Shown: piece after piece, positions 1-64,000 of the stretch | How the letters are laid out: the number at the start of each line of letters is the position of its first letter | Position numbering within the stretch: position 1 is the first letter of the stretch | NCBI GenBank assembly: GCA_002433895.1 | Contig: DJJA01000003.1 | Span: forward strand, 511,745-575,744 | Source of the DNA: Candidatus Gottesmanbacteria bacterium UBA6580 | GTDB taxonomy: Bacteria > Patescibacteriota > Microgenomatia > UBA10105 > UBA927 | Reading direction: 5' to 3' | Length of the DNA: 64,000 bases | The notes under the pieces: generated by a model | The model's database searches: none | What the model was told of the DNA's origin: nothing | The model's input: only the letters and a program-made list of their open reading frames with translations | Program-made: the position numbers and the translations under genes

Positions 1-1024
1 ACCAGACAACAAGGTGGTTTTCTTTTTTCCGTAATCCGCTGATAAGCCAAACGACTCCGAGAAGAAGAAGCGGCGCTTCAATTGGGTGCAGATTGCCATA
101 GCCCTCTATGTTGTGTGCTCGGTTACCTCCACCTTTGATAAAGAGAAATTCGGGTCCGTATGACCGGAGATAATTCTCAAATACCGTACGTACGGCGTAC
201 GTGATGCGGTTATGGGTAAGCCGTGCTGCGAGTGAATGAGGATCACGGTGCTCCTGTCTCGGAAGTTCAATGTGGTTATGTATAACCGTCGGGTCACCGA
301 AAATGCTTATGCCGCTTATTTTCGTGTGATCAGCAGAGAAAGTGACTGAAAGGATTGTTAGCGTCAGTATCACGCCGATGCCCAACGCTATCCAGAAGCG
401 CGGTATTTTTATAAGCTGCTGACGGTAAAAAAATAGTATGCCGGCAAGGAGCAGCGACGTGAATATGTGATTACCGTGGTAGGTATAATACGTCAGCGAA
501 AAGATCACGGCTGCTGCAATAAGGAAGGCGAGCGATTTCTTTTTTACCGCCAACAGATACCAGATAGTGCCGAGAATAGTAAATAGTACTGCGGTAATTG
601 CTTCGGACTCGACCCGCGAGATATGGATATGCCAGGGCATGATCGCGAGCACGAGTGATGAAAGCAGCGCGATAGTTTCTGAAGCAAACAGGAGCTTTGC
701 GAGATAGTAAATTGCAGCGACACTCATAATGCCCGCGATTGCTGAAGGTAACCGTACTGCCAGCTCAGAAAGGCCGAATATTTTTACAAAAGGTATGGTG
801 GTATAGATATACAGCGGTAGCTTCCAGTCTCCGAACGATTCGAAAGACAGTGGCAATAATCTTCCATACTCGTCCTTACCGGTGGTTGCGAGTGAGTATG
901 CAGTGTACCCTATGCTTGCTTCATCGCGGTTGATCCCCGGAGGAACGTTATCGAGATTATAGAGCCGTAATGCCGCCGCAAGAAGGATGATAATGATAAA
1001 AAAATACCGGAAGTTAATTTTCAT
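1..1024 (-). CDS. PMT_2/ArnT-like GT39-family membrane glycosyltransferase, paralog B0 (5' complete, 3' end runs off window)
   Basis: Hand translation of the minus strand from ATG at 1024 gives MKINFRYFFIIIILLAAALRLYNLDNVPPGINRDEASIGYTAYSLATTGKDEYGRLLP...AVRLPSAIAGI...LFIKGGGNRAHNIEGYG, collinear with the three + strand paralogs at 7719-12792. It is absent from the ORF track because no stop codon falls inside the window. Confidence 0.7.
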   Translation of the reverse strand, partial: MKINFRYFFIIIILLAAALRLYNLDNVPPGINRDEASIGYTAYSLATTGKDEYGRLLPLSFESFGDWKLPLYIYTTIPFVKIFGLSELAVRLPSAIAGIMSVAAIYYLAKLLFASETIALLSSLVLAIMPWHIHISRVESEAITAVLFTILGTIWYLLAVKKKSLAFLIAAAVIFSLTYYTYHGNHIFTSLLLAGILFFYRQQLIKIPRFWIALGIGVILTLTILSVTFSADHTKISGISIFGDPTVIHNHIELPRQEHRDPHSLAARLTHNRITYAVRTVFENYLRSYGPEFLFIKGGGNRAHNIEGYGNLHPIEAPLLLLGVVWLISGLRKKENHLVVW

Positions 1025-3251
1025 TTCTTTTTTGGCGAATAATGACGAGTAGTATGATTGTCGCACTGAGGCTCATGATACTCAAGAGCGCGCCATAGGT
1101 CGCACTTTTCGGATGATATTTTATGGTTACCGTGTGAGTACCCGCGGGTACTTCAAGTTTTTTCAGTTGTTCTTCAGTGGGGTAAATTGGTGTTGGTGTG
1201 GTATCTACCCACGCGAGCCAGCCCGGATAATATGTATCGGTGAGCACCAGGGTGCCGGCAGATGAGCTTTCCGTCCGCAAGGTGATATGTTCCGGCGCGT
1301 AAGCACTGATTGTGACTTTCCCTGTATTTAGCGAGGCGCGTGGTTGAGCACGTGTATTTTCATATACTATCCAGTCCTCATATGAATATACTTTCCGGAA
1401 AATATTCGGAGGATATACACCTTCATCACTCCCATTTTCTACGCGATCCAGTATGTAACGTACACTAAGAGCGTTTAATACTTTTTGTTTGTGTATATCC
1501 GACAGCCCCCCGTCACCAAATCCGGATACGATGGCGGCATCAGATCGTGTTGTGTTGTCAAACGCAGCAAGCGGTTTTCCCGTTTTATATGAATAGAGGA
1601 ATTGTCCGTACGATTTAGGATAAAGCGGGTCGTAGCCTTCAGGAGAAAACAGGTGATACTGGGAAGCAAAGTTCGCGGCAATATTTGCGGTGCCATACCC
1701 CCAGTACCGGTCTGGCGCTTGGCTTTTGAGATACGTGATGATCGGGTGGTCAGGAAAAACGAGTGATCGTTCCGCGAATGGGTTAAAACGGTTAAAAAAG
1801 ATAAATAAGTCTAATGTGTGAACAACAAGAAGTATGATAATGGCGTGCGCCCGCCATTTGGGAAGCGCTATGGCAATCCAGAATAATGAAAGTGTCGCGG
1901 CTGAAATAATTGCGCCGTAGAAAAGAGCCCGTATTGCTATCGGGGCATGGATAGTAAGCTCGGGAATAACCGGAAGCTTAGTAAATATTACAAGAAAAAC
2001 AAAGAGCCCGATTACTTCCAGTGTTCTCCGTACAAGTTTTTTAATTGAGTGTGTATCGGACATCCAATAATCGAGTCCCAATCCGCACATCATGGCAAAA
2101 GAAAAAGCAAAAAGAAACGACATGAGTGTTGGGCTGCTGGAGGTAAAAATCGGCACCGGTATCCGGTAGAGTACAGCAGTAATTGGGTGCGCGGTAATAA
2201 GGAGCAGGGTAATAGCGGTGGCTCCGGTAAACCATTTTGTGATGGTGTCTTTCCGGCGGAATGCGGAAAGCGAAAAAAACAACGGTACTAGCCCTATGGT
2301 TGTAACTTTGCCCACAAACGTATCTGTCGGCCAATAGGTGCGGGTGGCTGGGTTGCCAAAAAAATTAGGAAAAGGGAGGGAGAGTAATTGGAGCGGCTGG
2401 ATAAGTATTTTTGTAAATAAATTAGTGGCATCATGCGGCGAGCGTGCAGCATGCATGATGAGTTCAATGCCCGGGAGCAATTGAATACCGGAAATGCCTA
2501 TGCCGAGTGCCGTACATCCCCCTATATATGTCCACATTGTTCGCTTCGCGCGGAACCCGGTGTATATAAGGGTAAATACCAGCGTATACCCATAGACTTG
2601 CGGGTGGCCCGCAAGTAGTGACGCAGCATGCGCGAAGGTGAGTAATCCCAAGCTTGATACCTGTGGTTTTTCCCGGAGGTGCTCGATACAAAAAAGCATG
2701 AGTGGCAACCAGAGAATAACGTGTCCTATGGTGTTGTATTCGAGCCATACCGCCATAAAACCGGAAAACCCGAAAGACAGCGCAGCAAGGAGTGCACCCT
2801 GATACTGCATACCAATTTTCCGGCTATATATGTAGGTAAAAAGCGTGGCGAGGAATGGCTGCAAGATGATCAATAGAGTCCACGCGTCGATTTGAGAGAG
2901 CCACAGGTACAGCGCTCCTAGTGGGTACAGCGCGGCGCTCTGAAAATTAGCAAGGAGCGGAGCTCCTGAAAAATTATACGGGTTCCATAGGGGCAGCTTT
3001 CCTTGACGTAATGCTTCGACCACAAGCGTTTTCCAGGGATACATTTGCCGGATAACATCGGGATATTGTGCTTTATTCGGAACACCCCCTTCGCCATAAC
3101 CGAGATAGGAGGTGGACCGCCACGGCTGGAAATCGCTGACTAATATATCAGCAGGAATAGGTACTTTTCCGGAAAAAATTGTTTGATAAAAGAATAGCGA
3201 TATGATGCCAAAAAGAAAAATGAAGATGAATAGCCACTCGTTTTTTTTCAT
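1014..3251 (-). CDS. YfhO-family polytopic membrane protein (GT-C-type glycosyltransferase candidate) with a C-terminal extracytoplasmic domain
   Basis: Long ORF with many predicted TM helices. N-terminal region reads ...YPWKTLVVEALRQGKLPLWNPYNFSGAPLLANFQSAALYPL, typical of YfhO proteins. C-terminal YYPGW motif, a final TM helix and a basic tail. Start placed at the internal ATG 3251 (MKKNEWLF...), which forms an ATGA overlap with the upstream gene stop. Confidence 0.65.
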   Translation of the reverse strand: MKKNEWLFIFIFLFGIISLFFYQTIFSGKVPIPADILVSDFQPWRSTSYLGYGEGGVPNKAQYPDVIRQMYPWKTLVVEALRQGKLPLWNPYNFSGAPLLANFQSAALYPLGALYLWLSQIDAWTLLIILQPFLATLFTYIYSRKIGMQYQGALLAALSFGFSGFMAVWLEYNTIGHVILWLPLMLFCIEHLREKPQVSSLGLLTFAHAASLLAGHPQVYGYTLVFTLIYTGFRAKRTMWTYIGGCTALGIGISGIQLLPGIELIMHAARSPHDATNLFTKILIQPLQLLSLPFPNFFGNPATRTYWPTDTFVGKVTTIGLVPLFFSLSAFRRKDTITKWFTGATAITLLLITAHPITAVLYRIPVPIFTSSSPTLMSFLFAFSFAMMCGLGLDYWMSDTHSIKKLVRRTLEVIGLFVFLVIFTKLPVIPELTIHAPIAIRALFYGAIISAATLSLFWIAIALPKWRAHAIIILLVVHTLDLFIFFNRFNPFAERSLVFPDHPIITYLKSQAPDRYWGYGTANIAANFASQYHLFSPEGYDPLYPKSYGQFLYSYKTGKPLAAFDNTTRSDAAIVSGFGDGGLSDIHKQKVLNALSVRYILDRVENGSDEGVYPPNIFRKVYSYEDWIVYENTRAQPRASLNTGKVTISAYAPEHITLRTESSSAGTLVLTDTYYPGWLAWVDTTPTPIYPTEEQLKKLEVPAGTHTVTIKYHPKSATYGALLSIMSLSATIILLVIIRQKRNEN

Positions 3252-4882
3252 GCGTGTTGTTTTTTGCGGCTCGACAGGAGCAGTAATCCCATCATGCATA
3301 TAAACGAAAGTGCAGTCACCCCTTCTGCTATCTGGCGGATAGCAGACTCCTCCCAGACAACCCGTATCGTATGTGTCCCTTTTGGCAGACTAAATGTGAT
3401 AAGCCCCCGCCAATTTTGATCCTGAAATTCAATCGGAAGTTTTTGTCCGTTGTTATACACTCTCCAGCCGGGAAAGTACTGCGTACGGTCAACAACCTGC
3501 ACATCTGTTTCCGCATGTACGGTAAATGTATGTATTGTTCCTTTTTTGGTTGCATCGGTAATCGTGCCCGTACCGCTCGCGAGCTCAAACCGCTTTTCTG
3601 GATATGAGCCAGCGGGTCCAGCCGACCAGATAATATCCGTCTCTCCGAAGTATGTGGTGTTTAACGGATAATCCCAAAAATATTTTTCATCTACCCGGTC
3701 AAAGCCAAGCGGGGGCCGGAAATACACGCCGGCACTTATGATGCTGATAAGTGAAATGCTTATAAGCCAGGGAAATGGTATTTTTTTCCAAACGAGTACC
3801 ACCCCCCCTAAAAGTGCCAGTGATAGCGTGGTGAGATTGAGGAGTCTCCAGGGAAATTGAAACATGCGAAGTATAGGGATATTAGCCCAGAAAAATTCTG
3901 AAACGGGTTGCATAACAAAAAGGGCGGCAAGCGTCAGAAATATGGCAAACCATGCCAACTTGTTATGACTGCCTGTTATTTTTTTCTTGTACAGGAGATA
4001 TGCGGCAGAAATGAGGGCAATAACCTGCATCAGCCCTAAAGTTACTGCGATCCCGCCGGTGAGGAGTGTGCCGTTGTTTGTGAAGTTGGGTATGAAGAAA
4101 TTCTGAAGCGGCGCAAAGTGGGATTTATACATATCTTTCATAAATAGATCGCCATAGGTGAATTTCCGCTCAATAAGCGCCGGGAGCCAATAAAATGCGG
4201 AAAGTCCAAGCCCTAATGCGAGGGCACTAAGCGCAGTTATTCGTTTTTTATTGTCGGGGGCAAATACAAGCGCAAAAAGTACCGCAACGCCGAAAAAGAC
4301 GAGGCTGACGGCATTATGCGACACGATAAGGAGCAGTGTAGCGACACTGATAAGTACCACATTTTGCGCTGTATTCTTTTCTTCAAAGCTCCGTGTAATT
4401 GTGTAGAGCACCAATGGAATAAACGCGAGTGCGTACCCTTCTGCCATGTCGCCGCGGACGACCAGATCAACCAGATGAAACGGCGCAAACTGGTAAAGCA
4501 TGGTGGCAACAAACGCTCTGCCTTCATGTTTAAACAACCGCAGGGAAAATAGGTACATGAACACGCCTGATAATAGAAAACTAATAAGGAGCGCGAATTT
4601 AAATGAAAAAACCAAACCGCCTCCGAGAGCCACCGGTATGGAAGTTACCAGATAGGGTATATGGTAAATAAAATTGAAAAGCGGCATGCCATAGCCATAG
4701 TTAAGCTCCCCAGCCCACCGGGGAAGCAGTTGGCCTTCTGTGAGGGCCTTGTAATATGCGGCGATACGCGCAAAATGAACCGGACTGTCATGCGTGTGGG
4801 GAGCAAGCGGGGTCGTGAGTATGCTAATAAACGGCAGGAATGAAATTGCAATAACGAGGATATAATGTTTTAATGATTTCAT
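3248..4882 (-). CDS. YfhO-like/GT-C membrane protein, paralog A1 (HD-x3-H / PRW...GYG.P family)
   Basis: 544-aa ORF. N-terminal motifs HTHDSPVHFARIAAY and LPRWAGELNYGYGMPLFNFIYHIPY are shared with the ORFs at 14345 and 18424. Multi-TM core, then a C-terminal soluble domain with YFPGWRVYNNG and a final TM helix. Confidence 0.6.
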   Translation of the reverse strand: MKSLKHYILVIAISFLPFISILTTPLAPHTHDSPVHFARIAAYYKALTEGQLLPRWAGELNYGYGMPLFNFIYHIPYLVTSIPVALGGGLVFSFKFALLISFLLSGVFMYLFSLRLFKHEGRAFVATMLYQFAPFHLVDLVVRGDMAEGYALAFIPLVLYTITRSFEEKNTAQNVVLISVATLLLIVSHNAVSLVFFGVAVLFALVFAPDNKKRITALSALALGLGLSAFYWLPALIERKFTYGDLFMKDMYKSHFAPLQNFFIPNFTNNGTLLTGGIAVTLGLMQVIALISAAYLLYKKKITGSHNKLAWFAIFLTLAALFVMQPVSEFFWANIPILRMFQFPWRLLNLTTLSLALLGGVVLVWKKIPFPWLISISLISIISAGVYFRPPLGFDRVDEKYFWDYPLNTTYFGETDIIWSAGPAGSYPEKRFELASGTGTITDATKKGTIHTFTVHAETDVQVVDRTQYFPGWRVYNNGQKLPIEFQDQNWRGLITFSLPKGTHTIRVVWEESAIRQIAEGVTALSFICMMGLLLLSSRKKQHA

Positions 4883-4928
4883 GCGTGCCCTGTCCTTATA
4901 GGCATTATAACAAAGAATACTTCATGAC
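4883..4928. promoter_or_regulatory. Very compact divergent intergenic region (46 bp) that must hold promoters for both strands
   Basis: Contains TATAGGCATTATAAC between the divergent start codons at 4882 (minus) and 4929 (plus). Confidence 0.25.
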
Positions 4929-6419
4929 ATGAGAGTTCGGTACATATTGGACTGGTGGAAGCTCGGAATTATTTTTGTCGCCACCCTGCTACGGGTCTAT
5001 AGGCTGGAGACGCTCACGGAGTTTTTGGGCGATCAGGGGAGAACGATGCTTATTATGCGGGATTTTGTCTCGCAAGGAGTTGTGCCGCTTGCAGGCCCCA
5101 CCACACTCTCCGGACATCATTTAGGCCCGATATTCTATTATTTATTATTACCCGGCTATCTATTGACTGGTGAGCCTGTGGGGGTTTCATTGTGGATGGC
5201 GGTGCTTGGGGTAGTTGCCGTCTTTTTGATCTATGAAGCGGTTCGTCAGATGTTTGATATAGGTACGGCCCGGGTTGTTGCGTTGCTTTGGGCAGTATCT
5301 CCGGTATTGGTACGGGCTGACCGGATAATTTGGGAACCAAACCTCGTTCCGATGTTCGGAGTTTTATTTATCTACTTATTATATAAAGCCTACGGGTCAT
5401 GGCGGCCAAGTGCGTGGTTTGGGTTAGGGGTGACGGTTGGGGTATTGGTCCAATTGCATTATCCAAATATATTTTTTGTGGGTCTTACGGGGCTGGTGCT
5501 GTTGGTACCGCTTGTTAGGAAAAGCCGATCGTTGCCCGAGGTAGTACGGGTAACGCTCTCGTGGGTAGCCGGGTTTAGCATCATACTGCTCCCATTTTTG
5601 TGGCATCAGTATACCGTGGGGTTTAAAGATGTGATAGGTATAGCGACGGTTATTGGTGAGGGTGTTGGGGTGACGCTGGGGAAACGGGCGATGGTGTCGG
5701 TCGGCTTGGATTATGCGTATAGAGTATTAGGAAGGGCCGTGCCATGGATGAGTAGGGAACCGGCAGCACTACTTTTGGGTTTGTGGGCTCTTTTCGTCTG
5801 TTTCAGGCCTACGGTGAGAAATATATTTTTTTCCGTATGGTTTGCCGGAGGAGTAGCAGCGATGCTCCGGTATAGCGGTGTCGTGCACGACCATTATTTA
5901 TTTTTTATCGTACCGGTACCGTTTCTTATGCTTGCATCCGTTGTTCACAGCGCGAAACCGGGGGTATGGCGGAATATTCTGTATACTGCAGTAATCATTG
6001 TGTGTTTCGTTCAATTATCACTAACGGATATTTTTCGCACAGGATCCGCGGATATTCCAAGAGTAAAACATGCGGTGGCACTCATGAGTGATATCGTAAA
6101 AGATAAAGACTTTTCATTTACTCTGGTTAATACGGCTTCCTATTCGGATCTGCATTACCGATACTATATGAAGGTTGCGGGTATCCACCCAAAGCCTGCG
6201 GTTGCGGGCGGTTATGCCCGGTTTGTTATCGTATGTGACCGTCCTGATTGCCCAACAGTTTCGGAGCTATCCCGGAGAGAGCAGTTGCCTATACTATGCT
6301 ATGAAGAGCATTGTTCGGAATATTATCCGAGCATCCCGCTATCTTCACAGTGGATATATGCGAAAGACATTCCGGTTACCAATAATTTGGGAAGGCTGTA
6401 TATATTTGACGCCCGGTAA
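4929..6419 (+). CDS. Polytopic membrane protein, GT-C-type glycosyltransferase candidate (ArnT/PMT-like)
   Basis: 496 aa, about 11 hydrophobic helices, with an early loop motif LGDQGRTMLIMRDF. Transcribed divergently from the A1 gene across a 46-bp gap. Confidence 0.45.
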   Translation: MRVRYILDWWKLGIIFVATLLRVYRLETLTEFLGDQGRTMLIMRDFVSQGVVPLAGPTTLSGHHLGPIFYYLLLPGYLLTGEPVGVSLWMAVLGVVAVFLIYEAVRQMFDIGTARVVALLWAVSPVLVRADRIIWEPNLVPMFGVLFIYLLYKAYGSWRPSAWFGLGVTVGVLVQLHYPNIFFVGLTGLVLLVPLVRKSRSLPEVVRVTLSWVAGFSIILLPFLWHQYTVGFKDVIGIATVIGEGVGVTLGKRAMVSVGLDYAYRVLGRAVPWMSREPAALLLGLWALFVCFRPTVRNIFFSVWFAGGVAAMLRYSGVVHDHYLFFIVPVPFLMLASVVHSAKPGVWRNILYTAVIIVCFVQLSLTDIFRTGSADIPRVKHAVALMSDIVKDKDFSFTLVNTASYSDLHYRYYMKVAGIHPKPAVAGGYARFVIVCDRPDCPTVSELSRREQLPILCYEEHCSEYYPSIPLSSQWIYAKDIPVTNNLGRLYIFDAR

Positions 6420-6462
6420 AGCCGCGTAGTCAGAACCGGCCTGATTTAGTACAATAAAAGCT

Positions 6463-7722
6463 ATGTTGGCACAAGTTTTGGACGCAATACTCCTTTTTGC
6501 TTTTTCCATCCCCGTGGTCATGAAATACCGGATTTTGCCAGTTGAAGGCACTCCCTATTGGTTGTTCGGTGTGCTATTTACCATTCTCGCATCACATTGT
6601 TACATATCGCTATATCCCGCGGCGCTCGGGAGATTCCGAAGCCGTTTAGGAAGTATCAAAATGTTTTTTCTGATAGTCACGTTGTGTATCACTCTTGGAG
6701 GAGTTACTGTTACGGCGATGTTTGACCGGGCAAAAACTGCACCTGTGTATGGAGTGCACGATATTATCTTGCAGCAGGAAGCGGCGATGCGGTACCTTAT
6801 CGTGGGTAAAAATCCTTACAAGGAAACATATTTTGGTACTGCCGTTGAAGACTGGCACTATGGCGAATTAGGAAAAGATGCGGTAAATCCGGCGCTATAT
6901 CATTTTGTAATGCCGCCCTGGTATCTGTTATTTCCGTTTGCTTTTTATTACACCGGAATTCCATTGCTTGGATTTTTTGATGGCCGTATGGCGCTACTAT
7001 TTACCATGGCATTATTGCTGGTAACACTTTGGTATTGGTACCGGGATAAAACAATTGCGCGGATTGCGATCACCCTCACGGCTCTTTCTCCCTCGGTTGT
7101 CGATTATTTTGTTGAAGGGAGGAGTGATGTATTTGCGCTTGCCTGGCTTATGGTAGCGATGCTCCTCGTCCGCTACAAACAGTACGTATGGAGCGGTGTA
7201 TTTTTGGCACTCAGCTTTTTAAGTAAGCAAACAACATGGTTTATCCTGCCGTTTTTTGCACTATTTCTTTGGAGTAAAAATGTAAAAAATACCGCCGTAT
7301 TTTGGCTGACTGCGATTGTATCTGGAGCGGTAGTTAGCGTGTTTGTCATTCCGTTTTTACTCTGGGATGCCCGCGCGTTTGTCGACAGCGTGCTGCTGTA
7401 CTTAACAGGAAATACGCCAACCAGTTATCCGGTGAGCGGCTATGGTTTAGGCATGATGCTGTATGATGTTGGTGTTATCCGGGATATCCACGCGTATTAT
7501 CCGTTTATCTTATGGCAGCTTGCCATCGCGTTACCGTTCCTTATTATCGTGCTGCGCTGGCTTTGGAAGAAACCGACTGAATCAGGGGTGATGATTTCCT
7601 ATGCGTTGTTCCTTTTTGTGTATTGGTATTTGAGCAGATACTTTAACAATAGCCACCTTGGGTATTTGTCGATGCTTTTTGTATTGGGAGGGCTTAAGGC
7701 CGCGGACGAAACGAACACATGA
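6463..7722 (+). CDS. Polytopic membrane protein, GT-C candidate (possibly DUF2029/GT87-like mannosyltransferase type)
   Basis: 419-aa multi-TM ORF containing VDYFVEGRSDVFALAWLMV...LSKQTTWFILPFFALFLW. Its stop forms an ATGA overlap with the next gene. Confidence 0.4.
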   Translation: MLAQVLDAILLFAFSIPVVMKYRILPVEGTPYWLFGVLFTILASHCYISLYPAALGRFRSRLGSIKMFFLIVTLCITLGGVTVTAMFDRAKTAPVYGVHDIILQQEAAMRYLIVGKNPYKETYFGTAVEDWHYGELGKDAVNPALYHFVMPPWYLLFPFAFYYTGIPLLGFFDGRMALLFTMALLLVTLWYWYRDKTIARIAITLTALSPSVVDYFVEGRSDVFALAWLMVAMLLVRYKQYVWSGVFLALSFLSKQTTWFILPFFALFLWSKNVKNTAVFWLTAIVSGAVVSVFVIPFLLWDARAFVDSVLLYLTGNTPTSYPVSGYGLGMMLYDVGVIRDIHAYYPFILWQLAIALPFLIIVLRWLWKKPTESGVMISYALFLFVYWYLSRYFNNSHLGYLSMLFVLGGLKAADETNT

Positions 7723-9341
7723 AACGATTAACGTTATCCGGAATTATTCTTTTGGGCATCATGCTTGCCGCATTGGTGCTGCGTACATATAACATCAGCA
7801 GTAACCCGCCGGCTATTTCTTGGGATGAAGCCTCTATTGGATACAATGCGTATACCATATTGACGACCGGCAAGGACGAGCACGGAAAATTATTGCCGAT
7901 CGATACATTTGCCGCGTTTGGGGATTACAAACCACCGATACCCATTTACTTAACAGTGCCGTTTGTTGCTCTTTTGGGTCTGAACGAAGTGGCAGTACGG
8001 CTTCCATCTGCTTTTGCCGGCGTGCTGACCGTTTGGGTGCTGTATTTGCTGGTGTTGGAATTGTTCAAGAGCATGAAAAACAATACGGTAATGGCGTTGT
8101 TATCGGCCGCGGTACTTACGGTATCGCCATGGCATATCATGCTTTCCCGTGCTGGTTTTGAGGCAAATATTGCGTTGCTGTTTTTAGTCACCGGAGCGTG
8201 GATGGTCTTAAAAGCCCGGGAACATCCGGTGTATTTTTATGTTTGCTGGTTGCCGTTTGTCGCGGGAATTTATACCTTTAACAGCACGCGGTATGCCGGG
8301 CCACTGATTGCGGCTTCTCTCCTTGTATACGTGTATCCTTTTATAAAGGTTGCCAAGAAACAATTTATAGCAGGGCTCATCATTGCCGCTATCGCAATAC
8401 TTCCTATTTTCCCTCACCTGGTATCAAAGCAGGCGCGTCTCCGGTTTGAAGAAGTGAGTATATTTACGGATCTGCGGACAGTGCTTACTTCTAACAGTCG
8501 CCGAGAACTTGATGGATTTACCTGGTGGTCAGCAGTGCTGCATAACCGGAGAGTGGGGTATGCGCGTGAATATCTTATTCATTTTTTTGACAACTTGGAG
8601 CCGAGGTATCTGTTTATAAAAGGTGATGGTAATCCAAAGTTCTCTATTCAGGACGTGGGCCAATTGCTGTTGGTGAGCGCGCCGTTTGTCGTCATTGGTT
8701 TATTACGGCTAATCAGGGATTATCCCGGCCTTGCGTTGCTTTTAGGGTGGTGGTTATTTGCTTCCATAGCGCCTACGGCAGTTGCGCGCGAGACGCCGCA
8801 TGCACTGCGTACTGAAAATGGGCTTCCGGTGTACATGATTATTACCGCGTACGGAATATTCACCAGTGTTTTGGGAGCCGTGCGGACGAAAAAAATATGG
8901 CTGCTTTCGTTTTTATATCTTATTCTGTTTGCCGGAAACTTTTCGTATTTTTGGCATAATCTTATGATCCATTACCCGAAAGAATTTTCCGGTGAATGGC
9001 AGTATGGCTACAAACAGGCAATTGAACTGGTGCAGTTAAAGAGAAGTGAGTACGACACCGTGGTACTCACTGAGAGTATCGGTAGACCGTATATTTATGC
9101 GCTTTTTTACGAACGGATGCCGCTTCTGCAATTTGAAAACACAAAAGACGCCTCCTTTGATGCGGCTGGATTTTACAATGTCTACGGTTTCGGACCCTAT
9201 CGGTTTACTAAGGAAAGCGTTGGGAAGTATGAAGGCAGAACCCTTTATATCCTGCCGCCAAAAGATGTCCCCGACGGGGCGGTTATCGTTAAATCAATTA
9301 ATTTATTAAACGGTACGCCGGTGCTGGTTGCATTTGAGTAA
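7719..9341 (+). CDS. PMT_2/ArnT-like GT39-family membrane glycosyltransferase, paralog B1
   Basis: N-terminus reads ...NPPAISWDEASIGYNAYTILTTGKDEHGKLLP...DYKPPIPIYLTVPF...AVRLPSAFAGVLTVW, a PMT/ArnT-type first loop with the acidic DE motif. 540 aa, multi-TM. Confidence 0.7.
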   Translation: MKRLTLSGIILLGIMLAALVLRTYNISSNPPAISWDEASIGYNAYTILTTGKDEHGKLLPIDTFAAFGDYKPPIPIYLTVPFVALLGLNEVAVRLPSAFAGVLTVWVLYLLVLELFKSMKNNTVMALLSAAVLTVSPWHIMLSRAGFEANIALLFLVTGAWMVLKAREHPVYFYVCWLPFVAGIYTFNSTRYAGPLIAASLLVYVYPFIKVAKKQFIAGLIIAAIAILPIFPHLVSKQARLRFEEVSIFTDLRTVLTSNSRRELDGFTWWSAVLHNRRVGYAREYLIHFFDNLEPRYLFIKGDGNPKFSIQDVGQLLLVSAPFVVIGLLRLIRDYPGLALLLGWWLFASIAPTAVARETPHALRTENGLPVYMIITAYGIFTSVLGAVRTKKIWLLSFLYLILFAGNFSYFWHNLMIHYPKEFSGEWQYGYKQAIELVQLKRSEYDTVVLTESIGRPYIYALFYERMPLLQFENTKDASFDAAGFYNVYGFGPYRFTKESVGKYEGRTLYILPPKDVPDGAVIVKSINLLNGTPVLVAFE

Positions 9342-9462
9342 TATGCCGGGTAGTAGAATTTCGACACGATTTCGTTTCGTTGCCGGAATATAGACTGCCC
9401 AAATTTATATTGTATTGTTGATAAAATGAAGGGATATTGAAATCTTGTCATCGTAAAAAGCA

Positions 9463-11148
9463 ATGGTCGAAATTTCACAACTCGGTATGAAAAAATATAT
9501 TTTTGTGTTCATAGTAATGGTCGCTATCGTATTGCGGTTTTGGTCGCTTGGATCTGTGCCGCCATCTCCGGATTGGGATGAGGCAGCCCTCGGATATAAC
9601 GCTTACTCAATACTCAAAACCGGGAGGGATGAGTACGGTACATTTTTGCCCAGAACACTTCGGTCATTTGATGATTATAAGCCGCCACTGTATGTCTATC
9701 TGTCAATTCCTCCGGTCGCGATATTTGGGTTAAGTACATGGTCGGTCCGGTTGCCCTCTGCGGTGATGGGAGTGTTAGCGGTTATCGGAACTTATTTTCT
9801 TGTTATTGAATTGCTGCGTGGTCAAAAAGAGAAAGGCAAGCAGAAAGCGCGCGGAATTCAGCCGGAAACACTGGCAGCACTTACGTCATTTTTATTGGCT
9901 ATCTCACCATGGCATCTGCAGTTTTCACGGATTGCGTTTGAGGCAAATACAGGGGTGACACTTAATGTGTGGGGACTGGTGGCGTTTTTGCGGGGTCTTC
10001 GGTCGTTGCCGTGGATGATGGCCAGCGCGTTCTTTTTTGGATTATCCCTCTATGCCTATCATAGCGAGCGGGTTTTTGTGCCGATGCTTCTTATTATCGT
10101 AAGTATATTGTGGCGTAAAGAATTGTTTGCCGATGCAAAAAAATTAGCAATCGGTATTATTATCGGTATTCTTACCGCTGCCCCTTTGTTACCGGTGGTA
10201 CTGGACAGTACTTCAGTGACGCGCCTGAAGGGAACCAGTTCATTATCGGATCAGACAGGTTTACTGATGCGGTCAACCGCAAAACTGGAGGACGACCGTA
10301 AGTCCGGTAATGTGACTGGCGCACTTTTTGATAACCGGCGTATCGTATACGCAAAAACACTGATTGACGGATATATCAGTCATTTTTCACTGCGGTGGCT
10401 GTTTTTGGTCGGGGATAATGACCGGCATCATGCACCGGATAACGGTCTGTTGTACCTTTGGGAGTTGCCATTTTTCTTATGGGGAATATACGCAGTTTGG
10501 CGAAACGGTGGCAGGCTCGCGTCATTGTTGTTGAGTTGGATACTGATTACCCCGATTGCCGCATCTCCAACTTCCGAGACCCCTCATGCAATACGGACAC
10601 TCGTGGCGCTTCCGGCGCTGCAAATATGTACGGCTTTGGGTATTGTGGCATTCATGGGAAAGCTGCAGGAGACGCGGAAAAGATTATCGGGTGTGCTCCG
10701 GTGGCTGCCTGTTGTGGTGCTCTGTGTCGTGGGCGGATTTGTGATTATTAACACTGTATTTTATCTGCATATGTATCACACGCACTTAAATCATGAATAT
10801 CCGAAATTCTGGCAATATGGTTATGAACAGGCGGTACGGTACGCAGAAGCGCATAAAGAAAAATACGACAAGATAATCGTGTCAACGTCACTCGAGCAAC
10901 CACACATGTTCTTTCTTTTTTATACGAAATATGACCCGAAGAAATATTTGGAAGCGGGTGGTACTGCATCCGGAGGGTTTGCGGAAAACAGAAACCGTTT
11001 TGATAAGTACGAATTCCGGCCGATATCCAATTGGGGGGATGAGCGGCACGATGGCACCATCCTCTATATTGGCTCACCGATGGAAGTTCCCGGCGGTACG
11101 GTCATATCGTACCCCAACGGCACGGACGCGATACATATTTCGGAATAA
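9463..11148 (+). CDS. PMT_2/ArnT-like GT39-family membrane glycosyltransferase, paralog B2
   Basis: Contains PPSPDWDEAALGYNAYSILKTGRDEYGTFLP...DYKPPLYVYLSIPP...SVRLPSAVMGVLAV. The true start may be the second ATG at 9487 (MKKYIFVF). Confidence 0.7.
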   Translation: MVEISQLGMKKYIFVFIVMVAIVLRFWSLGSVPPSPDWDEAALGYNAYSILKTGRDEYGTFLPRTLRSFDDYKPPLYVYLSIPPVAIFGLSTWSVRLPSAVMGVLAVIGTYFLVIELLRGQKEKGKQKARGIQPETLAALTSFLLAISPWHLQFSRIAFEANTGVTLNVWGLVAFLRGLRSLPWMMASAFFFGLSLYAYHSERVFVPMLLIIVSILWRKELFADAKKLAIGIIIGILTAAPLLPVVLDSTSVTRLKGTSSLSDQTGLLMRSTAKLEDDRKSGNVTGALFDNRRIVYAKTLIDGYISHFSLRWLFLVGDNDRHHAPDNGLLYLWELPFFLWGIYAVWRNGGRLASLLLSWILITPIAASPTSETPHAIRTLVALPALQICTALGIVAFMGKLQETRKRLSGVLRWLPVVVLCVVGGFVIINTVFYLHMYHTHLNHEYPKFWQYGYEQAVRYAEAHKEKYDKIIVSTSLEQPHMFFLFYTKYDPKKYLEAGGTASGGFAENRNRFDKYEFRPISNWGDERHDGTILYIGSPMEVPGGTVISYPNGTDAIHISE

Positions 11149-11151
11149 TTT

Positions 11152-12792
11152 ATGCCTATAAAACGATTATTATTCCTCAGCGGAATTTTCATTGTTGCCG
11201 CCTTTTTCCGTTTTTACAACCTTACGCTTGTGCCTCCGAGCCCGTCACTTGATGAGGTTTCTATCGGTTATAACGCGTATTCAATATTGCACACGGGAAA
11301 AGATGAATACGGTGTTTCTTGGCCGCTGCTGCTCCGGGCGTATGACGATTTCCGTCCCGCCCTATATGTCTACTTCACTATTCCATTTGTGTGGTTATTT
11401 GGCTTGACCGCGGAGGCAGTGCGGTTGCCGTCGGTTATGCTCTCGCTTATCACTGTGTATGTGGTGTACTGCATCGGGAAATTGATCGGAAAAAAATATT
11501 TATCGTTTGAACGCTTGGGCGATGTTGCTGCAGCTATACTCGCAATTTCTCCGTGGCATATATACCTATCGCGGTTGGGGCATGAAGCGAATTTGGGCTT
11601 AGCATTGGTCGCCTTGGGTGTATATTTTTTCCTCCGTGCAGTAGTGACATCGAGCAGAAATGCGTGGTTATTCGCGGCCATTTCGTTTGGGTTATCAGTG
11701 CATGGGTACCAGAGCCAGAAAATAATCAGTCCGTTGTTATTGATTTTCGGAGGCGCATTATATTGGAAGGCAATATGGCATGAAAAGAAAAAGGTGATGT
11801 TTGCGGCCGCCGTCGGACTTATTATCGCAATACCAGCGGTCACCGTGACGTTGTCGCCGCAAGGGATGGTCCGGTTCCGGGGTACGAGTGCGTTTGCTGA
11901 TGATGCAGCGATTGTGGTTGCAGCACGGGAAAAATATATAGCCGCAAAAGAATCGGAGAACCGTATCGCACAGATTTTCCAGAGTAGGTACGTCACCAAC
12001 GCTGTGATATTTGCTACAAATTATGTGTCACATTTTTCACCGGCGTGGCTTTTTGCGGGAGGGGAAAGAGAGGCACATAAAGTGCCTGGATTGGGACTTA
12101 TGTATGTGTGGGAATTGCCGCTTCTTTTGTTTGGACTGTGGGCAATTATTGCTTCACGGTTGCCTAGGCGGTTACAAGCATTTTTGCTCATAAGTATTTT
12201 TATTTCTCCTATACCGGCGTCCCTTACGACACAGGCACCGCATGCGATGCGCGCGTATACGTTTATCCCATTGCTTCAGGTTGTGGAGGCATTTGGAGTG
12301 TGGTGGATAGTCCGCAGGCTCAGTAAGCAGCAGCTCCGGATACTTGCGGTAGTTGTCGGGATGGTCGTGTCTATGGGGCTTTCAAAATTCTGGCAGGGAT
12401 ATTTTGTGCGGTTTCCTGTGGAGCAATCGGACGCTTTCCAGTATGCTATGAAAGAGGCGGTTTCTTATGCACGCGTATCGGAAGCAAGTTACCAGAAGAT
12501 AGAATTTTCTAACCAGGGGGCGTTATACCAGTCGTACATGTTTTTTCTCTTCTACACCCGTTTCAACCCCGGTGAGTATCTACGGTTGGGTGGCACGATA
12601 AGCGGTGGGTACGAAGAAGCACATAGTATCGGTAAATACGCGTTCGGTATAATACCAGCGCGATACGAAGATATGAAAAAATCAGTACTGTACATATATG
12701 ATAGCGCTATGGTGCCACAGGGGGCGAAGGTTATAAAACGATTTATAGATGCTGGGGGCAAGGAGGCAATTGTTGCCGCTACAATATTATGA
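11152..12792 (+). CDS. PMT_2/ArnT-like GT39-family membrane glycosyltransferase, paralog B3
   Basis: Contains PPSPSLDEVSIGYNAYSILHTGKDEYGVSWP...DDFRPALYVYFTIPF...AVRLPSVMLSLITV. 546 aa, same architecture as B1 and B2. Confidence 0.7.
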   Translation: MPIKRLLFLSGIFIVAAFFRFYNLTLVPPSPSLDEVSIGYNAYSILHTGKDEYGVSWPLLLRAYDDFRPALYVYFTIPFVWLFGLTAEAVRLPSVMLSLITVYVVYCIGKLIGKKYLSFERLGDVAAAILAISPWHIYLSRLGHEANLGLALVALGVYFFLRAVVTSSRNAWLFAAISFGLSVHGYQSQKIISPLLLIFGGALYWKAIWHEKKKVMFAAAVGLIIAIPAVTVTLSPQGMVRFRGTSAFADDAAIVVAAREKYIAAKESENRIAQIFQSRYVTNAVIFATNYVSHFSPAWLFAGGEREAHKVPGLGLMYVWELPLLLFGLWAIIASRLPRRLQAFLLISIFISPIPASLTTQAPHAMRAYTFIPLLQVVEAFGVWWIVRRLSKQQLRILAVVVGMVVSMGLSKFWQGYFVRFPVEQSDAFQYAMKEAVSYARVSEASYQKIEFSNQGALYQSYMFFLFYTRFNPGEYLRLGGTISGGYEEAHSIGKYAFGIIPARYEDMKKSVLYIYDSAMVPQGAKVIKRFIDAGGKEAIVAATIL

Positions 12793-14348
12793 AAAAAACT
12801 ACCCACCGTGCCGAGCCAAAATTCCAGGCAACACTTCTACACGGCATATCATATATCGTTTTTGGCATTATGGTGGTTGCGGTTGTCCTAGGTATCACGC
12901 TCCGCCTAGTTGAAACTTTCAGCGGTAACTATGTATTTGGTTTTGATCAGGGATTGGATTTTTTGGCGGCACGTTCCATCGCGGTGGATCATAAAATAAC
13001 ACTTATTGGTTCCGAGGCGGGAGCCGGGTTTGCAGGGCTCCCGGGCGTGTTTCATGGACCGGGATACCGGTACATACTGGCGGTTCTTCTTGCGGTGTCA
13101 TCGGGCAATCCATATGGTGCAATCGTGTTTCTCGGTGCACTGAGTGTTGTATTGTTATGGGTATTATTCCGGTTGTCGGATCATATCTTCGGACGCCCGG
13201 TAGCGTGGGCAACAGTATTCTTGGCTGCGGTTTCTCTGCCGCTTATTGGCCAGGGCCGTATGGTGTGGGCGCCGAATTTTTCCGGCCTTGTGGCGCTGCC
13301 TTTCCTTTTTGCGCTGTGGAAGTCGCGGAAAAACGCTCCGTGGTATATGTTCCTTACCGCATTGCTGGCATCTTCCCTGTATCATTTTGAAATTCCCATG
13401 GCGGTACCCGCGGTGTTGGCCTCATTTTTATATTTTTTATTTGTTACAAAAAACCGGCGGGTATATGGATGGGGGTTGTATGTATTTGGTATCTTCCTTG
13501 GGTTCCTGCCCATGTTGCTTTTTGAAGCCCGGCACGGATGGGGGTTGGTAAAGGGGCTGCTTAGTTATGGAGGCCGTATCGGAGCCACAAAAGCAGCAGC
13601 GCCATTTTATCCGCTTAAAGAGTTGATAGGCGACGGAAACGCACTGCTTTCTACTATCCGTGACTCGTTTCATTTCGGAGTACCCTGGGTAAGTGGGATA
13701 TTTCCGGCGGTGTTGTTGGCGGGGGCACTTATTTTTGCGTACCGCGAGAAGAGTAAAGACATCAGACAATTTGTGACCGCACTGTTGTTGCTTATCGGGT
13801 CACATGTGCTGGTGTATTACCCGTACCGTGGGCCGGTATATTCGCACTATCTTTCTTTACTTTATTTCGTATATCCGCTGGTAGCCGCGTATGTTGCGAT
13901 CAAATTATTGTCTACCCGTGTAACCCGATTAGCGGTATATGTTTTGGGACTTCTCATGGTTATAGAGGTACTCTCAGTTTTTCCTAAAACGATAATGTAT
14001 GACTACGCTGATTACGGTGGAACGGCAAAGATGAAAGGAAAAATCGACGCGATAGATGCGATTTACGAACATGCCGCGGGCAAGGGATTTAATATACAGG
14101 TTTTTACTCCTCCCGTACTTCCGCATGCATATGACTATATACTCTTATGGTACGCCGCCAAAAAATACGGATATACGCCGGGGCGCGACCTTAACGGGAC
14201 TGTATATCTATTGATTGAACCCGATCCGGAGAAACCATGGAGTTATAATGGCTGGTTAGAGACCGTCATAAAAACCGGCGAGGTAGAAAGCCGTTGGAAA
14301 TTGCCGAGTGGTTTTATGATAGAAAAACGATTTATGAAAGGAATATGA
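12789..14348 (+). CDS. Polytopic membrane protein, GT-C candidate
   Basis: 519-aa multi-TM ORF with an N-terminal loop FGFDQGLDFLAARSI, a DQG motif also seen in the 4929 ORF. ATGA overlap with the upstream gene. Confidence 0.4.
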   Translation: MKKTTHRAEPKFQATLLHGISYIVFGIMVVAVVLGITLRLVETFSGNYVFGFDQGLDFLAARSIAVDHKITLIGSEAGAGFAGLPGVFHGPGYRYILAVLLAVSSGNPYGAIVFLGALSVVLLWVLFRLSDHIFGRPVAWATVFLAAVSLPLIGQGRMVWAPNFSGLVALPFLFALWKSRKNAPWYMFLTALLASSLYHFEIPMAVPAVLASFLYFLFVTKNRRVYGWGLYVFGIFLGFLPMLLFEARHGWGLVKGLLSYGGRIGATKAAAPFYPLKELIGDGNALLSTIRDSFHFGVPWVSGIFPAVLLAGALIFAYREKSKDIRQFVTALLLLIGSHVLVYYPYRGPVYSHYLSLLYFVYPLVAAYVAIKLLSTRVTRLAVYVLGLLMVIEVLSVFPKTIMYDYADYGGTAKMKGKIDAIDAIYEHAAGKGFNIQVFTPPVLPHAYDYILLWYAAKKYGYTPGRDLNGTVYLLIEPDPEKPWSYNGWLETVIKTGEVESRWKLPSGFMIEKRFMKGI

Positions 14349-16003
14349 TGAAAAAGAAGCTGACCCACATCTTGCTATTTGTCGCGCTTTTGGTTGTGGC
14401 GACTGTGCCACTTTTGGATTTGCTTCATCCAGGTTTCCCCGTTACCCATGACGGGCAGGATCACGTAGCCAGGATAGCAAATTTTTACGCATCTCTTGCT
14501 GAGGGCAATGTCGTCCCACGGTGGGCGGCAAATCTTAACTGGGGATATGGCCACCCCATACTTATGTTTCTTTATCCGTTGCCTTCCTACGTGGCCTCAG
14601 TGTTCCACGCAGCTGGTTTTTCACTCATAGACAGCACAAAGTTGGTATTTGCTGTGGCATATGTAGCGAGCATGATTTTTATGTTTGTGTGGGTGAGGGC
14701 GGCGTGGGGGGTAGCCGCAGGGGTGACCGCGGCGGCGCTTTATGGTTTTGCGCCTTATAGATTTGTAGATCTGTATGTGCGGGGTGCTATCGGAGAACAT
14801 ATTGCCTTTGTGTTCCCTCCGCTTATTTGTTATGGGTTCTTGCTGCTTTCGCGGGAAAAGCACCGGGTATCGATAAAAGGTGTCGCAACTGTTACGGTTG
14901 GTACCACGTTCCTTATCTTGGGACATAACGCGTTAAGCCTCATGTTTTTACCGCTTATTGCACTATATGCATTGTATCTAGCGATCGTCGAAACAAAGAA
15001 ACCGTTATTGTTTGCCGTTGCAGCAGCAAGCAGCGTACTGTCCGGATTTTTACTAAGCGCTTTTTACTGGATTCCGGCGTTTTTTGAAGGAAAATACACA
15101 CTTCGGGATATCGTGACGGCGGGAGAATTTTCCGGCCGGTTTGTGCCATGGCTTTCGTTTCTCTATTCGCCGTGGAGTTATGGAGGTAGTCAGGAATTAT
15201 CGAAATGGTTGGGAGCCGGCCAGCTGCTCGCATTAGGAGCGGGTTTTTTTGCGGTCGAAAAAAACACAAAGCATCAGCGTCTGTTGATTGCGGGCATATT
15301 CCTCCTATTTTTTTCACTTTTCTTTATGACGCAAAATTCATCGCCCATATGGAATACCGTGACACTTCTGCAGAAATTCCAGTTTCCTTGGCGAATTATG
15401 TCGGTTGCGGTATTTATTATCTCCGTTATCGGTGGCCTCACTGTTTCCATTATGGGAAAAAACAGTCTGAAAATGGCAACGCTTATTATTTTTGTCGCGG
15501 TAGTAAGTACCATTCCCATGTGGAGAGCAAAAGAGTACCGGGTGGTTCCTGAGACTTTTTTTAGCGGCATATACAATAGCACCACCGATACGGGGGAAAG
15601 CAGTCCGGTGTGGTCGGTCCGGTTTATGGAAAAACGTGCATCATCGCTGGCGTTTACGGCACCGGAGCCGCATGATATCACCATTGGTCCGCGTACCACT
15701 ACATCGCGGGAGTATACGGTGAATATCAGTAGGCCAGTACGGTTTGTTGAAAATACGTTGTATTTTCCGGGTTGGCAGGTGTTTGTGAACGGTGACCGGC
15801 TGGAGAACGAAAAGCTGATATTTCAGGATCCAAATTACCGTGGTCTTATGACATTTGACTTGGATCCCGGACAGTATACCCTGCGGTTTTTGTTTACTGA
15901 AACAAAACTCCGCGAGTTTTCAAATTACCTCAGTTTGGTGTCATTCGGGCTTTTCCTATTGGGCATTGGTACAATACACATGCTATGGCGAAAAAGAATA
16001 TAA
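14345..16003 (+). CDS. YfhO-like/GT-C membrane protein, paralog A2
   Basis: Contains PVTHDGQDHVARIANFYASLAEGNVVPRWAANLNWGYGHPILMFLYPLPSY. C-terminal domain has YFPGWQVFVNGDRL followed by a final TM. Start chosen at ATG 14345, which gives an ATGATGA overlap with the upstream stop. Confidence 0.6.
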   Translation: MMKKKLTHILLFVALLVVATVPLLDLLHPGFPVTHDGQDHVARIANFYASLAEGNVVPRWAANLNWGYGHPILMFLYPLPSYVASVFHAAGFSLIDSTKLVFAVAYVASMIFMFVWVRAAWGVAAGVTAAALYGFAPYRFVDLYVRGAIGEHIAFVFPPLICYGFLLLSREKHRVSIKGVATVTVGTTFLILGHNALSLMFLPLIALYALYLAIVETKKPLLFAVAAASSVLSGFLLSAFYWIPAFFEGKYTLRDIVTAGEFSGRFVPWLSFLYSPWSYGGSQELSKWLGAGQLLALGAGFFAVEKNTKHQRLLIAGIFLLFFSLFFMTQNSSPIWNTVTLLQKFQFPWRIMSVAVFIISVIGGLTVSIMGKNSLKMATLIIFVAVVSTIPMWRAKEYRVVPETFFSGIYNSTTDTGESSPVWSVRFMEKRASSLAFTAPEPHDITIGPRTTTSREYTVNISRPVRFVENTLYFPGWQVFVNGDRLENEKLIFQDPNYRGLMTFDLDPGQYTLRFLFTETKLREFSNYLSLVSFGLFLLGIGTIHMLWRKRI

Positions 16004-16761
16004 CCCTATCAGTAGCGCTTGCGGTTTACAATGAGGAAGAGAATATCGGGCGGTGTTTGGCGTCGGTAAAAGACATTGCGGATGAAATAATCGTGGTTGA
16101 CGGCGGATCATCAGATAACACCGTGGCGGTTGCCAAAAAATATGGCGCAAGGGTCATAAAAACCACAAATCCGCCGATATTTCATATTAATAAACAAAAA
16201 GCACTGGATGCCGCCCATGGTGAATGGATATTGCAGTTGGATGCGGATGAGGCGGTGAGTAAAGAGTTGGGCAAGGAAATTCTGGAGACCATTTCTTCTC
16301 ATTTTGTGCCAAACGGATACTATATTGCCCGGCATAATTATTTTCTTGGTAATTGGCTCAGGAAGGGCGGGCAATATCCTGACTATGTCATCAGGCTTTT
16401 CAGGAGGGGAAGCGGCAAGTTTCCTCAAAAAAGCGTTCATGAGCAGATAGAAATAGATGGTCATGTGGGACACCTTGAGAACGCGATGGAGCACTATTCA
16501 TATACTTCTATCTCCCAATACTGGAGCAAGGCACGTACGTATATAAAATTAAGCGCGGCCGAATTGAAGGAAAAACCGAACGGCCATTCGGTCGCCACCG
16601 CCGTTTCATATATGTTGGTTAAGCCCGTTACTACTTTTTTCGCAATATATGTTCGTCACAAGGGGTTTGTAGACGGATGGCGAGGGTTTTTATTTGCTTT
16701 GTTTTCTGCGCTACATTTTCCTAACGCGTATCGCTTGTCACGGGTGCGTATGTCATCATGA
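15985..16761 (+). CDS. GT2-family glycosyltransferase (polyprenyl-phosphate sugar synthase-like)
   Basis: Opens LSVALAVYNEEENIGRCLASVKDIADEIIVVDGGSSDNTVAVAKKYG and carries an LQLDADE DxD motif. Confidence 0.75.
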   Translation: MAKKNITLSVALAVYNEEENIGRCLASVKDIADEIIVVDGGSSDNTVAVAKKYGARVIKTTNPPIFHINKQKALDAAHGEWILQLDADEAVSKELGKEILETISSHFVPNGYYIARHNYFLGNWLRKGGQYPDYVIRLFRRGSGKFPQKSVHEQIEIDGHVGHLENAMEHYSYTSISQYWSKARTYIKLSAAELKEKPNGHSVATAVSYMLVKPVTTFFAIYVRHKGFVDGWRGFLFALFSALHFPNAYRLSRVRMSS

Positions 16762-17279
16762 AGCGGTTTTTTGTCGGAGTTATTATTTCGGTACTATATT
16801 GTTTCAGTATGCTGCCAACCGTGCGTGCTGATTATGTGTTGCCCTACCCCGGGTTTATGCCCGGAAATAAACTGTATAAAGTGTCACGCTTCTTGGATAA
16901 AGCAAAAGAGCCGCTCTATTTCGGTCCGCTCAGCGCATACAAATATCACCTTGGTCTGGCTGATAAATACTTGGTGGAGGCGAAGGTGTTATTCGAATAT
17001 AAACAGTATTTGCTTGCGGTAGATGCATTGGCCCGCTCAGACAAAGAATTTACTATGCTTCCCCGGTATCTGGTACAGGCGGGGAAGCAGCGGAAAGATG
17101 TATCCTTGTTCGAACAGCAGCTTTCAGAAGCAGCGTTGATGCACAAGCAAATACTGGAGGAGTTATTGGTACAGCTTCCCGATACATTCACATGGACACC
17201 GGAGAAATCAGCCGCAACCTTATTGCCTCTCAAAGATTTGCTGCAGAGTTCGGTGACTATCCGTTCAAACGTATTATGA
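16758..17279 (+). CDS. Small secreted hypothetical protein (possibly DUF5667-like)
   Basis: N-terminal signal or anchor MKRFFVGVIISVLYCFSMLPTVRA followed by DYVLPYPGFMPGNKLYKVSRFLDKAKE. Tightly coupled to its neighbours by 4-nt overlaps on both sides. Confidence 0.4.
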   Translation: MKRFFVGVIISVLYCFSMLPTVRADYVLPYPGFMPGNKLYKVSRFLDKAKEPLYFGPLSAYKYHLGLADKYLVEAKVLFEYKQYLLAVDALARSDKEFTMLPRYLVQAGKQRKDVSLFEQQLSEAALMHKQILEELLVQLPDTFTWTPEKSAATLLPLKDLLQSSVTIRSNVL

Positions 17280-18427
17280 CAACACTTTCAAAAATATTCA
17301 TGATCGGGGCTTTGTTGGTATTGATGATTTTTTCATTTGGATTTAAAGATCCACACCTGGAGCTGTTTTCATATCCACCGGTGGTGGAGATGCTTACTGT
17401 ACTCACCGCATTTGTTTACGGGCAGCCGTTTGCCGCTTCGGTAGTATACGGTGCAATAGTGACCGCGTTGTTTTGCGGGTATGCGATCATAATGGCCACG
17501 TATAAAGCAAGCCGGCCAAAGGCTTTTCCCCGTTGGATAGTGTCGCTCATTGCCCTTGCGGTTTTTTCTTTTCCGGCGCTTTCTTACGATGTATTCAATT
17601 ATATTTTGACGGCGAAAATGACGTTTTACTACCAGGAAAACCCGTATATAGTTATGCCGATCGAAATTCCAAATGAGCCCATGTTGGCCTATACCCGCGC
17701 GGCTAATAAAGTAGCACTTTATGGACCATCCTGGATAGCGTTGACATCATTTCCGTATATAGTAGGGAGGACGAGTGTGACGGCGGCAATTTTTTCTTTT
17801 AAAGCGTTTGTCGCGCTATTTTATTGCGCCCTCGTCTATATGATTTACCGAAAAACGAAACGGTGGGATCAGGCAATGTTTTTTGCTCTCAACCCTCTCA
17901 TTATCCTGGAAGGATTGGTTTCCGGACATAATGATCCTGTCATGATGGCACTTGCCGTAGCAGGGTTATTGTTATGGCACAGAGCCTCTACGCACTACAA
18001 GGTGGCAGGCATCGTGCTATTTACCGCGTCGGTATTGGTAAAGGGCGCGACTATAGCGCTTTTGCCTTTATTTATTTTTTCATCGTGGACGTGGGAGAAA
18101 AAAATTGTTTGGGGATACTGGCTTATGTTCGGTATTTTTCTTTTAAGCCCACTTCGAGAAGAGTTGTATCCATGGTATGCCACGTGGTGGCTTACGTTTG
18201 CGTCGTTCGTGCCAATACGGAAAAACTCATTTATCCACGCGTTTTCGTTTGCTGTATGCGTCGGGCTTATGCTTGGTTACCTCCCCTGGATAGCCACCCG
18301 TGAATACGGTGGTATTACTCCGGCAATACGAACCATGCTGACCGTCGTTCCGCCGGTAATGTATGTGCTGTATTACTTCCGTCATTATTTTATAAACCGC
18401 AAACGTTATTATAAAAAACGGGCATGA
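17276..18427 (+). CDS. Polytopic membrane protein, GT-C candidate
   Basis: Multi-TM ORF. Start moved to the internal ATG at 17276 (MTTLSKIF...), which creates an ATGA overlap with the upstream stop. Contains SGHNDPVMMALAVAGLLLWHR. Confidence 0.4.
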   Translation: MTTLSKIFMIGALLVLMIFSFGFKDPHLELFSYPPVVEMLTVLTAFVYGQPFAASVVYGAIVTALFCGYAIIMATYKASRPKAFPRWIVSLIALAVFSFPALSYDVFNYILTAKMTFYYQENPYIVMPIEIPNEPMLAYTRAANKVALYGPSWIALTSFPYIVGRTSVTAAIFSFKAFVALFYCALVYMIYRKTKRWDQAMFFALNPLIILEGLVSGHNDPVMMALAVAGLLLWHRASTHYKVAGIVLFTASVLVKGATIALLPLFIFSSWTWEKKIVWGYWLMFGIFLLSPLREELYPWYATWWLTFASFVPIRKNSFIHAFSFAVCVGLMLGYLPWIATREYGGITPAIRTMLTVVPPVMYVLYYFRHYFINRKRYYKKRA

Positions 18428-19962
18428 AGCCGTATCTGATCGTACTGCTGTCAGCATTTGCCGCTGCTTTCTCGCTTTTTGGATCGCGGTATATTCCGAC
18501 TCACGACGGTGAGTATCATATTATCCGGTTTTGGCAGTTTTTTACCATGCTGTCATCGGGCACGCTTTTTCCCCGGTGGGCACCTGACTTAAACAACGGT
18601 TATGGTGTGCCATTGTTTACATTTCAATACCCGTTTCCCAATTACATCGGCAGCGCGCTTCATTTTCTGGGCCTTAGTTTTGTCGATAGCGTAAAGTGGA
18701 CGTTAGGAATTGGATACCTTGTCGCGGTTACCATGAGTTTTGTATGGTTGCGCAGGATATTTGGCAAATCTGCTGCGGTTATCGGTGCTATTACCGGGGC
18801 GTTTGTGCCGTATTGGTTCGTAGATTTATATATCCGCGGGGCTGTTGGTGAGGTGTGGGGTATCGCGTGGGTGATGGCGAGCATGGCAGCAGTTGCTGCC
18901 GGGAAAAAAATATGGATAGCACTATCTGTATTTTTCCTTGTGGTAAGTCACAATATTATGGCGCTGTTGTTCGTGCCGATGATAGGACTATACGCGCTTG
19001 TTAAGAATGTGGCGCTGGTGCCTGCCGTTATGCTCGGTATTGGAATGGCATCATATTTTTGGATGCCTGCGCTGTATGAACAGCAGTTTATTCAGGGGCT
19101 AAGCCCCGTGAATATTTTTGAGCATTTTCCTGACGTATCACAACTTCTTATTCCTTCATGGGGAAGCGGATTCCGGGGAGCGACGGGTGGCGGAAATGAA
19201 ATGTCTTACCAAATAGGGATTGTTCCCTTGATGCTTCTTATTTCCGCCGGTTTCCTGGCTATCACAGGACGGGGTAAACAATATAAGAAAGAAACGTTAT
19301 TTGCGCTAATCATGTGTAGTGGGGCCGTTGTGTGCATGCTTCCTGTTTCCCAGTTGCTTTGGCGCATACTTCCGCTTGCGCATTTTATTCAGTATCCATG
19401 GAGATTGTTATCGGTTGTTTTGATTATGGTACCGGTTATCGCGTCACAGGTAGCAGCGCGGTACCGTTTTGGATGGGGTATCGCGTTATGCGCAGTGCTT
19501 TTTGCCTACGGATATTCCCGTCCGGTCACGTATGAGCCGCGGACGGATAGTTACTATCTTTCTCATGAATCCCTCGCGAAAGGGACTTCTTCTCTGGGTA
19601 ATGCATTTCAGACACTGTGGTTTACTTCCGGAAATTCGACGATGCCTCGTGAAGCTGTGCTGTCTTCGGGTCTTGTGCGTGTCCGTAAGGAAGCGCCTAC
19701 GGTGTTTTCCCTCGATATTTCGGCCTCGGGTGCCGGAACGCTGACTATGCCTGTAGCGTATTATCCCGGTTGGGCGCTCGCTACTTCGGGCGATACACGT
19801 ATTGGAATGCCTGATGCACAAGGACTTCTTACCTTTTCTACGCCCGAGGGAAAATACCGAGCGGCAGTCAGCCTCCAATTAACCTGGTGGCAAATCGCTG
19901 CAATTTGTATAAGTATCCTTTCGTTGTCGGTTGCGGCCGTATCATTTATACTCAGGAAGTGA
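18424..19962 (+). CDS. YfhO-like/GT-C membrane protein, paralog A3
   Basis: Contains PTHDGEYHIIRFWQFF...LFPRWAPDLNNGYGVPLFTFQYPFPNY. C-terminal domain has VAYYPGWALATSGD and a final TM helix. Confidence 0.6.
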   Translation: MKPYLIVLLSAFAAAFSLFGSRYIPTHDGEYHIIRFWQFFTMLSSGTLFPRWAPDLNNGYGVPLFTFQYPFPNYIGSALHFLGLSFVDSVKWTLGIGYLVAVTMSFVWLRRIFGKSAAVIGAITGAFVPYWFVDLYIRGAVGEVWGIAWVMASMAAVAAGKKIWIALSVFFLVVSHNIMALLFVPMIGLYALVKNVALVPAVMLGIGMASYFWMPALYEQQFIQGLSPVNIFEHFPDVSQLLIPSWGSGFRGATGGGNEMSYQIGIVPLMLLISAGFLAITGRGKQYKKETLFALIMCSGAVVCMLPVSQLLWRILPLAHFIQYPWRLLSVVLIMVPVIASQVAARYRFGWGIALCAVLFAYGYSRPVTYEPRTDSYYLSHESLAKGTSSLGNAFQTLWFTSGNSTMPREAVLSSGLVRVRKEAPTVFSLDISASGAGTLTMPVAYYPGWALATSGDTRIGMPDAQGLLTFSTPEGKYRAAVSLQLTWWQIAAICISILSLSVAAVSFILRK

Positions 19963-19966
19963 ACTT

Positions 19967-21037
19967 ATGAATATCGCGATTAATACATTACCGCTTTCAA
20001 CTGAGCATCGCATGCGGGGAACCGGTGTATACACCAAAAATTTGATAGATGCGCTCACAAAGTACGAAAAAAGCCATTCGTATTCGTTTTTTACCCGGTT
20101 AAATGACATTCCGAAAAAAACAGATGTGGTTCATTTTCCATTTTTTGACCCGTTTTTTCTTACCCTGCCGTTTTTTAAACAGTATCCGACAGCCGTCACG
20201 GTGCATGATCTCATACCGCTTGTTTTCCCTGATAAGTTTCCAGCGGGTGTCCGGGGTAAAGTAAAGTTGCAGATGCAAAAAATATCCCTTATGGGGGCGA
20301 AGGGTATTATCACGGACTCGATGTGCAGCAAGAGTGATATTATCCGGCTTATCGGAATGCCGGAAGAGAGGGTACATGTCGTGCCGCTTGCTCCATCGCC
20401 GCTTTATACAAAAGCAAAATCAGCTGACGCGATTGACGGCGTGAGAACGCGATACCGGTTACCGCATCAATACGTGTTGTATGTAGGTGATGTAAACTGG
20501 AATAAAAATGTTCCGGGCTTGTTGCGGGCGTGGAAACAGGTTCGGGCAAAACAGCCAAAGCAAAGTGATCTCAAGCTGGTATTAGCCGGATCAGCGTTTA
20601 CGGATGCCGAACTTCCGGAAACCAGAAATATTTTGAGGGAGATTGAGGTACTTGGGATATCCAAAAGTGTCGTACGGAGTGGATTTGTGAAGAATGAAGA
20701 TATGGCAGCGTTATACGCGGGGGCAAAATGCACAGTGCTTCCATCGTGGCATGAAGGATTTGGGTTTCCGGTATTGGAGTCGATGGCATGCGGAACGCCA
20801 GTGGTTGCGACGAACAGGGGAAGCGTTCCGGAAATAGCGGGTCCGGCGCTTATTGCTGACCCGGGCGACGCCGCGGCGCTTACACGGGCGATACGTGAAG
20901 CAGTGTCGTTATCGCCGGCAAGCCGGAAGGCTATGGTGAAAGCTGGACTTGAATGGGCGAAAAAATTTACATGGAAGACAGTTGCCCATGACACCGCGGT
21001 ATCATACGAACGGGTGCTGGGCACAACATCATTATGA
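19967..21037 (+). CDS. GT4-family glycosyltransferase
   Basis: C-terminal EGFGFPVLESMACGTPVVATNRGSVPEIAG, a GT4 E-x7-E region. Start chosen at ATG 19967, which is preceded by AGGAAG. Confidence 0.85.
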   Translation: MNIAINTLPLSTEHRMRGTGVYTKNLIDALTKYEKSHSYSFFTRLNDIPKKTDVVHFPFFDPFFLTLPFFKQYPTAVTVHDLIPLVFPDKFPAGVRGKVKLQMQKISLMGAKGIITDSMCSKSDIIRLIGMPEERVHVVPLAPSPLYTKAKSADAIDGVRTRYRLPHQYVLYVGDVNWNKNVPGLLRAWKQVRAKQPKQSDLKLVLAGSAFTDAELPETRNILREIEVLGISKSVVRSGFVKNEDMAALYAGAKCTVLPSWHEGFGFPVLESMACGTPVVATNRGSVPEIAGPALIADPGDAAALTRAIREAVSLSPASRKAMVKAGLEWAKKFTWKTVAHDTAVSYERVLGTTSL

Positions 21038-21729
21038 AAACACTCTCTATTATTATTCCCACGTACAATGAGGCCAAAACTATCAACACAGTGCTTACCC
21101 GTGTGTTTGCGTTGGAATTACCCGGCTGGAAGAAAGAAGTAATCGTTGTTGATGACGGCTCCATAGACAATACACGCGCGGAATTAAAGGCGTGGGAAAA
21201 GAAGGTGACGCTTATTACATCGGCAAAAAATCAGGGAAAAGGATCCGCCGTAACGCAGGGGCTCCGCGTCGCGAAAGGTGATATCATCCTCATCCAGGAC
21301 GCTGATTTAGAATATAGCCCGTCTGATTATCCCGTGCTGTTAGCACCATTTGAAAATCCCCAAGTGCACGCGGTATACGGATCCAGATTTTTGGGTGCCC
21401 ATCTTTCTACTATGTTTGTTTACGCTCTTGGCAATAAATTTGTAACCTTAGTCACCAATATCCTCTATAACACCAATATTACCGATATGGAAACCGGCTA
21501 CAAAGCGTTCCGGAGGAGTGCCATTGAGTTTTTTGACATTAAAGCAAAGCGGTTTGATTTTGAGCCGGAAATAACGGCAAAGATTTTGCGGAGCGGCTAT
21601 CAGATTTATGAAGTACCTATATCGTATTATGGCAGGAAGTTTGAGGAAGGAAAAAAACTTACCTGGCGGGATGGCGTTGTTGCCCTCATAACACTGCTTC
21701 GTTGGCGGTGGTGGAAACCCTCAAAATAA
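21034..21729 (+). CDS. GT2 polyprenyl-phosphate sugar synthase (DPM1/GtrB/ArnC-like)
   Basis: Opens MKTLSIIIPTYNEAKTI...VIVVDDGSIDNT and carries LIQDADLEYSPSDYP, the DADL signature of the DPM1/ArnC family. Confidence 0.8.
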   Translation: MKTLSIIIPTYNEAKTINTVLTRVFALELPGWKKEVIVVDDGSIDNTRAELKAWEKKVTLITSAKNQGKGSAVTQGLRVAKGDIILIQDADLEYSPSDYPVLLAPFENPQVHAVYGSRFLGAHLSTMFVYALGNKFVTLVTNILYNTNITDMETGYKAFRRSAIEFFDIKAKRFDFEPEITAKILRSGYQIYEVPISYYGRKFEEGKKLTWRDGVVALITLLRWRWWKPSK

Positions 21730-22988
21730 TGAAAAGGATTGTCGATAAAATATCCGCGTTTGCAGCGCACCCGGTTGCGCGCAGTAGCGCCATCGTACTA
21801 TTTGGAACCACAATGGCGAACGCCGGTGCCTATGCGTATCATCTGGTAGTCGGACGCATATTAGGACCCGAACAGTATGGTGAACTGGGGTCACTGCTTT
21901 CACTCTTGTACTTACTAAACGTCCCCTCTCTTGTTTTACAGATTGTATTGACCCGCTATATAGCGGGTTTCCGTGCCAATAACGAACTCGGAAGGGCAAA
22001 AACCCTGAGTATCTCGTTTATGCGGCGGCTGTCGCTCCTGTTATTTGTGGGTGTGCTTATTATTGTGCCGCTTACGGGTGTTATAGCCGAATTTCTTCAT
22101 ATCGCTCACCCGGTATCTGTTTTCTATATTTATCTTACGGCCGCTCTGTGGTTGTTGGGTATTGTGCAGGCGAGCTTATTGCAGGGACTGCAGCGGTTTG
22201 TCCCGGCTATGGTGATATCCAATATAGCAGCGGTATTGCGTCTGGTGGGGGGAGTAATCGGCGCTACATTCGGAGTGGTAGAAACGGTACTGGCGGGGGT
22301 AATAACCAGCATTATGACGTTTATATCGTATTTTTTCCCGCTCCAGTTTGTATATAAGGCGCAGGCGCAGCCAACAAATATTACCCGGAAAGAAGTGGTT
22401 GCTTACACTATACCCTCATTGTTGTCGATGCTTGCCATAACAAGTCTTTATAGTATGGATATCATTTTGGTGAAACACTACCTGCCTCCATTTGAGGCAG
22501 GACTGTATGCCGCGCTCTCGGTGATGGGAAAAATAATTTATTTTGCATCCAGCAGTGTTTCTTACGTATTGTTTCCCGTGGTTGCCGAGCGGAAACAGCA
22601 AAACGCCGGATCTGAGCGGCTCGTGTATTCGGGCCTTGCCGCAATCGGTTTTGTTTCAGCAAGTATAACCGCAGGGTATTTTCTATTCCCGGAGTTCGCA
22701 CTTTTCTTGCTGTTCGGCGAGTCGTATTATCCTGCCGCTCCGTATTTAGGTTGGCTCGGCGTGTTTCTGTCGTTGTATTCGTTGAATTATATTCTGGTGA
22801 CGATTTTATTGGGGCTCGGGAACGCGCGTGTCTGGATGTTGGTGGGTGTTGCCGCCGTGCTTCAGGTAGTTGGGATTATCATGTACCACCGGGACATCGT
22901 TTCTATACTGACCGTAAATATCGTTGTTATGATTGGCTTGCTACTGAGCCTTATAGTATATTACCGCCATGCAGTCACAAAACATTAA
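21729..22988 (+). CDS. Wzx-like polysaccharide/oligosaccharide flippase (MOP superfamily)
   Basis: About 420 aa, about 12 TM helices, no soluble domain. Start moved to ATG 21729 (MKRIVDKISAF), giving a TAATG overlap with the upstream stop. Confidence 0.55.
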   Translation: MKRIVDKISAFAAHPVARSSAIVLFGTTMANAGAYAYHLVVGRILGPEQYGELGSLLSLLYLLNVPSLVLQIVLTRYIAGFRANNELGRAKTLSISFMRRLSLLLFVGVLIIVPLTGVIAEFLHIAHPVSVFYIYLTAALWLLGIVQASLLQGLQRFVPAMVISNIAAVLRLVGGVIGATFGVVETVLAGVITSIMTFISYFFPLQFVYKAQAQPTNITRKEVVAYTIPSLLSMLAITSLYSMDIILVKHYLPPFEAGLYAALSVMGKIIYFASSSVSYVLFPVVAERKQQNAGSERLVYSGLAAIGFVSASITAGYFLFPEFALFLLFGESYYPAAPYLGWLGVFLSLYSLNYILVTILLGLGNARVWMLVGVAAVLQVVGIIMYHRDIVSILTVNIVVMIGLLLSLIVYYRHAVTKH

Positions 22989-23772
22989 ATTGCTCTCGCT
23001 TATAATTCCGGTATATCACCAGGAAAAAACAATACGGAAACAACTCCAGAATATATTGGGGGAGTTGGCATTACTCGCGACTCCTTATGAACTTATTGTT
23101 GTCGTTGACGGCATGGATGATAAAAGTTTCGAAGAGGCGAAAAAAGTACGGTCCTCCAATTTGGTGGTTACGGGGTACAAGACAAATCATGGAAAAGGGT
23201 ACGCGGTCCGTTTCGGCATGGGAAAATCTCGCGGCGATATCATAGGGTTCCTGGATGCCGGCGGGGACTTAAGCGAATTGGGTCTTTCTATGATGCTTGA
23301 GCATTTTAAATGGTATAACGCAGATATCATTGTGGGGAGCAAGCGCCATCCTGTATCCAAAGTACAATACCCTGTTTCCAGAAAAATATTGTCCTGGGGG
23401 TATCAGCAGCTTACCAAGCTGTTGTTTGGGTTAAATGTCCGGGATACTCAGGTAGGGATGAAATTGTACCGCAGGAAAGTGCTGGAAGATGTCCTCCCGA
23501 GGTTGCTCGTCAAAGCTTTTGCGTTTGATATTGAAATTCTTGCGGTCGCACACCGTTTAGGTTACACGCGTATTTTTGAGGCTCCTGTTGAACTGGATTT
23601 TACTGGGGCGTCTAGTATCACGTCGTTAAGCGTTTGGAAAATAATACTGAACATGCTCAAAGACACGTTTGCCGTCTATTATCGTTTACGGATTCTTCAT
23701 TATTATGATAATCTCAACAAGCGTAAATGGAAGTTTGACGAAGAGCTTAATTTCCGGGTGGCAGTGCCGTAG
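22969..23772 (+). CDS. GT2-family glycosyltransferase
   Basis: Opens LSLIIPVYHQEKTIRKQL and contains LIVVVDGMDDKSFEEAKK and FLDAGGDL. Confidence 0.7.
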   Translation: MQSQNIKLLSLIIPVYHQEKTIRKQLQNILGELALLATPYELIVVVDGMDDKSFEEAKKVRSSNLVVTGYKTNHGKGYAVRFGMGKSRGDIIGFLDAGGDLSELGLSMMLEHFKWYNADIIVGSKRHPVSKVQYPVSRKILSWGYQQLTKLLFGLNVRDTQVGMKLYRRKVLEDVLPRLLVKAFAFDIEILAVAHRLGYTRIFEAPVELDFTGASSITSLSVWKIILNMLKDTFAVYYRLRILHYYDNLNKRKWKFDEELNFRVAVP

Positions 23773-23783
23773 TTATAAACATT

Positions 23784-24809
23784 ATGAAAATTGTTGTCAC
23801 CGGCGGTGCCGGTTTTATCGGGTCAAATGCTGCTCATTATTTCCTTCAAAAAAAAGCTGAAGTAGTGGTATTTGATAATTTGTCACGTGCCCACACTGAC
23901 AAAAATCTGTCATGGTTAACCAGCCACGGCGGTAATCTCACATTTATTCATGGAGATATGCGGTCGGGAGAAGCTTTGGGAAAGCTGATGCCATTTTTGA
24001 AAAAAGCCGACGCGGTGCTTCACTTGGCGGGGCAGGTTGCGGTGACCACGTCAATTACCAATCCCCGTGAGGATTTTGAAATAAACGCGCTTGGGACACT
24101 CAATCTTTTAGAGGCAATGCGGGCAGCCAAAAGCCGCGCAAAACTGATTTATTCTTCAACAAATAAAGTGTATGGAAGCATGGATGACGTGAAGGTGATA
24201 GCAAAACCCACGCGCTACGCGTATGCAGACTTGCCCTATGGCGTAGATGAGTCCCGTACTCTCGACTTCCACTCGCCCTACGGATGCTCCAAGGGATCCG
24301 CTGACCAGTACGTACACGATTACGGCAGGATATACGGGCTCGATACCGTGGTTATGCGGCAGTCGTGTATATATGGGCCACGGCAATTCGGAATAGAAGA
24401 CCAGGGGTGGGTAGCATGGTTTTTAATTGCCATAATATCCGGGAAGCCACTTACCATCTATGGCGACGGCAAACAGGTGCGGGATCTGCTTTACATCGAT
24501 GATTTGGTGCATGCGTACGATATGGTGATTGCCGCCGGAAAGAAAACAAGGGGAGGAATATATAATATTGGAGGAGGTCCCGAAAATACCATGTCGGTAT
24601 GGCACGAATTTGCCCCCATTGTGCGCGCGTTGCATGGCAAGATAACTCCGGTTGCCCGCAAAGGCTGGCGAGCGGGAGATCAAAAAGTATTTATTGCTGA
24701 CATCCGCCGCGCGAAACGCGAATTTGGGTGGGAACCGACAACATCAGTGACCGACGGCGTGCAGCAATTATACGATTGGATTGCGCAGCATACATCATTA
24801 TTTTCATAA
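23784..24809 (+). CDS. NAD-dependent nucleotide-sugar epimerase, CDP-paratose/tyvelose 2-epimerase (RfbE/Tyv)-like
   Basis: Opens MKIVVTGGAGFIGSN...VVFDNLSR. Also contains HLAGQVAVTTSITNPREDFEINALGTLNLLEA...YSSTNKVYG...DFHSPYGCSKGSADQY...DQGWVAWF...YGDGKQVRD, collinear with Salmonella Tyv as recalled from memory. Confidence 0.65.
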   Translation: MKIVVTGGAGFIGSNAAHYFLQKKAEVVVFDNLSRAHTDKNLSWLTSHGGNLTFIHGDMRSGEALGKLMPFLKKADAVLHLAGQVAVTTSITNPREDFEINALGTLNLLEAMRAAKSRAKLIYSSTNKVYGSMDDVKVIAKPTRYAYADLPYGVDESRTLDFHSPYGCSKGSADQYVHDYGRIYGLDTVVMRQSCIYGPRQFGIEDQGWVAWFLIAIISGKPLTIYGDGKQVRDLLYIDDLVHAYDMVIAAGKKTRGGIYNIGGGPENTMSVWHEFAPIVRALHGKITPVARKGWRAGDQKVFIADIRRAKREFGWEPTTSVTDGVQQLYDWIAQHTSLFS

Positions 24810-25654
24810 ATTATCTGAAACCCTCACCTAGCCAACGATTGGAAGATTATCCGCAAGCAGCTTTCGCGCTGCTATTTTCACTCGAGGATAAGCATTTTTG
24901 GTTTCACTCCCGAAATAGAGTGATCAGCCAGGCAATAGAGCGGCACTTTCCGGATCATAAAGGGAAAACATTCCTTGAGGTGGGGTGCGGTACCGGATAT
25001 GTGCTTGCCATGCTGGAACGCATGGGATTGCGGGTAACGGGGCTTGATATGCACGGGGAAGCTCTCCATTTTGCGAAGCAAAGAACCCAAGCGACGCTTG
25101 TTTGCAGCACGCTGGATAAACATAAGGCTGGCGCTAGGTATGACGCGATCGGGGCATTTGATGTCATGGAACATGTAGAAAATGACCACGAATTTCTCGC
25201 GCAGTGTAACTCGCGGCTTTCAGAAGGCGGGAAACTATTTCTGACGGTGCCTGCTGGCATGGAACTCTGGACAGACATAGATCAAGTATCAGGACATAAA
25301 AGACGATACACCCGGAGTGGCCTCATCCAGCGCCTTACCGGTGCAGGATTTACGGTAACCGATATACGGTATTTTGGGTTTTTCCAATATGTCCCGTATT
25401 TTCTGATGAAAAAAGTGGTGGGTTTCAGGATAACGTCAAAAAAAACAAATGAGTTGGCGTTGGTGAGAGAGATGCTCACGCCTCCACCGCCGATTATTCA
25501 AGCACTGCTTATGTTTTTGTTCCGGCTCGAAGAGCTGGTCGCCCGTGTGGCGACGTTGCCGTTCGGTACCTCACTGGTAGTGTCAGCGTATAAAAGTGCC
25601 AGTGTACCTCGGGATGCCTTGAAATATCCGGGTGATAAGAGTAAAAGAAAGTAA
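24728..25654 (+). CDS. Class I SAM-dependent methyltransferase
   Basis: Contains FLEVGCGTGYVLAMLERMGLRVTGLDMHGEAL...LSEGGKLFLTVP. The annotated start overlaps the upstream gene by 82 nt, so the true start is probably downstream, for example the in-frame TTG at 24839. Confidence 0.7.
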   Translation: MGTDNISDRRRAAIIRLDCAAYIIIFINYLKPSPSQRLEDYPQAAFALLFSLEDKHFWFHSRNRVISQAIERHFPDHKGKTFLEVGCGTGYVLAMLERMGLRVTGLDMHGEALHFAKQRTQATLVCSTLDKHKAGARYDAIGAFDVMEHVENDHEFLAQCNSRLSEGGKLFLTVPAGMELWTDIDQVSGHKRRYTRSGLIQRLTGAGFTVTDIRYFGFFQYVPYFLMKKVVGFRITSKKTNELALVREMLTPPPPIIQALLMFLFRLEELVARVATLPFGTSLVVSAYKSASVPRDALKYPGDKSKRK

Positions 25655-25669
25655 TTACATCATAAAATA

Positions 25670-26785
25670 ATGAATATTCTTATTTTTCACTGGCGGGATA
25701 CAAAACATGAGTGGGCAGGAGGTAGCGAGATTTATATCCAAGAAATATCTGAGCGATGGGTGGCATCAGGGCACTCTGTAACGATTTTTTGCGGTCAAAA
25801 TCTTGCCGGTAATATGCCCGGAGATGAAGTGCAGCGGGGTGTGCGAATAATCAGAAAGGGCGGCAGGTTTTCTGTATATGTTTGGGCATTTTATTATTAT
25901 TTGTCCCAATTCCGTACGTGGTGTGATGTCATTGTAGACGCGCAAAACGGTATACCATTTTTTACTCCACTCTACAGTAGAAAACCGAAGACGGTCTTAG
26001 TACACCATATTCACGGTCATCAATTTTTTGTGGAATTGCCATTTCCTTTTAATATCATAGGGTTTTGTATTGAGCATTACCTGTTTCCTCTTTTTTATAA
26101 AAAGGTGCGTATTATCGCCGTTTCTCAATCTACAAAGCACGAACTTGAGAAATTGGGATTTTCTCCGGACGATGTTCATGTGGTGTATAACGGCGTTACC
26201 GGTCATCACTCGCGGAAGGCAGATAACCAAAAGTTTATAACGCCGACCATATTATATTTGGGGCGGATAAAAAAGTATAAGCGCGTCGATCACCTTATAG
26301 AGATCATGCCGGAGATTGTAAAACAGGTTCCCAACGCGAGATTGCTTATCGCGGGGTGGGGTACCGAGGCATCGTCAGTCATAGACATATCCATGCGGGG
26401 AGCACTCCGGAAGAAAATACGAATTATCGGCCCGGTGAGCGAGAAGGAGAAAAAATATCTCCTGCAGAAATCGTGGGTGTTCGTAAACCCCTCTATGAAC
26501 GAGGGGTGGGGGATTTCCATTATTGAGGCAAATTCGTACGGAACTCCCGCAATTGCCTACAATGTCGCCGGGCTATCAGAATCTATTCGTGACAAAAAAA
26601 CAGGGCTTCTGGCACATGACAAGCATGAATTTACGCAACAAATTATACACTTGCTCAAGGACAGCTCGCTGCGTGCTTCGTTGGGTAAGGAGGCGATAGC
26701 GTGGTCACATCAGTTCAGTTGGGAAAAAACGGCGAGTGAAAGCTTACGTCTTATTACCGCTCAGAATAAGACGGCGAAGGTATGA
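25670..26785 (+). CDS. GT4-family glycosyltransferase
   Basis: Contains NEGWGISIIEANSYGTPAIAYNVAGLSESI. Confidence 0.85.
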   Translation: MNILIFHWRDTKHEWAGGSEIYIQEISERWVASGHSVTIFCGQNLAGNMPGDEVQRGVRIIRKGGRFSVYVWAFYYYLSQFRTWCDVIVDAQNGIPFFTPLYSRKPKTVLVHHIHGHQFFVELPFPFNIIGFCIEHYLFPLFYKKVRIIAVSQSTKHELEKLGFSPDDVHVVYNGVTGHHSRKADNQKFITPTILYLGRIKKYKRVDHLIEIMPEIVKQVPNARLLIAGWGTEASSVIDISMRGALRKKIRIIGPVSEKEKKYLLQKSWVFVNPSMNEGWGISIIEANSYGTPAIAYNVAGLSESIRDKKTGLLAHDKHEFTQQIIHLLKDSSLRASLGKEAIAWSHQFSWEKTASESLRLITAQNKTAKV

Positions 26786-28101
26786 AATTATCGAAAAACA
26801 TCACGGCCTTTTTAATAGCCGGTATTGTGATTATTGGCATACTACTTCGTGGAAACCAATACGCAACGTGGCCGAGGCTCGGGGCGACATTTGATGAGTT
26901 CGCTTGGGTGTGGCAGGGTATGAGCATATTAAAAGAAGGCGTGCCACGCTCGTGGTCGTATCATCCGCAGTACAAGGATCGCGAAATAATACAAATTAAC
27001 GGGGCAAATTTTATTCTCGTGCGCCCATATTTGGAGCACCCCCCATTTTTTGGGCTTGTAGCCGGCACATTTGCAATGCTTACCGGTCAATCGGAATTTA
27101 CTGATATACAACTGCCTAAAATCCGCATGTTTTCTCTGATATTGGGAACTGTTTCTGTTTTTTTCGTTTTTTGGCTTGCAGCGCTCATGTATGGTAATTT
27201 CACCGGACTTCTCGCAGCGCTCATCTATGCGATTACTCCAACCGTGGCGGTGGGATCGCGGCTTATGCAAAACGAAAATTTTTTTATACCCATGTGGCTC
27301 GGGATGCTTATATGTTTGTGGTATTACCTCAAAACCAATAACCGGAATTTGCGTACGGCAGTGGGTGTTTTGGGAGGGTTACTTATATTGGCGAAAATTC
27401 CATGGATCGCAGGAGCAATTTCCGCTGCCGGAATACTCTGGTATGTAAAACGGGTGAGTGATGCGTGGAAGGTATTACTCATCTCACTCGCGATAGGCAG
27501 CATATACATTTTTTATGGGTTTTACTTTGATAAAACCGTATTTACCGGGCTTATGGGGTTACAGCTTAACCGGTATGATATAACGTTTGCAGGTGTTTAC
27601 AGTCTATGGCTTAAGCCGTATCTTGCTGATCGTCTATTTTTGGACGGATGGATATACGGGGGATGGCTGGCACTACTTGTGCTCACTTCTTCAGTTAAAA
27701 AGCACTGGTTTTTGCTTTTCGCGGTTTTTTCTTACGCGGTGCTCTATGCCATCGGAATTCCGGATGAACCTGGGCACGGCTGGTACCGCTATCCGTTTTA
27801 TCCGTTCCTTTCGATAGCGACAGCGGTTGTCGTACGGGAATACATTTGGCCAAATCCGTTTTACCGTTTTACTTTTCTTTTGCTCGTTGGGTTACCGCTT
27901 CTTTCCGTTACGTGGGGAGTGAGTTATGGTTTTTCGTATTTTATATACCGCGGCTATATTCTATGGTCGCTTATTTCTTTCTTGCCATACGTGGCGCGGC
28001 ATAAATTGTCATCGCGGCTTACCGATGTGTCTTTCATTGCCCAATGTATTTTTATTTTTTCCCTCACCGTGTGGGCTATACTGGGGTATAATGAGCAGTA
28101 G
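26782..28101 (+). CDS. Polytopic membrane protein, GT-C candidate (GT39/ArnT-like)
   Basis: 439 aa, multi-TM, with a first loop RLGATFDEFAWVWQGMSILKEG carrying a DE motif. Confidence 0.45.
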   Translation: MKLSKNITAFLIAGIVIIGILLRGNQYATWPRLGATFDEFAWVWQGMSILKEGVPRSWSYHPQYKDREIIQINGANFILVRPYLEHPPFFGLVAGTFAMLTGQSEFTDIQLPKIRMFSLILGTVSVFFVFWLAALMYGNFTGLLAALIYAITPTVAVGSRLMQNENFFIPMWLGMLICLWYYLKTNNRNLRTAVGVLGGLLILAKIPWIAGAISAAGILWYVKRVSDAWKVLLISLAIGSIYIFYGFYFDKTVFTGLMGLQLNRYDITFAGVYSLWLKPYLADRLFLDGWIYGGWLALLVLTSSVKKHWFLLFAVFSYAVLYAIGIPDEPGHGWYRYPFYPFLSIATAVVVREYIWPNPFYRFTFLLLVGLPLLSVTWGVSYGFSYFIYRGYILWSLISFLPYVARHKLSSRLTDVSFIAQCIFIFSLTVWAILGYNEQ

Positions 28102-28106
28102 CGCCT

Positions 28107-28958
28107 ATGATCGGATCACTTTATTTTCGGCATCCTGAAATTCTTTTGGAATCACTGTCGCAAATGAATGACAGTTATACCCAAAACGCCAAAAAGCCCG
28201 CGAAAGGACTGATGCGTAACCTGCAGCAACTCTATATTTTTCTATTTGGTATTCCTGAAATCGGATTTCAAGTGCGGAGCATGTATTACCGCTGGGCGCT
28301 CAGCGTCGTGAAACGGCACATAGCACCCAAAAGGGTATTGGATGCGGGGAGTGGCATTGGGAATTATGTATTTGATATGGCGCGTATGTTTCCTGGCGTA
28401 CACGCAGATGGGTGGGAAATTGACAGGCGGAAAATGCAATTCGCGCAGCGTTTTTCAACTGAACTGAAGATAACCAACGCACACTTTTCTTACGGTGACA
28501 TTACCAAGAAGCCGAACATTGCGGGCACGTATGATTTCGTTGTAAACGTGGACGTATTGGAACATATTAAAGAGTACAAGAAGGCACTCGCAAATATTCA
28601 TTTGCTGCTTAAGCCCGGAGGATATCTTTTTGTGCATACGCCGCAAGAAAATCAGAAACGGTTTTTCCGGCAATTTGAAACGTGGGAACACGATGATCAT
28701 GTGCGTGAAGGATTTAAGCCGGACGTACTTAGACGGGATTTGGAGCGCATTGGGTTTGAGGTGCTCGCAGTTAGGAACTCGTTTGGATTTTTCGGAAGTC
28801 TGGCGTGGGAATTTAATCATTTGTTATTGGGGCGGCACATGATGCTCGCGGGTTTACTGTATCCTCTTTTGTACGTATTTGCATCCCTCGATCCGGTGGT
28901 ACGGAATAATAGTGGTCTATGTGTCGCTATTCTTGCACGAAAAAATCCTAATGTATGA
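28107..28958 (+). CDS. Class I SAM-dependent methyltransferase
   Basis: Contains VLDAGSGIGNYVFDMARMF...VDVLEHIKEYKKALANIHLLLKPGGYLFVHTP. Confidence 0.75.
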   Translation: MIGSLYFRHPEILLESLSQMNDSYTQNAKKPAKGLMRNLQQLYIFLFGIPEIGFQVRSMYYRWALSVVKRHIAPKRVLDAGSGIGNYVFDMARMFPGVHADGWEIDRRKMQFAQRFSTELKITNAHFSYGDITKKPNIAGTYDFVVNVDVLEHIKEYKKALANIHLLLKPGGYLFVHTPQENQKRFFRQFETWEHDDHVREGFKPDVLRRDLERIGFEVLAVRNSFGFFGSLAWEFNHLLLGRHMMLAGLLYPLLYVFASLDPVVRNNSGLCVAILARKNPNV

Positions 28959-29785
28959 AAAAATTGGTGTCTGTTATTATTCCGACCAAAAATTCTGCAG
29001 GGATGCTCCGTAATTGCCTCCGGTCTATCAACAATCAGACGTATACACATATTGAAGTGATTATCGTAGATGGCGGTTCTTCTGATGATACTGTACGCAT
29101 ATCCCAGGAATATAACGCCAAGATATATACGTTTAAACCAAAGGTGAAAGAAGGAACGTTTGATGCCACCCATAAACGAAATTACGGTGTCGCAAAGGCA
29201 AGCGGAGATTATATCTATTATGTGGATGCGGATATGGAGTTGGATAAAAATCTCATAAAGGAAGCAGTACAGTTGGCTGAAGAAGGATATGACGCACTTA
29301 TTATTCCCGAGATTTCATTTGGCGTGGGCGTGTGGGCAAGCGCCAAGGATCTCGAGCGGCGGTGCTATTTCGGGGATACTACCATAGAGGCGCCGCGTTT
29401 TTTCAAAAAATCAGTCTGGGTGTCGCTCGGTGGGCTGGACGAAAATCTTGCCGGCGGCAGGGATGACGGAGACATGTATTTTAAGTTGCTGGAGCATTCC
29501 TACAAGGTTGGCAGAACGAGTAGGTATATCCGGCACAACGAAGGGGAATTGACGGTTAAAAAGTTATTCATGAAAAAACTGTTTTATGGAAAAGATGTTT
29601 TAAAGTATGTAAAAAAGCGTCCGGTGGTCGGGATAAAAAGCTATATGCCGTTACGCTGGTCGTATATCCGGAATTGGAGATTGTTTTTGCGGCGCCCAAA
29701 AGATGCCTTCTTTTTTGTGCTGATGAAAATAATTGAAAGTACCGGAGGGGTAGTCGGAGTGGTGAGTTCAGTTATATCTCGCTAA
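28955..29785 (+). CDS. GT2-family glycosyltransferase
   Basis: Opens VSVIIPTKNSAGMLRNCLRSINNQTYTHIEVIIVDGGSSDDT and carries YYVDADMEL. Confidence 0.85.
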   Translation: MKKLVSVIIPTKNSAGMLRNCLRSINNQTYTHIEVIIVDGGSSDDTVRISQEYNAKIYTFKPKVKEGTFDATHKRNYGVAKASGDYIYYVDADMELDKNLIKEAVQLAEEGYDALIIPEISFGVGVWASAKDLERRCYFGDTTIEAPRFFKKSVWVSLGGLDENLAGGRDDGDMYFKLLEHSYKVGRTSRYIRHNEGELTVKKLFMKKLFYGKDVLKYVKKRPVVGIKSYMPLRWSYIRNWRLFLRRPKDAFFFVLMKIIESTGGVVGVVSSVISR

Positions 29786-29786
29786 T

Positions 29787-30734
29787 ATGGAAAATTACTG
29801 GAAAAACAAAGCAGTACTGGTTACCGGTGCTGGAGGATTTATCGGGTCTCATATGGTGACCGCGCTTGCAGAGAAAGGCGCCAAAGTAACCGCATTTTTT
29901 TCCGCAAACGCAGCCATACCAGAAACACCCGGCGCATTCTCAGCCTCGGGTAATCTTTTATCAATGGAAACTTGTATACAAGCACTGAAAGGACAGGAAG
30001 TGGTGTGTAATATGGCAGCGCTTGATGGAGGTGCAGCCTATAAGCGTTCTCACAGCGAGGAGATATTTACCGTAAATACGACGATAACATCGAATATTTT
30101 GGAAGCAGCGCGGATACACCAGACACGTAAGCTGCTTTTAATGAGCTCAGCCATGGTGTACCCGGCATCACTTTATGGTGTTCTTGATGAAGATAAGGTT
30201 GTTCCGGGTGACACCGCCGATGATGGAGATGGTTACACGCGTTCGAAAAAGAGTATGGAATTGAGCGCGCAACATTACGCAAAGCAATATGGCATGCATA
30301 TTGCCATCGCTCGGCCGGGGAACACGTACGGACCAGGAGATAGTATAGAAAAAGGCAGAATTATTCCGTCATTTATCGACAAAGCACTTCATCATGAATC
30401 AATTACGATAACAGGGATCGGTGAGAATGAAGTGTCTTTTTTGCATGTTGATGATTTAGTAGAGAATTTACTTTCCCTTACTGAATTGTACGCCGTTGCA
30501 GATCCGGTAAATGTAGCGAGTGAGCGATACATACGTATCCGTGAACTTGCGGACATGATCATTAACCTGGCGGGCACCAGCAGTAAGGTTGTCTATACCA
30601 GTGACGCGGCAGATATTCCGCCAAAAAGAGTGCTTTCGGTGGCGAAGGCCAAAAAAGTTATACATTATTCCGAGCACATTTCCTTGGAAAATGGTGTACG
30701 AAATCTCATTGAACAAATGCGCAGAACCAAGTAA
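29787..30734 (+). CDS. NAD-dependent nucleotide-sugar epimerase/dehydratase (SDR)
   Basis: Opens KAVLVTGAGGFIGSHMV and has a YTRSK catalytic motif. Confidence 0.75.
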   Translation: MENYWKNKAVLVTGAGGFIGSHMVTALAEKGAKVTAFFSANAAIPETPGAFSASGNLLSMETCIQALKGQEVVCNMAALDGGAAYKRSHSEEIFTVNTTITSNILEAARIHQTRKLLLMSSAMVYPASLYGVLDEDKVVPGDTADDGDGYTRSKKSMELSAQHYAKQYGMHIAIARPGNTYGPGDSIEKGRIIPSFIDKALHHESITITGIGENEVSFLHVDDLVENLLSLTELYAVADPVNVASERYIRIRELADMIINLAGTSSKVVYTSDAADIPPKRVLSVAKAKKVIHYSEHISLENGVRNLIEQMRRTK

Positions 30735-30745
30735 TATACACCAAT

Positions 30746-31471
30746 ATGTCATTCGTACAACTTCTCAAAAAACAGGCGTTTAAAGTATTTTCAGGTGATT
30801 GGACAAAGGAAGAAAACGAAACGTTTATTTCGTTGATCGAAACAAATCCTGGGTGTAGTCTGGTGGATTTAGGCAGCGGGGAGGGTCGCCTTACTAAGCT
30901 TTTTGCCAAGAAAGCGAAGGCCACAAAAGTTGTGGGTGTTGAGGGTGGGCCGTTGCCAAAGGGCAAAAGCGCTATTACTTTTGTCCGGAGCGACATTAAC
31001 CACAAGCTTCCGTTCAAAAACGGGCAATTTGATGTCGTCATCAGTCATTTTAGTCTCGAACACCTTTATAACACCGGTTTATTTTTGCAGGAATCGAGAA
31101 GAATACTTAAAAAAGGCGGGTATATGCTGATTGCGACAGACAATCTCGCAAATTGGATGAATGTGGCAGCCCTCATTATGGGATGGCAGCCGTTTGTATC
31201 TACGTATGGCGTATCGTCACGGATGCTGGGTAATCCAATGGCGGTCGGGGGAAGTTTTATTGTGAAGGATTTGAGTTTGTTAGGACTGCTGAGTCACAAC
31301 AAGGTTCTGTCGTATCAGATGATTATCGATGCGCTCAAAGAATACGGGTTTGAGGTAGAAGACGTAAGAGGCATCGGTTATCTTATATTTGGCGGATGGA
31401 TATCTAAATTGCTGTGCCGGCTGGACGTGCGCCACTCTCATTTACTAATCGCGAAAGCCCGTAAAAACTAG
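30746..31471 (+). CDS. Class I SAM-dependent methyltransferase
   Basis: Contains LVDLGSGEGRLTKLFAKKAKATKVVGVE...FDVVISHFSLEHL...LKKGGYMLIA. Confidence 0.7.
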   Translation: MSFVQLLKKQAFKVFSGDWTKEENETFISLIETNPGCSLVDLGSGEGRLTKLFAKKAKATKVVGVEGGPLPKGKSAITFVRSDINHKLPFKNGQFDVVISHFSLEHLYNTGLFLQESRRILKKGGYMLIATDNLANWMNVAALIMGWQPFVSTYGVSSRMLGNPMAVGGSFIVKDLSLLGLLSHNKVLSYQMIIDALKEYGFEVEDVRGIGYLIFGGWISKLLCRLDVRHSHLLIAKARKN

Positions 31472-31493
31472 CCCGATATCCTTTAAAGGCCGC

Positions 31494-32744
31494 ATGAGAA
31501 ACGAAGATAATGTGATAGTACTGTCTGAAAAATCCCGGGTGTTGTTTGCAACATTTTCCCCATGGATAAATGGCAGGCGTCTACCAACCAACGGTAGCTT
31601 GGAGCCGCTCCGTGATTTTTTATTACCCCGTGCCGCTGAGATTGTTCTTATCGATCAGCCGTTTCCGGGAAGTGACTTTGTGCTTCCGCGAATAGAGATA
31701 TACCGTAACAGTACAATGACTGCGGGTAAAAATTCGTTTTGGATGTCTTTATTATCCCCATTTCTCCTGATGCAAAACGTATCAGGCACCCGCGTCTCGT
31801 TTAAGGTGCGGGATTTTTGTTCCGTTCTCGATCAGGGTATCCGAAACAAAGGCCAGTTTGATTTTTTTATCGGTTTGGAAAGCATAAATACACTGGCGGG
31901 TATTATTTTAAGAAGATTTGGCAAAGTTAAGCGCGTTGTGTACTATGTATCAGACTACGCTCCCGATAGGTTTGGTAAAGGTGTATTTAATCGCATTTAT
32001 CTATTGTTAGACAGGGTATGTGCGCATCACGCTGATTATATATGGGATGTGTCGAAGGCAATGCAGCCTGCCCGGATTTCAGCAGGGCTGCATCCTGACC
32101 GGTCGGCGCCGGTTATCTACGTCCCGAACGGATTGCTGCCGGAACAAATCCAGTTTGAAAAAAATAATACCGCTTCCTATGGGCGATTAGCGTATATGGG
32201 AACATTGGGTGAAGAAAACGGGCCGGATTTGGCGATCGAAGCTCTCCCGCGGGTGGCAAAGTCTGTCCCGAGTGCGCATCTTGTTATTGTCGGCGGGTAT
32301 CCTGATGACATATCACGTTTGACGGGCTTAGCAAAAAAACTTCATGTTGAAAAAAGAGTAACGTTTCATGGTTTTGTGCAAAGTCCCTTGGAGATGTCAA
32401 AGATATTACGGTCGTGTTATCTCGCGGTCGCGCCATACCGGGCATTTCCGGGATCCGTCCGGTACTTTGCTGACGCCGGAAAAATCCGCGCCTATTGCGC
32501 CGCGGGATTACCCGTGATTACGACTCCTGTTCCGCCTTTGGGTAAGGTTGTCGCGCATCTAGGCGGTGCAATGATTGCAACAGATACCGTCAGCAACTTT
32601 TCCGAGGCAATTATTGAAGTGCTTACGGATAAAAAATTATATGCATCACTACGAAAGGGCGCGATACAATTTGCCAAAGATAGTACGTGGGATCATACCT
32701 TTGCTGAGGCGTTTAGACAGATGACTGTGGTAAGGCGGCGGTAG
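31494..32744 (+). CDS. GT4-like glycosyltransferase
   Basis: 416 aa. The C-terminal half carries a GT4-type nucleotide-binding region (...GLPVITTPVPPLGKVV...). The N-terminus is atypical. Confidence 0.55.
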   Translation: MRNEDNVIVLSEKSRVLFATFSPWINGRRLPTNGSLEPLRDFLLPRAAEIVLIDQPFPGSDFVLPRIEIYRNSTMTAGKNSFWMSLLSPFLLMQNVSGTRVSFKVRDFCSVLDQGIRNKGQFDFFIGLESINTLAGIILRRFGKVKRVVYYVSDYAPDRFGKGVFNRIYLLLDRVCAHHADYIWDVSKAMQPARISAGLHPDRSAPVIYVPNGLLPEQIQFEKNNTASYGRLAYMGTLGEENGPDLAIEALPRVAKSVPSAHLVIVGGYPDDISRLTGLAKKLHVEKRVTFHGFVQSPLEMSKILRSCYLAVAPYRAFPGSVRYFADAGKIRAYCAAGLPVITTPVPPLGKVVAHLGGAMIATDTVSNFSEAIIEVLTDKKLYASLRKGAIQFAKDSTWDHTFAEAFRQMTVVRRR

Positions 32745-32808
32745 TAGGTGATATAGATAGCCATGAGGGAGAAATAGCGATATAATCTCATATATCGGGG
32801 GTAAATAA
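32745..32808 (+). promoter_or_regulatory. Candidate internal promoter and RBS upstream of the GME homolog
   Basis: TAGCCA (32758-32763), a 17-bp spacer, TATAAT (32781-32786), then GGGGGT 6 nt before ATG 32809. Confidence 0.35.
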
Positions 32809-33810
32809 ATGAATACTAAAAACAAAACGAAAATAATCAAAAAAGCATTGGTGTGCGGAGCGGGTGGATTTATCGGCGGACACCTCGTGAAACGCCTTAA
32901 AAAAGAAGGATATTGGGTGAGGGGAGTAGACATTAAGCAGCATGAATACAGCAAAAGCCAGGCAGACGACTTTGTGGTTGGAGACCTCCGTGACCAGAGA
33001 TTTTGTGAAAAAGTGTTTAACCTCCCATTCGATGAGGTATATCAGCTCGCGGCTGATATGGGGGGAGCAGGATACATTTTTACCGGTGATCATGATGCGG
33101 ATGTCATGCACAACTCCGCGCAAATAAACCTCAATGCCTTACATTTCGGGAAACTTGCCAAAATAAAAAAGATATTTTTTTCTTCGTCAGCATGTATTTA
33201 CCCTGAGCGCAATCAAATGGATCCCAATAATCCCAATTGCGCGGAATCATCCGCGTACCCTGCAGCTCCGGACAGTGAGTACGGATGGGAAAAAATATTC
33301 GGCGAGCGTATGTATTTAGCGTACAGGCGAAATTACGGCATGGAAGTGCGCATCGCGCGATTTCATAATATCTTTGGCCCCGAAGGCAGTTGGAACAACG
33401 GCAAGGAAAAATCGCCAGCTGCTATTTGCCGCAAAGTAGCGCAGGCAAAAGACGGAGGCACGATTGAAATGTGGGGAGACGGCAAACAGACCAGGTCATA
33501 TCTTTATATCGATGAGTGTCTGGAAGGGGTGCGTCGGCTGATGAAAAGTACATTTACCGGACCGGTCAATATTGGTTCGGAGGAAATGGTGAGCATAAAT
33601 GAACTCGCAGAGATGGTGATGGATATTGCCGGGAAAAAACTGCAGATAAAACACGTAAAAGGACCATTGGGGGTACGGGGGAGATCATCAGATAACCGTC
33701 TTATCAAAAAAGAGCTTGGCTGGGCGCCGTCTACTAAGCTCTATGATGGCCTCACCAAGACATACGCATGGATAGAGCAACAGGTGAAGCAAAACCGTAA
33801 AGATATATGA
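32809..33810 (+). CDS. gme: GDP-mannose 3,5-epimerase homolog (GDP-L-galactose/GDP-L-gulose forming)
   Basis: Near full-length collinearity with plant GME as recalled from memory: VCGAGGFIGGHLVKRLKKEGYWV; LAADMGGAGYI; SSSACIYPE; RIARFHNIFGPEGSWNNGKEKSPAAICRK; EMWGDGKQTRSYLYIDECLEGVRRLMKS...PVNIGSEEMVSINELAEMV; GPLGVRGRSSDNRLIKKELGWAP. Confidence 0.85.
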   Translation: MNTKNKTKIIKKALVCGAGGFIGGHLVKRLKKEGYWVRGVDIKQHEYSKSQADDFVVGDLRDQRFCEKVFNLPFDEVYQLAADMGGAGYIFTGDHDADVMHNSAQINLNALHFGKLAKIKKIFFSSSACIYPERNQMDPNNPNCAESSAYPAAPDSEYGWEKIFGERMYLAYRRNYGMEVRIARFHNIFGPEGSWNNGKEKSPAAICRKVAQAKDGGTIEMWGDGKQTRSYLYIDECLEGVRRLMKSTFTGPVNIGSEEMVSINELAEMVMDIAGKKLQIKHVKGPLGVRGRSSDNRLIKKELGWAPSTKLYDGLTKTYAWIEQQVKQNRKDI

Positions 33811-34622
33811 AAACAAACTTAGTTATCGGATCAAGCGGATTTATCGGAAAGCCTTTCTGTGAGTTTTTAGAGAGTAAAGGCGAACGGGTTATTCCATTTG
33901 ATATAAAACGGGGCGAGCACGAAGATGCTCGTGCCGCAACGTTGCCACTTACTGATGTAGACAACGTATATTTTTTGGCGTGGGATGTCGGCGGAAGTAA
34001 ATATCTCTATGAGCCCAAGCTTCAGAAAAATCAATTAGATTGGAATTTGGCGCTTATGAAAAATGTTTTTGATCAACTGGAGAAGTCAAAGAAAAATTTT
34101 CTGTTTGTTTCCAGTCAGCTGTCTGAAGAAGTAGACACGGTGTACGGGGTCACAAAGCGGTTGGGAGAGGTGTGGACGTCGCTTTTGGGTGGCGTGTGTG
34201 TACGGGTGTGGAATGCCTATGGTGTTATGGAGGGGGAGGATATCAAAAGCCATGTGATATCTGACTTTATTTATCAGGCGTTCAAAACCAAAAAAATTAT
34301 GATGATGACCGATGGCCGCGAATGGCGGCAATTTACCCATATCACCGATTTATCAAACGCGTTTTATATGTCAGTGAATAGTGAAAATCTGCGGCGAACG
34401 GTGTATGACGCATCGAGTTACGAATGGGTGCGTATCCGGGATATCGCGGATATGATCGGTGACATGACGGGGGCTACAGTCATACCCGGCACCAAAATAG
34501 GGCATGATCCTATTGCTTCTCCCAACATGGGAAGAATTCCGGGTTGGCTTCCCACCATAGCGCTTCGTGACGGTATTGCCCGGATGGTAGAGGAAGCCAA
34601 GAAAATACACCAAAGCCTATGA
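33807..34622 (+). CDS. Short SDR-family NAD(P)-dependent sugar epimerase/reductase (RmlD-like size)
   Basis: Opens LVIGSSGFIGKPFCEFL and has a YGVTK catalytic YxxxK. 271 aa. ATGA-coupled to the GME homolog. Confidence 0.6.
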   Translation: MKTNLVIGSSGFIGKPFCEFLESKGERVIPFDIKRGEHEDARAATLPLTDVDNVYFLAWDVGGSKYLYEPKLQKNQLDWNLALMKNVFDQLEKSKKNFLFVSSQLSEEVDTVYGVTKRLGEVWTSLLGGVCVRVWNAYGVMEGEDIKSHVISDFIYQAFKTKKIMMMTDGREWRQFTHITDLSNAFYMSVNSENLRRTVYDASSYEWVRIRDIADMIGDMTGATVIPGTKIGHDPIASPNMGRIPGWLPTIALRDGIARMVEEAKKIHQSL

Positions 34623-34652
34623 GCGCTGTTAACGTCTAGTAAAGAGAATGTT

Positions 34653-35369
34653 GTGAATATACTCTCCACAATTTACTATTTTTATCAAAGGAAAATACAA
34701 CCCGGTTTCCGGGTAAATAAAACCGATCTCGTTGTCGATATCGGTTCCGGTGATAAGCCATTTTGGAGAGGCGACGTTTTTGTCGATAAACTATCGTTGG
34801 GAAACGCGCAACGCGACACCCAATTCGGTACTATACGTGATATCGGCAAGTTCGTTGATAGCGATGTCGCGCACATGCCGTTTCATGATAAGGCGTTTGA
34901 TTTTTCTTTTTGTTCACACTTACTCGAGCACGTTGATGATCCCGGAGCGGTGATTAAAGAAATTACCCGCGTATCTCGCGCCGGATATCTCGAAGTGCCC
35001 AACGGTATATTGGAAACCATCCGGCCATTCCGGAGCCACTTATGGTTCGTCTACTGGACAAGGAATAAATTAGTATTTGTGCGAAAAAGTAAAAAAATGC
35101 ACGACGTGCTGTCGCAAAACGGGATTACCTATGATCATATGTTGGGGAAAATCCCTTCGCCTTTTATCCGTTTATATTGGAAAGGGAGCATTCCTTACGA
35201 AGTTATTGACACCCTTAAGCCTGCCGAACGTTTCGTGAGTGTGGTGGGTGATGTGGTTCCGCAGCCCGCAAAGGCACTTCATGGGTATACAATTATGGTG
35301 CGGGTAATACGCGCATTATTTTATAAGGAAAAACAGGAACATATGCTCGCCAAGACATTAAAGAAATAA
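34653..35369 (+). CDS. Class I SAM-dependent methyltransferase
   Basis: Contains VVDIGSGDKPF...HMPFHDKAFDFSFCSHLLEHVDDPGAVIKEI. Confidence 0.65.
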   Translation: MNILSTIYYFYQRKIQPGFRVNKTDLVVDIGSGDKPFWRGDVFVDKLSLGNAQRDTQFGTIRDIGKFVDSDVAHMPFHDKAFDFSFCSHLLEHVDDPGAVIKEITRVSRAGYLEVPNGILETIRPFRSHLWFVYWTRNKLVFVRKSKKMHDVLSQNGITYDHMLGKIPSPFIRLYWKGSIPYEVIDTLKPAERFVSVVGDVVPQPAKALHGYTIMVRVIRALFYKEKQEHMLAKTLKK

Positions 35370-35396
35370 TTACCGGTTTATCCGGTGGGAACTTGT

Positions 35397-36002
35397 ATGG
35401 AACGTATATCTCAATTCGTATCCGCAGTCAGACGTAAAGGATTTATAGAAACCTCATTGCACCTTGTTGTGATGGGTATTGGCAGGGTAACTTCCTGGTT
35501 GCGGATAATTGTATTGAGGCTACGCGGGTATGACATTGCTTCCTCAGCGCTTTTGGGAAGTAACATATTATTTTTCCAAAGCACGTGGCGCGCGGTGAAA
35601 GTGGGTAACAATTCACGGATAGGTAATAACGCACGGGTCAGTGCCGGCGGGACTGGGAACGTTGTCATTGCAAATGATGTATTGATCGACGATAGCACCT
35701 ACGTCATGGCGCACGAAAAAATAATCATCGGTAAGAATACGAAAATTGCTGCATTTTGTTTTATTACCGATTTTAACCATGAGTTCCGTGACCGGGAAAA
35801 ACCACTTAAAGATCAGGGGTATGTTACCAAACCGGTGGTGATAGGTGAGAACGTGTGGATAGGTACACACGTGGTGGTGTTACCTGGTGTCACTATTGGG
35901 CCGGGTAGCGTGATCGGCGCGGGGTCGGTGGTGACAAAAGACATACCCGGAAATGTCGTAGCTGTAGGAAATCCCGCCCGTGTCATACGAAAGGCGTCCT
36001 AA
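35397..36002 (+). CDS. Hexapeptide-repeat (left-handed beta-helix) acetyltransferase
   Basis: Repeats IGNNARVSAGGTGNVVI...IGKNTKIA...IGENVWIGTHVVVLPGVTIGPGSVIGAGSVVTKDIPGNVVAVGNPARVIRK. The ORF track starts at GTG 35385. ATG 35397 is preferred because it is preceded by GGTGGGA. Confidence 0.75.
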   Translation: MERISQFVSAVRRKGFIETSLHLVVMGIGRVTSWLRIIVLRLRGYDIASSALLGSNILFFQSTWRAVKVGNNSRIGNNARVSAGGTGNVVIANDVLIDDSTYVMAHEKIIIGKNTKIAAFCFITDFNHEFRDREKPLKDQGYVTKPVVIGENVWIGTHVVVLPGVTIGPGSVIGAGSVVTKDIPGNVVAVGNPARVIRKAS

Positions 36003-38225
36003 ATGAGAATGGAAAAAAAAGTACCCCCACGGATTTGGCTGATGATGAACGTGGTAATCGTGGGCTTGCTTTTATTTTTGCCCTATTATTTATTCGGCGG
36101 GAGATTATTTTTAGGAGGCGATGATACTCGGATTTTTTATGCGTATCCCCGTGAGGTGATGCAAAGCCTCGCAATATATTCGTGGAATACGATTTCATCG
36201 CTCTCTTCCTATACGCCTAACCATCAGTTTTTCCCGTTTTTGGCCATTCTTTCATGGTTAGAGACGCTCATCCAGTCAAAAACTCTGTTGTTTTATTTTA
36301 CTTTTTCATTGCCGCTTATACTGGGATTTATTTATTTCCAGAAATTCGTTCTGCTAATTATAAAAAGCGAGTATTATGCAGCATTTGTTGTCGCGTTGCT
36401 TTATATACTATCTCCCGTGACCATGTTTAGCCAGTTATTATATTTCCTTTCCCCGGCATGGCTGATCGCTCTGTTTCCGATTTATGCCTATTATTTTTTG
36501 AAGTACATTCAACACGGGGGTTCGACGGATGTGTACAAAGTTGTATTTTGGGCAATTTTGTTTTCGTTTGCAAATCTTGGAGTGCCATGGTTGGGTGGAC
36601 TTTTTTTACCATTTATACCAGCAATTATTTTGTTTTTTATCCGGGATAGACGGTCAATTCTTCCGTATGTTAAGCGGAGCGTCATTTTTGGGATTTCGCT
36701 TGCGGTAAGCCAGTTATTTTGGGTCGTGCCATTTGTTATATCACTCTTATATCAGGGGGACATCGGTTATGCCGCCCGGGTGACCGATGCTGCCGCAACA
36801 TTTGCCGCAACCGTCAATGGAACAGCGACCGGTAATGTAATATATCCGCTCCTCACATTTTATCACCGGCAGTTTTTAAGCGATATTAATCAGCCGCTTG
36901 TGGCAATATTTGCTAACTACTATGATTATATACTGCCAATAAGTCTTATTTTTGTCGTGATATTGGCCATGGGGATTTTGCAGTATAAAAAAGTGTTTCG
37001 GAACGAACATTTGTACGTTTTCCACATTTTTTTAATTGCTTTTTTGGCAGCACTATATTTTTTCACAGTAAATATAGGTGTGCTTAAGGACATCTTTATT
37101 CTGATGGGATACATCCCCGGGTTCGGTATGTTCCGGAATTTTACTGACAAGTTTGCGCTCGGGTATATTTTCGTGTATGCGTCTCTTCTATATATATGTC
37201 TATTTGTTATACATAAGACCAGTAAATTTTATCGACTCATCCTCGTTACCGCATTCATTGCAGTATTCCTGAATGCAGCCCCCGTTAAACAGATTGTTGA
37301 TAGTCCATTATGGACGACCAAAGATATTTCCAGAATCCTAAATATCCCCTCTGAATATCTTTCGTTTATGGACGATATCCGTAAAAATATTCCTCCTTCC
37401 GGTCAGATTTTTAGCTTACCACAAAATATCGCTTCGTACGCAATTATTACCGAGGATGACGGGAGGCACACTTACGCTGGTGTATCGCCTGTTAAATTTT
37501 TTACCGGAGTAAATGACCTCAGTGGTAGTGGTTCGTATCCTCCGCAAATAGAAGAGCAGATTAAAGGTGCAATAATAGCGCGAAATTACGAAAAACTATT
37601 GACTATACTCCGTAAAATTAATGTCTCGCATGTAATGGTAACGAACAACACGCCGCCGTCTGTACGAAAATCTTATATGTATAACGCAGATTATCTTTCA
37701 TATCAGGATCAGGCGCTGGTGGACGCAATTGTTGACAAAGAGGTGATGAGGAGCACTCAGGGTAATTACGTATTATATCAACTAAAGAATCCTACAATGG
37801 TGATAACATCTCAGGCTAACATCGACTATATACGTGTATCTCCTATCCAGTACGAAGTGACAGTACGTGGCATATCATCGCCGCAGAAACTCCTATTTGC
37901 GGAAACGTATCATCCCGGCTGGAAAGTATATCCCTCAACGGGAGCTGGAAAAACGGATAATGAAACAACGTTATACACTAAGCTCGACAAAGCATTGTTC
38001 GTTGACTCTCATAAACCCGCATCATCCTATGGTAATGAATGGACAATCGATCCCATGGCTATCAGAGCTTTAGGTAGTTCGTACTACACGTCAAACACAG
38101 ATGGAAGTGTAAACGCAAAAATTGTGCTGTATTTTCAACCGCAGATATACGCTTATGTAGGCGCAATACTCACCTTTTTTTCACTTAGTGTTGTTTTTAT
38201 ATACCTGAAAAAACAAAAGATATGA
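36003..38225 (+). CDS. Large YfhO-like/GT-C polytopic membrane protein with C-terminal extracytoplasmic domain
   Basis: 740 aa. N-terminal loop GGDDTRIFYAYPRE, more than 12 TM helices, then a soluble domain containing AETYHPGWKVYPSTG and a final TM helix. Confidence 0.5.
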   Translation: MRMEKKVPPRIWLMMNVVIVGLLLFLPYYLFGGRLFLGGDDTRIFYAYPREVMQSLAIYSWNTISSLSSYTPNHQFFPFLAILSWLETLIQSKTLLFYFTFSLPLILGFIYFQKFVLLIIKSEYYAAFVVALLYILSPVTMFSQLLYFLSPAWLIALFPIYAYYFLKYIQHGGSTDVYKVVFWAILFSFANLGVPWLGGLFLPFIPAIILFFIRDRRSILPYVKRSVIFGISLAVSQLFWVVPFVISLLYQGDIGYAARVTDAAATFAATVNGTATGNVIYPLLTFYHRQFLSDINQPLVAIFANYYDYILPISLIFVVILAMGILQYKKVFRNEHLYVFHIFLIAFLAALYFFTVNIGVLKDIFILMGYIPGFGMFRNFTDKFALGYIFVYASLLYICLFVIHKTSKFYRLILVTAFIAVFLNAAPVKQIVDSPLWTTKDISRILNIPSEYLSFMDDIRKNIPPSGQIFSLPQNIASYAIITEDDGRHTYAGVSPVKFFTGVNDLSGSGSYPPQIEEQIKGAIIARNYEKLLTILRKINVSHVMVTNNTPPSVRKSYMYNADYLSYQDQALVDAIVDKEVMRSTQGNYVLYQLKNPTMVITSQANIDYIRVSPIQYEVTVRGISSPQKLLFAETYHPGWKVYPSTGAGKTDNETTLYTKLDKALFVDSHKPASSYGNEWTIDPMAIRALGSSYYTSNTDGSVNAKIVLYFQPQIYAYVGAILTFFSLSVVFIYLKKQKI

Positions 38226-41200
38226 TGTCAGCACCAGATATTATTAAAAAATATATTGTCGTACCTATCGCACTTTTGTTGTTCTGGCTTATTATTTCGC
38301 TCATTGTGGTTTCTTCCGAGAGTTTTACTGTTTTGACGTATCCGGAAACCAATAACTCTCGTATTGTAAGCACCGACGACGGGTATTTGATGAAAGGACA
38401 AAAGCTAAGAGGTGAGTTTGTCGCCAGACAAGACAATCTTGGTATAGTGTCGGTAAAAGTGGACAAAGTGAGTTATACCGGCGAAGAAGATTTACTCGTA
38501 TTCAGGATAAAAGAGCAAGGCGCAAGCGATTGGCTACACACAAATGAATATAAAGGCGGAATATTTCGGGGGAGCAGAGTTTTTACTTTTGGCTTTCCGA
38601 TAATTGAGTCATCTCGGGGACACACGTATTATTTTGAATTGGAGTCTTTGAAGGGTACTGCCGTCAATGCTATTCAAATTTCGAACGCAAGCCCCATCAT
38701 TACCAGTAGATATAAGTTTTCTAAGAGTGATATTTTAAATACCTCTTTCTTTCCCGAATTCCTGATTGCGAAAGTACACACATTGTTTATTAACACTGAC
38801 CATTTGTCTTCTACGGTGATATTTCTAATGCCGTTTGTTTTGTACATAATGGGGTTGTTATATAACGCCCGCAATATCAGTGTATTTAAAAAATACCAGT
38901 TCATCGCATTGATGGTGGTCTTATTTATTTTTTACGATACTTTTTTCGCGCGACTGCATTTGGAGATAGTCTTTTTTACCTTATTGGCATTTTGGTTATA
39001 TGCCATTCATATAAACAAGATGAGCCACGCAATTTCTTTATATCTGGCACTTCTGATACTCGTGGTGAGCGTTTGTTTTACATATTCTAAAATAGAATTC
39101 TCTATAAACAGGGCGAGCGCATGGATTTACTTCCTTATCCTAATTGCCGGGGTGCAATCTATATATGGCCTATACACACCAGCCGCTGACTTTATGCGGA
39201 ATATAACCTCAAGACTTTTCGCGCCTTTACATAAATTGGCAGCACCGAAGATAGAAGGTACCACGCTATTAGTTATCGTAGTGATGTTATTTATTTACCG
39301 AAATTGGCTCGGGGGAGGCTTACTGACCGCTCCTGATTTTCCCTACTATTTCACCCAGCGGTTTAGTGAAATCAATTGGTTGCCTTCGGCATGGACAAAT
39401 TTAGGCGCCTCAAGCCTTGGCGAGCCGGGGTTAAGCGGGTTAAATCTGAATACGTATGTAAGTATCGGAACGAAGCTTTTTGTGCAGATTTTCCGGATAC
39501 CATGGGACGTAGCGTCACGTATGCTCTTTTTTTGGCCATTTTTACTAGTGGGCGCTCTCTCATCATATTACTGTGGATATTTCATGCTAAAAAACCGATT
39601 ATGGGCAACGTTATCCATGCTTATTTATCTGTCGAATTCCTACATTCTTATGATTGCCGGTGGCGGCCAAGTTGGTATATTTATGGCGTACGCAATAGCT
39701 CCTCTTGTTCTGGGAAGTTTTACGCGGCGTAGTGTTGTGATCTTTACAATCGCGCTAACACTCATATTGTTGTTTGATCTGCGGATAAGTTTGCTTATAT
39801 TCTTTGTCCTGTTTTTGTACGTTATATGCGTCCTACCAGTGAAGGAGTGGTCAGGTGTTATTCGTTTCGGTATATTGCCAGCGGTTATTACACTTGGACT
39901 TCACAGTTTTTGGTTGCTTCCGGTGATAGCCGCGCGCGGCATTACCTTGCCCGGTGATTTTGCAGATCCCAAATGGCTGACGTTTTTAAGTTGGGCGGAG
40001 TTTTCCAAAACACTATCGTTGCTTCATCCAAATTGGCCAGAAAATATTTTCGGAAAAACGTATTTTATGCAACCTGAGTTTTTGTTGTTGCCGATTGCTG
40101 CCTATGGATCGCTATATTTGCTTATCCAAAAACGCAGAGGGATCATACGCGATGTCTCGGTGAATGCTTTCCCGACATACAGGATACTTATCTTTGTCTC
40201 ATTGCTCGGATTAATCGGCGCATTTTTATCCAAAGGGGTAAACCCTCCAATCGGGGAATTGTACCGCTGGATGTTTGAGCATGTACCGTTTTTCAGCGCT
40301 TTCCGTGAACCAACCAAGTTTTATTTGCTGACATCGCTTTCTTATAGCGTGCTTATCCCATGGTCACTTATGGCAGCAACAACATGGATAGAACATAGAT
40401 TTAAATATGTTTCTGCCGCGCCCGTGATAGTGTTTATTTTGTCAGTTATCACTTGGAGCGGGATTATCCGTCAGGTGTTTTTGGGTGAGGTTCGCGGATC
40501 ATTCTCTCGGGTGACAGTGCCGCCCGCATACCAGCAATTTGCAGGACTAGTAACAATGACGCCGGATTTTAGCAGGACTCTTGCAGCTCCATGGAAAAAT
40601 AGATTTATTTACGAATCAGAAAATCATCCGGTAATAAGTGCAAGTGAGGTGTTTCATACGACTGATATACGCACGCTGGCTGACATTCTTGAAACCGCAT
40701 CTGCCGCTGCGACACTCCGGAGGCTGGCAGTCACTCATATTGTTGTGCCTGATGATTTTATGCACGAAATTTTTCTTACTGATCGGCAATATGATCCTAA
40801 TTTGCAGCGTCAGTTAGTTCGTTCTCTTGATAATCAACAGTATTTTCGCAAAAGAGATGATGTAGTTGGGCTTGATGTATACGCCGCCACTTCGGACAGT
40901 GGATTATTTTATGCAGATGATGATAAGGCAAGCACACTGTTTCCCCACTCCATGTATTCGCCGGCAAAGTATATTGTTACTATTCCTGACTACAATACGA
41001 TTTCTCCTATGGTTTTTGCCCAGGGCTATGATCCCGGATGGCGGCTGTGGGACGGAAACACCGTTATGCCGAGTGAAAAAACGGCTGATGGGCTGAACAG
41101 CTTCAGGATAGAGGTGAGTAAGCCAGTAACTGCTGAAGTGTATTATGAGCCGCAGCAATGGGTGGATAAGGGGTACAAGGTTACCGTTTTCATATTCATT

Positions 41201-42232
41201 ATTGTGATGACCGGAATTGTTATCAGGCAATTTAGCAAAATTCTTCCTCTAAAATTCAGTTATTTGGCTTTTATACTTACACTTGGAATGGCATCGTATA
41301 TATGGCGCGGAGGTTTTATTACACCCCGTGAAGTAATTACGGATCCGAATATACGATGGGGTCAGCAGTGGGGGACTGTGTCTGTTGCAGGGTTTACTGA
41401 AAAGGTATCGCGCTACGGGGGAAGCGAGATGCTATTTGTGGTGCCGGGGGGGTCGGGTGTGAAGATTACCATAGCTCAGTACCGCCCTGAACAGGATAAC
41501 GCAGTGCAGATATGGGTAGACGGAAAAGAGCATGCTGTATCAGAGACGGCGAATGTATCCGAACAAACGATACATATTTTAGCGGAAAAACATCCGCGTA
41601 GCGTACGGGTGCGTACATATTGTTCAGGTGATTTATTTTGTCAGACCCGTATCAGATCCATAAAGCTTCATAATAAAGGAAGCCTTGCGAAAGTGAATGA
41701 GGATCCTGTTACAAAAATGGCAGTATTGGGTGATAGTCTTACATCACTATATGGGCACCATAATTATGTGTATAAAATCGCCGATAAGCTAAACTGGCAG
41801 ATTCATAACGCCTCTTTTATCGGTTCTACATTAACGGATCATCCCGGCGTTCTTCCGGGTATTACAAGGCTAAAGAGTGATATCGTTGCCATAAAGCCTG
41901 ATGTTATCGTGTTGGCCTTGGGGACGAACGACGCGATCCAACGGGTTCCAATTGATGAGTTTGTCCGCACATATGAACAGATGATTGCTGATATACGGGA
42001 GTCGCTGCCTAACGTGAAGATGTATTCGGTAGGGTTACTGGCAAACTACGCAGGAGTAATTCCAGTGGTTGATGGGTATAATAATGCGATAAAGGCTGTG
42101 AGCAAAGCACAAAATGTGTCATATATTCCTATGAACATGATTTTACAAAAGTATGATTTTGTGGATACGATCCATCCGTCAGAAGAAGCGCAGGAAAAAA
42201 TGGCTGAACACGTATTAACATTTATCGAATAA
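38222..42232 (+). CDS. Giant membrane protein: N-terminal extracytoplasmic domain, YfhO-like multi-TM core, YDPGW beta-domain, and C-terminal SGNH/GDSL hydrolase domain
   Basis: 1336 aa. Hydrophobic core from about aa 190 to 760. AQGYDPGWRLWDGN motif and a TM at about aa 975. The C-terminus reads KMAVLGDSLTSLYG...VIVLALGTNDA...VDTIHPSEEAQEKMAEHV, matching SGNH blocks I, III and V (Ser, Gly/Asn, Asp-x-x-His). Confidence 0.6.
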   Translation: MMSAPDIIKKYIVVPIALLLFWLIISLIVVSSESFTVLTYPETNNSRIVSTDDGYLMKGQKLRGEFVARQDNLGIVSVKVDKVSYTGEEDLLVFRIKEQGASDWLHTNEYKGGIFRGSRVFTFGFPIIESSRGHTYYFELESLKGTAVNAIQISNASPIITSRYKFSKSDILNTSFFPEFLIAKVHTLFINTDHLSSTVIFLMPFVLYIMGLLYNARNISVFKKYQFIALMVVLFIFYDTFFARLHLEIVFFTLLAFWLYAIHINKMSHAISLYLALLILVVSVCFTYSKIEFSINRASAWIYFLILIAGVQSIYGLYTPAADFMRNITSRLFAPLHKLAAPKIEGTTLLVIVVMLFIYRNWLGGGLLTAPDFPYYFTQRFSEINWLPSAWTNLGASSLGEPGLSGLNLNTYVSIGTKLFVQIFRIPWDVASRMLFFWPFLLVGALSSYYCGYFMLKNRLWATLSMLIYLSNSYILMIAGGGQVGIFMAYAIAPLVLGSFTRRSVVIFTIALTLILLFDLRISLLIFFVLFLYVICVLPVKEWSGVIRFGILPAVITLGLHSFWLLPVIAARGITLPGDFADPKWLTFLSWAEFSKTLSLLHPNWPENIFGKTYFMQPEFLLLPIAAYGSLYLLIQKRRGIIRDVSVNAFPTYRILIFVSLLGLIGAFLSKGVNPPIGELYRWMFEHVPFFSAFREPTKFYLLTSLSYSVLIPWSLMAATTWIEHRFKYVSAAPVIVFILSVITWSGIIRQVFLGEVRGSFSRVTVPPAYQQFAGLVTMTPDFSRTLAAPWKNRFIYESENHPVISASEVFHTTDIRTLADILETASAAATLRRLAVTHIVVPDDFMHEIFLTDRQYDPNLQRQLVRSLDNQQYFRKRDDVVGLDVYAATSDSGLFYADDDKASTLFPHSMYSPAKYIVTIPDYNTISPMVFAQGYDPGWRLWDGNTVMPSEKTADGLNSFRIEVSKPVTAEVYYEPQQWVDKGYKVTVFIFIIVMTGIVIRQFSKILPLKFSYLAFILTLGMASYIWRGGFITPREVITDPNIRWGQQWGTVSVAGFTEKVSRYGGSEMLFVVPGGSGVKITIAQYRPEQDNAVQIWVDGKEHAVSETANVSEQTIHILAEKHPRSVRVRTYCSGDLFCQTRIRSIKLHNKGSLAKVNEDPVTKMAVLGDSLTSLYGHHNYVYKIADKLNWQIHNASFIGSTLTDHPGVLPGITRLKSDIVAIKPDVIVLALGTNDAIQRVPIDEFVRTYEQMIADIRESLPNVKMYSVGLLANYAGVIPVVDGYNNAIKAVSKAQNVSYIPMNMILQKYDFVDTIHPSEEAQEKMAEHVLTFIE

Positions 42233-42243
42233 TAATTTTACAT

Positions 42244-43914
42244 ATGATATCTTTGCTCAGAAAATTCCTTTTTGTATTTTTTATATTTTTCTTGATTATT
42301 TTTGTAGTTACGTACGGTTTGTTACGTGGATACTTTCAGCAGGATGAGTGGCTGGGGATAGCATTGACTATCAAAGCCTTTAGTCTGCCATGGTGGGATA
42401 TTTTCGTTCCTGGAAATTTGCATTTTTCACCGTTGGGTCAAGCTATCTGGCGATCAATGTACAATGTGTTCGAGCTTCGGGCAGAATATTATTTCATCGC
42501 TCAGCTGATTGTTCACGTGAGTACATCAACACTTGTCTATATCCTGACAGAAAGACTGACGAAGAAGAAAGGGGTGGCAGCAATCACCGGACTGTTGTTT
42601 TTATTAAACGGTCGGGCACACCAGGCATTTACTCACTTAGCGATTTTCCATGTGACGACGACCGCCATGATGTTTATATTACTATTTTTTGTTTATTTAT
42701 CCGGTTTAAAAGAATATGTGATACGGGCTGGGCAGGGATTGATGTTATTTTTGATTTTTTTGGCCGCCGTGTGCACCAGGGAAGAGGGGTATATGCTTAT
42801 CCCGCTTTTTGCTGCGTACCTGTGGTGTTTTGACCGAAAGAAAATTAGCTGGCAAAACGCAAAATTTTATAGTTTGTTTACATTGGGGGTGGGAGCGTTT
42901 ACGGCATTCCGGTTATTCGCGCAGACGTTATATACTACGCCCATACCTATCCAGTATCAGGTGACCGGCGCCGGCGCTGAATACAACATTGTTACCCTAC
43001 CGTTTAAATTTATCGTACAGAACTTAATCTATTCTGAACGAATAGGGTTATTTATGCTCGCAAACACCCAAAAATTGTATCCCGCCATAGAGTCGTTTTT
43101 CACCAGTCACGCGCCGATGTATGACGCAGGATTTTTCTATGTGTATAGCGTTATAGCCAGTGTTGCGGCGCTGTGGTTATGGTTGGTGAGACCCAAAGGC
43201 TTAGAGCCATTAGCGCTGTTTTTTGCGGTATGGATAATGACCAATGCTGCAGTCCTCGCATTCGTTGGCAGGCACATATCGGTGTTGGAGCCGCGATATT
43301 TGTACTACTCGGCGTTTCCGGTACTGTGTATGACGGGAGTATTTATTCACTCGTTATTTACCTATAAAGGAAAGATGCGCATAGTGGAGCTTGGCACCAA
43401 AGCATTTTCAGTTGCACTACTCGTGGCACTGTTACTCACGTCATTTCAGGAAATACGTGACGTGGTAAATAAGCAGTATAGGGACGGAGTTGCAAAGAAG
43501 CAAATTTTTTCCAGTCTTATGAAAGTGCACCCGGAACTTTCTGATAATACTATTTTTTACCTGCAGTGCAGCAAGCCGTGTTATAGGAACCGTGAATTCG
43601 GTGCGGATGTGCGAAATATTCTTCCGTTTTCATCGGGCCCTGGTATGATATTTTTGGTTCACTATGCCGTAGGACAGGAAAAAAAGTGGGGTGACTTTTT
43701 CACACAAACATTTTTGTTTGATACATATGCTGAGGATTATAAGAAAATTGGCAATCGAAGCTTCGGCTATTTCACGACTAAAGAAAAACTAGAAAAAACG
43801 CTTCGGGATAACAATCTTTCTGAGGATATCGTCGTGGCTTTAGAAGTGAACGAACAGGATTATACTTTTACTGACATATCAGAATCATTCAGAAAAACAT
43901 TAACAATTAACTGA
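42244..43914 (+). CDS. Polytopic membrane protein, GT-C candidate
   Basis: 556 aa, multi-TM. N-terminal loop YFQQDEWLGIALTIKAF, then a C-terminal soluble region. Confidence 0.4.
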   Translation: MISLLRKFLFVFFIFFLIIFVVTYGLLRGYFQQDEWLGIALTIKAFSLPWWDIFVPGNLHFSPLGQAIWRSMYNVFELRAEYYFIAQLIVHVSTSTLVYILTERLTKKKGVAAITGLLFLLNGRAHQAFTHLAIFHVTTTAMMFILLFFVYLSGLKEYVIRAGQGLMLFLIFLAAVCTREEGYMLIPLFAAYLWCFDRKKISWQNAKFYSLFTLGVGAFTAFRLFAQTLYTTPIPIQYQVTGAGAEYNIVTLPFKFIVQNLIYSERIGLFMLANTQKLYPAIESFFTSHAPMYDAGFFYVYSVIASVAALWLWLVRPKGLEPLALFFAVWIMTNAAVLAFVGRHISVLEPRYLYYSAFPVLCMTGVFIHSLFTYKGKMRIVELGTKAFSVALLVALLLTSFQEIRDVVNKQYRDGVAKKQIFSSLMKVHPELSDNTIFYLQCSKPCYRNREFGADVRNILPFSSGPGMIFLVHYAVGQEKKWGDFFTQTFLFDTYAEDYKKIGNRSFGYFTTKEKLEKTLRDNNLSEDIVVALEVNEQDYTFTDISESFRKTLTIN

Positions 43915-43918
43915 CTTT

Positions 43919-44533
43919 TCATTTAATTTTTTCTGCGATCACAAACATTCCATGTGAGAGAGGTCTGATGCGCCCGTACTGATTGTATTCCAGAACTCGA
44001 AAACCGTGCGATTCGACCATTTTTATTAAACTTTTCTTGGTAAAAAATCGAATGTGTGGGGTTGTTGGTTCGTAGACGATATCAAATCCAATAAGTGCGA
44101 TAACAATATTTTTTATAAGACCGTGATAAGGAGTGCTGATAAATATTTTGCCGCCATTTTTTAAAATTCTATTCATTTGTGTTAGAAAAATTCTGGCATC
44201 AAAAATATGCTCAATAACATCCCCAGCTATAACATAATCGACCGAATTACTTTTTACGGGAATTTTTTCATCACCTGAAATTCGATAAAATGTTACATCG
44301 GGAAATCTTTTTTTTGCTTTTTTGAGTGCGTATTCTGAGATATCGGCACCGATCATCTTATATGTGCCTACGTCTGAGATGGCCTGAATATACCGACCGT
44401 CTCCGCAACCAAAATCGAGAATAGTACTGTTTTTCTTGGGAAGTGTGCGTTTTATGTTTGGCCACTTCCATTTGAAGTCATTACTGACTCCTATGGCGCC
44501 GTCTTTCCACCATTGATCATAGAATTTTTTCAT
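43919..44533 (-). CDS. Class I SAM-dependent methyltransferase
   Basis: Contains ILDFGCGDGRYIQAISDVG...VIAGDVIEHIFDARIFLTQMNRILKNGGKIFISTP. Convergent with the upstream + gene, with only 4 bp between the two stops. Confidence 0.75.
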   Translation of the reverse strand: MKKFYDQWWKDGAIGVSNDFKWKWPNIKRTLPKKNSTILDFGCGDGRYIQAISDVGTYKMIGADISEYALKKAKKRFPDVTFYRISGDEKIPVKSNSVDYVIAGDVIEHIFDARIFLTQMNRILKNGGKIFISTPYHGLIKNIVIALIGFDIVYEPTTPHIRFFTKKSLIKMVESHGFRVLEYNQYGRIRPLSHGMFVIAEKIK

Positions 44534-44558
44534 GGTGAATAGTATAGCAGTTTGTATG

Positions 44559-45611
44559 TTAATCTTCTCGCTGAGTATTTCCTATTCCATAGGTACCGGT
44601 TGTTTTGGTGATGCCCAATAGGTACAGCGATGCTTCCTTTAATATGAGCCCGGTAAGTAATAGGCATGCGATTGGATGCCAGAATACTACGGGGTCTCGA
44701 TATAAGCGAAATAACTGTATAGTGTCCAATACCGGAAAGATAAACGAAACTGAATAAAATGGAAACAGAATCTGCCTGGCTTTTCGCATTGGACTAAAAT
44801 ATTTTTGTCGGTTAACAATCCCCATGCCTTTCACCTTTTGCAAGAAGTTATTTCTTATTCTCCATGCATATTTTTTAAGAAATTCACCGATATTGGAAAC
44901 ATGATAATGATATATACCGGCCGATGGAACATACGCAACCAAACCCTCTTTTATTAGCTTTATCCCCGATAATATATCATCATTATGACCGATACTTTCC
45001 CTTTTGAAACCCGACATTGTTCCGAATCCCTGTGACAAACCAAGTAGTGGGTGATTCATGGGGTCAAATTTATAAATTGCATACTCAGTCGTCCGTTTTA
45101 TCGGTGTATACAAATTCCCATATGTGCGGGGAGTAGAGGCCCAGCGATAAACAAACCAGGTGAATGGATCAGTTGAGATGTATCCCATATACCGATCAAA
45201 TGAATTCCAGTTCGGTGGGGGAATTGTTTGCGATAGGAATCCCAGAATGTGCATGTGCCTGTTTTCCATGTGGGCACGAACCATTCCTGAGACCCATTCT
45301 GTCGATGATAGCTCATTGTCGGCGTCGGTAAAGAAAAGAATTTCTCCGGTCGCCACTTCGGACGCCCGCGCTTTTCCCGGCTCGTGGAGGACTTCGGGAT
45401 TTTTGATAATGACCGCTTTATATTTTTTCGCAATAGTCAGCGTTTCATCAGTGGAGCCGCCATCCGCAACAATAATTTCAATTTTGTTTTGCGGATAGTT
45501 TTGTGCACGGATAGCACGGAGGCACTGCGGCAAATACCGGGAGGCGTTGAGCGTCGGGATGATAAACGAAACTATAGGTAGCGACAGTTGGCGCACGTGA
45601 GTTTTTTTCAT
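44559..45611 (-). CDS. GT2-family glycosyltransferase with C-terminal membrane anchor
   Basis: Opens VSFIIPTLNASRYLPQCLRAIRAQNY...IEIIVADGGSTDET and carries FFTDADNEL. C-terminal hydrophobic helices. Confidence 0.8.
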   Translation of the reverse strand: MKKTHVRQLSLPIVSFIIPTLNASRYLPQCLRAIRAQNYPQNKIEIIVADGGSTDETLTIAKKYKAVIIKNPEVLHEPGKARASEVATGEILFFTDADNELSSTEWVSGMVRAHMENRHMHILGFLSQTIPPPNWNSFDRYMGYISTDPFTWFVYRWASTPRTYGNLYTPIKRTTEYAIYKFDPMNHPLLGLSQGFGTMSGFKRESIGHNDDILSGIKLIKEGLVAYVPSAGIYHYHVSNIGEFLKKYAWRIRNNFLQKVKGMGIVNRQKYFSPMRKARQILFPFYSVSFIFPVLDTIQLFRLYRDPVVFWHPIACLLLTGLILKEASLYLLGITKTTGTYGIGNTQRED

Positions 45612-45739
45612 ATGGGCGAAAAATAATTGAGGCGCGTGACAACTATATGCGCCGAACTATATAATAGTCTATTCGTATAAAGAATAATATCCGTGAGTCG
45701 TCCTATTAGAGTGGGTTAAATTTCTACTGTTGTCTGAGC
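45612..45739. promoter_or_regulatory. AT-rich divergent promoter region between the minus-strand GT2 gene and the plus-strand GT4 gene
   Basis: 128-bp gap that is the only sizeable intergenic region in the central part of the window. It contains TATATAAT, TATAAAG and TAATAT boxes and a GCGCGTGAC...ATGCGC palindrome. Confidence 0.4.
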
Positions 45740-46912
45740 ATGAAGCGTCGAACACCGAAGACCATAGTATACGTGAATTACTCTCCGTATGAAAATGCGG
45801 GGAAAATACTGGATTATCTCCTGGGGCAGTACTCGGTTGTGTGTCTTTTTTCCTTTAGTTTTTACCGTCTGTCAAACCGAACGAGTTACAACACGCTTCA
45901 GATATATAAAAACGGTTCACTTTCGGAGACCTACCCGTTATTTCAGATTCCCGTAATACCCAAGCTCATATTTTTGTTTTTACCGGTTCAGTCGATCATT
46001 ACGTTTCTTGATATCGTTTTTTACTCACGCATGCTTAAAGCGAAGTTTAAAACGTTGGATCTGTACTTTACGGTGAATGCGTTTACCGCGTGGGTCGGAC
46101 TTTTATTAAAGAAAATCAACGTTGTGAAAAAGACAATGTTTTGGGTATGGGATTATTATCCGCTCACAAAAGAAAAATCGATTGTCATGCTCATGCGTCA
46201 CTTTTACTGGCAATTCGATAAGGTGAGTTCCCACTCGGACATCGTCGTGTTTCAGAATAAGATGCTTTTGGATTTACGTAAACGAATGGGAATATACCCC
46301 AGAACTTCGGCATACGCTATCGTCCCGTTAGGAACTGATAAAATTGCCTATTCATATACCCACAAAAAATTTACCCGAAATACGCTTGTATTCGGGTTTA
46401 TTGGGGTACTTAAAAAAAGTCAGGGAATTGAAATAGTTTTTAACAATGCCGCAGCGCTTAAGAAAATATACGGTGAGGTGCGATATGAAATAGTCGGCTC
46501 CGGTCCTGATGAAGAATATCTGAAATTAATTGCCAAACGCTCCGGTATAAACGCGACGTTTCATGGCTACCTCGAGGGGGAAACGTTTAATGAGGTACTG
46601 CGCGCTACCGATATCGGGATTGCGACGTATGTACCGGATAAAGGGAACGTGTCTCCGTATGGTGACCCGGGTAAAATTAAGCGGTATTTAAGCTTGGGAA
46701 TTCCCGTGATAACTACCGATGTTCATCAGTTGGCGGGGGATATCGAAAAGTCCGGTGCCGGTATGGTGGTTGAATTTTCGAGCTCGCGATCGTTTATGGG
46801 AGCCGTCAAAACAATTTTGGGTAAACACGCGTCGTTTAGTAAGCAAGCATATAATTTTAATCAGCGCTTTTATTATAAAAAAATATACAGAGAAATGTTC
46901 CGCAATATATAA
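45740..46912 (+). CDS. GT4-like glycosyltransferase
   Basis: The C-terminal half has a GT4 fold signature (...VGSGPDEEYLK...LSLGIPVITTDV). Confidence 0.55.
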   Translation: MKRRTPKTIVYVNYSPYENAGKILDYLLGQYSVVCLFSFSFYRLSNRTSYNTLQIYKNGSLSETYPLFQIPVIPKLIFLFLPVQSIITFLDIVFYSRMLKAKFKTLDLYFTVNAFTAWVGLLLKKINVVKKTMFWVWDYYPLTKEKSIVMLMRHFYWQFDKVSSHSDIVVFQNKMLLDLRKRMGIYPRTSAYAIVPLGTDKIAYSYTHKKFTRNTLVFGFIGVLKKSQGIEIVFNNAAALKKIYGEVRYEIVGSGPDEEYLKLIAKRSGINATFHGYLEGETFNEVLRATDIGIATYVPDKGNVSPYGDPGKIKRYLSLGIPVITTDVHQLAGDIEKSGAGMVVEFSSSRSFMGAVKTILGKHASFSKQAYNFNQRFYYKKIYREMFRNI

Positions 46913-46961
46913 GTACGTGCAGCACGGAATGAATATATAGTCGTTGTGTTACAATTTATAT

Positions 46962-47921
46962 ATGAATGAATTGCAAAGTAGTGGCAAGCCGGTTTGTGTT
47001 GTCACCGGCGCGGCTGGATTTATTGGTAGTCATGTAGTGGACGCGCTGCTAAAAAAAGGCTACAAAGTTTTTGCGTTGGATAATTTATTGACCGGAAACG
47101 AAAAAAATCTCACTGAAGCTGAAAAAAATCCTGATTTTACATTCATTAATTTCGACGTAACGCGTGAGCTTCCGGTGTTGGGACCCATCAATTATATTTA
47201 TCACCTGGCATCTCCCGCGTCGGTTCCTGATTACCAAAAGTATCCCGAAGAAACTGCGTTGGTAAATACCGTGGGAACTCGTGGACTTTTGAAGGTCGCA
47301 AAAGCGCACAACGCGAAGTTTTTATTCACTTCCACCTCAGAGGTGTATGGAGATCCCAAGGAGCATCCGCAAAAAGAAACGTATTGGGGTAATGTTAATC
47401 CAAATGGCGTGCGGGCTTGTTATGATGAAGCAAAACGGTTTGGGGAAATGATGACGATGCTCTATGTCAGAAATCAAGGAGTAGACGCGCGGATCGCGCG
47501 TATTTTTAACACGTACGGCCCCAGAATGCGGCCAACAGACGGGCGGGTAATTTCTAACTTTATTAATCAGGCGATACAAAGCAAACCGATGACGGTATAT
47601 GGCGATGGGATGCAGACACGGTCTCTTTGTTTTGTGTCCGATATGGTTTCGGGACTTATCGCGCTTATGGAAAGCGAAAAGACAAAAGGTGAAGTGGTCA
47701 ATCTTGGTAATCCTGAAGAATACACGATGGGGGATTTGGCGGCAAAGATAAAAATGATGACGGGTTCTGATTCGGAAATCACGCATACTGATCTGCCTCC
47801 CGATGACCCGACGAAGCGGCGGCCGGACATTACCAAGGCCAAAACGCTGCTCGGATGGGAGCCGCAGGTCCGGGTGGAAACAGGCTTAACGGAAACTATT
47901 GCTTACTACAAGACGTTATAA
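46962..47921 (+). CDS. uxs: UDP-glucuronate decarboxylase (UDP-xylose synthase)
   Basis: Collinear with UXS enzymes as recalled from memory: VVTGAAGFIGSHVVD; IYHLASPASVPDYQKYPEETALVNTVGTRGLL; TSTSEVYGDPKEHPQKETYWGNVNPNGVRACYDEAKRFGE; RIARIFNTYGPRM...DGRVISNFINQA...PMTVYGDGMQTRS. The ORF-track start at 46944 is a TTG. ATG 46962 is preferred. Confidence 0.85.
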   Translation: MNELQSSGKPVCVVTGAAGFIGSHVVDALLKKGYKVFALDNLLTGNEKNLTEAEKNPDFTFINFDVTRELPVLGPINYIYHLASPASVPDYQKYPEETALVNTVGTRGLLKVAKAHNAKFLFTSTSEVYGDPKEHPQKETYWGNVNPNGVRACYDEAKRFGEMMTMLYVRNQGVDARIARIFNTYGPRMRPTDGRVISNFINQAIQSKPMTVYGDGMQTRSLCFVSDMVSGLIALMESEKTKGEVVNLGNPEEYTMGDLAAKIKMMTGSDSEITHTDLPPDDPTKRRPDITKAKTLLGWEPQVRVETGLTETIAYYKTL

Positions 47922-47924
47922 TTT

Positions 47925-48146
47925 ATGAAGCCACAGGATGCCTTTTTTTTCCTTGCCCTGTTGGTGTTATTCATTATCCGGAAGCCGCGGTTATTTCTTG
48001 TTGCAGGACTTAGTTCTCTTGTGCTCTCCATACCGTTATTTGCGTCCTGGGTATTTTTCACCGCTGAACGTCTGACATGGTACGCTGCTGCTTTTTTTGC
48101 CGCGTTTATTATTATTTCACTCCTAAAGCCTGATACGGTACAATAA
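47925..48146 (+). CDS. Small 2-3 TM membrane protein of unknown function
   Basis: 73 aa, MKPQDAFFFLALLVLFIIRK...SWVFFTAERLTWYAAAFFAAFIIISLL. It fits between the UXS and GalE genes with 3-4 nt spacers. Confidence 0.45.
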   Translation: MKPQDAFFFLALLVLFIIRKPRLFLVAGLSSLVLSIPLFASWVFFTAERLTWYAAAFFAAFIIISLLKPDTVQ

Positions 48147-48150
48147 AGTA

Positions 48151-49137
48151 ATGAAGATACTCGTGACCGGCGGGGCTGGCTATATTGGCAGCAACATGAC
48201 ACGGATGCTTGTTACACGCGGGTATGAACCGGTTGTCCTCGATACTCTTGAGTTTGGCCACCGGGAGGCAATACCGAGCAGTGTGCCGCTTATTGTTGGT
48301 TCCGTTGGTGATAAAGCAGTAGTTGAGCAAATTTTTCGGGATTACACCATTTCAGGCGTCCTTCATTTTGCGGGGTATCTCCAAGTGGAAGAATCAGTAA
48401 AATTTCCCATTAAATACATGCAAAACAATGTGATAGCTCCCATTGTTCTTTTGGAGGCGATGAAGGATGCGGGTGTGAAGCGGATTATTTTTTCTTCTAC
48501 AGCGGCAGTGTATGGCAATCCTCAATCTGTGCCTATTCCGGAAAATCACCGTAAAGCGCCAGTGTCACCGTATGGATTGTCAAAATGGATGTTTGAAGAG
48601 TTGCTTCGGGTGTATGACCGGTCATTTGGGATAAAAAGCATAAGCTTGCGTTATTTTAACGCGGCGGGCGCGTCACTCGATGGCGCGCACGGTGAAGTAC
48701 ACGTACCTGAAACACACCTTATTCCGCTTGCATGTTTGGCGGCGTTGGGCTCAGGCAAGGGATTTGGGATATACGGCACCGATTACGAAACTCCCGACGG
48801 CACGGCGCTCCGCGATTTTATCCACATCGAAGATTTAGCAGAAGCACATATTTTGACCCTTGAGGCATTGGGTAACGGACATGCGTCTGACGTCTACAAT
48901 GTCGGTACAGGAGATGGGGTGAGTGTTCAGGAAGTGGTTGACGCGGTAAAAAAAGAATCCGGTTCTGATTTTGAAGCGAAATTAGCGAGTAGACGTCCCG
49001 GAGATCCCGCGATACTGGTATCAGATCCTACCCGGCTTAAGAAAGAATTTGGTTGGGAGCCAAAGCACTCCAACATAAATTCAATTGTCGCGTCTGCGCT
49101 CAAATGGCACCAAAGCCACCCCAAAGGATATACATGA
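48151..49137 (+). CDS. galE: UDP-glucose 4-epimerase
   Basis: Contains MKILVTGGAGYIGSN...SSTAAVYG...YGLSKWMFEELLRVY...SLRYFNAAGA...DGTALRDFIHIEDLAEAH. Confidence 0.8.
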   Translation: MKILVTGGAGYIGSNMTRMLVTRGYEPVVLDTLEFGHREAIPSSVPLIVGSVGDKAVVEQIFRDYTISGVLHFAGYLQVEESVKFPIKYMQNNVIAPIVLLEAMKDAGVKRIIFSSTAAVYGNPQSVPIPENHRKAPVSPYGLSKWMFEELLRVYDRSFGIKSISLRYFNAAGASLDGAHGEVHVPETHLIPLACLAALGSGKGFGIYGTDYETPDGTALRDFIHIEDLAEAHILTLEALGNGHASDVYNVGTGDGVSVQEVVDAVKKESGSDFEAKLASRRPGDPAILVSDPTRLKKEFGWEPKHSNINSIVASALKWHQSHPKGYT

Positions 49138-49721
49138 GGATAGGCATAGATATCAGTCAGATCGCGTATGAGGGAACGGGTGTAGCGCAGTATGTCCGCC
49201 TGATTACCGAGGCACTGATCCGGGCGCATCCCGAGCATGAATATGTATTATTTGGGGCGTCATTACGGAAGAAACAGATATTTTTTGATTATAGTAAAAA
49301 ACTTCCGGGCAATCCCCGTTTAGTAGTGGTGAGCGTGCCCCCAACGATACTTGATTGGATGTGGAACCGGCTTCATATCGTGCCGGTGGAGTGGTTTATC
49401 GGGCCAGTTGATGTGTTTTGGAGTAGTGACTGGACACAGCCGCCGCTTTCCAAAGCCCGCGGGATTACGACCATCCACGACCTTTCTATCCTGCGTTACC
49501 CCGAAGAGTCGCATAATAAAGCAGAATTACATATCGGAAGCGCGGTACTGCGGCCAAATATTGTTGCTACCCAGAAGCGCCGGCTTATGCGTGCGATAGG
49601 CGAATGCCAGGCGTTTTTGTGTGATTCTGAGGCGACCAAAAAAGACGCCCACACACTCCTTCATATTCCGCTTGAAAAGCTTCATGTCGTGTATCCCGGA
49701 TACAAAGGAGTGTCAGTATGA
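49134..49721 (+). CDS. GT4 N-terminal-domain-only protein (truncated paralog or stand-alone partner of the next gene)
   Basis: Opens MRIGIDISQIAYEGTGVAQY and continues through ...GITTIHDLSILRYPEE...LCDSEATKKDAHTLLHIPLEKLHVVYPG. That is the GT4 N-domain plus interdomain linker, with no C-terminal catalytic domain. A complete GT4 gene follows with a 4-nt overlap. Confidence 0.5.
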   Translation: MRIGIDISQIAYEGTGVAQYVRLITEALIRAHPEHEYVLFGASLRKKQIFFDYSKKLPGNPRLVVVSVPPTILDWMWNRLHIVPVEWFIGPVDVFWSSDWTQPPLSKARGITTIHDLSILRYPEESHNKAELHIGSAVLRPNIVATQKRRLMRAIGECQAFLCDSEATKKDAHTLLHIPLEKLHVVYPGYKGVSV

Positions 49722-50845
49722 TTGCCGCGATTGATGGATATGAAGCAAACGCGAGTGTCCGCGTGGGTATCGGGCGTTATGCCTTTGAGATAATCGCGCA
49801 AATTGCCGCCAGGCAAAGTCAGGCAGATAGATTATTTGATGATGTCCGCGTGTATGTACCGGGTAAAGTGGCGGCACACATGCCCAAAGAAACCCAACAT
49901 TTTCATTATCGGGAGATACGCCCCCGGCAATTATGGACATGGGTAGGGTTTCCGCTTGCCCTTGCCCGTGAGAAGCCCACTCCCGATGTGGTATTTTCGC
50001 CGACTCACTATGTGCCCCGGTTTACCCGCATCCCACGGGTGATGGCTATTATGGACGTTTCGTACCTTTCGTATCCCGAGCTTTTTCGTGCGCAGGATTT
50101 ACATAAATTAGTCCATTGGACGGCATATTCAGTGCGTCATGCCGCGAAAATTATTACAATCAGTGTGTTTTCCAAACGTGCTATAATTGACGCATACCAT
50201 GTGCCCTCAGACAGGGTAGTAGTAGCATATCCGGCACTTCCGGACACCGTACTTATTCGCGCTATGGGGAAGAGTGAAAAAACCACTGCGTTACCTGAAA
50301 AATATATCCTGAGTGTCGGGACGCTCCAGCCACGAAAGAACTTTTCCCGCCTCATCGAGGCAATGGCGCATATTAGTGACCCCGACATCGAGCTTCTGAT
50401 CGTCGGAAAAAAAGGGTGGCTCTATGATGAAATACTGGGTGCCCCCAAAAAATTTGGCGTAGAAAATCGGGTGCGTTTCCTTGATTTCGTGCCTGATGAA
50501 GCTCTGCCGTCATTGTATACGCATGCGAAATGTTTTGTGTTGCCAAGTCTTTATGAGGGGTTCGGCTTGCCGGTGTTGGAAGCCATGGCTCATGGCACTC
50601 CTGTGGTTGTAAGTAGTGGCTCCAGTTTGCCTGAAATAGCGGGAGACGCAGGTATTTATGTCGATCCATCTGATGTTTCCAGCATTATAGATGGCATCAA
50701 CCGCGCACTCACTGAGTCCGCGGCTGACCGCAAAGCACGGATACAGCAAGGTTTACAGCGGGTTAAGGAGTTCACATGGGAGGGAGCTGCCGCAAAGGTG
50801 ATGGATGTCCTTGAGGACGTTGGTAAACAAGGGAGGAACGCATGA
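49718..50845 (+). CDS. GT4-family glycosyltransferase
   Basis: Contains EGFGLPVLEAMAHGTPVVVSSGSSLPEIAGDAGIYVDP. Confidence 0.85.
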   Translation: MIAAIDGYEANASVRVGIGRYAFEIIAQIAARQSQADRLFDDVRVYVPGKVAAHMPKETQHFHYREIRPRQLWTWVGFPLALAREKPTPDVVFSPTHYVPRFTRIPRVMAIMDVSYLSYPELFRAQDLHKLVHWTAYSVRHAAKIITISVFSKRAIIDAYHVPSDRVVVAYPALPDTVLIRAMGKSEKTTALPEKYILSVGTLQPRKNFSRLIEAMAHISDPDIELLIVGKKGWLYDEILGAPKKFGVENRVRFLDFVPDEALPSLYTHAKCFVLPSLYEGFGLPVLEAMAHGTPVVVSSGSSLPEIAGDAGIYVDPSDVSSIIDGINRALTESAADRKARIQQGLQRVKEFTWEGAAAKVMDVLEDVGKQGRNA

Positions 50846-51444
50846 GAATAGTTATTGATTTTTGGGTATATCTTGCAACCCTTACAGGGTTTGTCCCCAG
50901 TCATACGGTACGGTTATTTTTATACCGGTGGTTGTTCGGTGTCCGCATCGGCAGGAATACCTCTATTCACTGGCGGGCACAATTTAATAATCCGGCGGGT
51001 GTCACAATCGGACACAACACCATTATCGGCAACGATGCATTTTTAGATGGGCGGTTCAAGCGTGATGGAACAAATAAAAAAGAAGGCAAAATTGCGAGTT
51101 ACCTTAAACAGTTTTTTGGTGGCGGCTCGCGGCCGCTTACCATTGGCAACAATGTTTCCATTGCCGGAGAGGTGCGGATATACACGATGGAGCATGATAT
51201 CGACAGCGCGACATTTGCAGAGATTGGCGCTCCGGTGGTTATTGAAGATTATGTGGTTATCGGCACCCGGGTGACTATCTTACCCGGTGTGACGATTGGC
51301 CGTGGTGCAGTGGTTGCTTCGGGAGCGGTCGTTACCAAAAATGTGGCGCCGTACGCAGTGATGGGAGGTGTACCGGCAGTATTTATTCGTGAGCGGAGTC
51401 ATGATTTGAAATATACATTAAAGTTTGCCAGATTATTTCAATAA
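50842..51444 (+). CDS. Hexapeptide-repeat acetyltransferase (WcaF/maltose O-acetyltransferase-like)
   Basis: Contains IGHNTIIGNDAFLDG...VSIAGEVRIYTMEHD...VVIGTRVTILPGVTIGRGAVVASGAVVTKNVAPYAVMGGVPAVFIRER. Confidence 0.75.
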   Translation: MRIVIDFWVYLATLTGFVPSHTVRLFLYRWLFGVRIGRNTSIHWRAQFNNPAGVTIGHNTIIGNDAFLDGRFKRDGTNKKEGKIASYLKQFFGGGSRPLTIGNNVSIAGEVRIYTMEHDIDSATFAEIGAPVVIEDYVVIGTRVTILPGVTIGRGAVVASGAVVTKNVAPYAVMGGVPAVFIRERSHDLKYTLKFARLFQ

Positions 51445-51462
51445 TGTCCCCAATAATTTTCT

Positions 51463-52335
51463 ATGGCGTTGGATTTATCCATTATTATCGTTAGCTTCAA
51501 TACCAAAAAACTTACGGAAGATTGTCTGACCTCTGTCATGAGGAGCCTCAAAGATGCCAAACTAACCTGGGAGATAATCCTTATCGATAACGTTTCGACA
51601 GACGGTACCCGGGAAATGCTCAAAAAGAAATTCCCCATGGTCCGTACTGTATTAAATGATGAAAATGTCGGATTTGGAAAAGGGAACAATCAGGGTATCC
51701 GGATGAGCAGGGGTGAGTATATATTATTGTTAAACTCAGATACCATTGTCCTCAATAATTCGATAGTGAAGCTTGTTTCTTACGGACGCCAGCACCCGAA
51801 CGCGTTTATTGGCCCCAAGTTGCTTAATCCCGACCGCAGCCCGCAAAGCTCGTGTGGTCCGTTTTTTAGTCTGCCGGTCGTATTTGCGTCGCTGTTTTTG
51901 AAAGGGGATTATATTGGATTAACGCGTTGGTCACCGACACGCGCCCGTAAGGTCGACTGGGTATCTGGAGCCTGTATACTTGCTCCAAAAAAATTGTTTA
52001 TGCAGGATTTGTTATTTGACGAGAATATATTTATGTACATGGAAGAAATCGACCTCCTTATGCGGGCGCGGAAAAAAGGGTATCCAACCTATTTCTATCC
52101 TCGTAGTCTTATCGTACACTTAGGAGCAGCAAGTTCGACAAACAAGCGAAAAGGGCCGGTGTTGAATATTTACCGGGGATTTCTTTATCTGTACCGGAAG
52201 CACGGCTCGCCTGTAGGCTTGTGGCTTGTCCGCGCTATGCTTAAAATAAAAGCAGTGCTTGCCTGGGTGATCGGGGCAGTATTGGGGAAGGAAACACTCA
52301 AAGACACTTATGCAGAAGCTTATAAAATGGTGTAA
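51463..52335 (+). CDS. GT2-family glycosyltransferase
   Basis: Opens LSIIIVSFNTKKLTEDCL...IILIDNVSTDGT and carries LLLNSDT. Confidence 0.8.
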   Translation: MALDLSIIIVSFNTKKLTEDCLTSVMRSLKDAKLTWEIILIDNVSTDGTREMLKKKFPMVRTVLNDENVGFGKGNNQGIRMSRGEYILLLNSDTIVLNNSIVKLVSYGRQHPNAFIGPKLLNPDRSPQSSCGPFFSLPVVFASLFLKGDYIGLTRWSPTRARKVDWVSGACILAPKKLFMQDLLFDENIFMYMEEIDLLMRARKKGYPTYFYPRSLIVHLGAASSTNKRKGPVLNIYRGFLYLYRKHGSPVGLWLVRAMLKIKAVLAWVIGAVLGKETLKDTYAEAYKMV

Positions 52336-55300
52336 AACATGGGGACTTGCGGCAGCATCGCTTTTTCTCCTGGCATTTATTCCGCTTTATCCAAAACTTC
52401 CGCTATTGGATATACGTAATACCTGGGTATACGTGCGCGTAGAAGATTTTCTGGTGCTGTTCGTGCTGTTGGCATGGGGTATAACTCAGATCAAAGACAA
52501 GCTTCTCATTAGATCTCCAATCACCGTCCCCGTATTGTTGTTTTGGCTGGCGGGAGGTGTGGCGACTATTCACAGTATTTTGCTTATTGTTCCTGTGGTG
52601 TGGGACATATTTCCCAATGTCGCGTTTTTGAGCTTTTTACGGCGGATAGAGTACATGAGCTTGTTTTTTGTGGCGTATGCTTCAGTACGCGATAAGCGGA
52701 TTATCCTCCCTATCGCGGTGACTATCATTTTGACTGTGCTTGCGGTGAGCCTGTATGGTGTCGGGCAAAAGTATATGGGGCTGCCTGCGTATTTGACCAT
52801 GAACGAAGAATTTGCCAAGGGCATACCGCTGCAACTTTCCGCGCTTTCCCGGGTATCTTCGACGTTTGGCGGGCATTACGATCTCGCGGCTTTTTTGGTA
52901 CTCACGCTGCCAATTATCGTCAGTATCATGTTTGCGGCAAAGCATATTGTTTTGAAAGCCGTGCTCGCGGGTATATTTGCGCTCGGGTTTTTTGTACTGT
53001 TTATGACGGTTTCGAGAATTTCGGTATTTGCCTTATTTATTTCGGTTGGATTGGTCTTGTTTTTTCAGCGCAGAAAATTAGTGCTTCTTCTGCTTCCGAT
53101 TGGCGTTATCGGTGTATTGGTGCTCCTTGCATTTGCTCCCGGACTCGTTGACCGGTTCGGCAGTACGGTAAAAACCGTTGACGTACTGGTGGATGCCAAA
53201 ACCGGCCATCCGATAGGACACGTGCGCGTGGTGCCCAATACGTATTTCGAACATAAAATCGTACGGCAGTATTTATATGACAGTATCGGAGACGTTACGG
53301 TACTTGCAAGCCCATCGGCGAAATTCATTGTGCCGTATACCTTGCTCGACCCGGAGGTAGTAGTCCTTACCGAACCCACCGCGCCCACAGGCGAGGATTT
53401 ACCCTCGGGCACCGGATATATCAACTTAACACTTTCTCCAGACATAAAGCGTGTCGGAGAATTTTTTTACGAACCGGATGTGCGGGAATCCACAACTTCC
53501 GCGGAAGCGTATATCATCAATGGCCAGTATCTCATTAAGCGGGCCGCAGCGTATGATTTGTCATTTACCACCAGATTTCAGGGGGAGTGGCCGCATGCGA
53601 TTGCGGCGTTTAAGCGGAATATTTTGGTTGGCAGCGGATATGGATCGGTAAGTTTGGCAGTAGACAATAGTTATCTCCGCATGTTGGCAGAAGTCGGATT
53701 ACTGGGGTTTGTATCATTTATATCTATATTTCTTTTGTTTGGGGTTTATCTATACCGGGTGCTCCCCTCAGTCGAAAATCCGCTCACCAGAAGTGTTGCG
53801 TGGGGGCTGGCTGCTGGAGTAGTAGGGCTTGCGATTAACGCGGTATTTATCGATGTATTTGAAGCATCAAAAGTGGCGTTTACCCTATGGTTGTTGATGG
53901 GATTACTATTAGGCGTGTTGGGCGTGACGGCACCGAAAGTAACGGTACATTTCATGGCGGAAATGAAACGAGTTGCCACAAGTTACCCTGCGGTAATCGT
54001 GTACTTACTGGTCGTCACATCATTGTTGTGGCTGCCGCTTACCAGAAATTATTTTATCGGCGATGACTTTACCTGGCTCAGGTGGGCAGCCGACTGTGCC
54101 AACGTTTCCGCGCTGACCGACGGATGCGGGCTTACCTGGTCGTCCGTGACCACATATCTTACGGAAGCGGGGGGGTTTTTCTACCGCCCAGCCACGAAGC
54201 TCTATTTCGCATTAATGTATCAAACGGTGTGGCTTAACCAAACCGTGTATCACGCGGTATCGCTGGCACTTCATTTTCTGGTAAGTGTGTGTGTATTTTT
54301 CCTGGGACTCAGGTTATTTAAGAGCAAAATGCTGGGAGCGGTAAGCGCGTTTGTTTTTGTGTGGCTAAGTGGATTTTCGGAGGCAGTATTCTGGATTGCG
54401 GCAACCGGGCATATGTTTGCCACTCTTCTCATGCTGCTAAGCTTTTTTAGCTACGGCGCGTGGAGAGAAAAGCATAATGGATGGTTTTTCGTGGGTGCTA
54501 TCGCCACGTTTGCATTGTCGCTCGGGTTTCATGAGATGGGTGTGGTGACGCCACTGTTATACCTTCTCTACGAGTTGGCCTTTTCTGATGAGCCAAAATC
54601 ACTTCGGGTGATGGCGCGGAGTATAGCACACTGGTGGTTGTTGTTGCCGTTACCGGTATACGCAATGATGCGGTTATTTGCAGGAAGCCATTGGTTTAGC
54701 GGCGACTACAATTTTAATCTTTTCAAACTTCCGGTAAACGCCGTCGGAAACGCGTTGGGGTATTTCTTGATTGCCTTGACTGGTTCCTACGGGACCGCGA
54801 TATCACAGGGACTGCGGGTAGCACTTCGTGACAATCTGGCGGTAGCAGTACTACTGCTCGTTTTGGGAATAGTGGGAAGTGCGTATGTATACCGTGGTAT
54901 CCGGGACTCCATAAATCTGTGGGAAAAACGGATTATCCGGTTTTCATTACTGTTTTTCGGTATCTGCCTGTTGCCGTTTTTGGGACTTGGAAATATCGCG
55001 CCACGGTATGGGTATACCGCGTCTATCGGTGTTGTGTTGCTTATGGTGTATGGTATGTCAAAGCTGTATGCGGCGCTTCTTGTCAACGGGCGTGACATCG
55101 CCCGTATAGTGATGGCGGTGCTCATCAGTATTTTTGTGTTGTTTCACAGCGTGAGCATGCATCAGCTGCATCAGGACTGGAATCAGGCAGGGGATAAGGT
55201 GAAGCGGTTTATTATTTCTATGGACAGTGTGTATATCGATGAATGGGCAGTGGCTCCCATGGAGATGCATTTTGTAAATATTCCTATCCGTCACGGCAAC

Positions 55301-55501
55301 GCGTGGGTATTTCCTGTGGGAATTTCAGACGCGCTGTGGTTTGTCTACCGGAACCCCAATATAAAAATATATACCTGGTCATCCGCGGAGGAGGCGTTAC
55401 ATGCCGTAACGTACGGTTCGTTAACCCAAAAAGTATTTATATTTAAGAGTGACGGATCGGTGGAGGAAGTGAAAAAAGAGCCGCCGGTAGATATCAAATG
55501 A
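52310..55501 (+). CDS. Giant membrane fusion protein: Wzy_C/O-antigen-ligase-like domain (N-terminal half) plus GT-C-like polytopic domain (C-terminal half)
   Basis: 1063 aa. The N-terminal half has many TM helices and the ligase/polymerase signature GSGYGSVSLAVDNSYLRMLAEVGLLG (compare the H-N-x-x-L-x4-E-x-G-x-x-G motif of WaaL/Wzy). The C-terminal half has more than 10 TM helices with an early loop NYFIGDDFTWLRWA. Confidence 0.55.
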   Translation: MQKLIKWCKTWGLAAASLFLLAFIPLYPKLPLLDIRNTWVYVRVEDFLVLFVLLAWGITQIKDKLLIRSPITVPVLLFWLAGGVATIHSILLIVPVVWDIFPNVAFLSFLRRIEYMSLFFVAYASVRDKRIILPIAVTIILTVLAVSLYGVGQKYMGLPAYLTMNEEFAKGIPLQLSALSRVSSTFGGHYDLAAFLVLTLPIIVSIMFAAKHIVLKAVLAGIFALGFFVLFMTVSRISVFALFISVGLVLFFQRRKLVLLLLPIGVIGVLVLLAFAPGLVDRFGSTVKTVDVLVDAKTGHPIGHVRVVPNTYFEHKIVRQYLYDSIGDVTVLASPSAKFIVPYTLLDPEVVVLTEPTAPTGEDLPSGTGYINLTLSPDIKRVGEFFYEPDVRESTTSAEAYIINGQYLIKRAAAYDLSFTTRFQGEWPHAIAAFKRNILVGSGYGSVSLAVDNSYLRMLAEVGLLGFVSFISIFLLFGVYLYRVLPSVENPLTRSVAWGLAAGVVGLAINAVFIDVFEASKVAFTLWLLMGLLLGVLGVTAPKVTVHFMAEMKRVATSYPAVIVYLLVVTSLLWLPLTRNYFIGDDFTWLRWAADCANVSALTDGCGLTWSSVTTYLTEAGGFFYRPATKLYFALMYQTVWLNQTVYHAVSLALHFLVSVCVFFLGLRLFKSKMLGAVSAFVFVWLSGFSEAVFWIAATGHMFATLLMLLSFFSYGAWREKHNGWFFVGAIATFALSLGFHEMGVVTPLLYLLYELAFSDEPKSLRVMARSIAHWWLLLPLPVYAMMRLFAGSHWFSGDYNFNLFKLPVNAVGNALGYFLIALTGSYGTAISQGLRVALRDNLAVAVLLLVLGIVGSAYVYRGIRDSINLWEKRIIRFSLLFFGICLLPFLGLGNIAPRYGYTASIGVVLLMVYGMSKLYAALLVNGRDIARIVMAVLISIFVLFHSVSMHQLHQDWNQAGDKVKRFIISMDSVYIDEWAVAPMEMHFVNIPIRHGNAWVFPVGISDALWFVYRNPNIKIYTWSSAEEALHAVTYGSLTQKVFIFKSDGSVEEVKKEPPVDIK

Positions 55502-56946
55502 AAAAAATACATGTTTTTTTAATAACACTCATCGTGATGGTCACGGTGGGGTTACGGCTCTACAAGGTGAACGCGCCGATTGCAGACTGGCACAGTTTCC
55601 GGCAGGTAGATACTGCGTCGGTCGCCCGGTTTTTTGTGCAGAACGGTATTGATCTGATGCACCCCCGGTATCACGATCTATCCAATATCCAATCCGGAAA
55701 AGATAACCCGGAAGGGTGGCGCATGGTGGAGCTTCCGGTGTACCAGGGAATTGCCGCGGGTCTTGCCCGTGGCATACCGGCAGTATCACTCGATGTATGG
55801 TTGCGGCTCGTGACTATCATGGCCGCGGCGGGCACGGCATTGCTGCTCATGCTTATCTTATTTCAGGTGAGTTCACCGGCGGTAGCTTTGGTTGCCGGAA
55901 GTATATACGCAATACTTCCATATAGTGTCTTTTTTGGCCGCACCGTTTTACCGGAAACATTCGCGGTATTTTGGGCGGTACTGAGTGTGTATATGGCAGT
56001 TTTGGCGACCAAAGCGCCCCGTGGTTCGTGGTACATCATCGGAGCGGCAGTCGCCGGTGCCGTGGCGTTGTTAGTAAAACCAACGGCTGGATTTTTGTTG
56101 CTTCCCGCGCCGTACCTCATCATCCGGCATTACCGTGTCTCTCCTAAAACAATGCTGTATCTATCCGCATATGTCCTCATAACACTTCTGCCCTTGCTGT
56201 GGTGGAGGAACTGGATTGCCCAATTTCCTGAAGGAATTCCTGTCTACGAGTGGTTGCTCAATAAAGATAATATCCGGTTTAAGGGTGCGTGGTTTCATTG
56301 GCTATTTGCACAGCGTATCGGGGAACTGTTATTAGGATTTTGGGGGCTTATCCCATTTGGTATAGGTTTGCTTTCTCCCGGTGAAAAAAGGGAAGGGTGG
56401 CTTGCCCATGTGTTCGGGTTTGGATCGCTTTTATATTTAGTGGTATTTGCGGCCGGAAACGTACAGCATGATTATTATCAAATACTGTTATTGCCGGCGG
56501 TGAGTATTTACACGGCAAAAGGATTAGTCTGGATATTTTCGGAGAAACGTTTTCCTGTTGTTTCCCGTTTTTCGGTGATCAGCGTTTGCGTGCTGTTTAT
56601 GCTGGCATTTTCGTGGTTCACTATACGGACCTATTATTGGATTAACCGGCCGGAAATTATTGAGGCGGGAACGGCTGCTGACCGGTTGCTCCCGAAAGGC
56701 GCGAAGGTGATCGCGCCGTATAACGGTGATACGACATTTCTTTATCAGACGGGGCGTCAGGGATGGCCGTTGGGGTTTGATATTGATGAAAAAATTACCA
56801 TGGGAGCCACTCATTACGTGACGGTTTCACCGACCGATGCTGATTTTGAAACAATGGAGTTGGCGAAAAAATATACGGTACTTGTGCGAAATGACCGGTA
56901 TGCCATCATTGACTTAACGAAGCCCAATACAGCAGTTGACCGTTAA
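55498..56946 (+). CDS. ArnT/PMT-like GT-C membrane glycosyltransferase
   Basis: 482 aa, multi-TM. First loop ADWHSFRQVDTASVARFF, compare ArnT D-E-x-R-Y-A. Confidence 0.5.
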   Translation: MKKIHVFLITLIVMVTVGLRLYKVNAPIADWHSFRQVDTASVARFFVQNGIDLMHPRYHDLSNIQSGKDNPEGWRMVELPVYQGIAAGLARGIPAVSLDVWLRLVTIMAAAGTALLLMLILFQVSSPAVALVAGSIYAILPYSVFFGRTVLPETFAVFWAVLSVYMAVLATKAPRGSWYIIGAAVAGAVALLVKPTAGFLLLPAPYLIIRHYRVSPKTMLYLSAYVLITLLPLLWWRNWIAQFPEGIPVYEWLLNKDNIRFKGAWFHWLFAQRIGELLLGFWGLIPFGIGLLSPGEKREGWLAHVFGFGSLLYLVVFAAGNVQHDYYQILLLPAVSIYTAKGLVWIFSEKRFPVVSRFSVISVCVLFMLAFSWFTIRTYYWINRPEIIEAGTAADRLLPKGAKVIAPYNGDTTFLYQTGRQGWPLGFDIDEKITMGATHYVTVSPTDADFETMELAKKYTVLVRNDRYAIIDLTKPNTAVDR

Positions 56947-57007
56947 CTTGCGACTATTAACCAGAAAATGTGTGTTTTGGTCAATAGTTAACCGTGAACT
57001 ATGAATT

Positions 57008-58189
57008 ATGAACATTTTATTTGTTTCCGCCATTCTTCCGTACCCGTTGCGTTCCGGGGGTCAAATCCGTATTTATAATCTCCTCAAGCGGTTAAGTAAG
57101 CATCACGCCGTGACGCTCGTTTCTTTTATCCGCGAGGAAGGAGAGCGTGAATTTCTTGGTGACCTTGATTTTTGTGAGCGCGTCGCGGTGGTTATGCGTG
57201 GCCGCGCATGGCAACCCAAATACATTCTCCGGGCAGCGGCAGGGGCGTATCCTTTTCTTCTTGCGACATATCAGCACGAACAGATGCGTCAGGAGATTGC
57301 CCGTCTTATTTCGGAAAAAACGTATGACATTGTCCATATCGAGCCGTTTTATGTCATACCGTCTTTGCCCGCGAAGCATCCGCCACTGGTAGTTTCTGAA
57401 CATAACGTGGAGTATGAGGTTTATGGAGGTTACGCGCGCCGGTTTTCGGGTATGATCCTCCGGCCGCTGTTACACTGGGATGTTGCAAAAATGAAACACT
57501 GGGAGCGGTTGAGCTGGCGTACAGCGAGTGCCGTTACCGCAGTATCGGAAGATGACGCTGCTGTTATCGAAGCGTACGTGCATCATCCGGTCCCGGTTGT
57601 GCCCAATGGCGTCGATATTGAAAGTTTTCCGTTTCGTTTGCCGAAGGCCGCGGAAAGTCCCATGATATTATTTGTCGGAAATTTCCGTTGGCATCCCAAT
57701 CAGGACGCGGCATACACGCTCGTCGGACGTATTTGGCCGCGGCTTCAGGAGAGAATAAAAAACGCCCGGCTTCGTATTGTCGGTAAGGATATTCCGGCGA
57801 AGCTGCGCCGTATGGCGGAAGGTGTTGGTGGACAGGTAGACGAAAATGCCGAAGATATCGCGTCGGTGTACCGTCAAGCTGATGTGCTGGTAGCGCCGCA
57901 CGCGATTTCGGGAGGCACGAAGTTTAAGATGCTGGAAGCGATGGCTACGGGACTTCCAATTGTGACGACAAAGGAGGGAGTGGCTGGGTTAGCTATGGAG
58001 CAGGATATTCATTTTCTGTCGGCTGAAACGCCAGATGAATTTGTTACCGCGATTGCATCCATATGCGAGAGTGATGTTACGCGTCAGACGCTTGCCAAAA
58101 ACGGCAGAAAACTTATCGAATCCAGATATAATTGGGATAGCATCGCCAAAACGCTCGAGGGTGTATGGCAAAAGGCATCACATGAATAA
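57008..58189 (+). CDS. GT4-family glycosyltransferase
   Basis: Opens MNILFVSAILPYPLRSGGQIRIYNLLK and contains KFKMLEAMATGLPIVTT. Confidence 0.8.
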   Translation: MNILFVSAILPYPLRSGGQIRIYNLLKRLSKHHAVTLVSFIREEGEREFLGDLDFCERVAVVMRGRAWQPKYILRAAAGAYPFLLATYQHEQMRQEIARLISEKTYDIVHIEPFYVIPSLPAKHPPLVVSEHNVEYEVYGGYARRFSGMILRPLLHWDVAKMKHWERLSWRTASAVTAVSEDDAAVIEAYVHHPVPVVPNGVDIESFPFRLPKAAESPMILFVGNFRWHPNQDAAYTLVGRIWPRLQERIKNARLRIVGKDIPAKLRRMAEGVGGQVDENAEDIASVYRQADVLVAPHAISGGTKFKMLEAMATGLPIVTTKEGVAGLAMEQDIHFLSAETPDEFVTAIASICESDVTRQTLAKNGRKLIESRYNWDSIAKTLEGVWQKASHE

Positions 58190-59072
58190 ATCAGGCACAA
58201 CTATTGATCTATCGGTTGTTATTTTAAATTTTAATACCCGCGATCTCACCCGTGCGTGTCTGTTGACGGTGCTAAACTCACGGCTCGGTAAATACCGAAT
58301 GGAAGTGATTGTGTGTGATAACGGCTCGACCGACGGAAGCCAGGAAATGATCGAGAATGATTTCCCCGGCGTTAATTTCATCAAAAATGGGAAAAATGTC
58401 GGATTTGCGGCGGGTAATAATCCGGGTATCAGGCGCGCCAAAGGAAGATATGTGTTGCTCCTCAACACCGATACGGAAGTGCCACCGGAAACGTTTTCCG
58501 CCATGATTGCGTTTATGGATGATCATAAAGACGCTGGGGCGGCAACCTGTAAGATATTGCTACCGGGCGGCTCGATGGATGCGGCGTGCCATCGGGGATT
58601 TCCGACGCCATGGGTCGCGTTTACCTATGTGACAAAACTGGAGAAACTGTTTCCGAAAACCAGACTATTCGGAGAATATCACCAGGGGTACAAGGATTTT
58701 TCGAAGGTGCATGAGGTCGACTGCATTGTCGGCGCGTTTTTTATGGTCAGACGCGCGGTTATAGAGGATGTCGGGTTGCTCGATGAAGATTATTTCATGT
58801 ATGGGGAAGATATCGATTGGGCATATAGAATCCGGTCAAAAGGCTGGAAAATTTTATTTAATCCTGAGGTGACCATCCTACATAAAAAGAAGCAAAGCGG
58901 CCGGGCAAACAACCGTAAGGACCGGAGAATTACCACTGAGATATATTTTCATCAGTACAATTGGTTATTTTATACCAAAAATTACGCGAAGAAATATGGC
59001 TTTCTGCTTACTTTTTTGGTGAATAGCTTTTATACATGCCGGATATTTTTGCTCAAGAAATTCGGTATTTGA
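58182..59072 (+). CDS. GT2-family glycosyltransferase
   Basis: Opens LSVVILNFNTRDLTRACLLTVLNS...VIVCDNGSTDGS and carries LLLNTDTEV. Start moved from the ORF-track 58035 to the internal ATG 58182 (MNKSGTTIDLSVV), giving an 8-nt overlap with the upstream stop. Confidence 0.8.
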   Translation: MNKSGTTIDLSVVILNFNTRDLTRACLLTVLNSRLGKYRMEVIVCDNGSTDGSQEMIENDFPGVNFIKNGKNVGFAAGNNPGIRRAKGRYVLLLNTDTEVPPETFSAMIAFMDDHKDAGAATCKILLPGGSMDAACHRGFPTPWVAFTYVTKLEKLFPKTRLFGEYHQGYKDFSKVHEVDCIVGAFFMVRRAVIEDVGLLDEDYFMYGEDIDWAYRIRSKGWKILFNPEVTILHKKKQSGRANNRKDRRITTEIYFHQYNWLFYTKNYAKKYGFLLTFLVNSFYTCRIFLLKKFGI

Positions 59073-59073
59073 T

Positions 59074-60189
59074 ATGACCATAGGTATAGATGCACGATTG
59101 ATTGATGAAACCGGAGTAGGGAGGTATATCAAAAACCTTATTTCCCAGCTCTCGGCTATTGATACCACAAATTCGTATGTGGTTTTTTTAACAGAGAAAG
59201 CGTTTGGTTCGTTTAAGGCACCTAATGCACGCTGGAAAAAAGTTGAGGCGGGGGTTCGGTGGCATACTGTTAAAGAACAGTTCGTCATGCCCAGGCTATT
59301 TGCCCGTGAACATTGTGATCTTGTACATATCCCTTATCACAATCCGCCGATACTGTATTCCGGATCAATGGTGCTTACTATTCATGACCTTATCATTTTA
59401 CATTTTGATACAGGGAACGCGACCACGCTTCCTATTCCCCTCTATAAACTCAAGCGGTTAGGATATTTTATCGAATTGTGGATCGGGTTACGGAAAGCGA
59501 AACGTATTATCGCCGTATCCGAAGCTACAAAGCAGGAGATTGTTGACCATTTTGGTATTACACCAGAGAAAATAATAGTAACGTATGAAGGGGTGGATGA
59601 GCATATTCTTGCCGCGGGCAGTGAAAAATCGATGGGAGCGATCCAGAAAATTATAGACGGACAGTATGTGTTGTATGTGGGTAACGCGTATCCCCACAAA
59701 AATTTAGATACGCTGCTCAAGGCGTTTGTGTTGCTCCGTAAAAAAAACCCGTCAGAGAGTATAAAGTTGGTGCTGGTCGGTAACGACAACTTTTTTTATC
59801 GTCGTCTGAAAACGACAGCCGCCACACTGGGACTTGATGACGAGGTGGTGTTTTTTGGCCAGGCAAATGACGCTGAACTTTTCCATTTGTATACGCATGC
59901 CCGGGCCTTTGTGTTTCCATCGCTTATGGAAGGGTTTGGGTTACCCGCCCTGGAGGCGCTTTCACTTGGGTGTCCGGTTATTGTGTCCGATATCCCGGTT
60001 TTCCATGAAATATTGGGTGATGCCGCGCGTTACGTCGATCCCCGCAACCCCGCTCTGATCGCCGGGGCAATTTTGGATACAGAACCGTATCATAATACAC
60101 GGCGTGCTCAATTACCCCGGGTGCCGTATAATTGGCGCTCAATGGCAGAACGTACATTAGCTCTCTATGAAGGTAGCATTCGTTTATGA
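59074..60189 (+). CDS. GT4-family glycosyltransferase
   Basis: Opens MTIGIDARLIDETGVGRY and contains EGFGLPALEALSLGCPVIVSDIPVFHEILGDAARYVDP. Confidence 0.85.
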   Translation: MTIGIDARLIDETGVGRYIKNLISQLSAIDTTNSYVVFLTEKAFGSFKAPNARWKKVEAGVRWHTVKEQFVMPRLFAREHCDLVHIPYHNPPILYSGSMVLTIHDLIILHFDTGNATTLPIPLYKLKRLGYFIELWIGLRKAKRIIAVSEATKQEIVDHFGITPEKIIVTYEGVDEHILAAGSEKSMGAIQKIIDGQYVLYVGNAYPHKNLDTLLKAFVLLRKKNPSESIKLVLVGNDNFFYRRLKTTAATLGLDDEVVFFGQANDAELFHLYTHARAFVFPSLMEGFGLPALEALSLGCPVIVSDIPVFHEILGDAARYVDPRNPALIAGAILDTEPYHNTRRAQLPRVPYNWRSMAERTLALYEGSIRL

Positions 60190-61291
60190 TCGTGTGAACA
60201 AATGGGGAGGTGCTGAAAGGGTGCTCCTTGCCCTACATAAAATCTGGCCTGACGCGCCACTGTTTACTGCGGTGTATGACAAGAAACGCGCGGCATGGGC
60301 AGATGTGTTTGAGGTACACCCTTCTTTCTTGCAGCGCATTCCCGGCGCGTCTTTTGCGCATGAATCATTGCCTGGTCTCACTCCTATGGCGTTCGAGGCA
60401 TTTATGTTTGATGAATACGATGTGGTGATTTCCGTTACGAGCGCTGAGGCCAAAAATATTATTACTAAACCCCAAACTCTGCATATCTGTTATTGCCTCA
60501 CACCTACACGGTATTTGTGGAGCGGGTTTGACCAGTACCTGAAGCAGCCAGGATTAGGCAAACTAAGCGCTATCGCGGGATGGGGTTTAAAAACATTTGC
60601 TCCTATGCTTCGGCGGTGGGATGTCGTAGCAGCAAGCAGACCTGATTTTTTTATCGCGATTTCTCAACGGGTAAAGGAACGGATCAGAAAGTATTACGGT
60701 CGCGATGTCGTAGCGGTTGTCTACCCGCCAGTTGATACGGGGAGATTTGTGTCACGCGGATCCGCAACTCGCGCAAACGGCGATTACTTTTTGACCGTAT
60801 CAAGACTGGTGAGTTATAAGAGGCTGGATATAATCATCCAGGCATTTAACGCGTTATCGCTTCCATTGATAATTATCGGGGACGGACGACAGAAACGGGA
60901 ACTCAAAAAAATGGCCGGTCCGTCAATCCGGTTTATCGATCATCATTTGACAGATTCTGAACTTGTCCGATATTATGAGGGATGTCGCGCGTTTGTGTAT
61001 GCCGCTGATGAAGACTTCGGACTTGCCGCCGCGGAAGCACAAGCGTTGGGGGTTCCGGTCATAGCATACAGTCAAAGCGGAGTTGCAGAGGTTGTAAAAG
61101 ATCGTGTATCGGGCGTATTATTTGATCAGCAGACAGTTACGTCACTGAAAACGGCAGTAGGTAAATTTTTATCGTTGCGGTTTTCGAAAAAGGTTTGTCG
61201 CGCTCAGGTAGAAGCAATGAGTGAAGCACATTTTCGTAAAAGTATAAGCGATATAGTCCATTCTTTGCACCAAAAAAATAAACATATATGA
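60167..61291 (+). CDS. GT4-family glycosyltransferase
   Basis: Opens MKVAFVYDRVNKWGGAERV and contains AADEDFGLAAAEAQALGVPVIAYSQSG. Confidence 0.8.
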   Translation: MKVAFVYDRVNKWGGAERVLLALHKIWPDAPLFTAVYDKKRAAWADVFEVHPSFLQRIPGASFAHESLPGLTPMAFEAFMFDEYDVVISVTSAEAKNIITKPQTLHICYCLTPTRYLWSGFDQYLKQPGLGKLSAIAGWGLKTFAPMLRRWDVVAASRPDFFIAISQRVKERIRKYYGRDVVAVVYPPVDTGRFVSRGSATRANGDYFLTVSRLVSYKRLDIIIQAFNALSLPLIIIGDGRQKRELKKMAGPSIRFIDHHLTDSELVRYYEGCRAFVYAADEDFGLAAAEAQALGVPVIAYSQSGVAEVVKDRVSGVLFDQQTVTSLKTAVGKFLSLRFSKKVCRAQVEAMSEAHFRKSISDIVHSLHQKNKHI

Positions 61292-62373
61292 AAGCAATTA
61301 TTTTTGCAGGAGGAGTAGGAACTCGATTGTGGCCACTTTCCCGTAAAAAATCTCCCAAGCAGTTTGAAAAAATTATCGGTGATAAATCCACGCTGCAATT
61401 AGCGGCAGAGCGTTTGCAACCAGATTTTTCGTGGGAAGATGTGTATGTGTCCACTGGCGCGCGCTATGTACCGATCGTACAGCAGCAGTTATCAAAGTTA
61501 CCCCCGCGTCAGGTTATTGGTGAGCCGGAGGTTCGTGATGTCGGTCCCGCAGTAGGACTCATGACAGCTATTTTGGCAAAAGAATCACCTGAAGAGCCGA
61601 TGGTAATTCTCTGGAGTGATCACTTGGTTAAAAAGCAGGAATTGTTCCGCCGGCTGCTTCGCGTTGCCGGAGAGGTAGTGAAGAAAGATCCGGAAAAGAT
61701 TGTCTTTGTGGCACAAAAACCCCGGTTTGCCAGCGAAAATTTGGGATGGATATCATACGGATCCGAAGTGACGGAACAAGATGGTGTTACATTTAACAAC
61801 TTCGTGGACTTCCAATACCGCCCGGACGCCAAAACGGCAAAAGCATATTTTGAGAGCGGACATCACGCGTGGAATTTAGGGTACTTTGTGACCACTCCCG
61901 CGTTTTTATGGAAGCAATATCAGGCGTTTGCTCCGAATTTAGCGACCAGCATCATGAAAATCGCTGATCAATGGGGCACGCCACAGTTTTCGAAAGTATT
62001 GGAAGAAGTATATCCGACACTGGAAAAAATAAGCTTTGATAACGCGATACTTGAAAAATTGGATCCCAGCGCCGCGCTGGTTGTATCAGAAAATATTGAG
62101 TGGAGCGATATCGGCGCATGGGAAGCGCTCAAGGAGGCACTCGAGGAAACAAATGATAAAAACGTGACGCAGGGGAAAGTGATGCTTACGGATACCAACG
62201 ACAGTCTGGTGTATAACTACAACGATAAGCAATTGGTCGTCACCATAGATATGGATGAAGTTCTGGTGGTAAACACTGATGATGTGCTGCTTGTTTGTCG
62301 CAAATCTTCGGTTCCTAAAGTGAAAAAACTGGTCGAATCTATGCACGGTACGGAAAACGATCATTTAACCTAG
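61288..62373 (+). CDS. manC: Mannose-1-phosphate guanylyltransferase (sugar nucleotidyltransferase)
   Basis: Opens MKAIIFAGGVGTRLWPLSRKKSPKQF, the GG-x-GTRLWPLSR...PKQF signature of ManC/CpsB-type enzymes. 361 aa. Confidence 0.75.
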   Translation: MKAIIFAGGVGTRLWPLSRKKSPKQFEKIIGDKSTLQLAAERLQPDFSWEDVYVSTGARYVPIVQQQLSKLPPRQVIGEPEVRDVGPAVGLMTAILAKESPEEPMVILWSDHLVKKQELFRRLLRVAGEVVKKDPEKIVFVAQKPRFASENLGWISYGSEVTEQDGVTFNNFVDFQYRPDAKTAKAYFESGHHAWNLGYFVTTPAFLWKQYQAFAPNLATSIMKIADQWGTPQFSKVLEEVYPTLEKISFDNAILEKLDPSAALVVSENIEWSDIGAWEALKEALEETNDKNVTQGKVMLTDTNDSLVYNYNDKQLVVTIDMDEVLVVNTDDVLLVCRKSSVPKVKKLVESMHGTENDHLT

Positions 62374-62378
62374 GGCCG

Positions 62379-63023
62379 GTGCGCGTTATGTATACTTTTT
62401 TAAAACGGCTAATAGACATCGTCGGCAGCATAGTGCTGGGTCTGATATTTCTCCCCATAAGTATTTTGGTCGCAGCGGCGATCACATTAGATAGTCCTGG
62501 TCCCGTGTTTGCTGATACACCACAGCGGGTTGGTAAAAACGGGAAACCCTTTAAACTTTTTAAATTCAGATCAATGATCGTTAATGCCCATATTAAGCTC
62601 CGTACAGATCCTAAGCTCAAGAAGCTCTATCAGGAATACAAAAGGAACAGTTATAAACTTCGGGAAGATCCGAGAGTGACAATGGTGGGGCGGTTTATCC
62701 GTAAACATTCGTTAGACGAAATTCCCCAGTTTTTAAATGTGTTAAAGGGAGATATGAGCCTCGTGGGGCCCCGGCCGTATTACGCGGATGAGTTGGTCGA
62801 GCAACAGCGCAAATATCCGCACACCAAGGAACTCGTAAAGATTGTGTTATCTGCGCGTCCCGGGATAACCGGTTGGTGGCAGGTATCCGGACGGAGTGAA
62901 GTAAATTTTGATAAACGGATAAAACTTGATGCTGACTATGTGCTGAAACGGAGTTTATTTTTGGATATCTATATATTGTTAAAAAGCCCCTGGGCCATGA
63001 TCTCCGGCAGGGGAGCAGTATAG
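62379..63023 (+). CDS. Initiating polyprenyl-phosphate sugar-1-phosphate transferase (small PglC/WbaP-C-type bacterial sugar transferase)
   Basis: N-terminal TM IVGSIVLGLIFLPISILVAAAITL, then PGPVFADTPQRVGKNGKPFKLFKFRSM...DEIPQFLNVLKGDMSLVGPRP. Confidence 0.8.
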   Translation: MRVMYTFLKRLIDIVGSIVLGLIFLPISILVAAAITLDSPGPVFADTPQRVGKNGKPFKLFKFRSMIVNAHIKLRTDPKLKKLYQEYKRNSYKLREDPRVTMVGRFIRKHSLDEIPQFLNVLKGDMSLVGPRPYYADELVEQQRKYPHTKELVKIVLSARPGITGWWQVSGRSEVNFDKRIKLDADYVLKRSLFLDIYILLKSPWAMISGRGAV

Positions 63024-63056
63024 TCATACAGATTATTTGTAGAGTGCCGGGGTTGA

Positions 63057-63084
63057 CCCCGATAGAATCGGGGTTGACTTTTTT
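63057..63084 (+). terminator. Candidate rho-independent terminator after the phosphoglycosyltransferase gene
   Basis: Stem CCCCGAT (63057-63063), loop AGA, stem ATCGGGG (63067-63073), then TTGAC and a T6 run (63079-63084). Confidence 0.35.
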
Positions 63085-63108
63085 ACCCCTACCCCCGACA
63101 ATAATTCC

Positions 63109-64000
63109 ATGGTTGAAGAACTGAAAAAGATTACTGTTGATACAAAACCGGATACGGTTATGACGGCACCCAAGAAAAAATTTAAGGCAAAATTCGTGCT
63201 TATTCCGCTCGGGATATTACTTGCGGTTATCGCAATAATCGGTGTTATGTTGTTACCGCTCCGCGGGGTGATGGCAAGAGCAAAGGATGTTGCGGCTATC
63301 GGCAGGCAAACCGCTGACGCACTCAAAAATCAGGATCTCGCTGCTACCAAAGATGGTCTATCCAAGACCCGTATTGAATTTACCAAGTTATCAGAAGAAT
63401 ACAACAAAATAACCGGACTCCGGTTTGTCCCGGTTTTGGGGGCATACGTAAACGACGGGTCACATGGGATTAAAGCCGGTTTTGCCGCACTGGATGCGGC
63501 TGACCGCGCGATAGAAGCACTGGAACCTAACGCGGACTTGTTGGGATTTACCGGCGGTGGCAAATTTGTGCAGGGTTCAGCTGATGAGCGCATACAGGTT
63601 GCCGTAAAGACTATGAAAGCACTGACCCCCAAGATAAACGAAATGGCGGGTTCGATTGATACGATGCGGAAAGAGCTGGATTATATAGATCCAAACCGGT
63701 ACCCCACCAAAATCGGTAAAACGGTTGTGCGCGCGAGACTGCAGGAGATGAAAGACGTGATCGACAATGCAGCGAATTTGTTTGTAAATGCACAGCCGCT
63801 GCTCGTCAACTTGCCGGCAATGCTTGGAGAGCCGGAGATGCGACGGTACCTCGTGTTGTTCCAAAATGACAAAGAATTACGTTCAACCGGAGGGTTTCTT
63901 ACCGCATACGCACAGTTCCGGTTAGATAAAGGCAAGATGATCCTCGAAAAATCCTCCGATATTTATGATCTCGATAACGCGTTGAAAAAGAAATTCCCGG
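63109..64000 (+). CDS. DUF4012-like envelope protein (N-terminal part; continues past the window end)
   Basis: ATG at 63109 opens a frame with no stop before 64000: MVEELKK...KFVLIPLGILLAVIAIIGVMLL (single TM) ...RRYLVLFQNDKELRSTGGFLTAYAQ. As I recall, the LxQNxxELRxTGG motif is characteristic of DUF4012 proteins, which often sit next to polysaccharide loci. Confidence 0.45.
   Translation, partial: MVEELKKITVDTKPDTVMTAPKKKFKAKFVLIPLGILLAVIAIIGVMLLPLRGVMARAKDVAAIGRQTADALKNQDLAATKDGLSKTRIEFTKLSEEYNKITGLRFVPVLGAYVNDGSHGIKAGFAALDAADRAIEALEPNADLLGFTGGGKFVQGSADERIQVAVKTMKALTPKINEMAGSIDTMRKELDYIDPNRYPTKIGKTVVRARLQEMKDVIDNAANLFVNAQPLLVNLPAMLGEPEMRRYLVLFQNDKELRSTGGFLTAYAQFRLDKGKMILEKSSDIYDLDNALKKKFP

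What the first reader, a model, noticed from the sequence alone, without database searches (positions are those of the whole stretch)
32745..34622. Bacterial homolog of plant GDP-mannose 3,5-epimerase (GME) coupled to a short SDR
The 333-aa ORF is collinear with plant GME over essentially its whole length, with many identical blocks listed in the feature evidence. GME makes GDP-L-galactose and GDP-L-gulose, sugars that are rare in bacterial glycans. It is translationally coupled by an ATGA overlap to a 271-aa SDR that could be a partner reductase or epimerase acting on the GDP-L-sugar. ManC at 61288 supplies the GDP-mannose substrate. This suggests an L-galactose- or L-gulose-containing, or derived 6-deoxy-L-hexose-containing, glycan.
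Basis: partly seen in the sequence, partly recalled or inferred. Interest (0 to 1): 0.6.

Follow-up and report, generated by a model that had tools for sequence, protein, structure and literature searches.

The report
Bacterial GDP-mannose epimerase plus compact SDR
A gene in a candidate-phyla-radiation bacterium is a clear relative of the plant enzyme that turns GDP-mannose into GDP-L-galactose, a kind of enzyme already known in bacteria, and it is tightly linked to a small uncharacterised sugar-modifying enzyme whose substrate is still unknown.

Summary
ORF A (32809-33810, 333 aa) is 49% identical to Arabidopsis GME over 321 residues (338 bits; the best non-GME structure scores 105). It keeps all eight GM35E hallmark residues. 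ORF B (33807-34622, 271 aa) overlaps it by ATGA. The window comes from a Patescibacteria genome, most like Gottesmanbacteria, and lies inside a roughly 60 kb surface-glycan region.

The GME call is well supported but ordinary. A bacterial GM35E was characterised in 2019, and close homologues are abundant in metagenomes of many GC contents.

B belongs to a small, compact, uncharacterised nucleotide-sugar SDR family. It has an NAD-type Asp32 and a Ser103/Tyr113/Lys117 triad. It lacks the epimerase Cys and has a deletion of about 19 residues after strand 5.

GME-B adjacency (gap -4 to +28 nt) holds in 23 Patescibacteria-like loci, usually with a GT4 and an acetyltransferase. However, B occurs without GME in about 30 loci of other lineages, and 61 of 62 other GME loci lack B. 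B acting on the GDP-L-sugar is therefore plausible but unproven. A 6-deoxy route is not supported, because the window has no Gmd.

Verdict: a new member of a known kind, of modest interest.

The parts
32758..32786 (+). Promoter-like site (TAGCCA-17-TATAAT) in the 64-nt spacer upstream of the GME gene
   Evidence: Best consensus match in 31000-36500 (10 of 12). The number of such sites in the region is not above the shuffled expectation, so this is only a hint.
32809..33810 (+). ORF A: GDP-mannose 3,5-epimerase (GM35E/GME) orthologue, 333 aa
   Evidence: 338 bits, E=5.5e-100 to AtGME, with the next family at 105 bits. 49% identity over 321 columns. Hallmark residues S127, C129, Y158, K162, N187, K201, R229 and R292 are present and invariant in 32 homologues.
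33807..33810 (+). ATGA stop/start overlap between A and B
   Evidence: Sequence read directly. The same -4 overlap or a gap of at most 28 nt is seen in 23 of 23 related loci.
33807..34622 (+). ORF B: compact (271 aa) NAD-type nucleotide-sugar SDR of an uncharacterised family
   Evidence: Pfam PF01370 at 61.9 bits. The best PDB profile hit is only 42 bits. AF2 model has pLDDT 92.4. Foldseek gives generic NS-SDR neighbours at about 20% identity. G8/G11/G14, D32, S103, Y113, K117 and H149 are invariant. The family has only 136 representative clusters at E<=1e-30.
31494..32744 (+). GT4-type glycosyltransferase, co-conserved with the pair; candidate transferase for the product
   Evidence: Pfam Glycos_transf_1. 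A homologue is present in 19 of 24 GME+B loci and in 1 of 35 B-only loci. Among 80 metagenome GME loci it is found only in L067, the one locus that also has B.
34653..35369 (+). Class I methyltransferase downstream of B
   Evidence: Pfam Methyltransf_11. Small methyltransferases (clusters C4/C30) follow the pair in most related loci.
35385..36002 (+). Hexapeptide-repeat O-acetyltransferase (WbbJ/WcaF-like), co-conserved with the pair
   Evidence: Pfam Hexapep; NCBIfam WbbJ at 110 bits, below cut-off. A homologue is present in 18 of 24 GME+B loci and in 1 of 35 B-only loci.
61288..62373 (+). Mannose-1-phosphate guanylyltransferase-like gene (ManC without the isomerase domain); likely GDP-mannose supply
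   Evidence: Pfam NTP_transferase plus ManC_GMP_beta-helix. TIGR01479 scores 229 bits over profile positions 2-350 of 467.

Best explanation
ORF A is a true GDP-mannose 3,5-epimerase. It is an NAD+-retaining extended SDR that oxidises C4 of GDP-D-mannose, inverts C5 and C3 with a Cys129/Lys201 acid-base pair, and reduces C4 again. The products are GDP-L-galactose and/or GDP-L-gulose. In this Gottesmanbacteria-like Patescibacteria genome it is the first gene of a clade-specific cassette: GME, compact SDR B, a GT4 glycosyltransferase, a methyltransferase and an acetyltransferase. The cassette sits in a roughly 60 kb surface-glycan region and most likely makes, transfers and decorates an L-hexose residue. 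GDP-mannose would come from the ManC-like enzyme. ORF B is a catalytically intact, NAD-type, unusually compact nucleotide-sugar SDR of an uncharacterised family. Its most likely role, inferred and not shown, is a redox-neutral modification such as an epimerisation of a GDP-hexose pool related to the GME or Fcl products, feeding the adjacent glycosyltransferase. It is not a second 3,5-epimerase, and it is not obligately tied to GME.
For: Evidence for A:
- It scores 338 bits against AtGME and 105 for the next family, with 49% identity.
- All GM35E hallmark residues named in PMC8787198 are present and invariant.
- JGI already names homologues GDP-D-mannose 3',5'-epimerase.

Evidence for the cassette:
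- GME lies directly upstream of B in all 24 genome loci of the clade that have room upstream. The gap, measured in the 23 loci where both genes were called, is -4 to +28 nt.
- The flanks reshuffle, yet the GT4 is present in 19 of 24 loci and the acetyltransferase in 18 of 24.

Evidence for B:
- D32 at the end of strand 2 and S103/Y113/K117 are invariant.
- It has the NS-SDR fold.

Links between the B family and GDP-sugars:
- Gmd, Fcl or GT11 genes lie near B in 8 loci that lack GME.
- One family member is fused to an HddA/fucokinase-like GHMP kinase. Others are fused to GT2 and to a CmcI-like methyltransferase.
- The ManC-like gene is in the window.
Against: - No enzyme activity was tested.
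- The product ratio (L-Gal against L-Gul) cannot be read from sequence.
- B occurs without GME within 10 kb in about 30 loci from Parcubacteria, Verrucomicrobia, Victivallales, Smithella, Acidobacteria and others. Its conserved residues are the same there, and the group-specific differences are only conservative. This argues that its substrate is not specific to GME products.
- 61 of 62 metagenome GME loci have no B.
- B has no specific affinity to any solved GDP-sugar enzyme. Its top PDB profile hits are UDP-sugar enzymes at about 40 bits.
- Most B loci without GME show no GDP-sugar gene nearby.
Confidence: 0.6

Rival explanations
1. B does not touch the GME product. It is a general-purpose epimerase or oxidoreductase for another sugar donor, either a UDP- or dTDP-sugar or a polyprenyl-phosphate-linked sugar made by the neighbouring GT2/GT4. 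It sits next to GME only because both feed the same glycan.
For: B occurs without GME in about 30 loci, typically after a Wzx-like flippase and before a GT2. B is fused to GT2 domains in P0290 and P0320. The conserved residues are identical in GME-linked and GME-free members. The nearest PDB profiles are UDP-sugar enzymes: Mth375, BcUGAepi, UXS and MoeE5. The deletion after strand 5 should open the sugar pocket (inference).
Against: The -4 to +28 nt coupling to GME is kept in 23 of 23 loci while the flanking genes change. GME-linked B forms one clade. Several GME-free loci carry GDP-fucose genes. One family member is fused to an HddA/fucokinase-like kinase.
Confidence: 0.35
2. A is not a double epimerase in vivo. 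It would be a GDP-L-gulose-forming 5-epimerase (BlmG-like), or it would act on a different GDP-sugar.
For: GM35Es release both L-Gal and L-Gul, and single 3- or 5-epimerases are discussed as possible relatives (PMC8787198). BlmG, at 42% identity to AtGME, is linked to L-gulose (PMC6678494).
Against: A is as similar to AtGME (49%) as the characterised bacterial MfGM35E is (50.5%). It keeps every residue used for both epimerisations.
Confidence: 0.12
3. A and B form a hetero-oligomer in which B tunes or channels GME products rather than catalysing an independent step. The translational coupling would serve to set stoichiometry.
For: The ATGA overlap and very short gaps are conserved. GME is a dimer that uses Rossmann-face helices (PMC8787198).
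Against: B keeps an intact, invariant catalytic triad and NAD site. It exists alone in many lineages. No interaction test was possible.
Confidence: 0.05
4. A is really a GDP-L-fucose synthase or a UDP-glucose 4-epimerase that was mis-read as GME.
For: NCBIfam lists Fcl as the top model, because the hmmscan returned no GME-named model for A.
Against: The Fcl score is 121 bits against a cut-off of 500, and galE is 75 against 262. The PDB GME score is three times that of any other family. The base residue is Lys201, not the His of GMER, and Arg292 is present rather than Lys.
Confidence: 0.02

Closest known systems
GDP-mannose 3,5-epimerase (GM35E/GME, EC 5.1.3.18; A. thaliana 2C59; Methylacidiphilum fumariolicum MfGM35E)
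   Same: ORF A aligns with AtGME end to end at 49% identity. It has the same Gly motif, Ser/Tyr/Lys triad, Cys/Lys acid-base pair, and the Arg306, Arg243 and Asn203 equivalents. Like MfGM35E, it sits beside a glycosyltransferase and a methyltransferase in a surface-glycan context.
   Different: It has no plant N-terminal extension (333 aa against 377 aa). It comes from a Patescibacteria genome and is translationally coupled to a compact SDR, a link not seen in 61 of 62 other GME loci. Its activity has not been tested.
GDP-L-fucose synthase (GMER/Fcl/WcaG)
   Same: It is an extended SDR acting on a GDP-hexose with an L-galacto product. By profile alignment, B's invariant His149 ('KSHVISDF') lies on the Fcl 'NSHVIP' His, and B's Ser103 lies on the catalytic Ser.
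   Different: B has Leu105 where Fcl has the catalytic Cys. It has Asp32 (NAD-type) instead of an NADPH site, lacks about 19 residues after strand 5, and scores 18.8 bits against a cut-off of 500. A has Lys, not His, as the base.
UDP-sugar 4-epimerases and decarboxylases (GalE, BcUGAepi, MoeE5, UXS, Mth375/Mth373)
   Same: These are the nearest solved structures and profiles to B. They share the NS-SDR fold, the NAD-type Asp after strand 2, the triad, and the NxYG and RxF motifs.
   Different: Identity is only about 20% and profile scores are about 40 bits. B is 30-60 residues shorter. It has no UXS Glu and no dehydratase Asp-Glu after the catalytic Ser. Its nucleotide specificity is unknown.

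Membership tests
GM35E / GME (ORF A) | Extended SDR fold with an N-terminal GxxGxxG NAD+ motif | tested here: met
   GAGGFIG at residues 17-23. Pfam PF01370 at 145.9 bits and PF16363 at 102 bits.
GM35E / GME (ORF A) | Catalytic triad Ser143/Tyr174/Lys178 (AtGME numbering) | tested here: met
   S127, Y158 and K162 by the alignment. They are invariant in 32 homologues.
GM35E / GME (ORF A) | Cys145/Lys217 acid-base pair (Lys, not the His of GMER) | tested here: met
   C129 and K201, both invariant. The definition comes from PMC8787198.
GM35E / GME (ORF A) | Arg306 (acidifies the Cys), Arg243 (diphosphate contact) and Asn203 | tested here: met
   R292, R229 and N187 are present and invariant.
GM35E / GME (ORF A) | Closer to characterised GMEs than to any other NS-SDR family | tested here: met
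   338 bits to AtGME and 327 to Myrciaria GME, against 105 bits for UXS and 89 for GFS.
GM35E / GME (ORF A) | [quoted passage not shown] | not testable with these tools
   This needs an enzyme assay.
GDP-L-fucose synthase (ORF A) | Passes the NCBIfam NF047922 equivalog cut-off and has the Cys/His pair | tested here: not met
   121 bits against a cut-off of 500. The base position holds Lys201.
UDP-glucose 4-epimerase GalE (ORF A) | Passes the TIGR01179 cut-off | tested here: not met
   74.7 bits against a cut-off of 262.3. By contrast, the window's own GalE at 48151-49137 scores 393.6.
Nucleotide-sugar extended SDR (ORF B) | Rossmann Gly motif, Ser/Tyr/Lys triad and a C-terminal substrate domain | tested here: met
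   G8/G11/G14, S103, Y113 and K117 are invariant in 90 sequences. PF01370 at 61.9 bits. AF2 pLDDT 92.4, with TM about 0.8 to NS-SDR structures.
GM35E / GME (ORF B) | Cys two residues after the catalytic Ser, and Lys217 as the second acid/base | tested here: not met
   Leu105 lies at the position that holds the catalytic Cys in the Fcl-like family (profile alignment), and the family has no Cys in the SSQL motif. GME structures score only about 33 bits.
GDP-L-fucose synthase (ORF B) | Cys109/His179 pair, NADPH site and equivalog score | tested here: not met
   The His149 equivalent is present, but the Cys is replaced by Leu105. Asp32 is NAD-type. The score is 18.8 bits against a cut-off of 500.
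RmlD-type 4-reductases (ORF B) | RmlD substrate-binding domain (PF04321) | tested here: not met
   No PF04321 match at E<=0.001.

The most novel reading that the evidence does not exclude
The compact SDR B founds a new nucleotide-sugar SDR specificity acting on L-galacto-configured GDP-hexoses: GDP-L-galactose or GDP-L-gulose from GME in Microgenomates, and GDP-L-fucose in other phyla. It might be a C4- or C2-epimerase. If so, these ultra-small bacteria would decorate their surface with an L-hexose, methylated or acetylated, whose activated form has not been described.
Probability: 0.2. Interest if true: 0.55.

Novelty: new member of a known kind. Interest (0 to 1): 0.3.

Why it matters
If the GME is active, Gottesmanbacteria-like Patescibacteria put L-galactose or L-gulose into a cell-surface glycan. 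That would be a small addition to what is known about the envelopes of these uncultured episymbionts. It would also add another, possibly easily expressed, bacterial GM35E for making rare L-sugars.

The more open question is the compact SDR family. It is small, with 136 representative clusters, and it is conserved from Patescibacteria to Verrucomicrobia and Bacteroidota-labelled assemblies. It is sometimes fused to GT2, to methyltransferase or to GHMP-kinase domains, and it has no assigned activity. Defining that activity would add one entry to the catalogue of nucleotide-sugar SDR specificities.

Tried and rejected
- **NCBIfam.** No equivalog passes for A or B; no GME-named model was returned for A, and Fcl tops the list far below cut-off.
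- **PDB searches with B.** The sequence and profile searches and the Foldseek search of a confident AF2 model return only generic NS-SDRs at about 20% identity. Nothing discriminates the substrate.
- **Literature.** No paper links Patescibacteria/CPR with GDP-L-galactose or GME. The first two literature queries failed on term syntax or returned nothing.
- **6-deoxy route.** I looked for Gmd and Fcl in the window. Only 22-27% identity matches to generic SDRs turned up, so this route is rejected.
- **ManC next to B.** I looked for a ManC next to B in other loci and found none at >=35% identity.
- **B as a universal GME partner.** Rejected by the metagenome scan, where 1 of 62 loci has B.
- **B as a degenerate GME paralogue or pseudogene.** Rejected because the family shows 70-74% mean column identity with an invariant triad.
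- **Promoter and terminator scans.** They gave counts at chance level.
- **tRNAs.** None in the window.
Full report
**Observation**

The two ORFs exist as described. ORF A is 32809-33810 (+, 333 aa). ORF B is 33807-34622 (+, 271 aa). The finding's start at 32745 only adds the 64-nt spacer after the upstream glycosyltransferase gene. The junction reads GATATATGAAAACA, so the stop codon of A and the start codon of B overlap as ATGA.

**Origin and setting**

- Exact and near-exact copies of A occur on contigs of up to 1.1-1.2 Mb, with near-identical ones labelled 'Patescibacteria group bacterium'.
- The closest named genome locus is Candidatus Gottesmanbacteria UBA5942, with A at 94.5% and B at 90% identity.
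- Nearly every gene from about 4.9 kb to 63 kb is on the + strand and belongs to glycan synthesis. The genes include:
  - about eight GT-C-like membrane proteins (PMT_2, YfhO, GT87, PTPS_related);
  - many GT2 and GT4 enzymes;
  - methyltransferases and two hexapeptide acetyltransferases;
  - a Wzx-like flippase;
  - six extended SDRs, one of which is a GalE that passes its equivalog cut-off;
  - a ManC-like guanylyltransferase at 61288-62373;
  - a Bac_transf priming transferase at 62379-63023.

**ORF A is a GDP-mannose 3,5-epimerase orthologue**

- Against all PDB sequences the top five hits are plant GMEs: 2c59 at E=5.5e-100 and 338 bits over residues 12-330, and Myrciaria GME at 327 bits. 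The next family, UDP-xylose synthase, scores 105 bits and GDP-fucose synthase 89.
- BLASTP gives 49% identity over 321 columns. This is about the same as the 50.5% reported for the characterised bacterial enzyme MfGM35E (PMC6678494).
- The review of the family (PMC8787198) names the defining residues: the triad S143/Y174/K178, the acid-base pair C145/K217, R306, R243 and N203.
- Allowing for the two extra residues in PDB chain numbering, these map to S127, Y158, K162, C129, K201, R292, R229 and N187 of A. All are present and all are invariant in an alignment of 32 Patescibacteria homologues.
- The features that separate GME from GDP-fucose synthase (Lys rather than His as base, Arg rather than Lys next to the Cys) are of the GME type.
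- No equivalog passes its NCBIfam cut-off and no GME-named model was returned. Fcl tops its list at 121 bits against a cut-off of 500, and GalE scores 75 against 262.

**How unusual is a bacterial GME?**

Not very.

- A bacterial GM35E was expressed and characterised in 2019. BlmG and the A201A pathway are further bacterial examples.
- JGI already names several homologues 'GDP-D-mannose 3',5'-epimerase'.
The 80 kept are 67-75% identical to A and lie on contigs with GC from 0.30 to 0.71, that is, from many phyla.
- I found no paper that discusses GME in Patescibacteria.

**ORF B**

- B has Pfam PF01370 at 62 bits, but it is far from anything characterised. The best PDB hit with the single sequence is 27 bits. 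With a family profile it is 42 bits, to Mth375, followed by UDP-GlcA 4-epimerase, UXS, MoeE5, GME at about 33 and GFS at about 30.
- A confident AF2 model (pLDDT 92.4, pTM 0.90) finds only generic nucleotide-sugar SDRs at 17-22% identity, with query-normalised TM-scores of about 0.7-0.8.
- Family alignments (15 and 90 sequences) show invariant G8/G11/G14.
- Asp32 is invariant and sits at the end of strand 2 (strand 27-31 in the model). From general SDR knowledge this is the NAD rather than NADP signature, typical of enzymes that keep NAD+ bound.
- Ser103 is invariant at the end of strand 5, and Tyr113 and Lys117 are invariant at the start of the next helix.
- Only ten residues separate the Ser and the Tyr. 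Profile alignment to an Fcl-like family shows a 19-residue deletion there. It places Leu105 at the position of the epimerase Cys, and it aligns the invariant His149 ('KSHVISDF') with the Fcl 'NSHVIP' His.
- B therefore looks catalytically intact. It is not a GME- or GFS-type 3,5-epimerase, it is not a dehydratase or decarboxylase by motif, and it probably has a more open sugar pocket (inference).
- The family is small. phmmer against 1.84 billion representatives gives 136 clusters at E<=1e-30 and only 1611 at E<=1e-3, nearly all 260-290 aa long.

**Linkage of A and B**

- A genome scan with the B profile returned 60 loci. In 24 of them a GME (68-94% identical to A) lies directly upstream of B.
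- The gap between the GME stop and the B start is -4 to +28 nt in 23 of 23 measurable loci.
- These B sequences form one clade.
- The flanks reshuffle. For example, the GT4 lies upstream of the pair in the window but downstream in most relatives, and some loci have opposite-strand neighbours. The pair nevertheless stays together.
- A GT4 homologue is present in 19 of 24 loci and the hexapeptide acetyltransferase in 18 of 24. Each is present in only 1 of 35 B loci without a confirmed GME.
- The linkage is not general in either direction. About 30 loci labelled Parcubacteria/Paceibacterota, Falkowbacteria, Saccharibacteria, Verrucomicrobia, Victivallales, Smithella, Thermoanaerobaculaceae, Sumerlaeota and Bacteroidota carry B (50-60% identity, down to 34%) with no GME within 10 kb.
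- Of 62 metagenome GME loci with room downstream, only one (L067, GC 0.37) has B. It has the whole cassette of B, GT4, methyltransferase and acetyltransferase.
- Residues conserved in GME-linked and GME-free B are the same. The eight group-specific differences are conservative (S64A, F88M, A137V, K147R, I155V, T177I, L182V, Y205F). The chemistry is therefore probably the same in both settings.

**What the other contexts of B say**

- In GME-free loci B usually follows a Wzx-like flippase and precedes a GT2, with small methyltransferases nearby.
- Eight such loci also have a GT11 fucosyltransferase-family gene within 10 kb (PF01531, 130 bits for the cluster representative). Three of them (L027, L029, L036) also carry Gmd (TIGR01472 at 566 bits, above cut-off) and an Fcl-like gene (476 bits, just under cut-off).
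- Family members are fused to GT2 (P0290, P0320), to a CmcI-like O-methyltransferase (P0263) and to a GHMP kinase weakly resembling HddA and fucokinase (P0293; 59 and 53 bits).
- Taken together, this ties B to making, transferring and methylating one sugar residue. It gives a moderate hint that the sugar is a GDP-hexose of the mannose, L-galactose or L-fucose family.
- It does not show that B acts on the GME product. The B-GT2 fusions and the widened pocket equally allow action on another donor or on a lipid-linked sugar.

**Best reading**

- A makes GDP-L-galactose and/or GDP-L-gulose from GDP-mannose. Family membership is shown by sequence. The activity is inferred.
- The Microgenomates-specific cassette of GME, B, GT4, methyltransferase and acetyltransferase installs and decorates an L-hexose on a surface glycan. 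This is inferred from co-conservation.
- B is an NAD-type, redox-neutral modifier of a nucleotide sugar. It is possibly but not demonstrably a modifier of the GDP-L-hexose (inferred, low confidence).
- The 6-deoxy-L-hexose idea is not supported, because the window has no Gmd.
- The ManC-like gene can supply GDP-mannose, but it is 27 kb away and lacks the isomerase domain.

**Verdict**

A is a new member of a well-known enzyme family. The only fresh element is its clade-specific translational coupling to a small, uncharacterised, compact SDR family. Interest is modest at 0.3. It would rise if B proved to create a new GDP-L-sugar.

Noticed in passing
window 1014-63023: Almost the whole window is one + strand glycan-synthesis region of about 60 kb. 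It holds about eight GT-C-like membrane proteins (PMT_2, YfhO, GT87, PTPS_related), many GT2 and GT4 enzymes, 6-7 methyltransferases, two hexapeptide acetyltransferases, six extended SDRs, a Wzx-like flippase and a Bac_transf priming enzyme. That is a large share of a genome of about 1.1 Mb.
   Followed up: partly
window 29787-30734: A third SDR (315 aa) is a distant GME/UXS/GFS relative. It scores about 100 bits to GME structures and is 27% identical to ORF A. It has SSAMVYP where GME has SSACIYP, that is, Met in place of the catalytic Cys. Homologues (at least 30% identity) occur in 6 of 24 GME+B loci. Its function is unknown.
   Followed up: partly
proteins P0263, P0290, P0293, P0320, P0380, P0386: B-family domains occur fused to GT2, to a CmcI-like methyltransferase and to an HddA/fucokinase-like GHMP kinase. 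P0380 and P0386 have an N-terminal hydrophobic anchor, and P0380 also a Pro-rich stretch. Both carry an unknown C-terminal domain. They look like eukaryotic type II membrane proteins.
   Followed up: partly
L065:505-3392: In a GC 0.52 metagenome contig, GME is followed directly by a GT11 (fucosyltransferase-family) gene and a Gmd. This hints at L-galactosyl or L-fucosyl transfer by a GT11 in another phylum. GT11 also lies near GME in L124 and L139.
   Followed up: no
loci L006, L011-L013, L017-L026, L031, L047, L050, L057, L063: Many TPA_asm MAG records titled 'uncultured Gammaproteobacteria' or 'Methanosarcinales' carry Patescibacteria-like GME+B cassettes, on contigs of up to 0.55-0.84 Mb. 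These taxonomic labels look unreliable.
   Followed up: no
window 36003-42232 and 52310-55501: There are very large proteins with little or no Pfam signal. One is a 740-aa polytopic membrane protein, co-conserved in 6 of 24 GME+B loci. One is a 1336-aa protein with only a C-terminal GDSL lipase/acylhydrolase domain. One is a 1063-aa protein with no match.
   Followed up: no
window 36001-46000: GC content drops to 0.40-0.41, compared with 0.44-0.49 elsewhere, and GC skew falls to near zero around 36-38 kb and 44-46 kb. This may be a differently acquired or membrane-protein-rich segment.
   Followed up: no
L013:8856-9841: The GME homologue matches in two overlapping pieces, in different frames, and sits about 160 nt from B. 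It may be a frameshifted pseudogene or an assembly error.
   Followed up: no

Follow-up and report, generated by a model that had tools for sequence, protein, structure and literature searches.

The window analyzed here, a 64-kb stretch (64,000 nucleotides) from Candidatus Gottesmanbacteria bacterium UBA6580, harbours an open reading frame (ORF) in which a glycosyltransferase-like membrane region is followed by an SGNH/GDSL hydrolase domain. This raises the question whether both parts truly belong to a single protein and, if so, what such a protein would do at the cell surface. The ORF runs unbroken from ATG to stop (1336 codons; stop codon included in the coordinates of Table 1), without frame change or internal stop in its translation; it overlaps the stop of the upstream ORF by 4 nt and the next ORF starts 12 nt downstream. 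NCBI, JGI, Logan and ENA data each contain a protein identical to the 1336-aa fusion. An orthologue of 1344 aa, 55 % identical over its full length, was found on 23 contigs (locus L002) in the same gene order and with the same three-part structure. The junction of core and esterase is continuous in at least 21 protein clusters. Every part also exists as a separate gene (the N-terminal module as P0026, the core as thousands of proteins without either partner, the esterase module in locus L006, where a membrane-anchored copy lies directly downstream of the fusion gene, E 4e-42), as expected if two or three genes had been joined by sequencing or assembly error. However, such an artefact is extremely improbable, because the identical protein occurs in four data sources and the 55 %-identical orthologue keeps the gene order. 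The single 1336-aa polypeptide proposed in an earlier, sequence-only reading thus held in independent assemblies when checked for a frameshift or assembly error splitting the gene. A GT-C membrane core and a C-terminal SGNH domain are joined in one polypeptide, a combination that is real, conserved and rare. Fusion homologues with a named source all belong to the Patescibacteria/CPR, with Candidatus Gottesmanbacteria as the nearest named genome. The sequence-only reading had not recognized the architecture from characterized proteins, and a literature search indeed found no paper describing a GT-C core fused to an SGNH domain, and none mentioning both YfhO and SGNH. The protein represents a new architecture made from known parts, with a function that we infer.

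Table 1 Features of the fusion protein and of neighbouring genes, in window positions
Feature	Position	Strand	Basis or remark
Whole ORF	38222..42232	+	N-terminal add-on, GT-C core, two-helix hairpin, CE2-like esterase
N-terminal membrane anchor helix, ~residues 4-33	38231..38320	+	Hydropathy peak 12-30; helix 4-33 in model mec613352ba4a
Extracytoplasmic beta-sandwich module, residues 37-165	38330..38716	+	Model strands, pLDDT 60-89
Five-helix transmembrane bundle, residues 192-314	38795..39163	+	Hydropathy; five model helices, low confidence
GT-C transmembrane core, ~11 helices, residues 346-748	39257..40465	+	Model me60b2fe39a83; Foldseek AftD; hhalign
Asp372, first extracytoplasmic loop (APDF), candidate GT-C catalytic acid	39335..39337	+	Conservation
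SLLHPNWPENIFGKTYF, most conserved motif, in long extracytoplasmic loop after TM7	40016..40066	+	Family conservation
FREPTKFY motif	40301..40324	+	Arg695 and Lys699 invariant in 150 representatives
Extracytoplasmic alpha/beta plus beta domain, residues 749-976 (DPGW...WDG)	40466..41149	+	Model; hhalign
Two-helix membrane hairpin, residues 978-1005 and 1010-1029, K/R-rich turn	41153..41308	+	Model helices 639-666 and 671-690; hydropathy
Beta-jelly-roll, CE2 N-terminal-domain type, residues 1050-1149	41369..41668	+	Foldseek; invariant Cys1134/Cys1140
SGNH/GDSL hydrolase domain, residues 1165-1336 (Ser1172, Gly1201, Asn1236, Asp1315, His1318)	41714..42229	+	Pfam PF13472
YfhO	1014..3299	-	70.5 bits to Pfam YfhO
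Small GT2, polyprenyl-phosphate sugar synthase type	21034..21729	+	NCBIfam AglJ, dolichyl-phosphate hexose transferase, ArnC and PpgS, all below cut-off
Hexapeptide-repeat acetyltransferase	35385..36002	+	Pfam Hexapep; NCBIfam WbbJ E 6.6e-32, below curated cut-off
740-aa distant GT-C core paralogue without esterase	36003..38225	+	hhalign 97.7 %, E 2e-12 to core-family profile
556-aa multi-pass membrane protein, no assignable family	42244..43914	+	Downstream neighbour in several fusion loci

The first 345 residues (anchor helix, beta-sandwich and five helices) appear from the models to be a separate add-on. An extracytoplasmic module of about 170 aa had been suggested here earlier; the module found measures ~165 aa and is modelled as a beta-sandwich. 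Its Foldseek matches to CBM15, CBM6, CBM32 and F5/8-C domains are weak (E ~1e-4, TM <0.5), and it is also found standalone in P0026 and P0027 and joined to another membrane protein in P0014; it is a mobile and weakly CBM-like accessory domain. The five-helix bundle, missing from short-form homologues (950-1010 aa), is predicted to bring the chain back to the cytoplasm ahead of the GT-C core. Together, sandwich and bundle would make up an optional accessory that might bind or position a glycan. Four features were seen in addition to those of the sequence-only reading: the five-helix bundle, the two-helix hairpin, the jelly-roll and a neighbouring O-acetyltransferase gene.

Judged from the model, the membrane core is an enzyme of the GT-C fold. 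Among the matches listed, the solved structure nearest to it is the mycobacterial arabinofuranosyltransferase AftD (6W98; Foldseek E 2.3e-7, ~985 columns, TM 0.34), the only GT-C protein among the 50 structural matches listed, and the transmembrane core was aligned to the PTPS_related/AftD-like ORF of the window (hhalign 89.9 %). AftD and the fusion share a core of ~11 helices, a conserved acid in the first outer loop and a large periplasmic domain to which beta-sandwich modules have been added and after which the chain returns to the membrane. Asp372 is invariant in 13 close homologues and kept in at least 90 % of 150 family representatives; D41 of AftD, located in the same loop, is essential (10.1101/2019.12.22.885152). 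The SLLHPNWPENIFGKTYF motif is near-invariant across the core family while its loop has a pLDDT below 50 in the model, which parallels the flexible, conserved active-site loops of AftD (10.1101/2019.12.22.885152). The FREPTKFY motif is common to the upstream 740-aa paralogue, where it reads FRNFTDKF. However, AftD and the fusion show no detectable sequence similarity: a PDB profile search with the core family was empty and the Pfam model GT-C_AftD gave no match. AftD, from Actinobacteria, ends in a cytoplasm-facing four-helix bundle binding acyl carrier protein and its added modules are CBMs, whereas the patescibacterial fusion ends in a two-helix hairpin and an outward-facing catalytic esterase.

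The core had been described as YfhO-like. Membership of the YfhO family was rejected: the Pfam YfhO model did not match the 1336-aa fusion even at E<=1, and hhalign gave no alignment between the transmembrane cores of the fusion and of the true YfhO encoded in the window. The extracytoplasmic beta-domain plus last helix did align with this YfhO (hhalign 95.5 %, E 1.6e-8), and the PGW motif reported for this domain was located as D938-P-G-W, followed by W943-D-G. The description is therefore correct for the GT-C clan and for the C-terminal PGW domain, but not for the family, since only this C-terminal domain is detectably YfhO-like and AftD is the closest fold. The extracytoplasmic domain also aligns with the upstream 740-aa ORF (hhalign 97.7 %). 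YfhO/GtlB proteins (Pfam PF09586) are presented in two reports as GT-C enzymes glycosylating lipoteichoic acid together with CsbB/GtlA and GtcA (PMC5836110, PMC7389260). The fusion would be expected to share their logic, in which a small GT2 makes a polyprenyl-phosphate sugar that the GT-C enzyme uses outside the membrane. In contrast to the fusion, no YfhO protein described in the literature searched carries an esterase.

The chain is predicted to return outside through the two-helix hairpin, so that the esterase faces the cell exterior. The helices ahead of the periplasmic domain are odd in number, the turn of the hairpin is basic in all homologues (e.g. RKRRIRN, RRLRLKKK) and the Cys1134/Cys1140 pair of the jelly-roll is invariant in 21 sequences; the relative orientation of the domains in model me60b2fe39a83 is uncertain (pTM 0.61). 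The C-terminus itself is, by its motifs, a genuine SGNH hydrolase. Pfam Lipase_GDSL_2 matches residues 1168-1325 (E 1.2e-19; 72 bits, cut-off 32.9), PDB sequence matches include GDSL esterases, and the three blocks noted earlier are all in place (GDS 1170-1172, GTND 1234-1237 and DTIH 1315-1318), with residues invariant in 13 homologues. Conservation of the catalytic Ser and His was confirmed: Ser1172, Asn1236, Asp1315 and His1318 do not vary among 21 homologues whose identity over the module is only 20-49 %, which argues for retained catalysis. Jelly-roll and SGNH domain together match the CE2 acetyl esterases (CtCE2 2WAO/2WAB, CjCE2A 2WAA, Est2A 3U37), which have the same domain order (Foldseek 2wab, TM 0.70, E 3.4e-11) and whose SGNH blocks I, II, III and V are present in the fusion, but identity is only 15-17 % and Pfam CE2_N stays below threshold (E 0.11). 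Many CE2 enzymes use a Ser-His dyad instead of a triad (PMC9487903). Block V of the fusion is a canonical D-x-x-H without Trp and a Ser-His-Asp triad is therefore expected, as in CjCE2A. CE2 enzymes are secreted degraders of plant polysaccharides, whereas this module is membrane-tethered to a biosynthetic enzyme in a glycan biosynthesis locus.

The gene neighbourhood provides further clues. Best matches of the hexapeptide-repeat acetyltransferase are the sugar O-acetyltransferases WbbJ, LacA, WcaF and Maa; because the NCBIfam scores are below equivalog cut-offs, acetylation of O and not of N is probable rather than certain. Such a WbbJ/WcaF-type gene adjoins the fusion gene, or sits one gene away, in all six fusion loci examined and was absent from that position in the four core-only loci, a six-versus-zero distribution that a single ancestral event, and not repeated selection, may explain. 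The 740-aa paralogue keeps its upstream position in L002. Polyprenyl-phosphate sugar synthase-like GT2 genes occur in the window as well, and the one listed in Table 1 is a candidate for supplying a lipid-linked donor.

Taken together, we give about an even chance to the protein being a bifunctional surface-glycan tailoring enzyme that adds sugar and removes O-acetyl groups at the outer face of the cytoplasmic membrane. The GT-C domain (11 helices plus periplasmic domain) would transfer a sugar from a polyprenyl-phosphate carrier onto a cell-surface glycan or glycoconjugate that the surrounding locus makes. Its candidate active site combines Asp372 of the first outer loop with Arg695/Lys699 and the conserved HPNWPENIFGK loop. 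The hairpin would tether the CE2-like module on the same side of the membrane as this active site, where it would cleave O-acetyl esters from that polymer, to which the co-inherited acetyltransferase would have added them in the cytoplasm. Their removal could unmask an acceptor hydroxyl or trim the product. The coupling of sugar transfer to O-acyl editing suggested by the sequence-only reading is plausible, and strengthened by the co-occurring O-acetyltransferase gene; it is still an inference, as are the donor, the acceptor and the direction of the SGNH reaction, whereas architecture, folds, residue conservation, predicted topology and gene co-occurrence are results of the analysis. SGNH esterases and SGNH O-acyltransferases are not reliably separable by sequence.

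Running in the opposite direction, the SGNH domain would be an extracytoplasmic O-acyltransferase like OatA-C, PatB or OafA-C, and the protein would glycosylate and then O-acetylate its polymer. Envelope SGNH domains tethered to membrane domains often are transferases, and OatA, OafA/OafB and PatA-PatB likewise combine a polytopic membrane domain with an outward SGNH domain modifying an envelope glycan (PMC9487903). The SsfX3 acyltransferase is among the structural matches, and matches to DUF459/PatB, a transferase family, were found (target, E 0.019; homologues, as low as 3e-5), but these are weak and below the gathering threshold, and hydrolytic enzymes, the CE2 and GDSL esterases, rank first by structure as well as by sequence. 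In the known systems an AT3/MBOAT acetyl translocase forms the membrane part and the SGNH domain is a transferase; the fusion has a GT-C glycosyltransferase in place of the translocase, and Pfam detected neither AT3 nor MBOAT in it or in any other window ORF of at least 150 aa. An acetyl donor would need some unrecognised path to the outside, via an unassigned membrane neighbour, the five-helix bundle or an O-acetylated lipid-linked sugar. Several polytopic proteins of no assignable family do flank the gene and could hide a translocase, but a second acetylation step is unnecessary because the co-inherited cytoplasmic LbH O-acetyltransferase already gives an acetylation route. We consider this direction unlikely.

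It is quite unlikely that the CE2-like module mainly binds or positions the GT-C acceptor, or acts on a lipid ester in the manner of a lysophospholipase or TesA instead of on a glycan acetate. AftD itself has three CBMs (10.1101/2019.12.22.885152), and PDB entry 2w9x, one of the CE2 structures matched, bears a title ascribing both catalytic and non-catalytic binding functions to a carbohydrate esterase active site. The strict invariance of Ser, Asn, Asp and His and the two-domain match specific to carbohydrate esterases, however, speak for an esterase acting on sugars. The 2w9x title presumably refers to CtCE2, an esterase joined to a cellulase. The sequence matches include TesA-type thioesterases, but NCBIfam TesA reaches 28 bits against a cut-off of 270, and the name 'lysophospholipase L1-like esterase', given to a member in one source, is a generic COG name. 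Very unlikely, too, is a core that transfers no sugar and serves as polymerase, ligase, or scaffold or anchor holding the esterase at a glycan export site. The core family (~9,700 cluster representatives) has no characterised member and no Pfam model, and the TM-score to AftD is modest. Against this, the first-loop acid, along with several Arg, Lys and Asn residues, varies little or not at all over the 150 representatives at ~30 % identity, conservation peaks in the extracytoplasmic loops as in catalytic GT-C enzymes, and most members have no esterase to anchor: only ~12 of the best 150 representatives carry one, and core-only relatives (~650-700 aa) stop after the first hairpin helix.

Among the flanking membrane proteins, the 556-aa protein gave no Pfam, NCBIfam or PDB sequence match. 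It has 44 homologue clusters, for which the existing source names are all Patescibacteria, with QDEW invariant in the first loop. It adjoins the fusion in L002, and in L005 and L012 an unannotated ORF of similar size is found at this position.

The 1336-aa reading frame starts with an ATG at 38222 of the window and, according to the ORF list and translation, runs on the plus strand through 1336 codons without interruption until the stop codon at 42230-42232. The preceding ORF, encoding a 740-aa membrane protein, overlaps this start with its stop by 4 nt and the next ORF, encoding a 556-aa protein, begins 12 nt downstream at 42244, so that the fusion and its two flanking ORFs are arranged operon-like. 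An identical protein was found in NCBI, JGI, Logan and ENA data, its longest contig spanning 1.13 Mb. Furthermore, a 1344-aa orthologue with 55% identity is present on 23 contigs from several samples, with the neighbouring genes and their order unchanged. The genome of a close relative is that of Candidatus Gottesmanbacteria UBA5942, and homologues of a neighbouring gene likewise place the window in a CPR/Patescibacteria genome. Occurrence of the protein in four data sources and the conserved gene order around its orthologue indicate that the fusion is one gene and not an assembly artefact.

The C-terminal part was recognized by Pfam Lipase_GDSL_2 (PF13472; residues 1168-1325, E 1.2e-19, 72 bits against a cut-off of 32.9) and Lipase_GDSL (PF00657; E 1.1e-13, 52.3 bits against 23.6); no other Pfam family was found above threshold in the fusion. 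The motifs quoted in the sequence-only reading were found at their places, with S1172 in Block I (GDS), G1201 in Block II, N1236 in Block III (GxND) and D1315-x-x-H1318 in Block V. Comparison of 21 fusion homologues over the esterase module, with a mutual identity of only 20-49%, showed that S1172, N1236, D1315 and H1318, including the catalytic Ser and His, are invariant (21/21), and 19 of the 21 have the Block II Gly. Judged from the alignment, this invariance is the signature of a working SGNH catalytic site. The top Foldseek PDB matches of the model are CE2 carbohydrate esterases, led by CtCE2 (2wab, E 3.4e-11, TM 0.70; 2wao, E 5.9e-11, TM 0.67) and followed by CjCE2 (2waa), 4xvh and Est2A. 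The matches to 2wab, 2wao, 2waa and 4xvh cover the jelly-roll together with the SGNH domain (337-359 aligned columns, TM 0.63-0.70), and the CE2 layout, a jelly-roll directly before the SGNH domain, is shared by the fusion, where the jelly-roll strands are predicted. A PDB profile search with homologues of the fusion also matched GDSL esterases and CE2 chains, among which 4xvh in two stretches (E 5e-4); the match to the Pfam CE2 N-terminal domain (PF17996) is sub-threshold (E 0.11, 13 bits against a cut-off of 27.9). According to a review on SGNH enzymes, many CE2 enzymes have a Trp in the Block V loop and a Ser-His dyad, with CjCE2A as an exception harbouring a canonical triad (PMC9487903). 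Unlike the dyad-type enzymes, the fusion has a plain D-T-I-H Block V (D-x-[VIL]-H in the homologues) lacking Trp, which leads us to expect a canonical triad like that of CjCE2A. The jelly-roll Cys pair C1134/C1140 is invariant, compatible with a disulfide and hence with an extracytoplasmic jelly-roll.

The loci L006 and L007, compared with the window, harbour a standalone membrane-anchored jelly-roll plus SGNH gene directly downstream of the fusion gene. The L006 protein shares 27% identity with the esterase module of the fusion (E 4e-42), and in the L006-type sub-branch (P0011-P0013) the jelly-roll within the fusion itself is shortened. This suggests duplication or replacement of the module. 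In L006, the esterase module thus also works as a partner of its own.

The membrane core had been described as YfhO-like. Pfam YfhO (PF09586) gave no match on the fusion even at E<=1 while the true YfhO of the window, serving as positive control, was detected with 70.5 bits, which rules out membership of this family. Comparison by hhalign of the core-family profile with the YfhO of the window did yield a match (95.5%, E 1.6e-8, 155 columns), limited to the C-terminal part, where it covers the PGW-bearing beta-domain and the last helix. The description thus holds for this C-terminal part and not for Pfam family membership. The transmembrane part of the core aligns (89.9%) to another GT-C of the window, assigned by Pfam to PTPS_related/GT-C_AftD, and the 740-aa protein is a distant paralogue of the core (97.7%). 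Pfam GT-C_AftD (PF11847) did not match the fusion; elsewhere, it was marginal in one relative (E 0.003) and faint on a large neighbouring protein. Searches of solved structures by sequence, with a 13-sequence or a 150-sequence profile, returned no match for the core. Within the GT-C clan, the core groups near YfhO, AftD and PTPS_related, outside the Pfam families YfhO and GT-C_AftD.

AftD is the only GT-C structure among the 50 Foldseek matches listed for the model (6WBX, E 1.3e-7; 6W98, E 2.3e-7; 6WBY, E 1.1e-6), with ~980 aligned columns and a TM-score of only 0.29-0.34. AftD has an 11-helix GT-C core, of which K39 and D41 in the first outer loop are essential, active-site loops that are conserved but disordered, and a large periplasmic domain with extra beta-sandwich modules, followed by re-entry into the membrane (10.1101/2019.12.22.885152). 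The core of the fusion matches this pattern, a core of ~11 helices and then an extracytoplasmic domain superposing on the solved GT-C. The conserved acidic residue of the first extracytoplasmic loop, D41 in AftD, is Asp372 in the fusion. It is shared by all 13 close homologues and by at least 90% of 150 family representatives. Within the low-confidence outer loop lies the best-conserved core motif, SLLHPNWPENIFGKTYF (residues 599-615), and N472, R521, R695, K699 and R785 are invariant across the core family. Beside this conservation, a non-catalytic membrane core is the less likely reading.

The anatomy listed in the table is based on two AlphaFold2 models (residues 340-1336, mean pLDDT 77.5; residues 1-360, mean pLDDT 62.5), hydropathy and alignments. 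The domain following the core corresponds to a domain that is periplasmic in AftD, and an odd number of core helices precedes it in the model. Behind it are two hydrophobic helices connected by a turn whose strongly basic character is shared by all homologues, a positive-inside signature. Such a hairpin would bring the jelly-roll and SGNH domains back outside, beside the GT-C periplasmic domain. The helix count of the model, the hydropathy and the basic turn thus agree in predicting an extracytoplasmic SGNH domain, as the sequence-only reading presupposed. The N-terminal add-on is predicted, self-consistently, to place one helix, the beta-sandwich outside and five helices that lead to the cytoplasm before core helix 1.

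The beta-sandwich showed weak jelly-roll/CBM-type Foldseek matches (CBM15, CBM6, CBM32 and F5/8-C; E about 1e-4, TM <0.5), which come from the low-confidence model of the N-terminal part and are generic, so its family is left unassigned. The same N-module occurs standalone in small membrane proteins (P0026, 354 aa; P0027, 276 aa) and is also carried by an unrelated polytopic protein (P0014, 909 aa). It is a mobile module and an optional accessory, possibly glycan-binding. The P0026 gene is located between genes for two other large membrane proteins, the upstream one weakly similar to the 740-aa protein. Its placement upstream of a core-family gene was rejected, the downstream neighbour being another type of membrane protein, whose first loop is GT-C-like.

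A core-only profile was searched against 1.84 billion cluster representatives, yielding 9,742 representatives at 50% identity with E<=1e-3 and 2,142 with E<=1e-30. Of the best 150 among these 9,742, nearly all consist of the core only, measure 640-735 aa and stop after one C-terminal helix. In a second group (~860-907 aa) the matched core region is interrupted by an insertion, and in the members scanned (P0036, P0041, P0061 and P0079) Pfam detected no SGNH domain. Lengths typical of the fusion (950-1010 or 1335-1352 aa) were found for 12 of the best 150 representatives, all within the top 15, and SGNH was confirmed by Pfam in every fusion-length member that was scanned or had precomputed domains. 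In the sampled core-only members Pfam found no family beyond marginal GT-C clan matches. The fusion thus makes up only a small branch within a large GT-C family that lacks annotation, and its long form, equipped with the N-terminal add-on, is even less frequent (P0001, P0002/P0003 and P0034). The core family (P0038-P0171), lacking a Pfam model and a detectable sequence link to solved structures, deserves its own family definition. One protein, P0131 (1541 aa), has a Pfam YfhO match at 754-835 and a complete core-family copy at 892-1538, two GT-C-type regions in tandem. Together with P0014, it makes domain shuffling among these membrane enzymes appear frequent.

The hexapeptide protein encoded near the fusion has sugar O-acetyltransferases as its best matches (WbbJ, E 6.6e-32; LacA, WcaF and Maa), and the NeuD/PglB/VioB model, of the N-acetyltransferase type, scores far lower. 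The long-form loci (the window and L002) have the gene order acetyltransferase, 740-aa GT-C, fusion. In the short-form loci (L005, L006, L011 and L012), where the fusion lacks the add-on, a large GT-C-like protein is followed by a ~130-aa membrane protein, the hexapeptide acetyltransferase and the core-SGNH protein, the last two genes overlapping by 4 nt. The core-only loci (L009, L010, L014 and L015) have the order large protein, small protein, core, without an acetyltransferase in between. The acetyltransferase gene is thus next to, or one gene from, the fusion gene in all six fusion loci and in none of the four core-only loci, which indicates that esterase module and cytoplasmic O-acetyltransferase appear together. 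This pattern may stem from a single ancestral gain. The small membrane protein (103-134 aa, no Pfam family) always lies between the large GT-C-like gene and the core gene, in short-form fusion loci and core-only loci alike, and is absent from the long-form loci. An origin of the five-helix bundle of the add-on from the ~130-aa protein of the short-form loci is unsupported. BLAST found nothing and an hhalign match to the expected region (residues 251-316; 20% probability, E 0.001) is only suggestive.

The best-supported reading, from sequence, model and gene context, is that the GT-C domain decorates the glycan of the locus and the esterase trims it. A lipid-linked sugar made at the cytoplasmic side would be used outside the membrane by the GT-C domain; from the fold class, we infer a polyprenyl-phosphate-linked sugar as donor. 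The adjacent cytoplasmic acetyltransferase would install O-acetyl groups on the same glycan and the tethered CE2-like esterase would take them off, either before glycosylation, unmasking the acceptor, or afterwards, trimming the product. Trimming by SGNH/GDSL esterases during biosynthesis has a precedent in the deacetylation of xylan in the plant Golgi, and transient acetylation has one in the export of trehalose monomycolate by corynebacteria. The earlier observation of a YfhO-like membrane core fused to an SGNH hydrolase is confirmed, and its interpretation, a coupling of sugar transfer with O-acyl editing, is partly supported.

The main rival explanation is that the SGNH domain is an O-acetyltransferase of the OatA/PatB type. 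DUF459/PatB (PF04311) does match weakly, below the cut-off of 27.2 bits (14.7 bits for the fusion, at most 23.8 bits for homologues), and several membrane proteins encoded nearby could not be assigned to a family. However, OatA/PatB-type systems have an AT3 or MBOAT partner, fused or nearby, and Pfam (PF01757, PF03062) found neither in the fusion nor in any ORF of at least 150 aa of the 64-kb window. Moreover, the best matches of the domain are hydrolase-type and a cytoplasmic acetylation route is already present. A module that only binds carbohydrate is less likely beside the invariant catalytic residues, as is a lipid esterase beside the carbohydrate esterases heading the structural matches. 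An unlikely elaboration of decoration and trimming is that the O-acetyl group is a built-in protecting group: the cytoplasmic LbH (hexapeptide) enzyme would acetylate the lipid-linked sugar or repeat unit, the acetyl group would cross the membrane on the glycan, and the tethered SGNH domain would strip it to expose the exact hydroxyl for the GT-C domain, or shift it to another position. In the shift version the O-acetylated lipid-linked sugar would be the acetyl carrier, allowing extracytoplasmic O-acetylation without AT3 or MBOAT. In either case a single polypeptide would deprotect and glycosylate (or glycosylate and transacetylate) in obligatory coupling.

Each of the domain types is known. 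Their arrangement in one chain, with a two-helix hairpin between a GT-C core and an outward CE2-like esterase, is undescribed in the searchable literature, in agreement with the earlier remark that the architecture was not recognized. Literature searches did not find YfhO and SGNH together, and GT-C, SGNH and fusion combined matched just unrelated Legionella effectors. The SGNH review describes AT3-SGNH fusions and, in 12 of 19 matching passages, mentions no GT-SGNH fusion (PMC9487903). The fusion is genuine as well as conserved and rare, and a testable functional hypothesis follows from the acetyltransferase inherited with it. As a Rosetta stone, the fusion argues that, in these organisms, one and the same polymer is the substrate of glycosylation outside the cytoplasm and of O-acetyl editing. 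It also offers a first functional clue to a very large GT-C family without Pfam model (~9,700 representatives at 50% identity), and bears on how ultra-small CPR bacteria, with a striking share of their ~1-Mb genome devoted to glycan genes, build their surface. Mechanistic coupling of esterase and transferase would represent a compact natural case of glycan assembly by protecting-group logic, and the protein would be useful as a two-in-one biocatalyst; mere co-location would be a modest addition to known CAZyme domain combinations.

Predicted layout of the fusion protein (residues) and positions of genes in the window or in the compared locus named (nucleotides)
Feature	Position	Strand	Basis
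N-terminal anchor helix	about residues 4-33		model
Beta-sandwich	residues 37-165		model
Five transmembrane helices, then basic linker	residues 192-314		model
GT-C core, ~11 transmembrane helices; long first outer loop; long low-confidence loop after helix seven	residues 346-748		model
Extracytoplasmic domain, mixed alpha/beta plus beta	residues 749-976		model
Two transmembrane helices joined by K/R-rich turn	residues 978-1005, 1010-1029		model
Beta-jelly-roll	residues 1050-1149		model
SGNH domain	residues 1165-1336		model
Core-coding part of the fusion gene	39257..41230
Hexapeptide acetyltransferase	35385..36002
740-aa GT-C paralogue	36003..38225	+
556-aa polytopic protein	42244..43914	+
YfhO	1014..3299	-	Pfam
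PTPS_related/AftD-like	3248..4882	-	Pfam
PMT_2, six copies	from 4929, 7719, 9463, 11152, 26782, 55498		Pfam
GT87	6463..7722		Pfam
YfhO, weak	14294..16003		Pfam
Stretches dense in GT-C-type genes	1014..16003, 26782..28101, 36003..43914, 55498..56946
Small GT2s	21034..21729, 22969..23772
Wzx-type flippase	21702..22988
Initiating sugar transferase	62379..63023
1063-aa polytopic ORF	52310..55501	+
Three ORFs of 411-519 aa	17192..19962, 12789..14348	+
DUF5667 protein	16758..17279
Small membrane protein, fusion locus L005	6159..6563
Small membrane protein, fusion locus L006	9034..9420
Small membrane protein, fusion locus L011	5019..5408
Small membrane protein, fusion locus L012	5022..5414
Small membrane protein, core-only locus L009	6628..6993
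Small membrane protein, core-only locus L010	1976..2335
Small membrane protein, core-only locus L014	1937..2248
Small membrane protein, core-only locus L015	1044..1433
Standalone esterase, L006	12911..13915
Standalone esterase, L007	3322..4215

The window is one long surface-glycan locus. It harbours a flippase and an initiating sugar transferase (see table), many GT1/GT4 and GT2 genes, epimerases/dehydratases, methyltransferases, a nucleotidyltransferase and two hexapeptide acetyltransferases. Pfam recognized at least ten GT-C-type membrane proteins, with the core of the fusion and the 740-aa paralogue on top, and GT-C-type genes are unusually dense for 64 kb of a ~1.1-Mb genome. The two small GT2s have polyprenyl-phosphate sugar synthases as best matches (AglJ, Dol-P-hexose transferase, ArnC and PpgS), below the curated cut-offs, and from sequence are plausible suppliers of lipid-linked donors. 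YfhO enzymes glycosylate teichoic acid with a C55-P-sugar supplied by a GT2 of the CsbB/GtrB type, and for such a role the window offers these candidate synthase genes. G+C is 0.40-0.44 over 36001..46000 against 0.45-0.49 in the flanks, with a GC skew near zero at 36-38 kb. Located in this low-G+C stretch are the genes of the 740-aa GT-C, the fusion and the 556-aa protein as well as a methyltransferase gene and a GT2 gene on the minus strand. The stretch may represent a part of the glycan locus that is variable or was acquired as a cassette.

The family of the 556-aa protein comprises 44 clusters, whose source names, where existing, say Patescibacteria ("Patescibacteria group bacterium"). The protein has no Pfam, NCBIfam or PDB sequence match, and its family likewise none in Pfam and PDB; membership of the core family or PMT_2 was rejected. 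An invariant QDEW in its first loop is GT-C-like, and its C-terminal soluble domain has a conserved Cys pair. It is the downstream neighbour of the fusion in L002 as well, and a similarly sized unannotated ORF occupies this place in L005 and L012. Three ORFs of 411-519 aa without Pfam family adjoin a DUF5667 protein. The 1063-aa ORF, rejected as a paralogue of the fusion, has a weak match to Wzy_C (O-antigen ligase/polymerase; E 0.019) and is a possible polymerase or ligase of the locus. In L005, L006, L007 and L009, the GT2 gene is followed by similarly placed ORFs of 999-1062 aa without annotation.

What the first reader, a model, noticed from the sequence alone, without database searches (positions are those of the whole stretch)
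52310..55501. 1063-aa fusion of an O-antigen ligase/polymerase-like (Wzy_C) domain with a GT-C-like domain
The N-terminal half carries the Wzy/WaaL family signature G-x-G-x-G-S...D-N-S-Y-L-x-x-L-A-E-x-G-L-L-G after a set of TM helices. The C-terminal half is a second polytopic domain whose first loop has a GDDF acidic motif, like the other GT-C candidates here. A ligase/polymerase fused to a lipid-linked-sugar transferase could polymerise or ligate the glycan and add a branch or cap in a single step. It is the only Wzy/WaaL-like element in the window.
Basis: partly seen in the sequence, partly recalled or inferred. Interest (0 to 1): 0.6.

Follow-up and report, generated by a model that had tools for sequence, protein, structure and literature searches.

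The report
Tandem membrane glycosyltransferase of Microgenomates
This is a real 1063-residue membrane enzyme of an uncultivated Gottesmanbacteria (CPR) genome that joins an O-antigen-ligase/polymerase-like module to a second, unannotated ArnT/PMT/PglB-like glycosyltransferase module; it sits in a sugar-polymer gene cluster kept in hundreds of related species, so it probably finishes a cell-surface glycan shared by this whole lineage.

Summary
The ORF 52310..55501 (+) is real and continuous. The identical protein is seen on 6 public contigs, and full-length relatives occur in at least 584 species-level genomes of Microgenomates.

The N half (residues 1-540) has the 12-helix WaaL/Wzy_C fold. Its own Pfam Wzy_C score is below threshold, but 36 of 46 family members hit Wzy_C and split orthologs pass the cut-off. 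Arg236 aligns with E. coli WaaL Arg215. The ligase catalytic His is replaced by an invariant Asp452, as in SEDS and inverting Wzy-type polymerases.

The C half (residues 541-1063) has no Pfam hit. Its model is confident (pLDDT 92) and matches only GT-C(A) enzymes (STT3, PglB, ArnT, Pmt4, DPY19). It has an invariant Asp585-Asp586 in its first outer loop.

The gene always lies in the order GT4-GT4-acetyltransferase-GT2-[this gene]-PMT_2-GT4-GT2-GT4-GT4-ManC-phosphoglycosyltransferase-DUF4012. Some relatives encode the two halves as adjacent genes in the same slot. Others have only the Wzy_C gene there.

Most likely it is a bifunctional outer-face enzyme: en-bloc transfer of the undecaprenyl-PP-linked glycan, plus addition of one sugar from a polyprenyl-phosphate donor. 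A true LPS ligase is unlikely because this lineage has no outer membrane. No paper describing the fusion was found. I rate it a new variant of a known kind, of moderate interest.

The parts
52310..55501 (+). Whole gene: 1063-aa bimodular polytopic membrane glycosyltransferase (stop codon included)
   Evidence: ORF. Identical protein on 6 public contigs. 1379 homologs, the top 120 nearly all near full length. At least 584 species genomes carry it.
52310..53929 (+). N module, residues 1-540: 12-TM WaaL/Wzy_C-fold (GT-C(B)-type) domain
   Evidence: AF2 model. WaaL 7tpg_B hit only when the N half is in the query (vs 41). Wzy_C in 36 of 46 members. Split orthologs reach Pfam's gathering score.
53006..53017 (+). 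T-V-S-R motif, residues 233-236. Arg236 is the candidate first pyrophosphate-binding Arg.
   Evidence: At least 98% conserved in 191 sequences. Aligns with E. coli WaaL Arg215 in hhalign and in a local alignment.
53168..53554 (+). Beta-rich insert, residues 287-415, inside the large outer loop between TM9 and TM10. Length varies among relatives. Possible glycan- or acceptor-binding module.
   Evidence: Strands in the AF2 model. N-half HMM positions around 305-390 are missing in many relatives. No fold search was possible on the insert alone.
53567..53593 (+). T-T-R-F-Q-G-E-W-P, residues 420-428. Arg422 is the candidate second pyrophosphate-binding Arg.
   Evidence: T420, T421, R422, Q424, G425, W427 and P428 are at least 98% conserved. 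The motif lies inside the Pfam Wzy_C match 407-471. Equivalence to EcWaaL Arg288 is inferred, not aligned.
53630..53707 (+). G-S-G-Y-G-S...V-D-N-S-Y-L-R-M-L-A-E-V-G-L-L-G, residues 441-466. Asp452 occupies the position of the ligase catalytic His.
   Evidence: Ungapped register anchored on GLLG/GLMG puts D452-N453 opposite EcWaaL H338-N339. D452 is at least 98% conserved in 191 sequences and is present in the split orthologs.
53849..53872 (+). I-D-V-F-E-A-S-K, residues 514-521: conserved short outer loop between TM11 and TM12
   Evidence: All eight residues are at least 98% conserved. It was one of the two peptide patterns used in the genome scan.
53924..53983 (+). Cytoplasmic linker, residues 539-558, between the modules. 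This is where split orthologs have the gene boundary.
   Evidence: Low pLDDT at 543-548. Alignment of the L089/L090 split genes at this point.
53930..55498 (+). C module, residues 541-1063: GT-C(A)-fold glycosyltransferase domain with no Pfam model
   Evidence: AF2 pLDDT 92, pTM 0.92. Foldseek hits STT3, PglB, ArnT, Pmt4, DPY19, AglB, Emb and ALG6 at prob about 1.0. hhalign 99.5% to the stand-alone paralog family.
54059..54070 (+). G-D-D-F, residues 584-587, in the first outer loop of the C module: candidate catalytic acidic pair
   Evidence: D585 and D586 are at least 98% conserved in 191 sequences. D585 is also kept in the stand-alone paralog.
55232..55498 (+). Small C-terminal alpha/beta domain, residues 975-1063, predicted extracytoplasmic
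   Evidence: AF2 secondary structure. Conserved P992, W999, P1002 and G1004.
51463..52335 (+). Upstream GT2 gene, overlapping by 26 nt. It precedes the gene in most related loci and is missing in a few.
   Evidence: Pfam. Synteny.
55498..56946 (+). Downstream PMT_2-type GT-C gene, 4-nt overlap. It follows the gene in nearly all loci long enough to show the downstream neighbour.
   Evidence: Pfam PMT_2, 34.3 bits. Synteny.
46944..64000 (+). Conserved glycan-assembly block: 2 epimerase/dehydratases, GT4N, GT4, hexapeptide acyltransferase, GT2, this gene, PMT_2, GT4, GT2, GT4, GT4, ManC, Bac_transf phosphoglycosyltransferase, DUF4012 (partial at the window end)
   Evidence: Pfam. The same order is seen in about 80 loci from Gottesman-, Levy-, Roizman- and Woesebacteria.
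42244..43914 (+). Stand-alone paralog of the C module (556 aa, no Pfam hit)
   Evidence: HMM E = 4e-14. hhalign prob 99.5, E = 4e-23 over 403 columns.

Best explanation
The gene encodes a natural two-module integral-membrane glycosyltransferase. Both predicted active sites face the outside of the cytoplasmic membrane.

Shown here:
- Module 1 (residues 1-540) has the 12-helix WaaL/Wzy_C fold. Its invariant polar residues, including Arg236, Arg422 and Asp452, lie in outer loops.
- Module 2 (residues 541-1063) has the ArnT/PMT/PglB-type GT-C(A) fold, with an invariant Asp585-Asp586 in its first outer loop.
- The helix count places a cytoplasmic linker between the modules.
- The gene sits inside a class-wide conserved operon that encodes a phosphoglycosyltransferase, six or seven cytoplasmic GT4/GT2 enzymes, an acyltransferase, sugar-nucleotide enzymes and another GT-C.

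Inferred mechanism:
1. The operon builds an oligosaccharide on undecaprenyl pyrophosphate, and the oligosaccharide is flipped outward.
2. Module 1 binds the pyrophosphate with its two Arg residues and uses Asp452 as the base. It transfers the glycan en bloc with inversion. Most likely it acts as a Wzy-type polymerase that joins repeat units.
3. Module 2 takes a single sugar from a polyprenyl-phosphate sugar and adds it to the same glycan as a branch or cap. The fusion couples the two outer-face steps.

The architecture, fold assignment and operon membership are near certain (about 0.9). The 'polymerase plus decorating GT-C' mechanism is my best single reading at about 0.4. The confidence given is for the general statement: a bifunctional outer-face enzyme with en-bloc transfer plus single-sugar addition on a non-LPS surface glycan.
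For: The fusion is real. The ORF is continuous. The identical protein is on 6 contigs from 4 sources. The top 120 homologs are nearly all near full length, at 50-99% identity. At least 584 species genomes carry it.

Both halves are under selection. 142 positions are at least 98% conserved across 191 sequences at 43-99% identity, spread over both halves.

N-half fold and family:
- WaaL 7tpg_B matches with TMt 0.60 and prob 1.0, only when the N half is in the query.
- 36 of 46 members hit Wzy_C, and split orthologs score 33.1 and 32.3 bits against a gathering score of 31.7.
- R236 aligns with EcWaaL R215, and D452 with EcWaaL H338.
- PMC10920833 states that SEDS and the inverting polymerase families of clan GT-C1 carry Asp or Glu where O-antigen ligases carry His, plus one or two Arg that bind the diphosphate.

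C half:
- The model has pLDDT 92 and pTM 0.92.
- The top PDB hits (ranks 1-17) are all GT-C(A) enzymes at prob 1.0 and TMq 0.42-0.48, with further GT-C(A) enzymes lower in the list.
- DD is invariant.
- Homology to a stand-alone family is robust (prob 99.5). That family links weakly to PMT_2 (prob 68).

Functional coupling:
- In L089, L090 and a JGI contig the two halves are adjacent separate genes in the same operon slot.
- In L094 and L095 the slot holds only a Wzy_C gene.
- In a crude NJ tree, all fused and split forms make one clade, separate from the lone Wzy_C proteins.

Operon: synteny in about 80 loci, with Bac_transf, ManC and DUF4012.

Possible donor and flippase supply in the window: an ArnC-like GT2 at 21034..21729 (E = 1.9e-16 to E. 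coli ArnC) and a Wzx-like gene at 21702..22988.

Precedents: the bifunctional ligase WadA (PMC9938171), and outer-face GT-C decoration from polyprenyl-phosphate donors (PMC11127046).
Against: - No biochemical data exist, and donor, acceptor and product are unknown.
- This sequence's own Wzy_C score is below Pfam's cut-off.
- Foldseek E-values are modest: 3.7e-4 at best for the C half and 0.28 for WaaL.
- Polymerase cannot be separated from ligase by sequence.
- The protein is unusually conserved for a Wzy (43-60% identity across candidate phyla).
- No Wzz-type co-polymerase turned up among the ORFs of 150 aa or more that I scanned. No flippase lies inside the conserved block.
- Seven or eight transferases is large for a repeat unit.
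- No DPM1/GtrB-like polyprenyl-phosphate sugar synthase is part of the conserved block. The ArnC-like gene is 30 kb away.
- The equivalence of Arg422 to the second WaaL Arg rests on motif position only.
- The relative orientation of the two modules could not be inspected, because no PAE or coordinates were available.
Confidence: 0.6

Rival explanations
1. Priming-plus-ligation logic, as in WadA. The GT-C(A) module first puts a single primer sugar from a polyprenyl-phosphate donor on a non-LPS acceptor, such as a membrane lipid or wall polymer. The Wzy_C module then ligates the finished Und-PP-linked glycan onto that sugar once. There is no polymerisation.
For: - WadA shows that a ligase can be fused to the enzyme that makes its acceptor sugar (PMC9938171; PMC10920833).
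- The high sequence conservation and the fixed set of transferases across the class fit a defined glycan better than a variable repeat polymer.
- No Wzz-like gene was found.
Against: - The His typical of ligases is Asp here.
- Genomes with a lone Wzy_C in the same operon show that the C module is dispensable for the core pathway. That is harder to fit with an obligatory primer step.
- The acceptor is unknown.
Confidence: 0.2
2. Protein glycosylation machine. The N module is a PglL/PilO/WsaB-like O-oligosaccharyltransferase that moves the Und-PP-glycan onto pilins or S-layer or surface proteins. The C module is a PMT-like protein O-glycosyltransferase or extends the protein-linked glycan.
For: - From my own knowledge, the Wzy_C family includes O-oligosaccharyltransferases.
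- CPR bacteria rely on type IV pili and have a Gram-positive-like envelope (PMC6744442).
- The C half matches Pmt4, Pmt1-Pmt2 and the oligosaccharyltransferases among others.
- A conserved glycan across a class is typical of general protein glycosylation systems.
Against: - There is no WWDYG motif. The C-terminal domain is only about 90 residues, so the C half is not an STT3/PglB-type enzyme.
- There is no Pfam PMT or PMT_2 hit and no MIR domain.
- No pilin or S-layer gene was seen in the conserved block.
- The catalytic His that I recall for PglL is absent here.
Confidence: 0.2
3. The C module is not catalytic. It is a GT-C-derived scaffold that holds the acceptor or growing chain, for example as a chain-length or export adaptor for the Wzy_C module.
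For: - No Pfam model recognises it.
- The Wzy_C protein works without it in some lineages.
Against: - The acidic pair in the first outer loop is invariant, as are Arg, His and Glu residues across 191 sequences: D585, D586, R626, H648, H655, E691, E742, R788, D799, R899.
- D585, H655, E742, R788 and R899 are shared with the stand-alone paralog.
- Stand-alone relatives occur in other glycan clusters.
Confidence: 0.07
4. A genuine WaaL O-antigen ligase that joins O-antigen to lipid A-core, as the public annotation 'O-antigen ligase family protein' implies.
For: - The public name.
- The WaaL fold match.
Against: - The lineage is reported to lack a Gram-negative envelope (PMC6744442).
- The catalytic His is replaced by Asp.
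- No LPS core genes were seen in the window.
Confidence: 0.02
5. An artificial fusion of two adjacent genes, caused by a sequencing or assembly frameshift.
For: - Split versions exist in some metagenome contigs, with A-rich junctions.
Against: - The identical ORF is found in 6 independent contigs.
- A full-length fusion is found in at least 584 species genomes.
- The linker is alignable between fused sequences.
- The occasional broken copies (L054, L076) break inside the N half, not at the boundary.
Confidence: 0.01

Closest known systems
WaaL O-antigen ligase (Pfam Wzy_C PF04932; CAZy GT121; PDB 7TPG)
   Same: - 12 TM helices with the large catalytic outer loop between TM9 and TM10.
- Fold match.
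- The first Arg is conserved (R236 opposite EcWaaL R215).
- The G-x-G-x-G ... x-N-x-x-L ... G-L-x-G motif is in the same register.
   Different: - The catalytic His is Asp.
- The loop carries a beta-rich insert of about 130 residues.
- A second GT-C domain is fused.
- The host lineage has no LPS.
- This sequence scores below Pfam's threshold.
Inverting Wzy-type polymerases and SEDS proteins (CAZy clan GT-C1 of PMC10920833)
   Same: - Same fold class.
- One or two conserved Arg, plus an Asp or Glu at the position of the ligase His.
- It sits in a cluster with a phosphoglycosyltransferase and many GTs, like Wzx/Wzy-dependent loci.
   Different: - It is far more conserved across lineages than Wzy enzymes usually are.
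- No Wzz partner was seen.
- Assignment to a particular CAZy family was not tested.
WadA of Brucella (GT25 + GT121 bifunctional O-antigen ligase, PMC9938171)
   Same: A Wzy_C/ligase-type module fused to a second glycosyltransferase that acts on the same glycoconjugate.
   Different: - WadA's partner is a soluble cytoplasmic GT-A-type domain that uses a nucleotide sugar on the other side of the membrane.
- Here the partner is a polytopic GT-C(A) whose active site is predicted on the same (outer) face.
- The domain order is also reversed.
GT-C(A) enzymes ArnT, PMT/PMT_2, PglB/STT3, DPY19, GtrII/GT136-type decorating enzymes
   Same: - Fold.
- Acidic motif in the first outer loop.
- A small outer C-terminal domain.
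- Neighbourhood rich in PMT_2 genes.
- Concept of outer-face addition from polyprenyl-phosphate sugars (PMC11127046).
   Different: - No Pfam or NCBIfam model matches.
- hhalign to the neighbouring PMT_2 family reaches only 14% probability.
- No WWDYG motif.
- Fused to a Wzy_C module.

Membership tests
Pfam Wzy_C (PF04932) / O-antigen ligase family | Sequence scores at or above the Pfam gathering threshold (31.7 bits) | tested here: not met
   The window protein scores 15.2 bits, or 16.5 bits with the N half alone. However, 36 of 46 family members hit at E<1. The split orthologs L090_N and L089_N score 33.1 and 32.3 bits. The long loop insert breaks the match in the fused form.
Pfam Wzy_C (PF04932) / O-antigen ligase family | 12-TM topology with a large extracytoplasmic loop between TM9 and TM10, and a WaaL-like fold | tested here: met
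   AF2 model helices. Foldseek WaaL 7tpg_B at prob 1.0, TMt 0.60, E = 0.28. The hit disappears when only the C half is searched.
O-antigen ligase sensu stricto (WaaL, CAZy GT121) | Catalytic His (EcWaaL H338 / CmWaaL H313) in the H-N-x-x-L motif | tested here: not met
   Asp452 is in that position by ungapped motif alignment. It is at least 98% conserved in 191 sequences.
O-antigen ligase sensu stricto (WaaL, CAZy GT121) | Two Arg that bind the Und-PP pyrophosphate (EcWaaL R215, R288) | tested here: inconclusive
   R236 aligns with R215. R422 is proposed for the second Arg from motif position only. R282 is another conserved candidate.
O-antigen ligase sensu stricto (WaaL, CAZy GT121) | Acceptor is lipid A-core of LPS | not testable with these tools
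   Only 64 kb is available. CPR bacteria are reported to lack a Gram-negative envelope (PMC6744442). No LPS genes are in the window.
Inverting Wzy-type polymerases (clan GT-C1, PMC10920833) | Conserved Arg residue(s), plus Asp or Glu at the ligase-His position | tested here: met
   R236, R422 and D452 are at least 98% conserved.
Inverting Wzy-type polymerases (clan GT-C1, PMC10920833) | Genetic context of a Wzx/Wzy pathway: initiating phosphoglycosyltransferase, flippase, co-polymerase | tested here: inconclusive
   The Bac_transf gene is in the conserved block. A Wzx-like gene is in the window but 30 kb away. No Wzz hit appeared in any scanned ORF.
GT-C(A) glycosyltransferases (ArnT / PMT / PglB-STT3 / DPY19 class) | GT-C(A) fold | tested here: met
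   C-half model at pLDDT 92. PDB hit ranks 1-17 are all GT-C(A) enzymes at prob 1.0 and TMq 0.42-0.48, best E = 3.7e-4.
GT-C(A) glycosyltransferases (ArnT / PMT / PglB-STT3 / DPY19 class) | Conserved acidic residue(s) in the first extracytoplasmic loop | tested here: met
   D585-D586 follow the first TM helix of the module. They are at least 98% conserved in 191 sequences.
Pfam PMT_2 (PF13231) / PMT (PF02366) | HMM score above the gathering threshold | tested here: not met
   No hit for the C half. 1 of 46 members hits at E = 0.011. hhalign to the neighbouring PMT_2 family gives prob 14%.
Oligosaccharyltransferases PglB/STT3/AglB | WWDYG motif in a large C-terminal outer domain | tested here: not met
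   There is no WWD in the sequence, and the C-terminal domain is only about 90 residues.
WadA-type bifunctional ligases | A GT25 cytoplasmic domain fused to the ligase domain | tested here: not met
   No GT25 or other soluble GT domain was found. The partner is a polytopic GT-C.

The most novel reading that the evidence does not exclude
This may be the first described tandem GT-C enzyme: a GT-C(B) Wzy/WaaL-type module and a GT-C(A) ArnT/PMT-type module in one chain. On this reading it carries out two consecutive lipid-linked glycosyl transfers on the outer face of the membrane, one from Und-PP-oligosaccharide and one from polyprenyl-P-monosaccharide, with hand-over between the sites. It would then be the terminal enzyme of a surface-glycan pathway that is conserved, gene for gene, across the Microgenomates, pointing to a still unknown envelope polymer or general glycosylation system in these uncultivated bacteria.
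Probability: 0.4. Interest if true: 0.7.

Novelty: new variant of a known kind. Interest (0 to 1): 0.55.

Why it matters
Candidate-phyla-radiation bacteria are mostly uncultivated, and their envelope chemistry is essentially unknown. This gene marks a 12-to-15-gene glycan pathway that keeps its gene order across Gottesman-, Levy-, Roizman-, Woese- and Shapirobacteria. That suggests a lineage-wide surface glycan that could be searched for directly.

For enzymology, a natural fusion of the two structural classes of GT-C enzymes would be useful in several ways:
- Split-gene and Wzy_C-only variants occur in related genomes, so the fusion is a ready-made case for studying how Und-PP-oligosaccharide polymerases or ligases cooperate with polyprenyl-phosphate-sugar transferases.
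- It extends the 'bifunctional ligase' idea from WadA to two membrane-embedded modules on the same face.
- It exposes a GT-C(A) family that no Pfam or NCBIfam model covers. A single-sequence search found 2590 cluster representatives at E up to 1e-3 and 84 at E up to 1e-30.

Tried and rejected
- A profile of the whole family against PDB sequences gave nothing relevant.
- NCBIfam gave no hit.
- hhalign of the half-profiles against the single sequences of E. coli WaaL and ArnT was not significant (prob <1%). The WaaL alignment did put R236 on R215.
- Apparent 'stand-alone' C-half proteins of 534-541 aa (P0168, P0169, P0172) turned out to be fused genes cut by contig ends. I did not count them as splits.
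- The double ORFs in L054 and L076 are breaks inside the N half, probably assembly errors, not domain splits.
- Literature searches found no description of this protein. The queries were Gottesmanbacteria, Patescibacteria or CPR combined with O-antigen ligase or GT-C, and Wzy_C combined with PMT_2. The one hit was unrelated.
- I considered an STT3/PglB-type oligosaccharyltransferase for the C half because these were the top fold hits. I rejected it for lack of the WWDYG domain.

Full report
**1. Observation**

The ORF 52310..55501 (+) is present exactly as described: ATG start, 1063 codons. It overlaps the upstream GT2 gene by 26 nt and the downstream PMT_2 gene by 4 nt, which is the usual pattern of a tight operon.

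The quoted motifs are at residues 441-466 (GSGYGS...VDNSYLRMLAEVGLLG) and 584-587 (GDDF).

The exact protein sequence is recorded on six contigs from NCBI, JGI, ENA and Logan, the longest 1.13 Mb. A near-identical cluster member (at least 90% identical) is named 'O-antigen ligase family protein [Patescibacteria group bacterium]'.

A word-indexed search found 1379 homologs. The best 120 are nearly all near full length (945-1096 aa) at 50-99% identity, and where named they come from Candidatus Gottesmanbacteria or Patescibacteria. Titles include Gottesman-, Levy-, Roizman- and Woesebacteria. A frameshift artefact is therefore excluded.

**2. The N half**

Pfam gives only a sub-threshold Wzy_C hit for this sequence: E = 0.019, 15.2 bits against a cut-off of 31.7, residues 407-471 on profile positions 64-149. 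With the N half alone the hit is E = 0.0074. Scanned one by one, 36 of 46 family members hit Wzy_C, best E = 1.1e-6, and no other family recurs.

The AlphaFold model of the whole protein has pLDDT 78 and pTM 0.72. It shows 12 helices, with a large loop between helix 9 (255-275) and helix 10 (455-487) that contains a beta-rich insert at about 287-415.

Foldseek against the PDB returns WaaL (7tpg_B) at probability 1.0 and TM-score 0.60 on the target. WaaL is absent when the C half alone is the query, so that match belongs to the N half.

Against E. coli K-12 WaaL, fetched from NC_000913.3, two correspondences emerge:
- The T-V-S-R236 motif aligns with T-Q-T-R215.
- The ungapped register anchored on GLLG/GLMG puts D452-N453 opposite H338-N339.

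The CAZy paper on diphospholipid-using GTs (PMC10920833) states the relevant rule. O-antigen ligases use two Arg to hold the pyrophosphate and a His to activate the acceptor. SEDS proteins and the inverting Wzy-type polymerase families of the same clan carry Asp or Glu at the His position.

R236, R282, R422 and D452 are each at least 98% conserved in 191 distinct full-length homologs at 43-99% identity.

So the N half is a divergent member of the WaaL/Wzy_C fold class. Its catalytic signature looks more like a polymerase or SEDS protein than a classical ligase.

**3. The C half**

No Pfam or NCBIfam model matches, and a family profile finds nothing relevant among PDB sequences.

Modelled alone with the family alignment, it gives pLDDT 92 and pTM 0.92. 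The 17 best Foldseek PDB hits are all GT-C(A) enzymes at probability 1.0, with TM-scores of 0.42-0.48 on the query and best E = 3.7e-4: STT3, PglB, ArnT, AglB, Pmt4 and DPY19. Further GT-C(A) enzymes (PIG-U, EmbA/B, Pmt1-Pmt2, ALG6) rank lower with weaker scores.

The first helix (559-579) is followed by an outer loop that starts with the conserved D585-D586. Further conserved charged residues are R626, H648, H655, E691, E742, R788, D799, R836 and R899. There is no WWDYG motif, and the C-terminal soluble domain has only about 90 residues. The module is therefore not an STT3/PglB-type oligosaccharyltransferase.

The window holds a stand-alone paralog at 42244..43914 (HMM E = 4e-14; hhalign probability 99.5%, E = 4e-23). 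It keeps D585, H655, E742, R788 and R899. That paralog family links weakly to the neighbouring PMT_2 family (probability 68%). The C half itself does so only at 14%.

A search of 1.84 billion cluster representatives with the C half found 2590 proteins at E up to 1e-3 and 84 at E up to 1e-30. These are a mix of about 1000-aa fused forms and 450-520-aa stand-alone forms.

**4. Topology**

Twelve helices in the N half put its C terminus in the cytoplasm. The Lys/Arg-containing linker (539-558) is followed by the first helix of the C half, so the DD loop is outside.

All the invariant polar residues of the N half fall in predicted outer loops: R43, D46, E166, K170, R181, D191, R236, R282, E362, D416, R422, D452, D515, E518 and K521. 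This is read. Both active sites are therefore predicted on the outer face.

**5. Context**

The window is a 64-kb run of glycan genes with many GT-C enzymes of the PMT_2, YfhO, GT87 and PTPS_related types.

The gene lies in a block with this order: Epi1, a 73-aa membrane ORF, Epi2, GT4N, GT4, hexapeptide acyltransferase, GT2, this gene, PMT_2, GT4, GT2, GT4, GT4, ManC, Bac_transf phosphoglycosyltransferase, DUF4012. The same order recurs in about 80 fetched loci at 43-87% identity of the fused protein.

DUF4012 has been noted in Gram-positive capsule and exopolysaccharide clusters and as enriched in CPR. [quoted passage not shown] An LPS acceptor is therefore not expected.

A Wzx-like flippase (21702..22988) and an ArnC-like polyprenyl-phosphate GT2 (21034..21729, E = 1.9e-16 to E. 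coli ArnC) are in the window but outside the conserved block.

**6. Natural variants**

- In L090 and L089 the same slot holds two genes: a 507/528-aa Wzy_C protein, which passes Pfam's cut-off at 33.1 and 32.3 bits, and a 498/516-aa C-half-like protein. They overlap by 20 and 11 nt.
- A JGI contig has them as 540-aa and 480-aa genes, 61 nt apart.
- Both split proteins keep the key residues. The junctions are A-rich, so a sequencing frameshift cannot be fully excluded for the two overlapping cases. It can be excluded for the 61-nt-gap case.
- In L094 (Shapirobacteria-like) and L095 the slot holds only a 486-500-aa Wzy_C gene, followed directly by PMT_2 or GT4.
- L092 has the fused gene plus an extra stand-alone C-half-like gene.
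- L091 has a stand-alone relative in an ABC-transporter cluster.
- A crude midpoint-rooted NJ tree of N halves separates 62 lone Wzy_C proteins from a clade holding all 89 fused and the split forms. The split forms nest among fused ones.

I read this as follows. The Wzy_C enzyme is a core step of the pathway. The C-half GT-C is an accessory module that became associated with it once, and it is usually fused.

**7. Mechanism**

Shown: two folds, conserved catalytic-type residues, outer-face topology, operon membership, and fused, split and absent variants.

Inferred:
- The operon builds an Und-PP-linked oligosaccharide, which is then flipped.
- The N module transfers it en bloc with inversion, using R236 and R422 on the pyrophosphate and D452 as the base.
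- The C module adds a sugar from a polyprenyl-phosphate donor, as GT-C(A) decorating enzymes do (PMC11127046).

I favour a Wzy-like polymerase plus a decorating GT-C at about 0.4, for three reasons: Asp stands in place of His, the cluster has a Wzx/Wzy-like make-up, and the C module is dispensable in some lineages.

The main rivals are about 0.2 each:
- A WadA-like 'prime then ligate' logic (PMC9938171).
- A protein O-glycosylation machine aimed at pilins or surface proteins.

Points against the polymerase reading:
- The protein is unusually conserved for a Wzy.
- No Wzz was found.
- No flippase lies in the conserved block.
- The number of transferases is large for a repeat unit.

**8. Comparison and novelty**

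The protein is already in public databases, named 'O-antigen ligase family protein' or hypothetical. Its C half is unannotated.

I found no paper on it or on any Wzy_C-GT-C(A) fusion. In the one fused bifunctional O-antigen ligase these searches turned up, WadA, the ligase is joined to a cytoplasmic GT25 domain.

I therefore rate it a new variant of a known kind. Both modules belong to known fold classes and the chemistry is expected. The new elements are the tandem arrangement, the His-to-Asp change, the loop insert, the uncovered GT-C(A) family and the class-wide operon.

Interest is moderate at 0.55. The finding is not a new principle, but it is a concrete handle on the unknown envelope glycan of Microgenomates.

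Noticed in passing
window 46944-64000; loci L001-L086: A block of about 15 genes keeps the same order in about 80 loci from several Microgenomates candidate phyla. The order is epimerases, GT4s, acyltransferase, GT2, fused gene, PMT_2, GT4, GT2, GT4, GT4, ManC, Bac_transf, DUF4012. This suggests one conserved surface glycan for the whole group.
   Followed up: partly
L094 7001-8503; L095 7001-8461: In Shapirobacteria-like genomes the same operon slot holds a lone 486-500-aa Wzy_C gene with no C-half partner. These clusters instead carry extra PMT_2 genes upstream.
   Followed up: partly
window 36003-46000: GC drops to 0.40-0.44, against 0.45-0.49 elsewhere. The stretch holds an 18-TM 740-aa ORF with no Pfam hit, a 1336-aa ORF with about 21 TM helices and a C-terminal GDSL lipase/acylhydrolase domain, and the stand-alone paralog of the C module (42244..43914). 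It may be an acquired island.
   Followed up: no
window 47925-48146: A 73-aa hydrophobic ORF lies between the two epimerase genes. A 73-aa gene is called at the same place in L001 and L003. Its function is unknown.
   Followed up: no
window 21034-22988: An ArnC-like GT2 without TM helices (E = 1.9e-16 to E. coli ArnC) overlaps the start of a Wzx-like Polysacc_synt_3 gene. These could supply polyprenyl-phosphate sugar and flippase activity to the many GT-C enzymes of the window.
   Followed up: partly
window 49053-49721: A 222-aa ORF (TTG start) holds only the N-terminal half of a GT4 fold (Glyco_transf_4). It is conserved as a separate gene of about 180-190 aa upstream of the full GT4 in nearly all loci long enough to show it, so it may be one part of a two-part GT4.
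   Followed up: no
L009, L011, L012 and many others; L073; P0339, P0404: Many public records that carry this Microgenomates operon are titled 'uncultured Gammaproteobacteria bacterium', 'Pacearchaeota archaeon' or 'Bathyarchaeia archaeon'. The taxonomy labels of these MAGs look wrong, or the contigs are mis-binned.
   Followed up: no
L092 2984-8512: One genome has the gene order hexapeptide acyltransferase, fused gene, GT2, then an extra stand-alone C-half-like gene, then PMT_2. This is a local rearrangement or duplication of the module.
   Followed up: no
L054 5980-9128; L076 2967-6103: In two loci the fused gene is broken inside the N half, near residues 210 and 120. These are probably assembly errors or pseudogenes.
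   Followed up: partly
window 12789-14348, 17192-18427, 18424-19962: Three polytopic ORFs (8-12 predicted TM helices) have no Pfam hit. ORF 18424 starts with an H-D-G-E-Y-H motif like the YfhO-type ORF 14294, so further unannotated GT-C-like enzymes are likely here.
   Followed up: no
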